A stretch of DNA of 64,000 nt, taken from the NCBI GenBank assembly GCA_040954595.2, contig CM082593.2, forward strand, positions 814,801 through 878,800, in the 5' to 3' direction. The stretch's first letter is position 1, and every line of letters begins with the position of its first letter. A model generated the notes under the pieces. It was not told the DNA's origin. It ran no database searches and was given only the letters and a program-made list of their open reading frames with translations. This document shows, in pieces, positions 1 through 64,000 of the stretch. This DNA comes from Balanoglossus misakiensis. Its lineage: Eukaryota; Animalia; Hemichordata. Both the position numbers and the translations under genes were made by a program.

Positions 1-1329
1 TCGTGATGGAATACCGCGTACCCGTCTGTCGTCAAGGAAACGTGCGGTTTATTTACCACATTAAAGACTCTGGTGGCGTGGAATTTGTGATATGTAGCTT
101 GTAAGGAAACTGGATAAATTGACATAACCAAATTTGGGTAGGGGTAAAAAATGGTTGCAATGATGTAAGTTTTAATAAACGTCGGAGCGATTTCGTTTAT
201 TTTTTGTCTATTGGCAAATTCGCACGTTTCTTTGCGATGCTAAAGTTCACCGCTGCGAAAATGTTTACAAGACTTTCCCTCATCATCTCCTTCCTTGTTA
301 CGTATATACTGCATGCAAGCAGGAACTACGTCAGTACCGCATCCGAAAGTTCAATCTAAGTCTGCAGCGTCTGCATCTACTTGAAAGTTTGCTTTTATTT
401 ATGCGTCTCAATATTTTCTCAACTTTCTCAGCATTTTATATGAAAGCATTTGGTCCGCTTTCCTTTATTCTGGTCTACGGGGTAATACTGGTATCTCAGT
501 CTAATCTTGTCTGTCGTCAATGTTCGTCGATTCGTGTTATAGGATCACTGTATTTTGTTTACCTTTAGCGTGTGTCTATTAAAAGTAGGTTCCCATCGAC
601 GAAGGTGTGGTTGATACGTGGGCATGTACGTGATCGCATGCGGGCGACTGATAAAGTAAGGCGCGTCGTACCGGTTCGCTTTGTGGTACACGGTATTATG
701 TCATGAACATCACACAAAAATGTCAAAACTTCGCTCGCACAAATAGTAAATCTAGGTGGCAACTACATTTTTGGGCGAATTACTATACGTAGGCCTAATG
801 TGTGGCCAGGTTGCAACTGTTCAGCCAATCTCGCAGAGAGTGGGCGCACCTATCTGCTCACGTGCGCACGTTTTGTATCGGAGCCAGCGGGCTTATCTGA
901 GTCGTAGATTATCAGTTTTCTTCAACTGTTCAATGAAAATCTCTACAAAAATTTTACCCGCTCCTGTAGGTCTATTTGTTTTGCCCATCTCACCACGTAA
1001 ACTAAACACATGCGGCTTAACGTGAAGTTCTAGGCCTACTGCGGCGGCATGGGCAGGCGCACCTTAAGCCTGGTAAAAGGGAATCACATCTTGGATGGCC
1101 GACATTTCAGAGTTTGCCGAATAAGGAAATTGATAGACCCTACGTCATTAGGCCTAGTACTATGATGACGAACTTGATTTAAAATAGCAACTCCGCCTGA
1201 ATATTTTATTTTGGGGAAACTCCCATTCTAAAAATATTTGTAGTTCTCAGTAATTGAGGTAAGGGCAACCCGAACAAAACACTTTCAAATAGCAACAACA
1301 CATTATTAACCACTCCCCTCGTACAGAAG

Positions 1330-1430
1330 TTGCCGGAACTGAGGGTGGCCTTTTCTTGTATGTGGTCCGCCCTGTGCGATTGGCCAATGACGTGTTGGTG
1401 ACTGACTGACTCGGTATGCACTCAGTTTCC
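1330..1430 (+). promoter_or_regulatory. Putative TATA-less main promoter of the neuregulin-like gene
   Basis: CpG-richer region with an ETS-like CCGGAA (1333), GC box CCGCCC (1367-1372), back-to-back ATTGG/CCAAT (1379-1388), a TGACGT half-CRE (1388-1393) and an Inr-like TCAGTT (1422-1427), about 370 bp upstream of the ATG at 1797. Motif inference only. Confidence 0.5.
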
Positions 1431-1796
1431 GACCAAACTTCCGAGACGTTTGATGTCTTTCCGGCGCAAACGCATCAATCAGTTTGATATGTTTGCCAAG
1501 TCGAAGAAATAGACCTAATTTCAGATTGTGAACAGAATGAATGCAGCCAGGGATTTAAATAACAACGAGAAAGGCCGCAACTTGCAACTCAAAGTTGACT
1601 AAGTTTTTCCGCAATTACGTCTGAGGTCAAAGGTCAAAGTACAAACGTCACTTCCCATTGCATGCCCGAGAATATTGCTTGGCTAGGTACACAACACGGC
1701 TGTCAGAACCTCCGCCTACTCCCAACAACTCATGGACTTGTACGCCGTTATTTCGGGCCATTCTAACCCAGACGTTGGACCCGTGAACATCCAGTT

Positions 1797-2193
1797 ATGG
1801 AGAGGAACTCAATAGTGATCTGCTTGTGTGCTTTGATCGCGTTTTGCGCGGCATGTACGACGGACTCGGAACTCAGCATCGAGTTAAAAACCTACAGGGC
1901 TCCGGTAGTATTGGAAGGAGTTATTCAGAGGACAGACGAGAGCACAAACTCAGTGACGGTCCGTGTGAAGAAGTCATTTAGACCAGAGGAAACATTTGTT
2001 GAAGTTATTGATATCTCAGGATTTGGTACAGATGAACCATGTATCATAAATGCAGATGAACTGCAAATTGATGAAACATACATTTTTTTTATTCGCGAAG
2101 ATGCGGACGATATCTTCTTCGTGGAATCAAACCCAGTTCCTTCAACGAGAGACGTAACGCGAGCAGTTCGCAAAATTGCTTGTGACGGTTGCG
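1797..2193 (+). CDS. nrg: Neuregulin-like gene, first coding exon: signal peptide plus NtA-like (agrin N-terminal / NRG2-type) domain
   Basis: MERNSIVICLCALIAFCAAC is a hydrophobic leader. YRAPVVLEGVIQ resembles the NRG2 N-terminal YKAPVVVEGKVQ, and ISGFG...C...ETYIFFI resembles agrin NtA (both recalled). Ends TGC G|GTAAGT (phase 1). Confidence 0.85.
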
Positions 2194-5100
2194 GTAAGTG
2201 AAAACTTGTGCGGGCATATGTCATCGGTACTTTTGCAAGAAATTTGCAAGTACTTGCGCTAGATGACAAATTCCTCCACGTTCAAATTTGACAGATCAAT
2301 TATATTGTGTGCTGCAGACCGCGTACATGATAAACATGAGTACACGCGATTTGACCTCTAAAGCTTTATATATTGTTGGCTACTCTTCAAGAGAGCGTGC
2401 AAATACCTGTGCAGAGCGAGGTTTTGATTTGCAAATCAGATCAACACTTTTTAAAGATACAATCAACACCCCTACCCTGGCGAGAAACGTGTCTAAGTCA
2501 TGTTCTAGTGGAGGTGTCACTCCGTTTTTCAAACTATTACGAAATAGTAAGAAATTTGCGTGGTTTGCACTTAGAGGGTTGTTGGTGTTGTTAGTAACCA
2601 TGTACGTTTCGTGTGGTACTCAACTGTTGTCCATTGCAACAAACTCAAAGATCTGAAACTGACATGATCTTCGAGCGAGTTCAGCTGGAATTGACGTTGT
2701 GCCAGACGTGTAAATGAGTGTCAGTCAGTCAAATTAATAAGTATTCACGTGGTGGCGTGCGAACGGGGTTCAAATAAGGTTGACTGAGCTCGTGTAGTGT
2801 ACGTGAATCTGCCGTGTCTATTTCAGTCATGTCAATTTCACGTTACGAAATCAGCCAACCTTTGTGAATTCTGTATCCACAACACTCCTACACATAAATA
2901 GCTTTTATTTAAACATTGTGTATTATCGAATAGCGGTAAATAATTTATGAAAGAAAAGATTTCGGGCTCAAAATATGTAAGGTATGTGCTTTTAATTCCC
3001 GCCCCCACGCAGGCATTTTTTCCTGCTTCACCGCAGCCATCGTGGAGCGCCCAGTCACCGTGATAGAACCACTTCAGGTTTTTCCCAGTCTCTCAGACTT
3101 CCACATTCCCCTTGACTCCAGGAAATGATACTTAAACAGTACACATGTTAAATTAATCAAGTCTCTTTTACACTGTCCTGATATAAACAGTAGTCTGCCA
3201 TGCCAAATAAATAAATATATCAGAAAAAAAAAAATCAAAATTGTTGGTGATATGCCAAACTGCTGAAGCTTCACAAATTGACCATGTCATCGCTCCAGGC
3301 ACACAGCGGATATATGTAGTACAAACTGTCAAACCATGTGTATCAAGGTTGATGTTCTGTGTTCCGACTGATCATTGACTATTCTACTCAGCAGAATCAT
3401 TTGTAGACATTCTAAGTAATACCCACGTCTAGCAACATTCAGTGTTTTGGCCCTTGTTGTGAGGGCTTCAAGTAGTTACAATGGGATCAGTTTGTTTTAG
3501 GGATTTATTTTACTGTTATTATCTGTTTACCTCTGTTTGATTACTCATTGTAATTACTGAAGTTACAAATTACCAAGTCAGCAACAGGACACTGCTAGAC
3601 TGGTATAAGCCATTATACCAAAACAAAAATGAATACAGAAAATTTAGTGCCAGAATCACAGTATAGGTGTTGGGTGAAGATGTTAAAAGTCCTATTTCTG
3701 GAATGTACAGAACGGAATGTTGTAATGGGGGGGGGGGGGGGGAATTTGTGCTGGATGTTTGACCCATGTCATATCACCATCTATAGATAAACTCAGGTGT
3801 GCTAGGTATAGAATTAACATTTTGTTTTTGTTTAAATTTTAGCCATTGGGTTTATCATAGTATTGTGAATGAGTCCTGCCACACTCAATTGCCGACTGGA
3901 AGCCTAAACGAAGTTATTTGTGTTTAGTGAGAAAATAGGGTGGTTTGCTGTCTTTAGAATATAATGGGAAGAAATAGTCTTGTGTTCTTTGACAATTCTT
4001 GCTATAAATAATCTTCTTTCACATCAAGGTTCTTAGCCATTTCAATCCTATTTCTTATACCTGTATGTACAGGTAGTTTAGTGACAACAATAGGGTTATA
4101 GACAGGAACCAGGGCTCATGGAGAAATTGGTTGTCTGTGGAACTATGGCAAGGCACAAGATAAAGTTGTAGGTTGCGTTGAGGAGCAGGAACAGATATTC
4201 TTTTTGAACCCCCTGTCATTTTAACCTTCAGTCTAAATGAAAAGGTCATCACAGCTTTGCCATGGCGATACAGTAGGTCAGTGACCCCTTGGACCCCTTG
4301 ATAAGATGGAGGTGGGTGGTATTGATGGGTGCAGCGTGTGTGTGTGCGTTCATGTGTGTGTGTGACACCCAGTGTGTGTGCGTGTGTGTGTTAGAATAAC
4401 CATATAATTTGCATGCTTATGTATATTTCAGTGCAAAAGCATTCTGGCAGGTATGAGATTGCATTGATGTACCTGTGTATAGGTCACAGATGCAACTTAA
4501 CCACCCCCCCCCCCCCCCCAGCAAAAGTTACTTTTCAGAATTGTTTTTTCCAATTCAAGAGTAAGCTCAATATTTTACCTATTGGCCCAATACTGTAACT
4601 GTTCCCATGGCATCACCCAATCACGGACATGATGTCGTCTGTTATGAAACGAAAATCGATTTGAAATCTTTTTTTGTTTTGTCAACTGAATGAGTAACAG
4701 GTTTTATTCAGCAATGATACATTTGCTCTTTTGAAGGGCTCTTTTGAGTTTTGTCAAAAGAGAGAGAGAGTGGGGGGTCTAGAAAGAAATAAGCTTGGAC
4801 TGCAAATTCCAAGCTTCTCTATCTGGGGAGATTTAAGTAATCGAGTGCATGGAATGCAATGCAGTGAATGAATGCCTGGGCTAGGATTTTGTACCCAGTC
4901 AGGTTTTGTAAAGCTTCCATTCTACTGCAAACCATTGCCTTGTTCTGCAATGGTCACTTTGGATACCGTATTACATAATTTGATTGGGGAGGTCCATTTG
5001 TGACTGCTTGAGTCCCTGGGTGTGGGCCTTTTTGCAGTCCCTCTGCTCTAGAGTCTGTATTCTTTGTGTTCATATCACCATGACATGCCTTTGTCTTGCC

Positions 5101-6544
5101 ATCTCCTCATCTGTAATTTGATGTAAATGTGGGCTTTCCCATGTATCAGATGAGTTGGCCGTCATCTGTGCGGTTGAGGTGGCAGTTAATTCCTGCTATT
5201 GGCATTCTTTAGCTGTCCAAGTTATCCTGAAATTGGTTCCGTGAGAATGCTTACTATCCTTCAAGTTCAATTGACTGTCTGCAGTGTTCCTCATCATACT
5301 GTTTCCTGATATTAAAGGAATCAATCTGATATAAAATATTATGTGAGGGGGCCCGGGGTAACATACTTTTGGAGAGATTTTCAGAGAAATTGACGTTCTT
5401 TAAGGTTGTTCTTTAGCTTTCAGTGTATACAAAGCAATGTGTGGTGTCATTACCAAAAAACCTCAGCAACCCCAAAATGGCATTTACCACTATTTTAAGT
5501 AAATTAACAACTTAACTCCCCACCCCCTGCAGAGTTAATACAAAGTGTTTAAGCCCATGGCCAGCTCACATTTGTAGATTGAAATGTCTCAAATTACAGT
5601 GCTTGGAGAACAATTGGATGTCCTTAAAATCTGCTTGTAGTCATAAATTTATCTGGTTTTGTAACAATGGAGTTTGTTTTATGGTTGTCCTATTGCTGTC
5701 TGGGGGTTTCTATAAAACGCTAGTCTAGACAAGTCATAACTGAACCAGGGAGTCCAACTTGACTTCTGGTATGTGCGTAGGTGGGTATTTTCAATGACAG
5801 AGTTGTGTTGGTGTCCGCATCGGAAACAAGAGTCTTGGATTTCTGTTGCGTTTAGTCAAGAACAGTTGTGCCAGTTGAGAAATTTGGACCAACCCAAGTT
5901 TTTACAGATTAATTGATTGCCTTAGTATCTTGACTGCCTTTTGGCTTTGTAACATACCAGGTACCATCCTGCATAAAACTGTATTTCCCAGCATGCATTG
6001 TGCAGAATTGCATCTAACTTCGGTCAGGTAAAGTGAGTGCTGTAGTATTTTATTGAGGTGCCAAGTTCTGAAACTTTCTAAAGAAATGAGACAGAACATA
6101 ACTAGGCGTGGGTATATGTAGTTGGATGTGGAGGGGTGTCAAGGTCAAAAAAGTTTGGCTTTCATCCGAAACTGGCCATCTTGAGTTAAATAGTTAAAAC
6201 AAATTTATGCTTTGCACCTCTCTGGTTCTGTGATTTTTATTATCCTCATTAAGTTGTGAAAACTTTCTGTTGTAAACATGGTAGTGATGTTGTGGAAGGT
6301 TCCAGAACAAAGAGGGGTGTGTTTTGTCATTTGGTGTAGAAACATCAACGTCTGGTGTAAATAGCGTCAAGTCAAGCAATTTAGGTTGTCAAACAGATCA
6401 GTCTGTCTTGGCTAAGACGTAGCTGAACATACAGGCCAGGTCTGTTAAAGTTGGTCTGAAGGTGATATTGACATCAGTGGTTGTTGAATCCTATTGGCTA
6501 ACCGAACCCTGGGAAACATGACAAAATGCAGCCCTACCTTTTGT

Positions 6545-6622
6545 CCCTTTCACCCCTCCCCACAGTTCCCTTGTCATAGAAAACAATGGATTTGGGTCAA
6601 ACCATGGTGGTGAAAGGGTTAA
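6545..6622. mobile_element. Tiny TTAA/CCC-ended MITE-like element
   Basis: Inverted ends CCCTTTCACC (6545) and GGTGAAAGGG+TTAA (6609-6622). The interior is the reverse complement of related copies at 42712-43044. Confidence 0.55.
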
Positions 6623-8125
6623 GTAAGGTTATAAAATAACAATAACTCTGTCAGTGTAGAATTTAAAATACAGTTATTTTAAGAATTCTTTTCATAAAGA
6701 TCACTATAGTTTGTGAAAGGTTCTTTGACTGAAAAATGAGTTGAGGTTATGCCCTTCTGTTTTGAAAAGTACACTCTTTTCATTAAAGGTTATCTGACCA
6801 CCATTCAGGGTTGAAATGTGGGGTGTATGTAGTGTTTGTTGTATGAATGCTGATATTACCTGGATCTCCTGTAAAGGAATTCATGTCTATCTCGTTGGAA
6901 GCAGCTTCTCCCCAAATGTGAATGTCTAAAACTTTCCTGACATAACTGTGGAATTAAAACATGATGTATCCTTTGCTACAGTTCCATCTTTACATTCTTG
7001 GTCTGTCAATTAAGTGTAACATTGCCACGTTTTTCCTGTTAGACCTGCTGCTCCAAAAATTGTCTTGAAGTTGCAGAAAAAATGGAGCAAAAGAGAGTAA
7101 CATTTTCAGGGGGTATCTTACTTGACATCCTTGACTTTACCACTGAGCAAAGTTTTTTAAATTGTTGGAAAGAGCTGATGTGAGAGAAAAGATATTAAAT
7201 CAAGATGAATGAATGTGAGGCAGATGGCAAAACAAAGCAGTGAAACACATCTCTTCAGACTTTTCTAAAAATAACAGTGCAACCATGGTAGGAATGTACC
7301 AGTTACTGCTTTGATTATGCGTTTGTTTTCAAAGTCTCTTCGCCATCTTTGCTGGGCTGAAATAATGTCTTCGGGCAGATACAAGTGTATTTTGAGATGC
7401 CTGGTGTTCGCTACACAGTGTTGTTGTCAATGTTAATTAAAACTCTGCTGTGTGATTTTCAGAAAACGATAACATTAGGGAGGATAGTCAGTGTCAGAAT
7501 TTCTCGCTGTAAGTGCATTTTAATCAAATATTTATTGATTAGACGGGGGAGGCCCGTCAGTGGGTGGTTGGTTTCTGCCAACAAGGAACCGAGATATTGA
7601 AATAATCATGAAAAGTGAAAGTGATGTGTGTAATAATTATTTGATGAAATTTCCTTTTCGATTGTCCTTCCTGTTAATGGTTGCTGACTCAATTTTCGGG
7701 AAATGCGTCACTGGTCTCTCATAAAAAAATGATATTTACTTCTTTGTAGTGCGTGTGATTTTGCGGAAATATATGTTATTGCTTGTTTATTACTTTATTA
7801 GGTACTAAGTGAAGCGTTCAAGGAAAATTATGATATGAAAAAACAATTCCGGATGTTGTAGTGGCTTTGTTTTATATAAGAAGGTGAAGTTCATGGTCTT
7901 TGTTCTGACCTTCATCCGAATTAATTATTAACCACACCTCAATGACATCATCAGCGAAGACACTTCCTGTGACAACCGGTAGATGAAGTTGACTGGGAAA
8001 ATGATTGGTAATTTCAAATCAGTATGAAAGCCCTAACTTGCAAATTTCTCCTGGGAATAACAAGGTTCCTGCAAGAATTATTATTTCTCCGAGTACAAAA
8101 CAAGTTTTACTCACAAGAGATTTGC

Positions 8126-9293
8126 TTTTTAGGGCACAAGCCAAGCAGGCTTGTGCCCTATTGGTATTACTGGGGTTTTTCATCTTTTTTTTTTTCTTGT
8201 GTAGTTTTTTTGCTCAGGTAGATCTTGAAAACGGCTGAACCTACAAATCTCAAACTTGGCACAATGGTGCAGGTCTATGAGAGCTCGTGCAGTACCCTCG
8301 TGAATGTGTAATTAGTCACATGACCTGATGACCATATATGGGCAAAGTTTTCAAATGGGCCTAATTTGCATATGAATGATGATATCAAAATTCTGTGCAA
8401 TCATTTTGCGGACCATATGGTCAGTGTCCTACATGCTAAATTTCAAGGCTCTGGGCCAAGTCAATTTTGAGAAGAAGATTTTTAAATATTATATTTCATA
8501 TTTTTTGGACCCAGCCATAGGCCTATACTTTCTATAGTTAAGCTATGATGCTATGTCCACATCTGTGCAATGGTCCTGTACTGTGACTCTCTATTGGCCC
8601 GTGAGCAGAATGGGACCAAAATAAAAGGCAAAATTTTGGGCTCACCTGTAACACCTGCTTAACTCATTAATTATGTGCATACCTAATTCTGGGCTAACTA
8701 ATAGGGCTAGAGGTTTTGTGCTTGTGGGACATGGACCAGTAAAGGGTAAAAAAAAATTGCCCAAATTTTGGGTGACCTCAGGTGACCTTTGACCTACTTT
8801 CCTATATCTCGGCATCCAGAGCAGGTACAGACTTGGCGTTTGGAGGGTTGGGACTAAAATTTAAAAGCCAAAATTGAGGGTCACCTGTGACACCTGCTTA
8901 TCTCATTAATTATGTGCATACCTAATTCCAGGCCAACCAATAGGACTAGAGGTTTGGTTTTTGCTGAACATGAACCAGTATGGGGTCAAAATTTCTTGCC
9001 CAAATTTTGGGTGACCTCGGGTGACCTTTGACCTACTTTACCATATCTCGGCATGCACAGCAGCTACAGCCTTGGCATTTGGAGGGATGGAACTCCTGAT
9101 GGAGCCTTACACTTTACCTCATTAATTATGCACATACATAATTGTAGGCGAACCAATAGGCTAGAGATTTTGTTCTTGTGGGACACGGACCAGTATGGGG
9201 TCAAAATTTCTTGCCCAAATTTTGGGTGACCACTTATGACCTTTGACCTTCGGCTTAAGCTTGGGCCCGCCATCGCTGCTTGCAGCTATATTT
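8126..9293 (+). mobile_element. Non-autonomous Helentron/HINE-like element with internal ~240-bp tandem repeats
   Basis: 5' T-run, then hairpin AGGGCACAAGC..GCTTGTGCCCT (8131-8159). The 3' subterminal inverted copy GCTTGGGCCC (9259-9268) is followed by stem-loop GCTGCTTGCAGC (9275-9286) and TATATTT. Internal repeats start near 8641 and 8881, with a partial third near 9118. Confidence 0.7.
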
Positions 9294-12200
9294 GCTTTTC
9301 ATTTTTGGAAATTGAACAAGAAAATGTTATTACTCATGAAAAGCTCATTAGCACTATAGTCTATTGATGTTAATAGGGCCCTGTGTTTGTTTAAAAGTAA
9401 GGCAATAGGCAATAAGGCAATGACTTGTCGACAAACGTGTTTGCTCAAAAATTATTCAGTATCATGGTGAAATTTAATTCATTCTTGCGGCAATCGATTT
9501 TTAAAGACAGGAAATTAAAATTAAAGGTTGGATGGTTGCAACAAAAGGCAAAAGACTGCGTCGAGGGACCTTGTATTAAATTCCCAAATCTTATTTGCTG
9601 CAGGGTCTCGAGTTGAGGTTAGCAGTGTGAAGTCAATATTGTGTGGTCTTTTACTGGCCACCAGCTGAAGACCGATTTCTTCATTTGCATGTAAATTTCT
9701 ACGGGCGCAATATACAGTGGTGTCACTTTTAAGTCATCTAGGCAATGTGTGGGCTTAGTCATAAGTTTCTCTTCTAAACCTTGTTTACGAAGAAATATTG
9801 GAGTGTTGGTTTGTTTAATCATCACAGAATTGTGACTGTCAAGGTCACATCCCACTCTGTATGTCCTGTCATCCACAATTCGGTTCTGTCATCTCTCAGT
9901 GTAGCTCTGGACTTATACGCTGTTTGGGTCTCTTGATCAAATTTGTCCGCAACTTGGACTGTTGGAATCAGCTTTCCCAGACGAGCCCTCTGACACTCAT
10001 ATCACTGGAAATTTACTTTCCCCAAGTGGTGTAAAGTTCATAGGTTCAAATAATAAACACACCACATTATAACTCTTTAAGGAGCCAACGCTATAACATG
10101 ATAGTATTATTAAATCTCTGAAATATGTGTTCTATCCCCCATGGGTCACCTAGCTATGTGTGTGCCCCCATTCTGAAGGTCACACTTCATGATTTTTGAT
10201 GGAATAAACTGATATTATTATTGCAGGGATAATGGCCCCTCTTTCGTACTCTATTGGTGACCCTTGGTGATCAGTAGTGTCCATCACTGCCATTCTTCAT
10301 TTGAAAACTTCCCCTTGTCACGTTTCAGACATATATTAATGGTCTGGTGACGTGCAACAGAATGGCACTTCAGATGTTCAGGGGCTGGGTATAGTTATCA
10401 TTCAGTAGCTGCTTGGATTGCGGTCATGGTATCTGTATTTGTCCTATCTGTCGTCTGATGTAGGAGGGGGACAGTGAACTTTGACAAATGGCCACTGCAC
10501 ATCCCAGGGTTCACTTGCCACTGTCCATCGTGGGCACCAGTGGTACATTTAGTGGATGCATTCTTGCAAGTTTTAGCGAGAGTTAAAACTATTGTGTCTT
10601 AGGGGACACAGTGGTTGTATCTTTTTAGAATTCCTCCTGATTAAAACGAACTCTGATTCTCCCGCAGAAGTTAGGTATGGCTACTTGCCTCTGAGGTATG
10701 TCAGGTTCCTCTCATTGCAAAGATGACATTTCTTGATTTTCCACATGTAAAATTCATGGAATGCCACAAGACTGAAATAATCCAATACTTGGCCAGGTTT
10801 TTTTTGTTTCAAGGAAATCCACAGGAGTACAGAACTGTTTTCTTTAGTATCCTACTAATCCTAGTAAATGGAGAAATGACATTTGTCTTTCTCAAGTCAT
10901 CCATACTGGTCAGCTCCTTTTTTGCCATGGAATTCTGGACGGTTCAAGGAATGATTAACAGGTGACCATGTCATTAAAGCCAATGTATTCATCAATTAGA
11001 GCATCTACATTGTTGTCTAAATTATCTTCATTAACTTCTTGACAATTACCCCAATATCAATAGCCTTTGGTCTTTGCCGATTCCTCCCTGGCCTTCCCCC
11101 CTCCTTTAGTCTGAAATGGAAAGACAACCCTCTTATTAAACGGACAACACTATCCAAATTTAGAGTCCGAAAATTGATTTTTTTTTCACAGAGATTTTAA
11201 TGAACCTGATAGTCTTGATTCTTAACTGGAAGGACTGTTTTAATTTTGGGGGTTGTTCTTGCGAGACAAATCCTTAAAAGGTGCCCGCGATGACTTCATG
11301 CATTCAATTACAGGATTTGTTGACTTTGTGACTCCCCGGCATTTTCAACGACTAATCCAATTGACTAAAGACAAAACATAGAGAGAGTGCGGTATTCTTA
11401 ATTAAAGTCTTAATCTCTTTACTGTCTTGATTTTTTTTGTCAATCTCTGAGCGTCTGGACTGATTCTGATTCCTGAAAACCAAGCGGTGCCTTGTCAGAT
11501 TTTAAAAGTGGACTGTAATAAGTCCTCCTGTTCTATGTTCTTTTAACCTTTCTTTGTTTCCATGGCAATGGCTGAATGCAGCAAATCTTTGTGCCCTTTG
11601 GGTGACCAGTTCCAGTTTTTGTCCAGGTATACATGCATGGTTGGTTTCTTCCATTAGCGGTGTACACACTGTGACCTTCTGAACAGGAGGAAGCCTGTCT
11701 TGAGGACGGCCACTTACTTTTGGGTAGGATATCACAAGTTGAAATGTTAGTGTGTTTGTTCCGGCATCACAAGCTTATCTCCACATCAACGTTGTGTTTC
11801 AAAAGTTCGGGCGATGAACAGATCTGTGTAAAACATACACAAGTAGTTAAGGTAGCACTCATCAATGTTGTAATGCAACACATTCAAATACTTAACCATG
11901 TTTTGTATTTGCTGCTATCGTAACTGGCTACAGTGTCTCTGATTGAAAATTGAAAGCCACTAGAATGATTCCTATTGGACGGCACAACTAAGAGTGTTGC
12001 AAGACCGAGCGCTGAGATTGCATACCATTGATGAACTTGTAGGAGTTAATCAAGGCGTAGTACATGTATGTGTCTGTGACCACGTAACAGTGAGTCATTC
12101 AGACAATGGCCCAGCTTCTTCTCTTGTTTCTTAGTGACTTGATTTAATACAGTTGAGTTGGTTGAAAGAGAATGGCCAAATAAAGAGACCATTCCTTTTG

Positions 12201-13126
12201 TGTCTCAGAAACTCTTGAGTGTCTTCCAGGGAGATTCTATACCACTGCTACAAACAACGCAACCCTCATTAGTTGAAGAAAGACAGTTTGATCTGAGGTG
12301 TAGTTGAAAAACATTCCCACCATTCCATTATTTAATGTACGTTTCCCCCGTTGTAGTGCTCAAGGTTTTTTTTCACTTTCACGTTGTGGTCGAAAAGTTT
12401 TTTATCATTTTACTGACAAGTTTTGATTTGCCTGTTGGTTAAAAAAATGACCATAGTTAATCGAGGGTTTGGTGAGAACTGTTCAAGATGGTAAATCTAT
12501 CTGCTCTCATTTGTAGGTCAGTTTTACAAGAGTTCCAGAATGACTGTCCCCACATATACATGAGGTGTCAAGTAATGCTCTGAAGATTAAGACAGTTTAA
12601 TAAGATTACCCAAACTTAGACAAAAACCCAAACAAATCTCGGTGTCCTGATTTGCTCAAAAGAGGAATATGTGTGAAAGATTCTTGATAGCTGACGTTTT
12701 TCGCAACTGAGTAATTATCATGTTGAATCATGTATGGTACACCAAACACACAGAGACCATTTCATTAGTTGAAAGGAATACTCGATACTGTGAATGCAAT
12801 GGTTAATTTAACTCGGTGGAGAATTGGTAAATTTTTCGTAACTTTGGTGAATAGATAGCCTTTAGTCCAAAGATTATAGGATTTTCCTCTTGGCTGGTCT
12901 TGTAACAGTATTAGATCTACCATGCATGCTAAATGCCAGGAGGTGGTGTTGTGTGTGTGTCAGGTCTAGTAACTGTCTGTAGATTGTCGTGTTCTGAAGA
13001 TGAGTTACTTCTGGATGCCTGCACCGTCTAACTTTGGACTCACACAATCTTTCAGTCTTTTTCAAACTCTTTTTTATCATGTGTGTGGCTTGCAATTGTC
13101 TTCTGAGTTCGAAAAGTCCTTGGGCA

Positions 13127-13195
13127 TGTACTCACCGTCATCAACTAGAGTGTACTTACCATCATCGACTAGAGTGTGCTCAGTGTCATCAGCCT
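13127..13195. repeat. Short 24-bp tandem repeat, about 3 degenerate copies
   Basis: TGTACTCACCGTCATCAACTAGAG / TGTACTTACCATCATCGACTAGAG / TGTGCTCAGTGTCATCAGC. Confidence 0.7.
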
Positions 13196-16100
13196 GGTTT
13201 TCTGTTTCGTTCCCATGCATGTATTTTCGGCAGTTGTTGAAGTCATTTGTATATTGTAGTGGAAAGAAAGATATTTCATAACAAGAATGAGGGATATACA
13301 TGTATCTGTGTGGAGTGGTTGAGGCTTGACAGTAAATATTTATATTGGCAACACACAACCTGTTCTTGATTTATACATTCTCGTTTTGCACTGAGTGACA
13401 CAAAGCTTTACTAGAGACCCGGGTTCAGATACACAAGTGAAGTCAACCAAAGCAAACGTAGACAGTTATTACTCAGGAGAAAAAGCAAGTCGCACAAAAA
13501 CACACTTTGTTTACAGCGGACAATGTCTGCGTGGGGCACAAACTGGAATTGATGGATGGTACAAGAAGTTACAACAGCATCTCCCACACACACACACGGT
13601 CACTCCAAAATCCGGCCACTCATAAAATATAAGCATTGTTAATCCTAGCAATTCCATGTACAAGTGGAATAAGCTAGGTGTTAAGGTTGGATTAAAGTAT
13701 CAGACAGGTTATTACTTCTCTTAAATATATGTTCTGTAGAGAGCCACTGTGAGTGATTGACCAGTGACCTTATGTGTCTTATAGGTCAAGCCCCCCTAAA
13801 TATGCCACTATCGGAGAGAAAAGTTTCTGTGTGCGGAAAGTTAGGGGTGGAGGAGGGAAGGGGTTTTGCATTCCTCGTATGTGATGAGTAAACTCAATAA
13901 AGATGTGCCAAGTATGAGTATAGTCGCAGTAACGCAATGCAGACATGAAGAAACAGCTGGTCGAAGCTTGAAGGCTACTTGAGTAGATGCTGAGGTATTT
14001 GAAGATTGATGTAATGACCACAGGTAGCTGACTGTAATGTGACAAAGGCGAACTTATCATCCTTTAAACAGAGATTAAATCACATTGACCTTGTCATCGT
14101 GTCTAGTGCTTGCCTGTACATTTTGTTCTGAAAGTGATAGCTGTCATACGGACGTGTCACATGATTTCTGGTGGAATTTCGAAGAATATTCCAATAAGAA
14201 AGTCCATAAAATCATTAATATTCAGAGTTCAAGTACATATAAACATATTTGTTGGTTTGTTTTCGTGAGTCTCTCACAAACCTAACTCTGATAACCAGCT
14301 ATCATACAGATACTGTCAGTTTACCAGCTGACAATGGCTGTCAGACTTTTGATGGCCCATATTTAAAATGGGGAAGTGAGTTGTATCATAAGAAAATATC
14401 ACATTTCACATCCTTGTATGCAAAGTCAATGAGTATTTTTGACAAATCAAAAAGGCAGTGAATGCACACGGAATCGAAAATGATTTTCTTCGACCACATG
14501 TGACTATAGTCGTGATATCCAAAGTAGAAGAATCATGAAGGAAGGATTATCATTGTCCAAATATTTATTTTTCCCATAACCTGGTGATTGGAAGGACCTG
14601 GCTTGCAGTACCTTACTTATCCTCCTAAAACAACACTTCCTATTGAACTCTATAATCCATCAGTGCTTCTTGCATACATGTTCTTGAATCATCGTATCTT
14701 AGGAATATTCTAAGTTTATGAGTGTTGTTTGCTGGAATGCGTTATACTTTGCTTATTGCCAGGGAAGAATTTTGTGTAGGACATCAACAGAAAAATGAAG
14801 GATGCAGGAAATACATTTGCACGTAGATTTAATCGCCATGTCTTGCACTGTGAGAAATCTTCTCGTCGGGAAATTCACACGACAGCTTGCATGCCAAGCA
14901 GTGATCTAATGCGCCGAACATAGAAACGATTCTCTGTGGTTTGTTCCAGACCATGAGGGAATGAAAAAGATTAATTAAACAGTGGAATTCCCATGACGAT
15001 GTTGGTCATGCTGTGTTGATTCCTGATGAAAAATAAGCCAGGTATCCCATGTGTACAAGAGTATCATTGTGAATTTTCGCACCGACACATGTCAGAGGTT
15101 AAAGGTCACACAAGATGACATTTATTTGAAATCTCAGCTGAAAGATGATCCTGTTTCCTTATATGCTCTAAAGTGAAGAGCGTTTTCATGTCACAACCTC
15201 AAGTTAGGATATCCTTGTTTATTTACGGCGGCAATTAAGAAACAAAAGAACAAATGAGAGTTTCCCCTTCTTTGGCTTCAGCTGGGGCAGACCACAAGAG
15301 TGGTCTGAAGATATGGGATTCTTCAAGACCTGCTGTGTGTGTGCTGGTGTTTATCAGGGGATGATATTCGATAGTGTGTTCTCAGTCGGAATTATCTCAA
15401 ACCTCTCAATGTACTGTTATAGAGACTCTGCTGCTGTTTGCAAAATTCACGCTTGTAATAATCCGTCTCTTCGAATTTGACTCCCGGTTCTCATTCCTTG
15501 TGATATCTCTTGCATTGAATTGCTTCGACGTTCAATTCAGGAAAGTGATACACGATGGAAAACATTCAGGTTCTCATGCATAGTTCCTGTGGACATAGAG
15601 ACAGATGAATTCTAAAAACAACCTCTTTTCTTTTACTCTTCTAATGCATGGATTGCAAATTCATCCCAAACACACATGGCTGTAACTCTAACGCCCCACC
15701 ACGAAGTCGGTCCATCTAGAACCGTACCACATACATCGCCCAGTCAGGAAGATTTCCACAGATCATAAATATTCACCGCAAATGTTTTGTTATTGAAGAT
15801 AAAATATTATATGTTTGTTTTCAAAGATAATGCAGGATCATATGAATAAATTGATGAGATATTATACTTTACCAGGGTCTGTTAGGTCACTGAGGGTCGC
15901 GCTCTGGGTACAGAGGTTGTAATAATAAATGGTGCTACTGGTAAACTGACAGAGTACGAAGATTGGTAAACTTTGCGAGTACGTACATCTGTACATCATA
16001 TCAACTTGGAACTTTGCAGTAAATCTGTGATTTCTGTTGTAAATGCTTCCTCGTAGAATGTCTCCGACATTGCTTTGATTGAGTTATGGCAGTGTTCATT

Positions 16101-19100
16101 CAACAATCGTTATTCCTGCTAATGCATTTTTTTCTCTCAGTTGCTAAGGAGTGTAGTTGTTAAGTTTGTACGTATTTATGAATTTATAGTAGTGTTTCTG
16201 TGTCAATACTTTGCACTTTTCCAATGAGTCAAACTTCTTTGCGAGACTGCATGCCTACACAGAGTCAAACCCTACTTGATCTGCTTTCTTTTTAAATGCT
16301 TGACTGTTGGTATAAACACAAGTTTGATTTAAACAGACACGGACAATGGTGTGATGTTCTGCTTGTAGAGAGAGGGATGCCAAAATACACGTAAGACAAA
16401 TCAGATTGGTTCCCATGCAATGACACCAAATATGTTGGGAAACATTTTATTTACATAAACCCACATTTTCTTCAGGGGAACTAAATTAACTGATTTAAAA
16501 ATACTTCATGAAGGACTGTTTATCTTCATCAGAAAAAATAAACTTCGACTTAGAGAAAAATTATCAGACATGATCTGTTTTATTTATTGCCCGTGACCCG
16601 TGATTTACTTTGGCTTAAGATCCCTTCAGAAAGACTCTCGAGGAACAATCCACTTTTGAAGGACATATAGGGGTTGTAGGGTCATGCTCTACATGATGTT
16701 CCTGCTGAGTTGAACCCGAGTGTCTTGGTGGTCTTACAGGATCAGACATGCTATTTCCAACTCAACAGATTTAGTATCTCTGTGTAAAAGACACCTTGGG
16801 GGCCTGCAGAAGCCGGAAGATTGATCTGTCCTGGATATTTTGAGATTTACCACTGTCTCCAAACTCTGTCGGTCCAACACAGTCTTTTTCTGAAATTGTG
16901 GGAAAATTGTTATGTTATTTTTTTATAAAATGTGTAATTTATTGTAGAGATTTATTGTTAAAATGCAACAGACTCCAGAAAATACCATCAAAGATGATAA
17001 ATGTTATAGTAGTAGCTCAGAAGCGGACCAAAGAAAAGGCACTAGGTTATTGTGCTTTAAATTTAAAGAATTGAACGTTTTTGGCTGGCGAGTCCCATCA
17101 CTTCTGGTGAGTGAACAGGAAGTCTAATGCCTGGATGTGATGTTGACCTGAGGATGTAAGTTCAAAGTGTCAAAGGTCACGGTGTGCAACCTGGGTGACT
17201 AATTTCCCTGACAAATGTTTGATTTTGTGATTTTGCTGAATGTCCATGTAGCATTGCACTTTAATTCCAGAGATTGACTTTGCACTGAGGGTTACTGACG
17301 GTCAGAGTGATATTTGAAACAGACAGTCTGTGAGGCTCAAGAATTCAGAAAGAATTTACTGTTTGAGTTGAGTCATTCTTCTGAAGGTTTTCACTGTTTT
17401 CTCCCTGTGAGAAGAATTGTTCTATCCTTTTGATGTGGTTTCAACCTCCCCCCTTGTCAAGGCTGATCTATGCAGGGGCAATTATACTGAAGGCATGAGG
17501 ATGTCAACGCGAAGTTTGACAGACGACACTGTTATGTGATTCCTGTAATATTTATTTTTAATTTCAGTCAGGAGTGACGTGCATATTTATTGGACAGAGA
17601 CTGTCTGCAGTTGCTCTAAAGAGTATTTACTCAGAACTGTGACTTTTCAAACCTAGGGTTTTTGGATTTTCCCCTGAGCATTAAATGAAGGCTTATTACA
17701 CTTTTAGTGAGCGCAACTTTTTCCCTTTAGGAGTTCTGTAAACAGACCATTACACCCGAAGACACAATTTAAAAACACTGATATTCGAAAATAAATGCAG
17801 AGAGCAATATATTGTGTGCTTAAGTGTCCCTCCTGACAACCAGGAGTCGTGGGACCTTGTAAATGTTGAGATATTTTTGGAATGATGAGGTATTTAGGGT
17901 ATTGGGACTGCAAAGTTTGATTGTGTCTGCGGTATCTGTGTGATTCGTGGTGACCGCCCTGACATTTTGAGTTCACCATTCCAGTTGAAAATCTGTGTCA
18001 ACACTTGTACAGTTTTGTAAACAAAATAAATTACATAGCATCTCTGCTCTGAAGTCTCATAGAGCTGTTTCTGTATTTCCAAGCTCTGTGTTAATTTCCA
18101 TGTTTGTTTTTATGAAGCAAACCAAAAACGGTAGGCTTCAGACAGTTGGAATCATCACATTACTCCTCAAATTTATTGTTTCATTATTTATTTTCTGTAG
18201 ATTCAGTACCAAATTAGATGTGATTTTTGTCATGGTGTAAAACTCCCCATGCTTTGTTCTAAAAGTGATTTTAATTTATCATGGGTCCAGAACAGAATAC
18301 TAGTATCACATTCATTATTTGTGTGCATCATAACATTCAAGTAGATTGAAAATACTGCAAACAGTTTTGTCAAAATTACTAGTCTCTCATCTACTCATGG
18401 CAGAATAATTAATAGCCCTTTCACCCCATTTGCCTGTGTAGAGTTTCAAATAGGGAGCTGTTATCTTTCTGTGCTGGTACATTTCAGCGAGATATTTGAA
18501 ATGCAGAAAAGTTCTCCTTAGGTCAAACGAAACAGCGCACAGAACTTTAACACCTTCAGGCCATAAAAATATACATGTCTGGCATTTAAACCCAGCACTG
18601 TTGAGATTACAAGCTTTTATAAAACCGTGTTTTGAAATCTTCTCTTTACTGTATAAATAACTGTTTAGCCAGCGAAAATATTATTAGTTCACGTGTTGAA
18701 AGATCCTTAATAGAATATGACCTTGGTTGGCTTTCACACTTGAATGCCTATGAAGTTTATGTTTCAGCTGTTGGCCATCTCTGAATTTTTATTAGTTTCC
18801 CAAGTGTTGGTTAGAAAACTTAAAAGTTGAAGACGTCAAGTGGCAGCTTGGAGTTCTGAACGGTCAGTAAGTCTCAGTTGTCAGCAGTTGTTCTTGAACA
18901 GTGGCTGTGATGACAAGCTGAATGGTGAGCATGTTGGGAAAAGAACAAGGCTAGACACAGATCTATATTAACGGTTACAGTTGTCCCATTAACAAACCCT
19001 TTCCTTGACTTGAGGAAGTGTTTCAGTAATTGAAAAAAAAAGCATGACTAATCAATGTGAAAAAATATACAGTGATCAGTCTCAGTTTATTTATTGTGTA

Positions 19101-22100
19101 AAGTGTAGAGTTCATTGAAGGTTGTGTAAACTTCATGCTGGTTTAAGTGTTACTGTAAATGTGTATGTTTTGGAAATCAAAACTCCCAAAGACTGCTGGG
19201 ATTGAGTCTCATTTCAGACCGGTCTGCTCCACAGGCAGAATTACTGTGCTTTGTCAGTGTTGAAATAGGTTCACATATAAAGCATTATGATGAAAGGTAC
19301 GTCACGTAAATTACGACCACTTTTGCAAAGAGTGAAGCCCATTCCCAAATTCAGATGCATACATCACAGCTTGATTCTGAGAGCCACTATTAAAAAACCT
19401 ATTAACAGCCAGTAATGGGCCAACAAGCCCCTCCCAAATGATGATGAAAATAAAGGGGGACCTCACAACTAGGAGGTCCCTCAAACTCTTGTCTATTGAC
19501 CTTTTAATTAGAGTATAATTTTACAAAGTGCTGAAGTATGGCTGTCTAAACAGAACACAGGAAATAGCAGTTTTCCGAGTGGCTACTGTATAAATTGACA
19601 ATGGGGACATGGATTTAGTTGTCTAGACTTACTAATACCCATGTTACATGCTGTGACTCTGCAGAAGCTGAGTTTACATGGGATTGGAGCCTCACATGTC
19701 TTGTCTTTATTTGATGTCATGGCTTTTACAGTTTCAGAGCAACATAGCTGGGAACGCAAGACTGAAGATTCTCAGTGTTATTCAGTATTTTTTTAAGAAC
19801 ATGATATCATGGTGTCGGTTTGCCTCTAAAAGTGTAAATCAACTTATTTTAAAGCTATGAATCCCACCCTACATACATCATAACACATATACACTGATTG
19901 TATTAAAATACTAGGGATTATTTTTACCCTGAAAATAACAGTGTATCAAGTATCTATACATGTTTGAGTCAAAATTTATAATTGGAACACTGACTGATCG
20001 GGGAAAGTCTGGAATAGAGATTTCATATCACATAAAGATGGGAAATAGCTCAAATTATAGCTTTTACTTCTAGGAAAGGAGCAAGTGTTAATGCCTTTTC
20101 ATCTAATTAACTATCAGGCTGATTTCTGAATAATGTAATTATTATAGAATCACGTTATGAATTACCTAGCGGTATTGATTATTAATTATTCAATCTGAAA
20201 AGAGTGAAACAGAAAGAGTGAAGTTGAAGATCATTTGTTGTGACATTTGAGATGTCTTCTTGTAAATCAGATATTTCTATCCACTTAGGTTTATCCTTGT
20301 CTTGTACACTTGCTGTGCTTCCGCTCTCAGGTTTCGGGCCAATATTTGAAAATAAGTCTCCCCAGCGATGACATAAAAAAACACAAGTTCTGCCAACTCA
20401 CGTTTGGATTACAAAGCTCACTATCACTGTCATGAGGTAGCAAGAACTAATATAAGAGAAGCCACAAATGTAAAAGCAATGGGGGATTGATGAAGACATA
20501 GCTTTTTTCAATTTGATGAAAAGTATCAAATGTGTGGCATTTTACTCATGCCCTCCCGTGGTGGCCGGCTAGGTTAGACTTTGTGGATGACCTTTTTATG
20601 CAACTTGACATGGACATTGCATCAGTAAGAGAATAGTCTGCCTAGTTTCAAGTAGAGTGACCTCTTTTACACTAATCGCTGGACGGACGTGATGATTGGA
20701 GGTGGGACAAAACATGAGGTCATAATGGTGGAGACTAGCAAAATCTGATTGCCTTAGTGATTATCATCTGAATGGTTTTGTAATCATAAATCTGATACGA
20801 TGCTATCAGAGTTATTGGCTACAATATGCCTTCCCTTCCATCAAATCTTTCTATATTTTTTAGGAGGAGGGGGAAGGATTGTCGTACTTGTTCCCGGATG
20901 TTGTGTTAAGGATCGGACTAGTGTACCTGGGGAGGACAAAAACGTCATCATTCTCGAGGAGCGTTCACAGCCAACAAATTCAATTCAAAGCTGATTTATA
21001 TGAAATTAGCATTTTCATTTAGAGATCTGTTAGCTCAGTCTTTGACAGAGAGAAAGAATATTTGCTCATCCTGTAAACAGGAACTTCGGAAGTTTGTACA
21101 AAGTATTTCAGATAAGAATGCAGTGAAAAAAGGGATAATCCTGTGTTGTAGTTGTCGTCACTTAAAAGTGCAAGTAACATGTTCACATGTTGATCTGGTC
21201 ATTTGACCTCAAGTTCAAATGTGTCACCATTGTCGTGGCAAGTCTCTGTTGCATGTGAACTTAGCTTTGGACTCATTTGGGTGTGAGCTTGTGACACATT
21301 GAATGAATTGCGTAATTTCAAGACAATTGATGATGACACGTAGACCGCGTGATGTTTGTGCAGTCTGTTTTAGCCATAGGGAAAATCTATGTCCAGGCAT
21401 GTGTATGGGAAAATAGTGATGTCAGCGTCATATGATGTTTGTATGACATGCTAAAGTCATTTCAGTTTCAATTCTCCAGGACAATTTCTCACGCCCTCGG
21501 ATTTCAGGGATTCTGTTTCTTGGCAGAGTGCAGGGTTTGACCGAGATTTTGCATCAGACGGGAACTACCCTTCAAAATCACCCTGACGTCACTGTATTGT
21601 GAAACTTATTTGTTTTCAGGGAAAATTTCTCACCAACTTGATTGTTCTGAAGTCATTTGTCCGATAACAAAAGTGTGCCGCCATCGATAGAAAGAAGTAC
21701 CGGCATTAGTATGTAGTGAAACAGGCCAAGGTATAACCACCATATTTGGACATTAGAAAAAAGGCTTGGCTGATGAATATTCATGACTTTCCATATTTGG
21801 AACACAGGTGAATGAAATTTACATAGTGTAGTATTTCTGTATTTGAAATGAGATTCACAGGCTTTACCTCATACGTAATACTTCTTCATGCGTGATTTAG
21901 TTTCTCATTCAGCCATATTTCGCCTTAAATCGTACCTAGGTAGTCTTCAAAGGAAAGTCGGCTGGTCAACTGTCGCAAATATTCGTCCTACATTTTGTAG
22001 TTTCCCCAAACGTTGTAGTAAACAGATAGGCATTGGCTTGGAATGTTCCCTATGGTAATATGTATGCTTTGAAGTTTGAGTGCTTGCCTCATAGGTGACC

Positions 22101-22228
22101 CTGTGTACACTTAAGACTTTGTATCTACGTCAGCCCACCCACAGATACCTCTACTTGCATACCCACACACTGTCCTATTTACGCTAACGCCCCCTTCTAG
22201 ACATACAGGTTGCCGTCGCTCAAGATGG

Positions 22229-22500
22229 ACATAATTCAAAAACTGCATTTTTCACATGCGTAAACCAGGTTGTCTCAATCAGCACATTTTTGGGCTGGTT
22301 ATAATCATTTGGACTGGTTCAAAGATTGTGTACTAAAGGAGATGTTTGCATGCATTGGTCGACTTGTGTACATAATTCAAAGTCCGCATTTTTCACATGC
22401 GTAAACCAGGTTGTCTTGATCATCATATTTTGGACCTGCTTTAAATCATCGTACTGGTACATGATTCAAATTCTGTGTGAAGGAAATGTTTGACTAGATT
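22229..22500. repeat. Degenerate ~141-bp direct repeat, probably a transposon remnant
   Basis: ACATAATTCAAA..GCATTTTTCACATGCGTAAACCAGGTTGTCT occurs at 22229 and 22370. Confidence 0.7.
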
Positions 22501-24207
22501 ACGCCATGCGCTTTAAGGATGGAATGTGGCATTTACGATGCCCTCAGGCCATTGGTCGTATTTTTGTTTCTTCAAAAGTGGTACAATAGTTCAACATGGT
22601 GAGGTTATCTTGACCTTGTTTGCTTAATTTGTCTGGATGCCTGTCTGTTACATGAACACCCAAAAACAATCCATGACTGAAGATGAAACGTGACAAGGTT
22701 GTCAGTCAGGCCTTTACAGAAGAATCATTTCAGCTGATCTTTCTAATTTGCATAATACCATTTCCCAATCAGTAAAAATGTTCATGAATATTAGTTTGCT
22801 ATGGTGTAGTGTTCATTGCAAATTCTGGCTCTAGTGTTTTGGAAAAGATCATCCATTTGCATCAAGATAATTAGTAGTCTTTTCCATACCTGTGTGACTT
22901 TGATTTTTACATATGAATATGCCAGGCAAGTCCAGACATATTCATGATTAAAAAAGAAAAAGAAATGAAGGGTCTGTCTCAACTATGGGGAATAACTAGT
23001 ACTCCCCTGCGAGTCTGAAGTCAGAGATTTCCTTGACCTCTAAGTATAATGTCCCACGACCTTGTTCCATGTCGGCATTTGAAATGGCTAACCTGTTTAC
23101 TGCAACAGCTACATGGACACGTTTGCAGTCTGTGTTGGTGTGGAGACCTACATGGCTAATCGGCAGGCAGGCACTCAAAAAACTTGACAAACTCAACAGA
23201 AGTGTCAAAATGTGGCCGTGAATTCACAGAAATTCATGCGGTCTGTCCTCTGTTGCCTAGCAACTGATGTAAAATGTGGAGGAACAGAACCTGGGCTGTG
23301 TGTCGATCACGCAAAGTGTGAAAAATGGCCGCGCTTCATATTCTTCAGTATCCATGGTTTCAAAGTTGGATTTCTGTGCAGGGAAATAGAGTGAGAGGCT
23401 GATGAAAAGTTCAAAGGATGCAAATTTGTTTTTTTAACGTTTAGTATTCCTGATTTTGCTTTGCACACAGACTATGGATTGTGTGTTTAACTGCCACTGT
23501 TAGAGTTTCTTCTCTCTCACCAAGTACCACCAATATTTTGACAAAGGTGAATTAACCAAGATCTTTGTTTTTTCGAAAAACAATAAGAAGACAATAGAGA
23601 CAAAGAAATCTTAAGGAGTCATTGTTGACTTTTCAGTCCACTATTGTTTTACCTTTTCTTTGATCTGTTGCCTACAGGTGAACTATCTGTGTGTCTACTT
23701 GGAAGACCCACATAGACTTCAGCAATTTTCCAAATACCTTCCTTTTACCCAAAACTAAGACTTGCAACAAATTTGTGAAAACTGTTGCTGAAACAGTTAT
23801 AGCATCTGCGAGGCTATTCAAAGGTTGGAAGGGAGGGGGGGGGGGGGGTGGAATACAGTAGGTCATGGAATGAAGTCATGCAAAAGCTTGTTCCCTGTCC
23901 CTGTGAATTTCATTAAATGTCAATCTCAAGCCTCTCGGTTTGTGCAACCGTGGGTCACACTTGACTGCCTGCCCAATTTCTTTTGTCGAGAGCCGAGCTA
24001 AGTCACACACAAATTTAGCTTCTCATCCCCATTAATAGAGTATCAGAGGCATCCTAAGCTTCTGAACTCTATTGTTTGTGGCAAATAGACCCTTATTGTC
24101 AATTGTCCCAACATGCCCACATTTACTGGTGCCTGGACCGTCTGAGCTCATTAATAAAAATATGTGTGTTCTCTCATTGTCCGCTGGCTCAATTTAAAGT
24201 CTGTTAA

Positions 24208-24620
24208 GGATGTACGCGCAGAACATAAACCGGAAACAGTGCGCGCCCGGTCTTTTTCCCATAGGATTACATTGAAAATTGCTAGAAAACAAACTTCTAC
24301 TATTGTCATTTTCACGAAATTTTACACATAGCTCAATCCAGCAAATATAAATTCATTGGGCAAATAAAATATAGGGGTCACCGCTCTCTATTTTGAGATA
24401 AATTGCGTCAAAAATTTTGCCCATAGACAAACCATTGGTGAAAAATGCTGAGTCATCAGTTTTCTTCTATTATCGGCTAAATTCATGGCTCTGTATTTCA
24501 AAAACAAGCGCGGTGACCCCAATATTTTATTACGGATTTTCATTATACATACAAAGGAGAATCCAAAAATCCACAATTAAAAAAAATGACAATACTTTCA
24601 ATTTTACTGAACGTACATCC
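24208..24620. mobile_element. MITE with TTAA target-site duplication (Kolobok-like GG termini)
   Basis: TTAA|GGATGTACG...CGTACATCC|TTAA. Internal inverted repeats: ATAAAATATAGGGGTCACCGC vs GCGGTGACCCCAATATTTTAT, and ATTGTCATTTT vs AAAATGACAAT. Confidence 0.8.
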
Positions 24621-26596
24621 TTAATTAGATGATGGCTTGTGTTAGAGACTGTGATTTCAGTTATTGTGCTTTTAACATGTACCCATTGAGTCAATTGCAT
24701 CATACCTGCTTCAATTACCCAACAGTAGGTAACCCCAAATTACAAATTCCCACCAAACCACAGGTAGCCTTGTTGCTAGTGCAAGCAAGTTCACACAGAC
24801 CCCCGTTCTCTTTTTGTGGCTTCTGTAAAACAATAAGAGCAATTTACAGTAAGTGGTCGGTTGAATTAAACTCCACCCTGTAAGTTGCTAATTGCAGGGA
24901 GAGCTTTTGTGTCAGTTTCATTAAGTTTCAAACATTTTGCAATACTGGCTCAGGTGTATATATTGTTTTGTTGTTTAAAACCAGCATAAACTTGCTTCAG
25001 CTTTTCTTGAAAGGACTTTTTTTGCATCTTATTAGATCACACTGAACGTCTTAGAAATTACCAAAGTTTAAAGTGACTGTTTCGAATTCTACAGCTTGTA
25101 ATTTCATCATGTCCATGCTGCAGAGACTTGTCACAGATTCTCAGGTGTGAAGTTAAATAGTGATGCCTCTCAGAGCTGTTTCTAGCTAATAAAATATCTT
25201 TCTGCTGACATTCTCCATTTTACAAGATTTTACCAACAAATTTGCATGAAGGCATATCACAGCTTGGTTTTAAAACCTATGATGCAAGATGCTCTCCCTT
25301 GAGACTAAACTAAATGATGTGGTTAGAAAAAAAGGTAACTGAATGAAACTGCATTTGAAAGACTTGTATGCAGGTAGGCCATCTCCCTCAGGAATCTGTC
25401 ACCTACTTAGCAAGCTGTAACTTTCCGCATCAGAGAAGAAAAAAAAGAGTGAATCTCCAAACAGGTAGCTGATACCTAGAGGTGACAATTTTGAAGGGGT
25501 TGTTTAGTTTCAGTGCAATTACTACATAAAATGAGATATTCTAAGAATTTTCAGAAGGTCAACAACACCAACCTAATTTTGTTTCAAAGTACAGTGTAGT
25601 CTGATATTTCATTCCATGAGATTCTAAAAAGTCTAGGGAAGAGTTATTCAAAGTTCATTCTACTTGATGTAACCACAAATGCAAATCATCGAGGACTGAT
25701 CTTTTATACTCAGTTTTGTGGTGCGTGGTAACCAGTGATTGTAAAATCCAAATAAGTTATGTAATTTTCTACCAAGTGGTAATGTTGTTAGCTGGTCCCT
25801 AGAAATATGCTAATTAATTGCATCCATTTTATGTACCCTGGGAATAACCCTTTACATCTCCAACATTGCGCAATTTAATACCAAATATATTGCTTAATCG
25901 ATTAGAAATGGTGTAGCAGAAAATTGGCGAAGGTTATTTCATGAAAGAGAAACTGTTTATGAGGCTTGGTATCTTTGTTGACGTAGACAGTTGTTCTACT
26001 ACAGCTGGGTAATAGTCTTCATTCGAAAGATAATTAATCTCAAGTCTGGAGGGAGGTTTGGACTGCCTTCTGTAAAGAGCACATCAAACACTGAAAGACA
26101 GGCAATTAAAGTGAAAGTTGATATGTTTTGTGTTCAAAGAGGGGTTATTGACATAAAGTCGACGAGGAATTATCAGAATATAGGCTGTCGAGTTGAACTG
26201 GTCAACCATTTTGAAAAATCAAAATGTCACAAAAGAAGGTGAAAATAGCTCAAATAAACCCCATTCCAGCCTGTTTCCTCTGAAAGGAAACTAAATGTTT
26301 TAATCCTTACAGAAACTGACAGTCAGTATATGGACATTGCATGCCATTCAAATCATGAACAACAACCCTTTGAAGTTTTTATTCCAACTTGTGTTTTATA
26401 AGAAACAGGTGTTCTGTACACTTCTTGAACTCATGAGGGCGCACTAACTGTCTCAAGAAAGTGCAAGTCGATTTTGTCACTGTTGCCGACAACAATGAGG
26501 GCAGTCAGAAACTGGAGATTGTATTACAGCCATTATTATACACAGTTTTTGTAAAGACAATATAATTTGACTCCCTTTCTTTTTTTATTTCCACAG

Positions 26597-26750
26597 CACA
26601 ACCACCAACAATCAGGAAAAAATTAAAAGATAAAAAAGTCAAAGAAGGAGCCAAATTTACATTAAAGTGTCAAGCTGAAGGTGTTCCGGCAGCTACAGTA
26701 AGCTGGACAAAGGATGGAGAGATTATTTCAAAAGGAGTTAAAAATAGCAA
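26597..26750 (+). CDS. nrg: Neuregulin-like gene, Ig domain exon A
   Basis: Acceptor TTTCCACAG| in phase 1, matching exon 1. Encodes (A)QPPTIRKKLKDKKVKEGAKFTLKCQAEGVPAATVSWTKDGEIISKGVKNS(K), with the Ig B-strand Cys and C-strand Trp. Donor AA|GTAAGT (phase 2). Not in the ORF track. Confidence 0.92.
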
Positions 26751-26896
26751 GTAAGTACTGAACATTTTCACTGTCCTCTTCTACCATATGTGCTTCACAT
26801 TCAATTTATGCTTGTTTTGACATGGTCTTGTTTATGTACTTTTTGCTATCAAGCGTTCTATGAAAATGTCATTGATTGTGTTTTTGTGCCTAACAG

Positions 26897-27006
26897 AAAA
26901 GGTTCGAGATTAAAAATTAAAAAGGCGAGGACGGGTCGCGATGATGGAGAGTATACATGTACAGCTGATAATGGCATTGGTCAAGTTTCAAGTTCAGCAG
27001 TTATAA
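26897..27006 (+). CDS. nrg: Neuregulin-like gene, Ig domain exon B
   Basis: Acceptor CCTAACAG| in phase 2. Encodes KGSRLKIKKARTGRDDGEYTCTADNGIGQVSSSAVI, with the DxGxYxC Ig motif. Donor A|GTAAGT (phase 1). Confidence 0.92.
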
Positions 27007-27724
27007 GTAAGTGTTGTTTTATTTATTTTTTATTTAGTGTTAATATTGGTGTATACATGTATTTATCATGTTGTTAGTGTGTGAGATGTGATTTGTGATG
27101 AATATGTGAACATTTGTGTAATTCTGATATTTTGAGTTTGATGAGATATGATGCCTTGTATTTTGTGATGTCTGTGGTGAGATGGATGGATGGGGTGTGT
27201 TGATTGGCTAGTTTTAAGAAGAAAGCTTCACCCTCATTTTGATTTTTCATTTGTAACTACTAAAATAACAAAAACCGGGTTTCAAAGAGATGAAATTTGA
27301 TCGAATGTCTTCCTGGGAAGCCGGCAATTTTAAGAGAACTTTCACGAAGTCTTCAACTTCTGGAGTTGTGAAGAAACAAACCGCTTTGGTTTCCTGTCTG
27401 TTGAAATGATAATGTCCTTTTAACCGGAGAGATCCTCCCTTCTTGGAAGTTGGAAGAGATTCCCTTTCATGATTGTTGACCCGTGGTGACCACTTCCGTG
27501 CCGATTTCCAATTTTGGAAACCGTGTGTGGTGGTCTGTCTTCACGCAAGGCAGGTCATCAGGACTTTCAACATCTTGGTGTCTGGTTGAGGGTGTACACC
27601 TTCCTCCTGGCTGACATTGAACAGGTGGTCAGAACTTCTTCTGAGTCATCCACTTAGTTACATCAGACAGTTTCTGTGGAGTGACATTTTTTTGGTACAT
27701 TGTGTAATGAAATGTGGGGAGAGT

Positions 27725-28050
27725 TACCTCTGACGTCATATAGTTCTGATTGACTCCACCTGTGTTGTAATGGAATAGTCCAAGATATGACCGCAAGGCG
27801 TCACTTGCAATATGTCACACATCACCTGACCAACCCAAAAGGCTCGGGGCAACTAGAGGTCACTGTTCCTTGTCCGGGTCTATACTACACGCATATTGGT
27901 GTTACTATGCGTGTACATGTATGTGTAGGGGCGGTGCATACAGAATGACATCATACCCATGTGACCTGGGGATCCCCATTAGTCGAGACGTCAGATTTCA
28001 ACCACAAGCTGGACCGTATAAAAAGAGCGTTCTCTATCCACGTGAGAGTG
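27725..28050 (+). promoter_or_regulatory. Putative internal promoter (CRE cluster plus TATA box)
   Basis: TGACGTCA (27731-27738), CGTCA (27799), GGGGCGG (27928), TGACATCA (27946), GACGTCA (27987), TATAAAAAG (28017-28025). The first ATG downstream of the TATA box is 28163. Confidence 0.6.
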
Positions 28051-28162
28051 ACACAAGTGAACTGACAGCACGACAGAACAACTTGGCCGATATACTGACG
28101 TGTAACCAACACTATTTCCAACTGTTGCCAAACTTTTGCCCTGTACCACCACAAACAGCTCG

Positions 28163-28385
28163 ATGACTTCAAGTACGCTACGTAACCTCACCTCAGTCAG
28201 TGTGCCAGTCATTCTAATTTCCAGTCTGCTGGCAACATTTGGATATGGCTTTGGAGTCACTGTCACTGAAGATTTCTCTGACAACGCTCTCCTACAGAAA
28301 GCGCTGCTGACTACTATAGCAGTGATTGAACCTGAACTACCTCCAACAACAACACAGTCTGTTGACAACGGTGACACAGACAAAG
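28163..28385 (+). CDS. nrg: Putative alternative first coding exon (signal/anchor segment plus Thr-rich stalk) for an Ig-less isoform
   Basis: MTSSTLRNLTSVSVPVILISSLLATFGYGFGVTVTEDFSDNALLQKALLTTIAVIEPELPPTTTQSVDNGDTDK. Donor G|GTAGG is phase 1, compatible with the acceptors at 29432 and 30087. Confidence 0.65.
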
Positions 28386-29431
28386 GTAGGAGGGGCTGGT
28401 CCACTCAACCATGTCATATATAAGGTAGATACCTGTGACGGTCCATGAAGGTGCGTTCCTAGTACTGGAACACCATGTTCTGAAATTCGTATTTAAATTG
28501 AGGTGAAATTCTGGTTTACTATTACTTTAATGGTTTACGATGGTTTCTCTGGTTTGAATGGCTTCACTGTCAGGTCACTGGTGTTACATCATACATGTGG
28601 TTCTGTCTATGCGACCCCTGTGTTTGCTTTGTGGTCACTATATTCACCCTGTCAACATTGAGTGGTGTTTTCCAAGTCAGAAGGTTCTGGGGTTGTTTCT
28701 GACATGTTCCAATTCAGTATGTTGGTGTGCGTTGAAATATTTATCAAGGTTAATATTTGACAGAAAGCTTCATGTCTGAGGAATGCTGACTTTGCATTGT
28801 GTGTGCATTATCAGCAAAGTTTGAGCGGATAAAATTTCAGGAGATAGAAAAATGGATTTCCTTTTTATGTGGAATTGGCCAGGTTTTCCCGTTGGATTGG
28901 ATTCTGTAAACGGTTCCCTTGGAATTTAGACATATCTAAAAAAAACCTTTCCAGGTATTCCTGTGTTCTTAGGAATTCTTTTTCAGTGCCGGATTTTGGT
29001 TTGTTTGTTGTTCAAACTTTTGGCTTTGCTGATAAGAGATGGATTTGAAAAATTGTTGAGTTCAGAGTGTGAGCTTGTGGTGGTGGTGGGGGGGGGGGGG
29101 TCGTGGTGGGAAGAAAATGACAAATGTGGATGAAGGCTTTGTTTGCTTAAGAATAGTCGAGAGGTGAATTGTGAATGGGGTTAAGTATGGCTGGAATGTT
29201 TAGTGTTGTGGTATGACAGAGGTTACAAACAGTGCTATAGTGTTGAATGGGTGAAGAATATAGTGACATTGCAGAGTGGGTGAATTCTTTTGTGACATTT
29301 ATAGGTGTGTATGATTTGGGATAACGTCATCTGAACGTGTGAATTGCACCATTGGCTGAACCTGAACAGCTGTGTGCCTTTTTCATGTGTGGTTTCCATT
29401 ATTTGATCACTTTTCTACAATTCTCTTTCAG

Positions 29432-29582
29432 GCATATGTGATTTAACTTGCGAGAATAATGGCGACCTTAATCTCAAAAGGTGTAGTTGTTCGTGTAAAG
29501 ATGGATGGGAAGGAGATCGTTGTGAGACGGCCGTCAATGTGTGTGAAAAACAGTGTGAACATGGAACTCTGGATGAATCAAA
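29432..29582 (+). CDS. nrg: Neuregulin-like gene, extra EGF-repeat exon 1
   Basis: Acceptor TTCTCTTTCAG| in phase 1. Encodes ICDLTCENNGDLNLKRCSCSCKDGWEGDRCETAVNVCEKQCEHGTLDES(K). Donor AA|GTAAG (phase 2). Confidence 0.88.
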
Positions 29583-29784
29583 GTAAGAACGATATTATAT
29601 GGAACTCAACTGTTTTCTGAAAGGGACAGGGAAATGTGTTCAGTATAGACAGGTTTCCAGATTAGACAGGGTTCGGTTTAGACAGGTTTGATGGCATAAA
29701 TGTGATACAGAAATTTAAAGTCACAAATTCTTAAAATTTCATGACTTTGAGATTAATCTGACACTAATGATAATATGATTACAG

Positions 29785-29930
29785 GTGTGAATGTATTTGT
29801 AATGAAGGCTACTCAGGGGAAACTTGTGATACCCCTGTTTGTACAAAGATCTGTGGATCTCATGGGACTCTAGACGTCCTGAACTGTACCTGTCATTGTG
29901 ATGATGGCTGGTCTGGTGATGTCTGCGAAA
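29785..29930 (+). CDS. nrg: Neuregulin-like gene, extra EGF-repeat exon 2
   Basis: Acceptor TTACAG| in phase 2. Encodes CECICNEGYSGETCDTPVCTKICGSHGTLDVLNCTCHCDDGWSGDVCE. Donor A|GTAAGT (phase 1). Confidence 0.88.
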
Positions 29931-30086
29931 GTAAGTGAATAATACATCCCAACATACAGAATACCGGAAAACATTTTTATAAAATTTGTGATTTGTATAG
30001 TAGTCTGAGTTTGTCGATGTGTACTGTGAAAAGAAATATTTCTTATGGATGGAATTTTAATTTACAATTTTTTGTTTTTTCTTCAG

Positions 30087-30183
30087 CATCCAACTCTCAC
30101 TTATCTCCCTGTAAAACAACAGTGTATTGCTTGAATGGGGGATCGTGTTATGAAGCGCAACAGATCGGACACATGATATGCCA
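30087..30183 (+). CDS. nrg: Neuregulin-like gene, NRG-type EGF domain N-half (Cys1-Cys4)
   Basis: (T)SNSHLSPCKTTVYCLNGGSCYEAQQIGHMIC resembles NRG1 SHLVKC...FCVNGGECF. The phase-2 intron between Cys4 and Cys5 is the hallmark of ErbB ligand genes. Donor CA|GTAAGT. Confidence 0.92.
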
Positions 30184-33100
30184 GTAAGTACACCCATACT
30201 TTTACCTACCATCCTATCGAAGATGGTCTAACCCTATTGTCACCGGGGCAGAGGGTCATACCATGTTAGATTCAAGGGGTGGAAAGCTTTGTGTGCAGCA
30301 GAGAAAGGATACAGAATCCAGACATCTGGTCGTGTTGTCTTGGTAGAAAAATTTATCTTGTGTTTCAATGATCACAGACTTCCATCGGCCATTATTTTCA
30401 TTCACTTTATAATTCAGAGAATGATTGGCAGGCAGAGCACACGACAACATCATTCCATTTCTGGTCTCTGTGTCTTTCTAATGTGATGATCAAGAGGAAT
30501 TTTTCCATTGCCGTCTATCTACTGTGATATAAATTTTGTTTTTCTGACGTGATGACATCAAATGATCTTTTCGTGAAAAAAACCCAACAACATAAATAAC
30601 TTCTCGTATGAAAAGCAGTAGCAAAGCAATGTTATTCTTCTGGTAAGTTTTAAATAACATGTTACTATGGCAATGGAAAATTTCTTGATTTTGATTTTGT
30701 TCATGTCAAGAAAGTGCACTTTGTTTTGTGATGGTATTACAAAGTAATGAAAATGACTCTTGCATGTAAATGCTGAGGCTGTGCAAACTGTAACTTCCAA
30801 CTTGCTCTATTTTGCAACCTTTGCAAATTGCACAACATAACATCACCATAGTGCAATTTCTTGTCTGAACTGATGCTTGGCAAATTTGATTTGGCAAGTT
30901 TTGCGAGATAGCTCCTTAAATGAATAACTGGATGAAATATGGGACAGTTTGCTTGATTGATAAGCAGAGAAAAGTTAGAAGATGTTTCATTTGATATCAT
31001 GAATTCATTTTCACTACTGGGGTCAACCAGGGAAGAGGAAATTGTGGTCATGTGACTAGTGAAAGTCACTTCAGTCATGTGACTTGCACCATGTTATTAC
31101 AGGGGTCACCATATAGCTGCCCCAAGTATTTGTTTTGTGTTCAGTTCCAATGCGGCTGCAATGACCTCATGTGTGTGTCGTGTTTCAGTGTGTGTGTCTT
31201 GTGTCAGTGTTTGTCTTGCCTTTGTGAGATTTGTCGAATTCAGGAAAGCTGTACCTTCCTCTCTACTACTGTCACACACACAAACATAAACACACACACA
31301 CACACCATACGACTACACACATCAAGTAACACTAACAGACCAAACATTTTTATTTACGTTTATGCTGATCATTCATTCATTCCATTTCAGCATTTTTTCC
31401 AGGCACATTGACAATTATTTTCTATAACATTATGTTTTAACAACATGTTGCAGGGGATAATATCCATTTCCATTCATTTCATCAGCATTTCTGGTGAAAT
31501 CATTCTAACTTGCATGGAGTTCATCACATTTGACCTCTGAACTCTGACTTTACAGTCAGCCATCTTGAATATTTGGATTTGACATCTTTGTAAACTAAAA
31601 TCGTTGTATGGTCATTTTTGGGTGGGGGAGAGTTGCAGTGCATCTTTGAAGGCAACCAACCAATCGTTAGAGATCGAACTTGGTGAACTCCATGTACATA
31701 TGAATATTTTCCCAGCCACTAGTAACAAAACAAAGCAGTTTCTCTTTGACAAAATTGGGGAAAAACATCTCTTTGCAGATACATCAGATCTCATAGACAG
31801 AGTCAACTTAGTCTGCAATGTTCACATGAACCTTATAATTATAAATCTAAGTCAAATGTAAAACACCTATCTACTGATTGTTTTCTTTTTATCTATACTT
31901 TACTCATTACATTCTGAACTATTGAAGAAAACTGAATTTCTTGTTTTGAACTCTTTAGTATGTGGTCTTTGAAACTTAAGTCTTTCAGTGTCTTTGATCA
32001 TATCCTTCTAATTTAAAATATCCCATGAAATTATATACTGTTAAGCTATCTACCTGTTGGTTCAATCATGTCACATGACATGACTGACCCAAAGCGAGGT
32101 AAATTTAGTGAATATTCATGAGAGCATCATGTGATGTGAATAAGCCGATAGTATAGCTGTTTCAGATCTTCTCTTGTGTCTTTCTCACTCGTTGCTATGG
32201 TGATGGTTGTCAGTTCTGTTTTCAAGGGAAATAAAGACATGAATGCATGAAGGCGAAATTATAAAAATCTGGATAAGGTGATTTTTAAGGTACTTTTTAA
32301 ATAGTTGTCTTCACTAACCTTTGTTTCTTAAAATGTAACAAAAAAAAAATCGAATGAGATGTTGTTATGGGATGATTACTAAGCAGCACAATGCACCAGC
32401 TTCTATACAGTAAGTTCTCCTATTTCAGTGTTTTTGTTCAATTTGATCAAACCAATCACTTGTTATAATAACTAAACTTGCAAACAGGGAAAAAAAACGG
32501 AAAAAGTTTTACTAGTATTAGGAAGCCATAGTTAAAAGACATTTCAAACAAGGCTTGTGAAATAAGGAATACCAAACTGGCCATTTCCTGTTGACTCAGG
32601 AAATATAATTTGATTCTCAAATTTACCTGTGTAGTTATGAGATCACATAATTGGCCACCATCTTGCATAATTAGAATTTATTTTAAATTCCCAGTTTAGG
32701 CTAATTTTCCCACATCCACTTGAAAGTCATGGTTTGCATGTCAACTTTTCCTTTTGCCTGAAAGATCCAATTTTTTTTTAGTTGCAATGGTCTTATTTTT
32801 TCCCACTGTTTGTGGTTACTGTGCCTGCACTCCACACTTGCCTTGCTTTCATCTGCACTTTAACCCCAGCCTGACCCTTGACCTCTGGTTTTTAATCAGT
32901 GGTCAATGCATTTCATGTGATGTCTATGTTTAACACTTGACAACACTTATAAGTTTTTTTCTTTGATAACAGTAATAAAACAAAACTGCAGGAAATTATA
33001 CCCTAATAACAAGAACAGTATTCTTATTTGAAATTTCTTGTTCTCGATCGCTTTCTTCGCATTTTCTGTCAAAGTTTGGATGTTCTTCGTGGAGTTAGTT

Positions 33101-33793
33101 TCTTTCTATGTTGTACGTTTCTATCAATATGGGAAGAATCTATCTACCACAGAAAAGTTCTGACCAAAATCAATCTATTGCTGTCTGTTTGCCTGTCTCC
33201 TTTCGCTCGTGCGTCAAGTTTGTGAACTGTAATCCAAATTACGTCTCAAAATTCAATGCACATTCCGTTTTTCTATTTTGGACGCATGTATATTGTGATT
33301 TATCAAATTTCTTTTTATGACAATTTTTTTTTTCAAAAATGCATGTCACTGTTACAGTTTGTGATGGTTAAACTAGAGGTGTGGTGTTGATATGTCAAAA
33401 CTGCACTCTTTGCATTTGACATTGTCATTTTTTTTTGGTCCCAACTTGAACTTGCATGTTCTTCTCACAAAGCCTGCACTATAAAGTACCCTGATAGACG
33501 GCTCTATACATTCCCTAGGTGCATGTGGGAAAATATGGTAACAAAAAAGTCTACTGGTTTATTTAAAGTAGCAAAGAACTGAAAAATCTTTTAAACTATT
33601 TTCTGATTCAAATTCAGCATAGTAAGTTTCAGTAAATGTAAATCTGACAATCTGAACCAGATTCAGAATCCTTTTCACAATTTGCGCTCCTGGCGACAAC
33701 CGTGCAACTCTCAGCTACCTAGGGGGTCTATAGTGCCCTTTAAGTGAGGGTAGTTATAGTGCGGCCAGTTTCTGATCTCATAACCCCTCACAG

Positions 33794-33937
33794 GTGCAAA
33801 CCGAATTTTATGGGTCCACGGTGCCAGTTCCCCAAGCCAGTAGACAAGCCTCGTGATCCCACCAATCCAAATTGTGACTTCTGCCTGAATGGAGGCCGTT
33901 GTGAGTTCTATGAAGGAGTAGACGAGATCGTCTGCAA
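33794..33937 (+). CDS. nrg: Neuregulin-like gene, 144-nt phase 2-2 exon: C-half of EGF A plus N-half of EGF B
   Basis: Acceptor CCCCTCACAG|. Encodes CKPNFMGPRCQFPKPVDKPRDPTNPNCDFCLNGGRCEFYEGVDEIVC. Donor AA|GTAAGT. Confidence 0.88.
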
Positions 33938-36900
33938 GTAAGTAAAGTGTCGGCAAGCTGGAGAGATTAGGGTGCAATAAATGGACTCAACAAGTGATGT
34001 AGAAAAGCCTAGGCTGGACTAAAGTTATGCAACAAATTCAGAGTTTTTGAAACACAGTCTTGTTAGGTGTCTTTTCAGTCATGAAATTGAGATGAAAAAA
34101 AAAAAAGGAAATCGAGATTGAAACCCCACGACAGCTTCCAACCCAGTATGAAGTGGAGTTTTAAGACTTCATTAATTGAAGTTTCAATTCTGCTGACATC
34201 TTCCCAACACACCAACTCAACATTATCATTCTTTTTGATAATTTAGAGCATTCTCCACAGTTCTGCCATGCTCAATTCATCTGACAATCATGTGATAATC
34301 ACATGATAGTCATATCATCCTCACAAAGTCACAACTCATGATCGTTGCTACTGTAAAGCAGTCTTTTGGCAAAAAGCAAGATTTAATTAAACCGTGGAAA
34401 TGTTTCAGGACATTTTTGCCTTTTTATGCTGTTTTAATCTCTATTTGCTTCATTCCAAATGACACCTGCAACAATAGATTTCATGGCTGGAAGTTCCTAA
34501 TACTTCTTGTGAAATCTGTGCTTTATACTTTTTTTGTTTTTCAAAACTATGTACTTCTTTCGCATAACTTAAAAACTGCTTGCGTCTTGTCTTTCTCAAT
34601 AGTGCTTGTATGTTTGTACATTTGAGAGAACGGAAATTCCATATTCTACTTAATTGTCAGCAGAAAATTTCATTTGTTGTTTTCATTGTGAAAGGAGATT
34701 TCTTTGCTGCTTTAGGAACTCAGCCAATCCCAATAGTGCAATGCTTTGAAGTTTTTCGTTTTAATTTTTTGTTCGTTTTTTTTCTGAGTGTAAATATTGT
34801 ACAGTGTTGTTTTAAAGTTGTTGCTTGTTCGTTTGTTTTGTAAAGTAAGGGAAAATTGATATTGAGTATGACTGTCTTTATGTTTTATAACGTCACAGAA
34901 CTGTATTCCTGCCAAGACTGGAAATGTGATGTTTTTTTTCAGGCAGTTTGTGTCAAATTGTTTGTACCATATATATTTTATATTATTTACAGATGGCTTT
35001 AGTGGTTGTCCAGTTGTGATAAGTTTTATGTATCTTAATGGCGTACCACAGACTTCAGGATAAGTCTGTTTTTAGTTGATAGGTTGGAATACGGAGACTT
35101 GATTATGTATATAGCTATATATATTTTTTGCGATTTTCGTCTTCAAGTTCTTGTGAAAGTTTGGGTCTCTTGATGGAAGAGACTTAACGCAAAAGAAGAT
35201 TTCCCCAGCCCATCCCCTATTCCCCTTCCCTTGAGAAAATGCCTCATTTCGTAAAACAGAGCAGAAATTGGACACAGTAGATATTCACAAATTCATCTGT
35301 CTTTAAAAAAAGTTGTTCAGACGATGTTTCTTTTTTTATTTACGAAAAGAGAAAAACAAAAGAGATAAGGAAATGTTGACAATGATTTTGTCATTCATGT
35401 AAGTTATGTATGTACAGTTGTTCCAACAAAATCAGACTGACTCCACATTTTCCAATATAATTTCTAATTTTGACATTTTTTCAAAATTTTGTAAAAATCA
35501 AGATTTTAATTTACTTTTGGTCAAAAATTATTTAAAATTATGGTAACTGTATGATAACAGTGTACAAATTGTACATTTATATTTGTTAAAGAACGATTTC
35601 CAGTTTTTTTTATGGAAATGCAAGCGACAGTAACCCTTTAGTGTCCCCAAATATTGAGCGAGGCTTCTGCTTGCAATGCAAAGAGTACACTATTAGTATG
35701 TATTTATTTTTAACAAACAATTCATCTTCCAAAGTTATTTTAGAAGTGATGTCACAGTCAGATGGTAGTTGTTAGGATAAATGTGTTTATATGCATCAGT
35801 ACAAGGGTGGTCAATACAGACGGAAATATATAATTTGACAAAACAGACATTACTGCACTTAGCAAAGACATTAACACTTCCATCTTACTTCTGACAGATT
35901 TGTACAAAAAAGTAAGATTGTTTATTTTTGTAAAAAAGTTACCAATATACTTAATTTTTGTGGTTATTTCTGGTTCTTGTAGAGCAGCCAATTTCTCCTT
36001 ATTTACCTAATTTATTTATTAGCAACACGTCCAAGAACATTATTTAACAATTTTTTTATCCAAAACTCCAAGAATATTGTAACCAGAACTATGTGAACAC
36101 GTTTCATCACAATAATGTATTAACGTGTATATTAATTTTCATTGTTATTCCATCTGAATATTTGTAAGATCATTTTAAAACAAGCTGCAGATTTTCTGAA
36201 ATCAAAGACTAAATTTAGTGTTAATGCATTGCTTGCCGATCTGACTAATATTTCATCACAAGCTTCATTGCGACTTTGCTAATCTTGTAAAACTGCTTGC
36301 TTTTTTGTCGTTTCCCAAATAATTGGCATGTACTTAATAGAATCCATGCATTTAAAATTATCTTGTTTTTATTCTAATGCCTTTTATTTTTTTGTGATCT
36401 TCCGTAATCAAATCCACATTGTCTTGCCTGTTCGGAAAGTAAATCTGCACAAAAATCTCATTGTAATATTGAAATTTAATTATCACAAGAATAATTTTAT
36501 TATTTTATATTTTTTAATCAAGTTAATTTCAGCTATAAAAAATGTGACACACAATAGAAAATTAGGACTGTTAATTTTTTTCAAATTTAACCTATTAATA
36601 TAAAATATGTAGATCCAAAGACTTTAGACAAGTCTGCTTGCCTTAAATAATGATTTTTTTCGTCGAATCGGACTCTTGAAAATTTGGTGCTATTTTAAAA
36701 TGATCAGAGTTCATTATTTTTGTATTTAATTGTGAAAAACTTAAGAAATTGTGCACTTACAAACCGAGAAAATATATAAATTGTATTTTTTCGCAAATTT
36801 GGAGCCTTTGCTATTCCATCAGAGAAGAGCATGGAAAATATTAACAAAAAACTCATAATTTAAAAATCTTGCCATTTTTTCTCGACTCATCTCATGTGAT

Positions 36901-37692
36901 GTTCGCATGAGATCATGATGTTTCTCATTATTTATGTACTTATATATTTGTATTTGTATCTCTGGATAGAACAATTCCATTTTTCTTGCCAAAAGAGAAA
37001 CCTTGCCTCACTCCTTGCCTTCCATCTCTTCATTCCCAATGGAATAGTTCTGTCGCTTCAAATTTTCCCGATTTATTTACTCATTTTGGTCACCATGATC
37101 AAAAACACATGTCAGTCATCCCAATCTTGGCACAGATCAAGTTGTATCCTCTTTATGTACAAATCATTTCTTTGTTGACAATTAGTGGACAGATCTGTAC
37201 CATTCAAAATCAAACTTTTATTGTCACCATTGGCAACTGCATTTGTTCTTTTTTCCCCCAAAGAAATAAAAAAGTCATATTTTTCATAAATAAAACACTC
37301 TGCGTCCAAGAGGTTATATGTCCACAATAGGTAAAATAAAAATTACTTTGTTCTACGTGTTGGTGTATCATTCATGTACTCTTACTTTACTCTCATAAAA
37401 TGTTCATGCTGCACTATATCTCTTCTCACCCTAGTTGGAGACGGTTGCCATGGCTACTCATCACCATGGTTATTAATGTGGAAGTCATACTGTCATGCTG
37501 TCTTTTATTCCTAGGTGTATACTAACTATTCAATAAAATTATTTAAAGACAACTGATGGGGTTGGAGCTGGTTTTTGAATGTGTGTCACTGACTTGCACC
37601 AGGTTTTATTTATTTTCAATTAAGTTGCACTGGTCTCTCGATACTCTTCTAATCTTAGCACGAAATCTCGATTTATTTTTTTCTCTTTTCAG

Positions 37693-37763
37693 TTGCCCAC
37701 CTCCATACACTGGAACTCGGTGTCAGTTCAAAGATCCAAACACTGTCTATAGAATGATGCAAA
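37693..37763 (+). CDS. nrg: Neuregulin-like gene, EGF C-half and juxtamembrane exon
   Basis: Acceptor CTCTTTTCAG| in phase 2. Encodes CPPPYTGTRCQFKDPNTVYRMMQ, with the ErbB-ligand motif Y-x-G-x-R-C. Donor A|GTAAGT (phase 1). Confidence 0.92.
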
Positions 37764-38117
37764 GTAAGTCCTCACTTTATATCCTCAAATAATCTTGACA
37801 TAAATTCCAATTTTATGTTCTAGTTGGTAAATGTAAATGTCTTGTAGTTCCGTCAATGTTTTGAATTTTGTTTTATATATACCCGCATGTATTTGTTTAT
37901 TCGTTATGATGTATAGTTTGTTATTATGCTTATTATAAAAACCAACCCCAACACTGTTGTATGACTGGATATTTATCAACATATAAAGCACGAAGCATTT
38001 TTTAGTTTTATTACATTTTAGTTTAATTTACTTTTGTATGCTTGCAGTAACCCAGCATGTCTCCCGGTTAACAGATTTTAGTAGCTTACACTTAGTTTTT
38101 ATGTTTTTGTGCACTAG

Positions 38118-38220
38118 GTGCCAAGGATTTACATACCAAGCGAATTCTCACTGTTGTTGGAGTGTTTGTGGCATTGTTGGTGCTTATCATCATCTGTATT
38201 GTGGCATGGTGTAAAGCAAG
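38118..38220 (+). CDS. nrg: Neuregulin-like gene, transmembrane exon
   Basis: Acceptor GCACTAG| in phase 1. (S)AKDLHTKRILTVVGVFVALLVLIIICIVAWCKA(R) aligns by eye to NRG1 AEELYQKRVLTITGICIALLVVGIMCVVAYCKTK. Donor AG|GTGAG (phase 2). The ORF track lists a different frame here. Confidence 0.95.
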
Positions 38221-38694
38221 GTGAGAATGCCACCCGTAACCAATCACAAGTCTGCCAAAAACAGTCACGTGACCGTCACATGATCAACAATGAGCTGTCT
38301 TGATTGGTGTTTGATGTACTAATCAAATAACAACATAGGTAGCCATGTTCGGTCTCAATATACCTGTTCACGTGTCATGTTGTTTTTGTAGGCTTTGGAA
38401 AGAACCCGTTGTATGTACTTTGAGCTGTCATTGGTTGTCTGCTGTGATGTCATATTACTGTGCTTCTTTCTGATTGGATGGTTTATTTTGCATGCTTGTA
38501 TTCCCCAATTTTCGTATTTTGTTCAAGACACAATTGCATAAATGTTGCATTGTCAAATTTGGAAAAAATGCACAGCACTTCTCAGTGTGTCTCTAATTAG
38601 AAGTCATGTGATACTCCTGATAAAATTCTCAACTGTTAACGGATATACATGTAGAATGTGTTCAACTGAGTTTTGTGTTCTTTTATGTTTACAG

Positions 38695-38827
38695 GTCAGA
38701 TAAAAATCATTGTCTTCCATGCCGTGGGGCTCCTAACTCCTCCGACTCTGCTTTCAATAAAAATGAGAACCATGTTGATGAGAGTGCCAATGGGCTTTTG
38801 AATGGGGGCAGAATAACTCAAGTTTAA
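38695..38827 (+). CDS. nrg: Putative alternative terminal exon: short cytoplasmic tail ending -TQV
   Basis: Strong acceptor TTCTTTTATGTTTACAG| in phase 2, open for 43 codons: SDKNHCLPCRGAPNSSDSAFNKNENHVDESANGLLNGGRITQV*. An AT-rich UTR-like stretch with AATAAA at 40138 and 40257 follows. Confidence 0.6.
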
Positions 38828-39469
38828 ACCTTTGTGGGCTGGGTTAGGGGGTCCTTATTAAACAACTCTATGTACATGTATTGTCTTTGGTATGAAGGTG
38901 CATTGCTATGGTTACATTGAATTATTTATTTATATTTAAGAAGTATACTGTGTGTGTTTGTGTGCGTGAGTGGATTCGTGAAACGTGGTTCTTTGGGGAA
39001 AATGTGATTGTAAGCAGTAGTATTAGAGATTGTAGATGCAACAGTAGTATTCGATAGTCGCCTTCTTTCAACACGAAGAGATGGACAGACGTGAAGAGAC
39101 ATCAACATGCAGACGCTAGATGTGGCCATATCTCCAGTGAACATGAGTGGAATACACAAGTGACTGTCGTGCTGGATGCTAGAAGCAATCTGGTTTTGAT
39201 CTCTGACGTTCTCTGCATGTACTAATAGGATTAACTCACATTTTTTAATATTTAGAGAATAGAATTTGTAGTCTTTCTATGAAAGATAAGTGCGGCCTCA
39301 CTCTTCAGAAGTCATTTCAAATTTGGTTCAATCTGTACTTTTAAAAGACCTCACAAAAATCAGAACATCTCCATCAAAAAGGATCCTTAACTTTTGACAA
39401 AATAATCTTACTCCAACGGAGACTATGTCTAACCACAATGGTTAAGTTATTTCCACTGGTATTTCCAAA

Positions 39470-39670
39470 TTGACCCCAAAATATTATATTGTGATTGGCA
39501 TTTTGACCCCCAAAACAATAGGTATATTAACCTGTAAATATTGCCAGGTATATTGTGCCCTAAATCTCCCACATCTAGATAATATATGGACCCGTAAAAT
39601 TGCTAGTGGTAGGTATTGTATATTGACCTCTGTAAACAGTGCCAATTGTATGGTATATTGCCCCTAAATG
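39470..39670. repeat. Degenerate minisatellite-like cluster of TATTGACCCC/TAAA motifs
   Basis: About 7 recurrences (TTGACCCCAAA, TTTTGACCCCCAAAA, TATTAACCTGTAAA, TATTGTGCCCTAAA, TATTGACCTCTGTAAA, TATTGCCCCTAAA) at roughly 25-40 bp spacing. Confidence 0.5.
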
Positions 39671-42271
39671 TTGCATTTAGTGCCTTTTAGACATTATTGA
39701 CCTCATGATAAAACAAAGCAACTAAACTCTGATTTCTCTATGACTGTTTACAATTTATGCTAGGAAAGATAGAGATATTGAAACATTTATTTATTAATTA
39801 CACTTTTTAAATGAAAAGTTTGCATAAAGAAATAGTATTACGTATATTATTGTTCAGCAAGTTGACTTCTGAAATGTTAGGATTTTATCTCAGATGTAAG
39901 TTGCAAAATTTGAAGTTGGAGAGTCTTGAAGTGCTATGATTTTAAAATAAGAAAGTAATTGAGTTAGTTATTTGCATATCGTTTTTGATTGGTCAAGTGT
40001 GTCATGATTTTGCATTTATTTGCATAATAGAAAATGTTTATTTACTGTTTTAACTTGTCTGGAAAACTTTGTTTAATTTTACTAATGAGCACATTACACT
40101 AGATAACATTTTAGATGACAAATATATTTGTGTATATAATAAATGCATATTTTGTGTTCACATATTTTTATAACAATGTTTAAGAATGAATGTTTCCACT
40201 GAACTACTAATGATCACTTGAACATATTTTTTATAAAGTTTTATTCTTTCTGGAAAAATAAAAAAAAAGTTTCTGTGCTATATGTGTTTGTTTTCTGATG
40301 TTCTTATGAGATAAACAATAACTTTAATTTGCATGTCCTTTTATTTGTTCACCCTTGCATCAGTTGGTATACAGTATGCTTTACCCATAACATTAGTAAT
40401 CTAATAAGTGTTCTACCAATAGGCAGGTCTGTTCTAAAACTGGTTTGAAAAGTTTCCCTGGAACGTGATGATTTTTTCTGACCTTGTTCCTGATCTCATT
40501 GGCATCTTGCCTATGTAGGTTGTAAAATAGATTTATGTGTTTTTGTTTCGATCCAATGCATTTGCCTGTTGGGGATTAGCACCTTTGTGAAATTTCTGTC
40601 CCATATTCTTGTATTTTCTCGTTTTCTAAGTACATGTGGCCAAAGGCAAAATAACTTGGCCTCAATAAATCTCGCTCAGTGATTTCTGACAGTTTCTATT
40701 TCTGGCTTGGCAGTGACCTCTAAGACAATTGGCTGAACATTTGGCCGTTTTAGCCGAGTGATCTATCATTGTCTGGTTCACTGGGGCGTCAGTGATTAAT
40801 GTAGGACTTGGGAATGTGGAAAAAACAAGACATATACTTGGGGGGAGGGGGGAAACATCAATTGCACATTTCTCCATATTGAGGGTGAATTGTTCTGGAA
40901 AGAGCGAAATCAAGTTAAAAATTTCTGTGAAGTTTCAATCCAATAATCTGACTAAGTGCACATAGATCACGATTTCAGGAAAACAATAATGGCCTCCGCA
41001 GACAGACAGACCAAAATTATGAAACTGAAAATCTAGGAATAACAAAAGGTGTTAAATGTCAAGTATTTCCCCACCAGAACTGTGTGACCTTTGACCCTAT
41101 TTGATCTGACCAATTGTACTTTTTTTATAATGTTAGTATTTTTTGCATTGTTGTGAAGGATGGTGGGCGTACATTTGGAAATTCCACGAGATCTGTGTAC
41201 CAAATGGAACCCTTATCCATATCAGAGATTTTTGAAGTACCTGTATTTGTATCAAGTGCTGTATTTGAATTCTTGTTATATTTTTTTAGTAACGTGAGAT
41301 AACTTTGTTTAGTGTAAACTTGAAACGTTGACACAGAATTGAGCTTTGGCCGGAAGAATTTTCTTACAAATGGATTACACGTACGTGTCGATAGGTGAAT
41401 GAAAGTTCATGTGTGTAAAAGGAGGCCGAGATCCACCCACGCGCACATTGCTGGGTTGTTTGGTCAGTGGGTTGTGTTGCTTGTATGAGTGGGTGTGGGA
41501 AGCCTGAAGAAATGGTGCCAAGAATTCCTGGCATTTTTGTCTGACAGGTACGCCCGTGTGGGCCGTGTGGTTACCGGTGTCAATTTCAGGTCAATGGTCA
41601 AGGGTCAGCGCTTTGTGCTAGATACTGTGGTCTTCTGTTGTTGTTTATCTGAGTGTTGCCAACTCACATTGTTTGTGGTACACGCACATGCCCTTTGAGT
41701 GGGATTTATGACCGGGGCATTTAAATGACCCAGCAGTAACCTGTTTTTAGGCCACAGTGCCACTTTCTGTTTCCACTATCTTTGAATGTGTAGGTTGATG
41801 TCCATTGGGCCAAGGCTGTTATGTTTTTCTGTTTTGAAAATTAAATTGTGGATTCTTTGTAAATCCCTCAGAGTTTGAACTTTGACATACTTCTGCTAAA
41901 AGAATGTCACATTTGTGGATTATCAGAACAGATCACAGCTCGACTTTGAAGTATCACAAATATGTCATGGAATTTCTCTGACAACAAATAAACATATACG
42001 CGATATATTTTTCTATGGGCGTTTGAGCTGAAATATAATTTGCTGATCAAAGTCTTGTTATATGAATTAGTATTGTAACCATAGCAAACCACTTTCATAC
42101 TTTATTGGGATTTTTGAGGATTATGTTACTCTGATGGGTATTATCATTTACCAACATGTACATATTTTTCTTAGATTGTATAAAATTTGTCGAAGCATTT
42201 GTATTTTTATCTAATATTTATTGGTTGACTCTCTACAGCATGTCAAAGTATTGAGCAGTCTGCCTCTCAAC

Positions 42272-42355
42272 TAGTCTAGAATACAGACTCGTGTTTTTTC
42301 CCCCACACACATGGAGTTCAGCGGGAGAAAACACACAAGCCTGGATTCTAGACTC
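42272..42355. mobile_element. 84-bp fold-back mini-MITE with 9-bp target-site duplication
   Basis: Inverted ends AGTCTAGAAT...ATTCTAGACT, flanked on both sides by CCTCTCAAC (42263-42271 and 42356-42364). Confidence 0.8.
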
Positions 42356-42515
42356 CCTCTCAACATTCTCTGTATGTGGGAAATAGTTATGATCTCCACA
42401 GTGGGCATTACATCATGTTATAGGGAGTTGATAAACAGCCATATCTTACAGGTGATAAAACTTTAATTTTGTCAGCAAAATCTGATAATTTCTGTCTGTC
42501 TGTCTGTCTGTGCAG

Positions 42516-42690
42516 GAAAGGGAAGAAAAAATGGAAGAAAAGGCAGGAGGAGAAAGAAACGGAGGAGAGAGAGGAAATTGCGGAGACGGAGGAGGAGGAG
42601 GAAGAAGAAGGAGAAAAATTGATGTGGCATCCTCCCGGAAGCCAGAGTAATGGTAATGTCCTCCAGGATGCTAATGATATTCCGCTACAG
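42516..42690 (+). CDS. nrg: Neuregulin-like gene, cytoplasmic exon 1 (basic stop-transfer run, then poly-Glu)
   Basis: Acceptor (TCTG)nTGCAG| in phase 2. Encodes KGKKKWKKRQEEKETEEREEIAETEEEEEEEGEKLMWHPPGSQSNGNVLQDANDIPLQ. Donor CAG|GTAACA (phase 0). Confidence 0.88.
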
Positions 42691-42711
42691 GTAACATTCC
42701 TTTTATTGTTT

Positions 42712-43044
42712 CCCTTTCTACAAAATGGTTTGGTCCAAATCCATAGTTTTTTATGCTGAACCTGGACAATTATAGAGGGAACGGGGGGTGGACGGGTTCA
42801 GACTGGTTGGAATAAAGTCATATATTTTGGAGGGTTTTTGTTAACCTTTTCACCATGATGGTGTGGTCCAAATCTATCGTTTTCTGTGGCAAATCTGGAC
42901 CTTTATAGAGGGAACTGGGGGTGATTGGTTTCAGACTGTAGGGGGCGCTATAAAGGCCAATTTCTGACCACATGATACAAGTCCATTGTACAGCCGTCAG
43001 TGGTATGGCAGACCTTGTTTCATTAAATAAAGGTGAAAGGGTTA
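42712..43044. mobile_element. Clustered degenerate copies of the TTAA/CCC-ended mini-element
   Basis: Two ~90-bp similar units (..TGGT(T/G)TGGTCCAAATC..CTGGAC..TATAGAGGGAAC..GGGGGTG..GGTT) near 42712 and 42841, closed by GGTGAAAGGGTTAA (43032-43044). Confidence 0.6.
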
Positions 43045-43101
43045 AGATTCTAATTTCTTGTTATCTCCCACCAACTTTAACATCTTTTGGATCTGTTGCA
43101 G

Positions 43102-44157
43102 CAAATGGGGCGTGAAGATGAAAATGAAAATGTCGGCCAGGAATACGAAACTACTTTCATGCATCCTCCATCTAGTAATGGCTTCTCAACACACCAGAGT
43201 CCCAATGAGATGAGTTACCATGGTAAAGGCAGCCCACATCTAAGTATTGGTAGTCACCATAGCAACAACAGTCACCAGAACAACCCTGAGAGAAATGGTC
43301 ACCGTGGCAGCCCTCTGAACAGTCTCAGTAATCGACAGATGAACACAAATAATAATAAGAGCTTACCTGTGCAGAAAATAATGCCATATTCATTTGATCA
43401 GTTAAATGATAACTATGATATACATCCAGCTGAACAAATGGATTGTGATCGAGAGGTAAGCACACCCACAGTTCAAGAAACTGATTCTGATTTAGAAGAC
43501 GATTATCCAAGATTTCCCGTGGCAGAAACTGAAGAGGAAGACAGCAATATGGATGATGCTTACGTCTTTTTGCCTCGGCAGCCGCGGGAACCACTTCCTG
43601 AAGGTGCTTTCAAACGACCAACACTGGACTTTGAGGTTCAGTCCAACAGTGCGTCATTACTAGAGGCTGAGGATGGTAGCGTATACACCAATGAAGACAC
43701 AACCATCGCTACAGGTTCTGACAGCGAATCGTCTAGTAGTGATGGTAACAGCTCATCGAGTAGTAGCGAGGACGGACGTTTGGATCTGCAGGATCCACGC
43801 TTACTGGCATTACAGAATCAACATAGCGATAAAGACAGCGGTGATTACGCTTGGGATGATGAAGAATTCTCTCCAGTGCACACTCAGCCAGCAATACATT
43901 TCATGGCAAATCCCTACGCAGGTCACGGATCACCTATACGCCAATCTCACCAACGCACTGCCCCTGCTGCCTTCAACCACTTTGCCAGTAATCCCTTGTA
44001 CGCTGCGATCCCCAACAACAAAACCTCGCAGGGTTCTCCACGAGGACGTGATAAATTCTCTGAGGACAATGGTAATGATGAGTCACAGACAGAAGAAGAT
44101 GAATGCATGTCCAGATTAAAAGATATTATCGAAAATCAAAATAGTGTGAATATATGA
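43102..44157 (+). CDS. nrg: Neuregulin-like gene, terminal exon: long acidic, Ser-rich cytoplasmic tail
   Basis: Acceptor TGTTGCAG| in phase 0, open to TGA at 44155-44157. QEYETT, SSSSEDGR...LLALQN and the C-terminal ECMSRLKDIIENQNSVNI recall the NRG1 a-tail (EEYETT, SETEDER...FLGIQN, EIQARLSSVIANQDPIAV). Confidence 0.9.
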   Translation, partial: QMGREDENENVGQEYETTFMHPPSSNGFSTHQSPNEMSYHGKGSPHLSIGSHHSNNSHQNNPERNGHRGSPLNSLSNRQMNTNNNKSLPVQKIMPYSFDQLNDNYDIHPAEQMDCDREVSTPTVQETDSDLEDDYPRFPVAETEEEDSNMDDAYVFLPRQPREPLPEGAFKRPTLDFEVQSNSASLLEAEDGSVYTNEDTTIATGSDSESSSSDGNSSSSSSEDGRLDLQDPRLLALQNQHSDKDSGDYAWDDEEFSPVHTQPAIHFMANPYAGHGSPIRQSHQRTAPAAFNHFASNPLYAAIPNNKTSQGSPRGRDKFSEDNGNDESQTEEDECMSRLKDIIENQNSVNI

Positions 44158-47100
44158 AAATGACAGATTCAGTACAATGTATTTACACATGCCAGAAATC
44201 TTTGTAAAACTTACAGTTAATATTGCAATTGAAACTTCAATTTTTTTTCTTTCATAGGCTTATAATTTGTTGAAAGTATTTTATTTATTTTTGTTTCAAC
44301 CAATATTGACAGTACACATAGAATACATAACCCTCAACTCCTATGTGAATACTGACACTAGCGAAGGCACTGGTAGGTCGACATCCCTTTTGCCATTACT
44401 CTCGCGTCCGAAATAAAACCAAAAAGCAAGTGAATTGTTGATGTTACTTGAAGATCAAATAGTGCAAAGATTTTATATTTATAGACTACAACAGAAATAT
44501 TTGTATATAAAGGCATTCCATGTGATTTAAATATTAACTTTTATGAGATGGAAATATTATAGGAGAAAGTCAGACTCAACTAGTTTGAACTGGTTTTATC
44601 CAGTTTTGTGGATTATCTGTAGTGATCATAGAGGCTGGAAAGAGTTGACTCTGTCCAGCTTTGATAAACATTGTTAGCGTTTGAAAGGAACTGGTTTAAA
44701 CAGGAATTATCCAGTTTTATAACTGCAGCACTGTGAGTGTCCAAAGTAACTGGTTTAAACTGGATTGCACAGTTTGCAAGAGTGACTCTTATACAGTGGC
44801 TGTAACCAGTTTGTTACTGGTTAAATATCAAGTAGTGTTTAAACTACTATTTTAAAAGTTCATCTTAATATTTATTCTCCAAATACTTACAATGAAATGT
44901 TTTCTTCTATTGAACATGAAATCTGAACATTGAATTTTCAAACAATGATTAATTACCCTTTGTGCCCACCCAGCAAGATTTGTCAGCTTCAGAGGCCAGT
45001 ACATTCAATTTGCTGTATTGCGGTAGTGTAATTTTAGAGTTCAAATGAATTATTTTTCAACGATGTGAAATTAGTATAAAAATGTAGAATTTCTATCTGG
45101 GTGGTCCCACTTTGTACAAATAAGACTTACTCGATGGAAACACTGTAAAAACACTTCTGCAAATGGTACTTTAAAAGTTTCCCCACATTTTAGAATTACA
45201 AAGATGATGAGATCTGATTTACATATAATTATAGTATGTTCAAGCAATGTAAACTTTAGATGAATAATTTTGTACCAATCATGGCAAATATGCAACTGTA
45301 GTGACATCAGGAGTGTGACTTCAAAACAAACTTTGACAGTTTGCAGCAGTGTTGACCTTTTTGGTTGTTTGTACGCTGTGTTCTATCCTCCAATAATTGT
45401 TGGGATCCAACTTCCCCTAGGCTGTTGAAGATTGTAGCTACCGTTCTCAAATTCATTGGAATATGATATACAGGCAGAAGACTTTATACCTCAACAAACA
45501 AGTGGTAATTCAGTCTGTCAAATCAGTATAACCATTTACTCACTCATTTGCATATTTGCCAGTTGGACCAATCAGCCATGAAGCTTTTCTTATCACTTTG
45601 CTTCAATTAAAACATGGACTTTATATAATAATATATATATTGTAGACTAGAATAAGCAAGTGATAAAAGATGGTGCTTTTTTCAAAGGGCACATCTTAAT
45701 ATAAAAAATGAAACCAGTAATTGATATTTAATGTTACTGTAGCATTTCTATATTTGGATTATTTAACTGTTCACTTTGAAGATTATGTAATGTGTGCTGT
45801 TAAAATATTTTGTTATTTGACTTGTGGTGACCATTATGCTGCTATGAAACATTTATTTTTGCCATACACCAAGAAAGATTGTTTTTTAGTATTGGCCAGA
45901 ATAAGCAAAGTCTGTGTTTTGTGTTAATCAAAAAATGGCTTACAGTTTGAAAGAATTGAGTGGTCAAGAAAGCATTTAGTGAAAACTGAATATATCTTAA
46001 TCTGATCCATTGTCTGATCCATACACAGCTGATGAACTTCTTAAATACTTTGTGACAAATGAAACATGAACAATGAAACAGAGTGATTAATTTAATGTTG
46101 TGTTGGACTTGAATTTGTTTTAAAGGGTAACCCGATAGAGATAAACAAACATTTAAAAAGAAAGCAACAAAAATATCTTTTCTCAAAACAATTCAGCATT
46201 CAAACTGAAATAATATGGTTATTTGTAGGAAACATTTCTCAGTCATCAGTCAAAGTTATGTTTGCCAAAAGTGTTTCGATATTAAAATTCAAATGATCTT
46301 CCTTTCTTGTCAATCTTCACTTGACTTTCTGAGAAACAAATGAACAAACACTTACATGGTATGAGCTTGCAACCATTTATGCAAAAATCATCTTAATTAT
46401 GCAAATATCTTGACAGTGCTCAATAACAGGGGGCAATGAACAGTGATGTGGGAAGTCTCTCCTCATAGGTTACAACATTCGTGCACCTCTTGTACACATT
46501 GAATTGATGAAGGAACTGACCAATCAAGAACTACTTCTGACATCGCTGCACATGGCGTGATATAGGAGCAAGTAGCAACTGCAAGATGCATCTCTTTAAA
46601 AATCAATTTCTTATTTCAACCTATTCTTTAATGTACAAGAACAATGTGGTATTATTCATATGCAACCTGTTGTGGGGAAAATTGTAGCAACAAGATAATT
46701 ACGAGATATTTCATCATATTTCATAGCTCTTCCATCATGATCATGAGCCACCAATCATCTGTGCTTCCTAAGGATTCTATGCTATCTCTTGCAAGTCATT
46801 TTTGTCATATGAAATACATCCTTTCATTTGAAATGTCCAAAAACATTCTTCCAGAGATCTGTTCTGTATAAGTACCTTCCGAGGCATTTAATACAAATAG
46901 TGTTAAGTTTTTTAAGTTTGCCCATTGCCAGATTAAAGGTGTATATTTTTTGTAGTTTCAAAGAATTGTTTTAACGATGTATTTTCTCAGAGAAAGTGTA
47001 TTGAAAGTTTATGTATCTGAAAACACCATGGAAATTATAAAAAAAAAAGGATTTGATTTCTGATCAGATTGTAGCAAAAGTTTCATGCTTTCACGAAGTA

Positions 47101-47682
47101 TTCATGTTTGTGACCCTTGATTTTAAGAAAGAATGTTCTGAAGTTGTCTTGAGCGAAATGAGATTACTTCAAGACTGTCAAAAGAAAAATCCTGTAAAAT
47201 TCTGGACTATTGAGTGGCTCCTGAGATTTGAAATGAAACCTGTCAGTAAAATTTTCCAGCTTATGAGTTGCAATTCAAAGGGATGTCTCTGTTGTGTATC
47301 GAAACTCATCAAATGAAACTGATTTCTGATTAATGCAAATGATTCTGGTTGGAAATTTGTTGCAATGCACTGTAGTTTAATGTATGACAACCGTGTGTGG
47401 CCACAGTCATGTTGCCTGCCAAAGGAAATATGGGCACATTGCAAATCTATTACTATTGTTATAGATTGTAATAGGCAGTTTAGTTCTGTCAAATGCAAAA
47501 AAAAATAGTTATGTAAATTAGTATTTATTTCATGTTGGTTTTCACTGTTGTAAACATAGATGCTAAAATTTGAATTTTATAAGATTATTATTTTTGATTT
47601 ATTTACAATTTATTTTGTTAATTTTAATACTGTATGTATTTTGAGTATGTGGGATGTAGCAACCTTTCTTGTACTAAGAAAT

Positions 47683-47760
47683 AATAAAGAAAAAAGGAAT
47701 CATTAGTTTTTGAAAAAAATTATATCTCATGTCCTGTGTTGTGCATGTGTGTTGTGTGGC
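47683..47760 (+). terminator. Probable distal polyadenylation signal, implying a ~3.5 kb 3' UTR
   Basis: AATAAA at 47683-47688 after a very T-rich stretch, followed by the GT-rich element GTCCTGTGTTGTGCATGTGTGTTGTGTGG (~47731-47759). Confidence 0.6.
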
Positions 47761-47904
47761 TTGAGAATTGTTCAAAGGATCTAAAGAGGGAGCCCTTCTA
47801 AGACGACGCGGAAACGAGTTGGTCTCAGCATGGAGTCTTGTGCATCGTCGCTATAGTTGAGAACGACGTTTGACAGCCGCATTTTATGGTAAGGTAATTT
47901 TTGC

Positions 47905-50900
47905 AGAGTCGAGAATTTGTCATTTTTTCATAAAATTCATGAGCTATAACCCATGAAAAACGTTCAAAAATGACAGAACACCAAGATTTGCAAAGTCGAG
48001 AATTTGTCGTTTTTTGATAAAATTCTACAACCCATGAAAAATGTCTACAAACGACAAAATGACCGAAATTCGCAAAGTCGGAAAACTGTTAATTTTTAAA
48101 AATTTCCTGAGCTATAACCCATGGTTTTTTCAAAAATCGGCCAAATTTTGAAATTCCGCAAAGTCGAAAAATTCTCATTTTTTGATGATTTTCCTGAGCT
48201 ATAACCCATGGTTTTTATCCAAAAACCACCAAATTTTCAAATTTCGCGAAGTCGAAAAATTGACATTTCTGGATGATTTTCATAAGCTATAACCCATGGT
48301 TTTTATCCAAAAACCACCAAATTTTGAAATTTCGCGAAGTCGAAAAATTGACATTTCTGGATGATTTTCATGAGCTATAACCCATGGTTTTTATCCAAAA
48401 ACCACCGAATTTTGAAATTTCACGAAGACGAAAAATTGACATTTCTGGATGATTTTCATGAGCTATAACCCATGGTTTTTATCCAAAAACCACCAAATTT
48501 TGAAATTTCGCGAAGTCGAAAAATTGACATTTCTGGATGATTTTCATGAGCTATAACCCATGGTTTTTATCCAAAAACCACCGAATTTTGAAATTTCGCG
48601 AAGTCGAAAAATTGACATTTCTGGATGATTTTCATGAGCTATAACCCATGGTTTTTATCCAAAAACCACCAAATTTTCAAATTTCGCGAAGTCGAAAAAT
48701 TGACATTTCTGGATGATTTTCATGAGCTATAACCCATGGTTTTTATCCAAAAACCACCAAATTTTGAAATTTCGCGAAGTCGAAAAATTGACATTTCTGG
48801 ATGATTTTCATGAGCTATAACCCATGGTTTTTATCCAAAAACCACCAAATTTTGAAATTTCGCGAAGTCGAAAAATTGACATTTCTGGATGATTTTCATG
48901 AGCTATAACCCATGGTTTTTATCCAAAAACCACCAAATTTTGAAATTTCGCGAAGTCGAAAAATTGACATTTCTGGATGATTTTCATGAGCTATAACCCA
49001 TGGTTTTTATCCAAAAACCACCAAATTTTGAAATTTCGCGAAGTCGAAAAATTGACATTTCTGGATGATTTTCATGAGCTATAACCCATGGTTTTTATCC
49101 AAAAACCACCAAATTTTGAAATTTCGCGAAGTCGAAAAATTGACATTTCTTGATGATTTTCATGAGCTATAACCCATGGTTTTTGTCCAAAAACCACCAA
49201 ATTTTGAAATTTCGCGAAGTCGAAAAATTGACATTTCTGGATGATTTTCATGAGCTATAACCCATGGTTTTTATCCAAAAACCACCAAATTTTGAAATTT
49301 CGCGAAGTCGAAAAATTGACATTTCTTGATGATTTTCATGAGCTATAACCCATGGTTTTTGTCCAAAAACCACCAAATTTTGAAATTTCGCGAAGTCCAA
49401 AAATTGACATTTCTGGATGATTTTCATGAGCTATAACCCATGGTTTTTATCCAAAAACCACCGAATTTTGAAATTTCGCGAAGTCGAAAAATTGACATTT
49501 CTGGATGATTTTCATGAGCTATAACCCATGGTTTTTATCCAAAAACCACCAAATTTTGAAATTTCGCGAAGTCGAAAAATTGACATTTCTGGATGATTTT
49601 CATGAGCTATAACCCATGGTTTTTATCCAAAAACCACCGAATTTTGAAATTTCGCGAAGTCGAAAAATTGACATTTCTGGATGATTTTCATGAGCTATAA
49701 CCCATGGTTTTTATCCAAAAACCACCGAATTTTGAAATTTCGCGAAGTCGAAAAATTGACATTTCTGGATGATTTTCATGAGCTATAACCCATGGTTTTT
49801 ATCCAAAAACCACCAAATTTTGAAATTTCGCGAAGTCGAAAAATTGACATTTCTGGATGATTTTCATGAGCTATAACCCATGGTTTTTATCCAAAAACCA
49901 CCGAATTTTGAAATTTCGCGAAGTCGAAAAATTGACATTTCTGGATGATTTTCATGAGCTATAACCCATGGTTTTTGTCCAAAAACCACCGAATTTTGAA
50001 ATTTCGCCAAGTCGAAAAATTGACATTTCAGGATGATTTTCATGAGCTATAACCCATGGTTTTTGTCCAAAAACCACCAAATTTTGAAATTTCGCCAAGT
50101 CGAAAAATTGACATTTCTGGATGATTTTCATGAGCTATAACCCATGGTTTTTGTCCAAAAACCACCAAATTTTGAAATTTCGCGAAGTCGAAAAATTGAC
50201 ATTTCTGGATGATTTTCATGAGCTATAACCCATGGTTTTTGTCCAAAAACCACCAAATTTTGAAAATTCGCGAAGTCGAAAAATTGACATTTCTGGATGA
50301 TTTTCATGAGCTATAACCCATGGTTTTTGTCCAAAAACCACCAAATTTTGAAAATTCGCGAAGTCGAAAAATTGACATTTCTGGATGATTTTCATGAGCT
50401 ATAACCCATGGTTTTTATCCAAAAACCACCGAATTTTGAAATTTCGCGAAGTCGAAAAATTGACATTTCTGGATGATTTTCATGAGCTATAACCCATGGT
50501 TTTTGTCCAAAAACCACCGAATTTTGAAATTTCGCCAAGTCGAAAAATTGACATTTCAGGATGATTTTCATGAGCTATAACCCATGGTTTTTGTCCAAAA
50601 ACCACCAAATTTTGAAATTTCGCCAAGTCGAAAAATTGACATTTCTGGATGATTTTCATGAGCTATAACCCATGGTTTTTGTCCAAAAACCACCAAATTT
50701 TGAAATTTCGCGAAGTCGAAAAATTGACATTTCTGGATGATTTTCATGAGCTATAACCCATGGTTTTTGTCCAAAAACCACCAAATTTTGAAATTTCGCG
50801 AAGTCGAAAAATTGACATTTCTGGATGATTTTCATGAGCTATAACCCATGGTTTTTGTCCAAAAACCACCAAATTTTGAAAATTCGCGAAGTCGAAAAAT

Positions 50901-53900
50901 TGACATTTCTGGATGATTTTCATGAGCTATAACCCATGGTTTTTGTCCAAAAACCACCAAATTTTGAAAATTCGCGAAGTCGAAAAATTGACATTTCTGG
51001 ATGATTTTCATGAGCTATAACCAATGGTTTTTGTCCAAAAACCACCAAATTTTGAAATTTCGCGAAGTCGAAAAATTGACATTTCTGGATGATTTTCATG
51101 AGCTATAACCCATGGTTTTTGTCCAAAAACCACCAAATTTTGAAATTTCGCGAAGTCGAAAAATTGACATTTCTGGATGATTTTCATGAGCTATAACCCA
51201 TGGTTTTTATCCAAAAACCACCAAATTTTGAAATTTCGCGAAGTCGAAAAATTGACATTTCTGGATGATTTTCATGAGCTGTAACCCATGGTTTTTATCC
51301 AAAAACCACCAAATTTTGAAATTTCGCGAAGTCGAAAAATTGACATTTCTGGATGATTTTCATGAGCTATAACCCATGGTTTTTATCCAAAAACCACCGA
51401 ATTTTGAAATTTCGCGAAGTCGAAAAATTGACATTTCTGGATGATTTTCATGAGCTATAACCCATGGTTTTTATCCAAAAACCACCAAATTTTGAAATTT
51501 CGCGAAGTCGAAAAATTGACATTTCTGGATGATTTTCATGAGCTATAACCCATGGTTTTTATCCAAAAACCACCAAATTTTGAAATTTCGCGAAGTCGAA
51601 AAATTGACATTTCTGGATGATTTTCATGAGCTATAACCCATGGTTTTTATCCAAAAACCACCGAATTTTGAAATTTCGCGAAGTCGAAAAATTGACATTT
51701 CTGGATGATTTTCATGAGCTATAACCCATGGTTTTTGTCCAAAAACCACCAAATTTTGAAATTTCGCCAAGTCGAAAAATTGACATTTCAGGATGATTTT
51801 CATGAGCTATAACCCATGGTTTTTGTCCAAAAACCACCAAATTTTGAAATTTCGCGAAGTCGAAAAATTGACATTTCTGGATGATTTTCATGAGCTATAA
51901 CCCATGGTTTTTGTCCAAAAACCACCAAATTTTGAAATTTCGCGAAGTCGAAAAATTGACATTTCTGGATGATTTTCATGAGCTATAACCCATGGTTTTT
52001 GTCCAAAAACCACCAAATTTTGAAATTTCGCGAAGTCGAAAAATTGACATTTCTGGATGATTTTCATGAGCTATAACCCATGGTTTTTGTCCAAAAACCA
52101 CCAAATTTTGAAATTTCGCGAAGTCGAAAAATTGACATTTCTGGATGATTTTCATGAGCTATAACCCATGGTTTTTGTCCAAAAACCACCAAATTTTGAA
52201 ATTTCGCGAAGTTGAAAAATTGACATTTCTGGATGATTTTCATGAGCTATAACCCACGGTTTTTGTCCAAAAACCACCAAATTTTGAAATTTCGCGAAGT
52301 CGAAAAATTGACATTTCTGGATGATTTTCATGAGCTATAACCCATGGTTTTTGTCCAAAAACCACCAAATTTTGAAATTTCGCGAAGTCGAATAATTGAC
52401 ATTTCTGGATGATTTTCATGAGCTATAACCCATGGTTTTTGTCCAAAAACCACCAAATTTTGAAATTTCGCTAAGTCGAAAAATTGACATTTCTGGATGA
52501 TTTTCATGAGCTATAACCCATGGTTTTTGTCCAAAAACCACCAAATTTTGAAATTTCGCGAAGTCGAAAAATTGACATTTCTGGATGATTTTCATGAGCT
52601 ATAACCCATGGTTTTTGTCCAAAAACCACCAAATTTTGAAATTTCGCGAAGTCGAAAAATTGACATTTCTGGATGATTTTCATGAGCTATAACCCATGGT
52701 TTTTGTCCAAAAACCACCAAATTTTGAAATTTCGCGAAGTCGAAAAATTGACATTTCTGGATGATTTTCATGAGCTATAACCCATGGTTTTTGTCCAAAA
52801 ACCACCAAATTTTGAAATTTCGCGAAGTCGAAAAATTGACATTTCTGGATGATTTTCATGAGCTATAACCCATGGTTTTTGTCCAAAAACCACCAAATTT
52901 TGAAATTTCGCGAAGTCGAAAAATTGACATTTCTGGATGATTTTCATGAGCTATAACCCATGGTTTTTGTCCAAAAACCACCAAATTTTGAAATTTCGCG
53001 AAGTCGAAAAATTGACATTTCTGGATGATTTTCATGAGCTATAACCTATGGTTTTTGTCCAAAAACCACCAAATTTTGAAATTTCGCGAAGTCGAAAAAT
53101 TGACATTTCTGGATGATTTTCATGAGCTATAACCCATGGTTTTTGTCCAAAAACCACCAAATTTTGAAATTTCGCGAAGTCGAAAAATTGACATTTCTGG
53201 ATGATTTTCATGAGCTATAACCCATGGTTTTTGTCCAAAAACCACCAAATTTTGAAATTTCGCGAAGTCGAAAAATTGACATTTCTGGATGATTTTCATG
53301 AGCTATAACCCATGGTTTTTGTCCAAAAACCACCAAATTTTGAAATTTCGCGAAGTCGAAAAATTGACATTTCTGGATGATTTTCATGAGCTATAACCCA
53401 TGGTTTTTATCCAAAAACCACCAAATTTTGAAATTTCGCGAAGTCGAAAAATTGACATTTCTGGATGATTTTCATGAGCTATAACCCATGGTTTTTATCC
53501 AAAAACCACCAAATTTTGAAATTTCGCGAAGTCGAAAAATTGACATTTCTGGATGATTTTCATGAGCTATAACCCATGGTTTTTATCCAAAAACCACCAA
53601 ATTTTGAAATTTCGCGAAGTCGAAAAATTGACATTTCTGGATGATTTTCATGAGCTATAACCCATGGTTTTTATCCAAAAACCACCAAATTTTGAAATTT
53701 CGCGAAGTCGAAAAATTGACATTTCTGGATGATTTTCATGAGCTATAACCCATGGTTTTTATCCAAAAACCACCGAATTTTGAAATTTCGCGAAGTCGAA
53801 AAATTGACATTTCTGGATGATTTTCATGAGCTATAACCCATGGTTTTTATCCAAAAACCACCAAATTTTGAAATTTCGCGAAGTCGAAAAATTGACATTT

Positions 53901-56900
53901 CTGGATGATTTTCATGAGCTATAACCCATGGTTTTTATCCAAAAACCACCAAATTTTGAAATTTCGCGAAGTCGAAAAATTGACATTTCTGGATGATTTT
54001 CATGAGCTATAACCCATGGTTTTTATCCAAAAACCACCAAATTTTGAAATTTCGCGAAGTCGAAAAATTGACATTTCTGGATGATTTTCATGAGCTATAA
54101 CCCATGGTTTTTATCCAAAAACCACCGAATTTTGAAATTTCGCGAAGTCGAAAAATTGACATTTCTGGATGATTTTCATGAGCTATAACCCATGGTTTTT
54201 ATCCAAAAACCACCGAATTTTGAAATTTCGCGAAGTCGAAAAATTGACATTTCTGGATGATTTTCATGAGCTATAACCCATGGTTTTTATCCAAAAACCA
54301 CCAAATTTTGAAATTTCGCGAAGTCGAAAAATTGACATTTCTGGATGTTTTTCATGAGCTATAACCCATGGTTTTTATCCAAAAACCACCAAATTTTGAA
54401 ATTTCGCGAAGTCGAAAAATTGACATTTCTGGATGATTTTCATGAGCTATAACCCATGGTTTTTATCCAAAAACCACCGAATTTTGAAATTTCGCGAAGT
54501 CGAAAAATTGACATTTCTGGATGATTTTCATGAGCTATAACCCATGGTTTTTGTCCAAAAACCACCAAATTTTGAAATTTCGCCAAGTCGAAAAATTGAC
54601 ATTTCAGGATGATTTTCATGAGCTATAACCCATGGTTTTTGTCCAAAAACCACCAAATTTTGAAATTTCGCGAAGTCGAAAAATTGACATTTCTGGATGA
54701 TTTTCATGAGCTATAACCCATGGTTTTTGTCCAAAAACCACCAAATTTTGAAATTTCGCGAAGTCGAAAAATTGACATTTCTGGATGATTTTCATGAGCT
54801 ATAACCCATGGTTTTTGTCCAAAAACCACCAAATTTTGAAATTTCGCGAAGTCGAAAAATTGACATTTCTGGATGATTTTCATGAGCTATAACCCATGGT
54901 TTTTGTCCAAAAACCACCAAATTTTGAAATTTCGCGAAGTCGAAAAATTGACATTTCTGGATGATTTTCATGAGCTATAACCCATGGTTTTTGTCCAAAA
55001 ACCACCAAATTTTGAAATTTCGCGAAGTCGAAAAATTGACATTTCTGGATGATTTTCATGAGCTATAACCCATGGTTTTTGTCCAAAAACCACCAAATTT
55101 TGAAATTTCGCGAAGTCGAAAAATTGACATTTCTGGATGATTTTCATGAGCTATAACCCATGGTTTTTGTCCAAAAACCACCAAATTTTGAAATTTCGCG
55201 AAGTCGAAAAATTGACATTTCTGGATGATTTTCATGAGCTATAACCCATGGTTTTTGTCCAAAAACCACCAAATTTTGAAATTTCGCGAAGTCGAAAAAT
55301 TGACATTTCTGGATGATTTTCATGAGCTATAACCCATGGTTTTTGTCCAAAAACCACCAAATTTTGAAATTTCGCGAAGTCGAAAAATTGACATTTCTGG
55401 ATGATTTTCATGAGCTATAACCCATGGTTTTTGTCCAAAAACCACCAAATTTTGAAATTTCGCGAAGTCGAAAAATTGACATTTCTGGATGATTTTCATG
55501 AGCTATAACCCATGGCTTTTGTCCAAAAACCACCAAATTTTGAAATTTCGCGAAGTCGAAAAATTGACATTTTCTGGATGATTTTCATGAGCTATAACCC
55601 ATGGCTTTTGTCCAAAAACCACCAAATTTTGAAATTTCGCGAAGTCGAAAAATTGACATTTCTGGATGATTTTCATGAGCTATAACTCATGGTTTTTGTC
55701 CAAAAACCACCAAATTTTGAAATTTCGCGAAGTCGAAAAATTGACATTTCTGGATGATTTCATGAGCTATAACCCATGGTTTTTGTCCAAAAACCACCAA
55801 ATTTTGAAATTTCGCGAAGTCGAAAAATTGACATTTCTGGATGATTTTCATGAGCTATAACCCATGGTTTTTGTCCAAAAACCACCAAATTTTGAAATTT
55901 CCGCGAAGTCGAAAAATTGACATTTCTGGATGATTTTCATGAGCTATAACCCATGGTTTTTGTCCAAAAACCACCAAATTTTGAAATTTCGCGAAGTCGA
56001 AAAATTGACATTTCTGGATGATTTTCATGAGCTATAACCCATGGTTTTTGTCCAAAACCACCAAATTTTGAAATTTCGCGAAGTCGAAAAATTGACATTT
56101 CTGGATGATTTTCATGAGCTATAACCCATGGTTTTTGTCCAAAAACCACCAAATTTTGAAATTTCGCGAAGTCGAAAAATTGACATTTCTGGATGATTTT
56201 CATGAGCTATAACCCTATGGTTTTTGTCCAAAAACCACCAAATTTTGAAATTTCGCGAAGTCGAAAAATTGACATTTCTGGATGATTTTCATGAGCTATA
56301 ACCCATGGTTTTTGTCCAAAAACCACCAAATTTTGAAATTTCGCGAAGTCGAAAAAATTGACATTTCTGGATGATTTTCATGAGCTATAACCCATGGTTT
56401 TTGTCCAAAAACCACCAAATTTTGAAATTTCGCGAAGTCGAAAAATTGACATTTCTGGATGATTTTCATGAGCTATAACCCATGGTTTTTGTCCAAAAAC
56501 CACCAAATTTTGAAATTTCGCGAAGTCGAAAAATTGACATTTCTGGATGATTTTCATGAGCTATAACCCATGGTTTTTATCCAAAAACCACCAAATTTTG
56601 AAATTTCGCGAAGTCGAAAAATTGACATTTCTGGATGATTTTCATGAGCTATAACCCATGGTTTTTATCCAAAAACCACCAAATTTTGAAATTTCGCGAA
56701 GTCGAAAAATTGACATTTCTGGGATGATTTTCATGAGCTATAACCCATGGTTTTTATCCAAAAACCACCAAATTTTGAAATTTCGCGAAGTCGAAAAATT
56801 GACATTTCTGGATGATTTTCATGAGCTATAACCCATGGTTTTTTATCCAAAAACCACCAAATTTTGAAATTTCGCGAAGTCGAAAAATTGACATTTCTGG

Positions 56901-59900
56901 ATGATTTTCATGAGCTATAACCCATGGTTTTTATCCAAAAACCACCAATTTTGAAATTTCGCGAAGTCGAAAAATTGACATTTCTGGATGATTTTCATGA
57001 GCTATAACCCATGGTTTTTATCCAAAAACCACCAAATTTTGAAATTTCGCGAAGTCGAAAAATTGACATTTCTGGATGATTTTCATGAGCTATAACCCAT
57101 GGTTTTTATCCAAAAACCACCAAATTTTGAAATTTCGCGAAGTCGAAAAATTGACATTTCTGGATGATTTTCATGAGCTATAACCCATGGTTTTTATCCA
57201 AAAACCACCAAATTTTTGAAATTTCGCGAAGTCGAAAAATTGACATTTCTGGATGATTTTCATGAGCTATAACCCATGGTTTTTATCCAAAAACCACCGA
57301 ATTTTGAAATTTCGCGAAGTCGAAAAATTGACATTTCTGGATGATTTTCATGAGCTATAACCCATGGTTTTTATCCAAAAACCACCGAATTTTGAAATTT
57401 CGCGAAGTCGAAAAATTGACATTTCTGGATGATTTTCATGAGCTATAACCCATGGTTTTTATCCAAAAACCACCAAATTTTGAAATTTCGCGAAGTCGAA
57501 AAATTGACATTTCTGGATGTTTTTCATGAGCTATAACCCATGGTTTTTATCCAAAAACCACCAAATTTTGAAATTTCGCGAAGTCGAAAAATTGACATTT
57601 CTGGATGATTTTCATGAGCTATAACCCATGGTTTTTATCCAAAAACCACCGAATTTTGAAATTTCGCGAAGTCGAAAAATTGACATTTCTGGATGATTTT
57701 CATGAGCTATAACCCATGGTTTTTGTCCAAAAACCACCAAATTTTGAAATTTCGCGAAGTCGAAAAATTGACATTTCAGGATGATTTTCATGAGCTATAA
57801 CCCATGGTTTTTGTCCAAAAACCACCAAATTTTGAAATTTCGCGAAGTCGAAAAATTGACATTTCTGGATGATTTTCATGAGCTATAACCCATGGTTTTT
57901 GTCCAAAAACCACCAAATTTTGAAATTTCGCGAAGTCGAAAAATTGACATTTCTGGATGATTTTCATGAGCTATAACCCATGGTTTTTGTCCAAAAACCA
58001 CCAAATTTTGAAATTTCGCGAAGTCGAAAAATTGACATTTCTGGATGATTTTCATGAGCTATAACCCATGGTTTTTGTCCAAAAACCACCAAATTTTGAA
58101 ATTTCGCGAAGTCGAAAAATTGACATTTCTGGATGATTTTCATGAGCTATAACCCATGGTTTTTGTCCAAAAACCACCAAATTTTGAAATTTCGCGAAGT
58201 CGAAAAATTGACATTTCTGGATGATTTTCATGAGCTATAACCCATGGTTTTTGTCCAAAAACCACCAAATTTTGAAATTTCGCGAAGTCGAAAAATTGAC
58301 ATTTCTGGATGATTTTCATGAGCTATAACCCATGGTTTTTGTCCAAAAACCACCAAATTTTGAAATTTCGCGAAGTCGAAAATTGACATTTCTGGATGAT
58401 TTTCATGAGCTATAACCCATGTTTTTGTCCAAAAACCACCAAATTTTGAAATTTCGCGAAGTCGAAAAATTGACATTTCTGGATGATTTTCATGAGCTAT
58501 AACCCATGGTTTTTGTCCAAAAACCACCAAATTTTGAAATTTCGCGAAGTCGAAAAATTGACATTTCTGGATGATTTTCATGAGCTATAACCCATGGTTT
58601 TTGTCCAAAAACCAACCAAATTTTGAAATTTCGCGAAGTCGAAAAATTGACATTTCTGGATGATTTTCATGAGCTATAACCCATGGCTTTTGTCCAAAAA
58701 CCACCAAATTTTGAAATTTCGCGAAGTCGAAAAATTGACATTTCTGGATGATTTTCATGAGCTATAACTCATGGTTTTTGTCCAAAAACCACCAAATTTT
58801 GAAATTTCGCGAAGTCGAAAAATTGACATTTCTGGATGATTTTCATGAGCTATAACCCATGGTTTTTGTCCAAAAACCACCAAATTTTGAAATTTCGCGA
58901 AGTCGAAAAATTGACATTTCTGGATGATTTTCATGAGCTATAACCCATGGTTTTTGTCCAAAAACCACCAAATTTTGAAATTTCGCGAAGTCGAAAAATT
59001 GACATTTCTGGATGATTTTCATGAGCTATAACCCATGGTTTTTGTCCAAAAACACCAAATTTTGAAATTTCGCGAAGTCGAAAAATTGACATTTCTGGAT
59101 GATTTTCATGAGCTATAACCCATGGTTTTTGTCCAAAAACCACCAAATTTTGAAATTTCGCGAAGTCGAAAAATTGACATTTCTGGATGATTTTCATGAG
59201 CTATAACCCATGGTTTTTGTCCAAAAACCACCAAATTTTGAAATTTCGCGAAGTCGAAAAATTGACATTTCTGGATGATTTTCATGAGCTATAACCCATG
59301 GTTTTTGTCCAAAAACCACCAAATTTTGAAATTTCGCGAAGTCGAAAAATTGACATTTCTGGATGATTTTCATGAGCTATAACCCATGGTTTTTGTCCAA
59401 AAACCACCAAATTTTGAAAATTTCGCGAAGTCGAAAAATTGACATTTCTGGATGATTTTCATGAGCTATAACCCATGGTTTTTGTCCAAAAACCACCAAA
59501 TTTTGAAATTTCCCGAAGTCGAAAAATTGACATTTCTGGATGATTTTCATGAGCTATAACCCATGGTTTTTGTCCAAAAACCACCAAATTTTGAAATTTC
59601 GCGAAGTCGAAAAATTGACATTTCTGGATGATTTTCATGAGCTATAACCCATGGTTTTTGTCCAAAAACCACCAAATTTTGAAATTTCCGAAGTCGAAAA
59701 ATTGACATTTCTGGATGATTTTCATGAGCTATAACCCATGGTTTTTGTCCAAAAACCACCAAATTTTGAAATTTCGCGAAGTCGAAAAATTGACATTTCT
59801 GGATGATTTTCATGAGCTTTAACCCATGGTTTTTGTCCAAAAACCACCAAATTTTGAAATTTCGCCGAAGTCGAAAAATTGACATTTCTGGATGATTTTC

Positions 59901-62900
59901 ATGAGCTATAACCCATGGTTTTTGTCCAAAAACCACCAGAATTTTGAAATTTCGCGAAGTCGAAAAATTGACATTTCTGGATGATTTTCATGAGCTATAA
60001 CCCATGGTTTTTGTCCAAAAACCACCAAATTTTGAAATTTCGCGAAGTCGAAAAATTGACATTTCTGGATGATTTTCATGAGCTATAACCCATGGTTTTT
60101 GTCCAAAAACCACCAAATTTTGAAATTTCGCGAAGTCGAAAAATTGACATTTCTGGATGATTTTCATGAGCTATAACCCATGGTTTTTGTCCAAAAACCA
60201 CCAAATTTTGAAATTTCGCGAAGTCGAAAAATTGACATTTCTGGATGATTTTCATGAGCTATAACCCATGGTTTTTGTCCAAAAACCACCAAATTTTGAA
60301 ATTTCGCGAAGTCGAAAAATTGACATTTCTGGATGATTTTCATGAGCTATAACCCATGGTTTTTGTCCAAAAACCACCAAATTTTGAAATTTCGCGAAGT
60401 CGAAAAATTGACATTTCTGGATGATTTTCATGAGCTATAACCCATGGTTTTTGTCCAAAAACCACCAAATTTTGAAATTTCGCGAAGTCGAAAAATTGAC
60501 ATTTCTGGATGATTTTCATGAGCTATAACCCATGGTTTTTGTCCAAAAACCACCAAATTTTGAAATTTCGCGAAGTCGAAAAATTGACATTTCTGGATGA
60601 TTTTCATGAGCTATAACCCATGGTTTTTGTCCAAAAACCACCAAATTTTGAAATTTCGCGAAGTCGAAAAATTGACATTTCTGGATGATTTTCATGAGCT
60701 ATAACCCATGGTTTTTGTCCAAAAACCACCAAATTTTGAAATTTCGCGAAGTCGAAAAATTGACATTTCTGGATGATTTTCATGAGCTATAACCCATGGT
60801 TTTTGTCCAAAAACCACCAAATTTTGAAATTTCGCGAAGTCGAAAAATTGACATTTCTGGATGATTTTCATGAGCTATAACCCATGGTTTTTGTCCAAAA
60901 ACCACCAAATTTTGAAATTTCGCGAAGTCGAAAAATTGACATTTCTGGATGATTTTCATGAGCTATAACCCATGGTTTTTGTCCAAAAACCACCAAATTT
61001 TGAAATTTCGCGAAGTCGAAAAATTGACATTTCTGGATGATTTTCATGAGCTATAACCCATGGTTTTTGTCCAAAAACCCACCAAATTTTGAAATTTCGC
61101 GAAGTCGAAAAATTGACATTTCTGGATGATTTTCATGAGCTATAACCCATGGTTTTTGTCCAAAAACCACCAAATTTTGAAATTTCGCGAAGTCGAAAAA
61201 TTGACATTTCTGGATGATTTTCATGAGCTATAACCCATGGTTTTTGTCCAAAAACCACCAAATTTTGAAATTTCGCGAAGTCGAAAAATTGACATTTCTG
61301 GATGATTTTCATGAGCTATAACCCATGGTTTTTGTCCAAAAACCACCAAATTTTGAAATTTCGCGAAGTCGAAAAATTGACATTTCTGGATGATTTTCAT
61401 GAGCTATAACCCATGGTTTTTGTCCAAAAACCACCAAATTTTGAAATTTCGCGAAGTCGAAAAATTGACATTTCTGGATGATTTTCATGAGCTATAACCC
61501 ATGGTTTTTGTCCAAAAACCACCAAATTTTGAAATTTCGCGAAGTCGAAAAATTGACATTTCTGGATGATTTTCATGAGCTATAACCCATGGTTTTTGTC
61601 CAAAAACCACCAAATTTTGAAATTTCGCGAAGTCGAAAAATTGACATTTCTGGATGATTTTCATGAGCTATAACCCATGGTTTTTGTCCAAAAACCACCA
61701 AATTTTGAAATTTCGCGAAGTCGAAAAATTGACATTTCTGGATGATTTTCATGAGCTATAACCCATGGTTTTTGTCCAAAAACCACCAAATTTTGAAATT
61801 TCGCGAAGTCGAAAAATTGACATTTCTGGATGATTTTCATGAGCTATAACCCATGGTTTTTGTCCAAAAACCACCAAATTTGAAATTTCGCGAAGTCGAA
61901 AAATTTGACATTTCTGGATGATTTTCATGAGCTATAACCCATGGTTTTTGTCCAAAAACCACCAAATTTTGAAATTTCGCGAAGTCGAAAAATTGACATT
62001 TCTGGATGATTTTCATGAGCTATAACCCATGGTTTTTGTCCAAAAACCACCAAATTTTGAAATTTCGCGAAGTCGAAAAATTGACATTTCTGGATGATTT
62101 TCATGAGCTATAACCCATGGTTTTTGTCCAAAACCACCAAATTTTGAAATTTTCCCGAAGTCGAAAAATTGACATTTCTGGATGATTTTCATGAGCTATA
62201 ACCCATGGTTTTTGTCCAAAAACCACCAAATTTTGAAATTTCGCGAAGTCGAAAAATTGACATTTCTGGATGATTTTCATGAGCTATAACCCATGGTTTT
62301 TGTCCAAAAACCACCAAATTTTGAAATTTCGCCGAAGTCGAAAAATTGACATTTCTGGATGATTTTCATGAGCTATAACCCATGGTTTTTGTCCAAAAAC
62401 CACCAAATTTTGAAATTTCGCCAAGTCGAAAAATTGACATTTCTGGATGATTTTCATGAGCTATAACCCATGGTTTTTGTCCAAAAACCACCAAATTTTG
62501 AAATTTCGCCAAGTCGAAAAATTGACATTTCTGGATGATTTTCATGAGCTATAACCCATGGTTTTTGTCCAAAAACCACCAAATTTTGAAATTTCGCGAA
62601 GTCGAAAAATTGACATTTCTGGATGATTTTCATGAGCTATAACCCATGGTTTTTGTCCAAAAACCACCAAATTTTGAAATTTCGCGAAGTCGAAAAATTG
62701 ACATTTCTGGATGATTTTCATGAGCTATAACCCATGGTTTTTGTCCAAAAACCACCAAATTTTGAAATTTCGCGAAGTCGAAAAATTGACATTTCTGGAT
62801 GATTTTCATGAGCTATAACCCATGGTTTTTGTCCAAAAACCACCAAATTTTGAAATTTCGCGAAGTCGAAAAATTGACATTTCTGGATGATTTTCATGAG

Positions 62901-64000
62901 CTATAACCCATGGTTTTTGTCCAAAAACCACCAAATTTTGAAATTTCGCGAAGTCGAAAAATTGACATTTCTGGATGATTTTCATGAGCTATAACCCATG
63001 GTTTTTGTCCAAAAACCACCAAATTTTGAAATTTCGCGAAGTCGAAAAATTGACATTTCTGGATGATTTTCATGAGCTATAACCCATGGTTTTTGTCCAA
63101 AAACCACCAATTTTGAAATTTCGCGAAGTCGAAAAATTGACATTTCTGGATGATTTTCATGAGCTATAACCCATGGTTTTTGTCCAAAAACCACCAAATT
63201 TTGAAATTTCGCGAAGTCGAAAAAATTGACATTTCTGGATGATTTTCATGAGCTATAACCCATGGTTTTTGTCCAAAAACCACCAAATTTTGAAATTTCG
63301 CGAAGTCGAAAAATTGACATTTCTGGATGATTTTCATGAGCTATAACCCATGGTTTTTGTCCAAAAACCACCAAATTTTGAAATTTCCCGAAGTCGAAAA
63401 ATTGACATTTCTGGATGATTTTCATGAGCTATACCCATTGTTTTTGTCCAAAAACCACCAAATTTTGAAATTTCGGCGAAGTCGAAAAATCGACATTTCT
63501 GGATGATTTTCATGAGCTATAACCCATGGTTTTTGTCCAAAAACCACCAAATTTTGAATTTCCGAAGTCGAAAAATTGACATTTCTGGATGATTTTCATG
63601 AGCTATAACCCATGGTTTTTGTCCAAAACCACCAAATTTTGAAATTTCGCCAAGTCGAAAAATTGACATTTCTGGATGATTTTCATGAGCTATAACCCAT
63701 GGTTTTTGTCCAAAAACCACCAAAATTTGAAATTTCGCCAAGTCGAAAAATTGACATTTCTGGATGATTTTCATGAGCTATAACCCATGGTTTTTGTCCA
63801 AAAACCACCAAATTTTGAAATTTCGCCGAAGTCGAAAAATTGACATTTCTGGATGATTTTCATGAGCTATAACCCATGGTTTTTGTCCAAAAACCACAAC
63901 AAATTTGGAAATTTCGCCAAGTCGAAAAATTGACATTTCTGGATGATTTTCATGAGCTATAACCCATGGTTTTTGTCCAAAAACCACCAAATTTGAAATT
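47905..64000. repeat. 88-bp tandem satellite array, about 180 copies, continuing past the window end
   Basis: Consensus CATGAGCTATAACCCATGGTTTTT(G/A)TCCAAAAACCACCAAATTTTGAAATTTCGCGAAGTCGAAAAATTGACATTTCTGGATGATTTT. Period counted from CATGAG at 48721 to CATGAG at 48809. Monomers at 47905-48200 are degenerate. Confidence 0.98.

Follow-up and report, generated by a model that had tools for sequence, protein, structure and literature searches.

A probable cassette exon in an acorn-worm neuregulin gene that may retune the ligand by swapping EGF half-domains

The stretch of DNA analysed here (the window) comprises 64,000 nucleotides of contig CM082593.2 of the acorn worm Balanoglossus misakiensis and carries the gene whose exons are listed in Table 1. 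The gene that hosts the 144-nt exon considered below is a neuregulin (NRG-type), as the initial annotation had proposed, and this identity is supported by orthology to the pro-neuregulins of Ptychodera flava and Saccoglossus. The B. misakiensis protein shows 66% identity to P. flava pro-neuregulin (572 of 867 residues). The sole match of the first exon (1797..2193) was P. flava P0001 with an E value of 3.8e-57, and among 1.84 billion representatives the best non-self match of P0001 was Saccoglossus pro-neuregulin 2-like (E 1.9e-219). Besides being orthologous to named members of the NRG-type class of Barberan et al. 2016, the gene shows two further features of that class. Both Ig exons score above the Pfam I-set cut-off, the Ig domain being missing in the short isoforms only, and a six-cysteine EGF domain is followed 22 residues on by a transmembrane helix (38118-38220). 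The plan of N-terminal domain, Ig, EGF and transmembrane helix is shared with vertebrate NRG1 and NRG2. On the other hand, the ectodomain has three teneurin-type EGF-like repeats (29432-29930) ahead of the ligand domain, and PF02158, the Pfam domain of the neuregulin cytoplasmic tail, was detected neither in the last exon of the window nor in any of the nine ambulacrarian proteins scanned. The orthologue in P. flava, pro-neuregulin-1-like, has the same two first exons and the same cassette; its models are automated and carry no functional description, and the including model X1 is named 'uncharacterized protein'. In B. misakiensis the two first exons, combined with inclusion or skipping of the 144-nt exon, give four exon chains of 867, 819, 721 and 673 aa, all of which are open.

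Table 1. Features of the B. misakiensis neuregulin gene (positions are those of the window)
Feature	Position	Strand	Basis
Long-isoform first exon, with a signal peptide-like start and the NRG2 N-terminal domain	1797..2193	+	Pfam PF25518 NRG2_N 28.6 bits (cut-off 27); 79% to P. flava P0001
Ig I-set domain, first half	26597..26750	+	Pfam I-set 39.2 bits (cut-off 23.7); 75% to P. flava
Ig I-set domain, second half	26897..27006	+	Pfam I-set 25.9 bits; 65% to P. flava
Alternative first exon with hydrophobic leader, giving Ig-less isoforms	28163..28385	+	Aligns with N-terminus of P. flava isoforms X3/X4; 721- and 673-aa chains open
First teneurin-type EGF-like repeat and beginning of the second	29432..29582	+	Translation; teneurin EGF matches below cut-off; 74% to P. 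flava
Remainder of the second repeat and third teneurin-type EGF-like repeat	29785..29930	+	PF23106 26.8 bits (cut-off 24.3); 65% to P. flava
Common EGF exon, Cys1-Cys4 (N-half A), 3' end in phase 2	30087..30183	+	50% to P. flava
Seven TGCATG (RBFOX-type) motifs, candidate splicing silencers, in the intron 5' of the cassette	30761..33525	+	Shuffle and hexamer-rank counts
Cassette exon: C-half of EGF-A (Cys5-Cys6), proline-rich linker of 16 residues, N-half of EGF-B (Cys1-Cys4)	33794..33937	+	81% to P. flava; in P. flava X1/X3, not X2/X4
Terminal C-half exon: Cys5-Cys6 and start of stalk, common to both forms	37693..37763	+	Closest to Saccoglossus C-half
End of stalk and transmembrane helix	38118..38220	+	85% to P. 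flava
First cytoplasmic exon	42516..42690	+	56% to P. flava
Last coding exon: long cytoplasmic tail and stop	43102..44157	+	59% to P. flava; no Pfam family

The earlier reading of the exon at 33794-33937 as 144 nt long with phase 2 at both ends was exact, and the exon is bounded by AG and GTAAGT. It codes for the C-half of one EGF domain and the N-half of another, that is, for Cys5-Cys6 ending in G-P-R-C, a linker of 16 residues and then Cys1-Cys4 of a second EGF. As had been predicted, inclusion gives two six-cysteine EGFs, each with G-x-R-C (G-P-R-C and G-T-R-C), and skipping joins 30183 to 37693 in frame to give one EGF. In the skip form N-half A and the terminal C-half make up this single domain, 22 residues from the membrane. 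In the included form EGF-A consists of N-half A and the cassette C-half and is shifted 48 residues outward, while EGF-B, composed of the cassette N-half and the terminal C-half, adjoins the membrane at the same 22 residues. The stalk is identical in the two forms, and inclusion raises the number of EGF-like modules in the ectodomain from four to five. The EGF module of ErbB ligands has been characterized by a splice site between Cys4 and Cys5 and by a position close to the transmembrane domain (Stein and Staros 2006). Phase-2 introns after 30183 and 33937 provide such a splice site in EGF-A, EGF-B and the skip form, and the Arg that precedes Cys6 in this module (Stein and Staros 2006) is present; membrane proximity holds for the skip form and EGF-B, EGF-A lying farther out. 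The cassette does sit, as had been claimed, at the Cys4-Cys5 intron at which the vertebrate alpha and beta forms are swapped.

When splice acceptors were scanned from 30184 to 38117, five AG sites had a downstream phase-2 Cys-x7-10-Cys, and G-x-R-C was found only at 33794 and 37693. A second terminal C-half exon was not found in the window, these two sites being the only ones that fit, and in this B. misakiensis differs from vertebrate alpha/beta splicing, in which one or the other of two terminal C-half exons is used. Neither the flanking intron DNA nor any of 200 shuffles contained the strict C-half pattern; the EGF half-domain pattern of the cassette exon is therefore not due to chance. The linker holds no conserved dibasic cleavage site, as the Lys-Pro-Arg of the window is not kept in P. 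flava.

Comparison with P. flava showed that 39 of the 48 cassette residues are identical (81%), against 50% for each of the flanking EGF exons (16/32 and 12/24), and this conservation rules out that 33794-33937 is a pseudo-exon. The RefSeq models of P. flava (XP_070545417.1, XP_070545419.1, XP_070545420.1 and XP_070545421.1) all share one terminal C-half; two of the four include the cassette (X1/X3) and two skip it (X2/X4), the difference being exactly 48 aa. In echinoderm neuregulins (Apostichopus XP_071829994-999, Amphiura XP_072038812-820, Diadema and Holothuria KAJ8022635.1) a cassette made of a C-half and an N-half lies at the same position and is found both included and skipped; it has 42-46 residues with a linker of 8-9, as compared to 16 in the acorn worms, and one extra EGF-like module stands upstream. 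Among echinoderm proteins with the EGF region, inclusion was seen in 3 of 5 from Apostichopus, 5 of 8 from Amphiura, 1 of 4 of the Holothuria type and 3 of 3 from Diadema. The three skipping Holothuria-type proteins derive from short Logan contigs (sequencing runs), which are probably spliced RNA, while the genome model includes the cassette; none of the three EGF-bearing Logan proteins of this type has it included. Over the aligned positions Holothuria-type P0088 is 100% identical to the including model P0160. The cassette was absent from both Saccoglossus proteins, a comparison of annotated proteins in which an unannotated exon is possible, and from all four Antedon proteins. Orthologues with and without the cassette hence occur among hemichordates and echinoderms, as P. 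flava and Saccoglossus exemplify. The residue between Cys4 and Cys5 varies with splicing, as a split phase-2 codon predicts: Q/H in B. misakiensis and P. flava, L/F in sea cucumbers and R/S in Amphiura. Since the corresponding exon is present in some models and absent from others in P. flava, a sea cucumber and a brittle star, 33794-33937 is likely to be a real splicing switch, the isoforms of the relatives being mostly automated gene models.

Signals around the exon were also considered. The cassette acceptor is the T-poorest among ten internal or last exons, with T at 4 of 16 positions. TGCATG occurs seven times in the intron upstream of the cassette, compared to a mean of 1.65 in 300 dinucleotide shuffles, only one of which reached seven; this excess was spotted by eye before testing, and the motif ranks only 7 of 4096 hexamers. 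It is found neither on the reverse strand nor in the intron downstream of the cassette. Upstream binding of RBFOX has been associated with repression, although upstream repression is not fully consistent (PMC11874969, excerpt). The presence of RBFOX-type motifs on the upstream side only is a hint of regulated skipping. It could be argued that in B. misakiensis the exon is effectively constitutive or silent and that the second form in the models of relatives is low-level splicing noise. Low-level skipping is possible for any phase-symmetric exon, and Diadema has included forms only, but we regard this explanation as very improbable: both forms are present in four lineages, the sequencing-run-derived Holothuria-type proteins all skip an exon that the genome model includes, a dead exon does not fit the conservation of the cassette, and the T-poor acceptor together with the one-sided TGCATG also stands against it.

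The skip form had been described as a hybrid domain, and this description was not supported. The NRG-type ligand that Barberan et al. 2016 reported from Saccoglossus kowalevskii, pro-neuregulin 2-like (AOR07027.1, XP_002739836.1), is an orthologue in which an Ig domain, three repeats of the teneurin type and a transmembrane helix almost identical to that of the window accompany one EGF, and this EGF corresponds to the skip form. In addition, N-half A outscores N-half B against all eight single-EGF neuregulins. It is therefore inclusion, not skipping, that makes chimeric domains, and these alignments suggest that the ordinary, ancestral state of the domain is the skip form. An internal duplication as the source of the exon, which had been suggested earlier, was supported. 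The scores of acorn-worm N-half B are 48.0 with echinoderm B and 49.2 with echinoderm A; in the N-half tree (31 columns) 11 of 17 inner branches are open and the B halves are not joined, and the C-half alignment of 19 columns is too short for a tree. These sequences fit either a single origin of the cassette followed by two losses or two separate origins. There was mixed support for the cassette C-half being one of an old alpha/beta pair, as the C-halves of outgroups favour the terminal one in 6 of 11 cases and the cassette in 4, with one tie. Echinoderms additionally keep two alternative terminal C-halves alongside the cassette, and the 2x2 combination gives four different membrane-proximal EGFs. 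Two mutually exclusive terminal C-half exons were found in echinoderms, amphioxus and Owenia. It was also observed that models of amphioxus, a crinoid, other echinoderms, an annelid and probably oyster have two alternative C-halves. Given such pairs in amphioxus, echinoderm and annelid models, alpha/beta-type splicing is likely much older than vertebrates.

Both EGFs had been called ErbB-type, and for EGF-B this stands with respect to intron position, Arg and predicted fold, and falls short in the shortened first loop. The Cys1-Cys2 spacing of EGF-B is 2 residues in both acorn worms, 4 in Amphiura and Diadema and the full 7 in sea cucumbers, so EGF-B of the window lacks the canonical 7-residue loop of human NRG1-3. 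In EGF-A and the skip form this spacing is 5 residues in the window, like Saccoglossus and Lineus, whereas it is 7 in P. flava. A predicted model of the P. flava tandem had pLDDT of about 90 in EGF-A, 70-82 in EGF-B and below 50 in the linker. The best match of its EGF-A was receptor-bound NRG1-beta 3u7u (Z 8.2, rmsd 1.1, 48 residues). The Atlas models nearest to EGF-B had TM 0.73-0.82, with 8 of 10 rows in neuregulin or vein clusters, which is prediction compared with prediction over a short stretch. The models are consistent with the fold of receptor-bound EGF-family ligands. A single-sequence fold of P0002 (mean pLDDT 43.6) was uninformative, and the first Atlas search, with a best value of 0.90 for an NRG4 fragment cluster and every TM below 0.5, gave leads only. 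A PDB sequence search with the cassette returned E values of 0.21-0.76 only, 9 of 11 rows being EGF, TGF-alpha or heregulin and 2 of 11 neuraminidase; a search with a fish NRG2 query was dominated by Ig domains.

The short first loop of EGF-B in both acorn worms, Amphiura and Diadema, the lower scores of N-half B and the fact that all ErbB-ligand matches in the top 14 fold-search rows fall on EGF-A would agree with a different role for the second domain. The cassette could be real and yet only EGF-A, or neither EGF, may engage EGFR, EGF-B acting as a spacer, influencing shedding or binding some other partner; inclusion would then amount to an alpha/beta-like swap of the C-half with a longer stalk. 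We consider this unlikely. The fold search gives one alignment per chain and hardly probed EGF-B. In the comparison of B. misakiensis with P. flava, N-half B is better conserved than N-half A (88% against 55% identity). EGF-B also retains its position next to the membrane and the intron between Cys4 and Cys5, along with an aromatic residue before Cys2, Leu after Cys2 and Arg before Cys6, and in sea cucumbers it has the full first loop of 7 residues.

In vertebrate NRG1 and NRG2 a common N-half exon is likewise joined at the Cys4-Cys5 intron to different C-halves, which alters the ligand (PMC9471952, in part). There one of two C-half exons is used and a single EGF always results, whereas in B. 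misakiensis an optional exon supplies both a C-half and an additional N-half, so that two EGFs result. The alpha and beta forms of NRG1 have unequal affinity and potency (PMC9471952, in part). One EGFR and one NRG each have been reported in Saccoglossus and Strongylocentrotus, the receptor count being known for these two species only (PMC4914847, in part). On balance it is fairly probable that the frame-preserving exon of 144 nt is an alternatively spliced cassette that retunes the ligand of a probably single EGFR by a half-domain swap. Both forms would be made in B. misakiensis, and skipping would be favoured where an RBFOX protein is expressed. By analogy with the vertebrate alpha/beta forms, the chimeric EGF domains may bind more or less tightly, or signal more or less strongly, than the ordinary one, and EGF-B could be a binding surface and not a mere spacer. 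The tandem probably does not bridge two sites of one receptor dimer.

The initial annotation had also raised the possibility of a bivalent neuregulin, which the length of the linker speaks against. In an EGFR dimer ~10 nm separate the two ligand sites, and engineered bivalent ligands use a spacer of ~20 nm designed for this span (PMC3149363, excerpt). Fully extended, at ~0.37 nm per residue, the linker would reach about 6 nm with the 16 residues of acorn worms and about 3 nm with the 8-9 of echinoderms; bridging of one receptor pair by the tandem EGFs is therefore unlikely. It could still be that both EGFs of the included form are bound simultaneously and link receptors to each other, with avidity or clustering as the result; adjacent dimers would then be likelier targets than the halves of one dimer. 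Six species retain a pair of complete EGFs with G-x-R-C, and the linker is predicted to be flexible. The engineered NRG-NRG and EGF-EGF ligands, artificial molecules which likewise carry two ErbB-ligand domains, bring about receptor clustering and biased signalling (Jay et al. 2011, PMC3149363, excerpt). Against such a two-headed ligand stands the same shortfall in linker reach, and residues at both linker ends are expected in receptor contacts, as solved ligands align over model residues 4-51; it is thus quite unlikely. A bolder version, in our opinion equally doubtful, would be that an RBFOX-controlled exon kept since the acorn worm-echinoderm ancestor makes a natural two-headed EGFR ligand cross-linking neighbouring receptors, so that splicing switches clustering, and that the 2x2 code of echinoderms lets a single gene provide four ligand domains to a single receptor. 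The half-domain swap on a single receptor remains the preferred reading.

In published accounts, of which vertebrate NRG1 is an example (PMC9471952, in part), a neuregulin binds its receptor through one EGF, and splicing exchanges the C-half of that domain. A description of the cassette exon was not found in the literature searched, most subscription journals lying outside its coverage. The supplement of PMC4914847, in the portion consulted, has a single-EGF Saccoglossus NRG and a sea-urchin model without a ligand-type EGF, and its main text contains 'splic' and 'isoform' zero times. In B. misakiensis the Cys4-Cys5 intron would serve to swap the other EGF half too and to change the count of ligand-type domains. 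For a group reported with one EGFR and one neuregulin, this would provide natural half-domain chimeras with which to ask which EGF half sets affinity and signalling strength, and the short natural EGF tandem may be a test case for avidity on a single receptor.

The neuregulin-type gene of the window carries a probable cassette exon whose product runs from the C-half (Cys5-Cys6) of a first EGF through a 16-residue linker to the N-half (Cys1-Cys4) of a second. The initial annotation had described a 144-nt exon, phase 2 at both ends, carrying these two halves, and re-reading matched it exactly. Its further claims, that inclusion gives two complete G-x-R-C EGFs and skipping a single EGF in frame, were borne out by translation: inclusion yields EGF-A (N-half A of the common exon with the cassette C-half) and the membrane-proximal EGF-B (cassette N-half B with the terminal C-half), each with six cysteines and a terminal G-x-R-C, and on skipping the frame stays open and one domain is obtained. 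Between 30184 and 38117 there are five AG sites before a phase-2 Cys-x7-10-Cys, with G-x-R-C at 33794 and 37693 only, and the same scan gave no second terminal C-half exon, leaving one terminal C-half in the window. The strict C-half pattern occurred neither in flanking intron DNA nor in 200 shuffles. The cassette acceptor is the T-poorest of ten compared (4/16 T).

Positions of the cassette, its host gene and other features of the window
Feature	Position	Strand	Remarks
Neuregulin-type gene	1797-44157	+	11 exons, from reading the window sequence
Tandem copies	8610-9094		intron 1; two 239-bp copies, 84% alike
Alternative first exon, Ig-less isoforms	28163-28385		between Ig and EGF exons; matches P. 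flava isoforms X3/X4
Three teneurin-type EGF-like repeats	29432-29930		between Ig and ligand EGF
Common EGF exon	30087-30183		N-half A
Cassette exon	33794-33937	+	144 nt; AG / GTAAGT ends; phase 2 both sides
Terminal C-half exon	37693-37763
Candidate alternative last exon	38695-38827		T-rich acceptor, in phase with transmembrane exon
Satellite array	48103-64000		88-bp period, ~180 copies, 98% matches

The gene product consists of a leader with an NRG2 N-terminal domain (Pfam PF25518, score above cut-off), an Ig I-set domain, the teneurin-type repeats and the EGF core, ahead of a transmembrane helix and a long tail. A search with the first exon returned a single relative, the Ptychodera flava pro-neuregulin-1-like protein (79% identity), to which 572 of 867 residues of the full chain are identical; on this match the window probably belongs to a further acorn-worm species. 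The placement of the alternative first exon is reminiscent of the first exon of type III NRG1 in vertebrates, and the exon chains are open in all four combinations (867, 819, 721 and 673 aa). Likewise shorter models are Antedon X4, Apostichopus X5 and Amphiura X8, the latter two with a different N-terminus. Three teneurin-type repeats were found in the acorn-worm and echinoderm neuregulins examined, in echinoderms with one extra ligand-like EGF among them, whereas the proteins compared from amphioxus, annelid, mollusc and fish have none. The candidate last exon would add a 44-residue tail ending in T-Q-V-stop, which fits a class I PDZ-binding motif, with AATAAA at 40138 and 40257; it has no counterpart in the four P. 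flava models. Elsewhere, the intron 1 tandem copies sit inside an apparent repeat or mobile-element remnant (~8100-9300), and the satellite array begins ~4 kb past the stop codon.

That the exon is optional is indicated by the automated RefSeq models of P. flava: isoforms X1 (876 aa) and X3 (719) contain the 48 cassette residues, and precisely this stretch is missing from X2 (828) and X4 (671); a fifth cluster member, an unrelated-looking 46-residue fragment, was set aside. RefSeq models of this sort generally rest on transcript alignments. Between window and P. flava the cassette is 81% identical, where the EGF exons on either side reach 50% each, which rules out a dead exon. The residue between Cys4 and Cys5 switches with inclusion (Q/H, L/F or R/S by lineage), as the split phase-2 codon predicts. 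The three Holothuria-type skipping proteins come from Logan contigs of 1.9-3.7 kb that cover many exons and thus probably represent spliced RNA. How the exon is built, and which isoforms the models of relatives contain, is shown; from those isoforms we infer that the cassette is alternatively spliced in the window's own species as well.

Counting only proteins that extend into the EGF region, with fragments dropped, the cassette is included in 2/4 proteins of P. flava, 3/5 of Apostichopus (five dropped), 5/8 of Amphiura, 1/4 of Holothuria-type (two dropped) and 3/3 of Diadema (one dropped). It is included in none from Saccoglossus (0/2), Antedon (0/4), Branchiostoma (0/12), Owenia (0/5), oyster (0/13, among 15 of 32 cluster members listed, two dropped), Lineus (0/1), fish NRG2a (0/1), Lutzomyia (0/3, one dropped), Planococcus (0/5, one dropped) and the compared protein P0198 (0/1). 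In the models of Apostichopus and Amphiura, either of two alternative terminal C-halves is found both with and without the cassette, so that all four combinations occur. Amphioxus, an annelid, a crinoid and other echinoderms have such alternatives at the Cys4-Cys5 junction, as probably do oyster and Lineus; they occur without the cassette in Antedon (P0027/P0159), Branchiostoma (P0117/P0169) and Owenia (P0141/P0176). The oyster NRG in the supplement of PMC4914847 has a C-half unlike that of the oyster proteins compared. Judged from these sequences, alpha/beta-type splicing is likely older than vertebrates. Diadema P0221, P0222 and P0225 are separate sea-urchin membrane proteins with one neuregulin-like EGF adjoining the helix and no recorded Pfam Ig, and are candidate EGF-type ligands; Barberan et al. 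(PMC4914847) found none of this type in S. purpuratus.

The intron upstream of the cassette contains seven TGCATG (shuffle mean 1.65; seven reached in 1/300 shuffles; rank 7 of 4096 hexamers), with none on the opposite strand or in the downstream intron and 1-4 per fixed 3.6-kb tile over the window's plus strand. The excess was spotted by eye before being tested and is therefore no more than a hint. RBFOX bound upstream of an exon tends, with incomplete consistency, to go with its repression (PMC11874969), and RBFOX could be controlling the cassette. That the cassette lacks real regulation appears very improbable.

The skip EGF had been called a hybrid, a status that is probably to be reversed. 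N-half A outscores N-half B against all eight single-EGF neuregulins, a gap partly due to loop length, and the terminal C-half resembles the single Saccoglossus C-half far more than the cassette C-half does (65.5 vs 37.5), other outgroup C-halves being mixed (6 vs 4, one tie). Skipping therefore likely yields the ordinary domain, which inclusion would split into two chimeras. As to a common origin of the cassettes, N-half B of the acorn worms scores 48.0 against N-half B of echinoderms and 49.2 against their N-half A, and the tree did not join the B halves; a single gain with loss in Saccoglossus and Antedon and two gains would both fit.

Stein and Staros (PMC1618406) define an ErbB ligand module by the Cys4-Cys5 splice site and a near-membrane place; EGF-B and the skip form have both, EGF-A the splice site only. 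In the P. flava tandem model (five-row alignment) pLDDT is ~90 for EGF-A, 70-82 for EGF-B and below 50 for the linker. The top Foldseek rows were generic tandem EGFs, e.g. Notch; on realignment of the rows the best 13 were ErbB ligands, every one on the modelled EGF-A, and the foremost was NRG1-beta bound to its receptor (Z 8.2, rmsd 1.1, 48 residues). The predicted EGF-B alone met neuregulin or vein clusters in 8/10 Atlas rows (TM 0.73-0.82 over all rows, prediction against prediction, 47 residues). Its Cys1-Cys2 loop has two residues in the window, four in Amphiura and Diadema and seven in sea cucumbers, whereas human NRG1-3 have seven. Between acorn worms N-half B is 88% conserved, against 55% for N-half A. 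It is unlikely, though conceivable, that EGF-B serves as a spacer or a site for another partner.

A bivalent neuregulin had also been proposed as a possibility. Jay et al. (PMC3149363) place the ligands of an EGFR dimer ~10 nm apart and use a ~20 nm spacer in their bivalent design. By arithmetic, the 16-residue linker of acorn worms would span ~6 nm fully stretched and the 8-9-residue linker of echinoderms ~3 nm, therefore bridging of two sites within one dimer is unlikely. A two-headed form cross-linking receptors, e.g. neighbouring ones, is left as a rival, but this geometry makes bivalence doubtful and we hold it to be quite improbable.

It is fairly probable that a regulated swap of EGF half-domains would tune ligand strength on a single receptor, all receptor effects being what we infer. 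For both Saccoglossus and Strongylocentrotus, Barberan et al. count a single EGFR and a single NRG (PMC4914847), and in vertebrates the alpha and beta forms of NRG1 owe their different affinity and potency to the C-half alone (PMC9471952). No description of the exon was found in literature drawn mostly from outside subscription journals; its isoforms are already present in automated annotations. The gene encodes an NRG-type ligand with a splicing arrangement that departs from the vertebrate alpha/beta system, and its cassette, of putative function, has an anatomy that is secure, conserved and testable.
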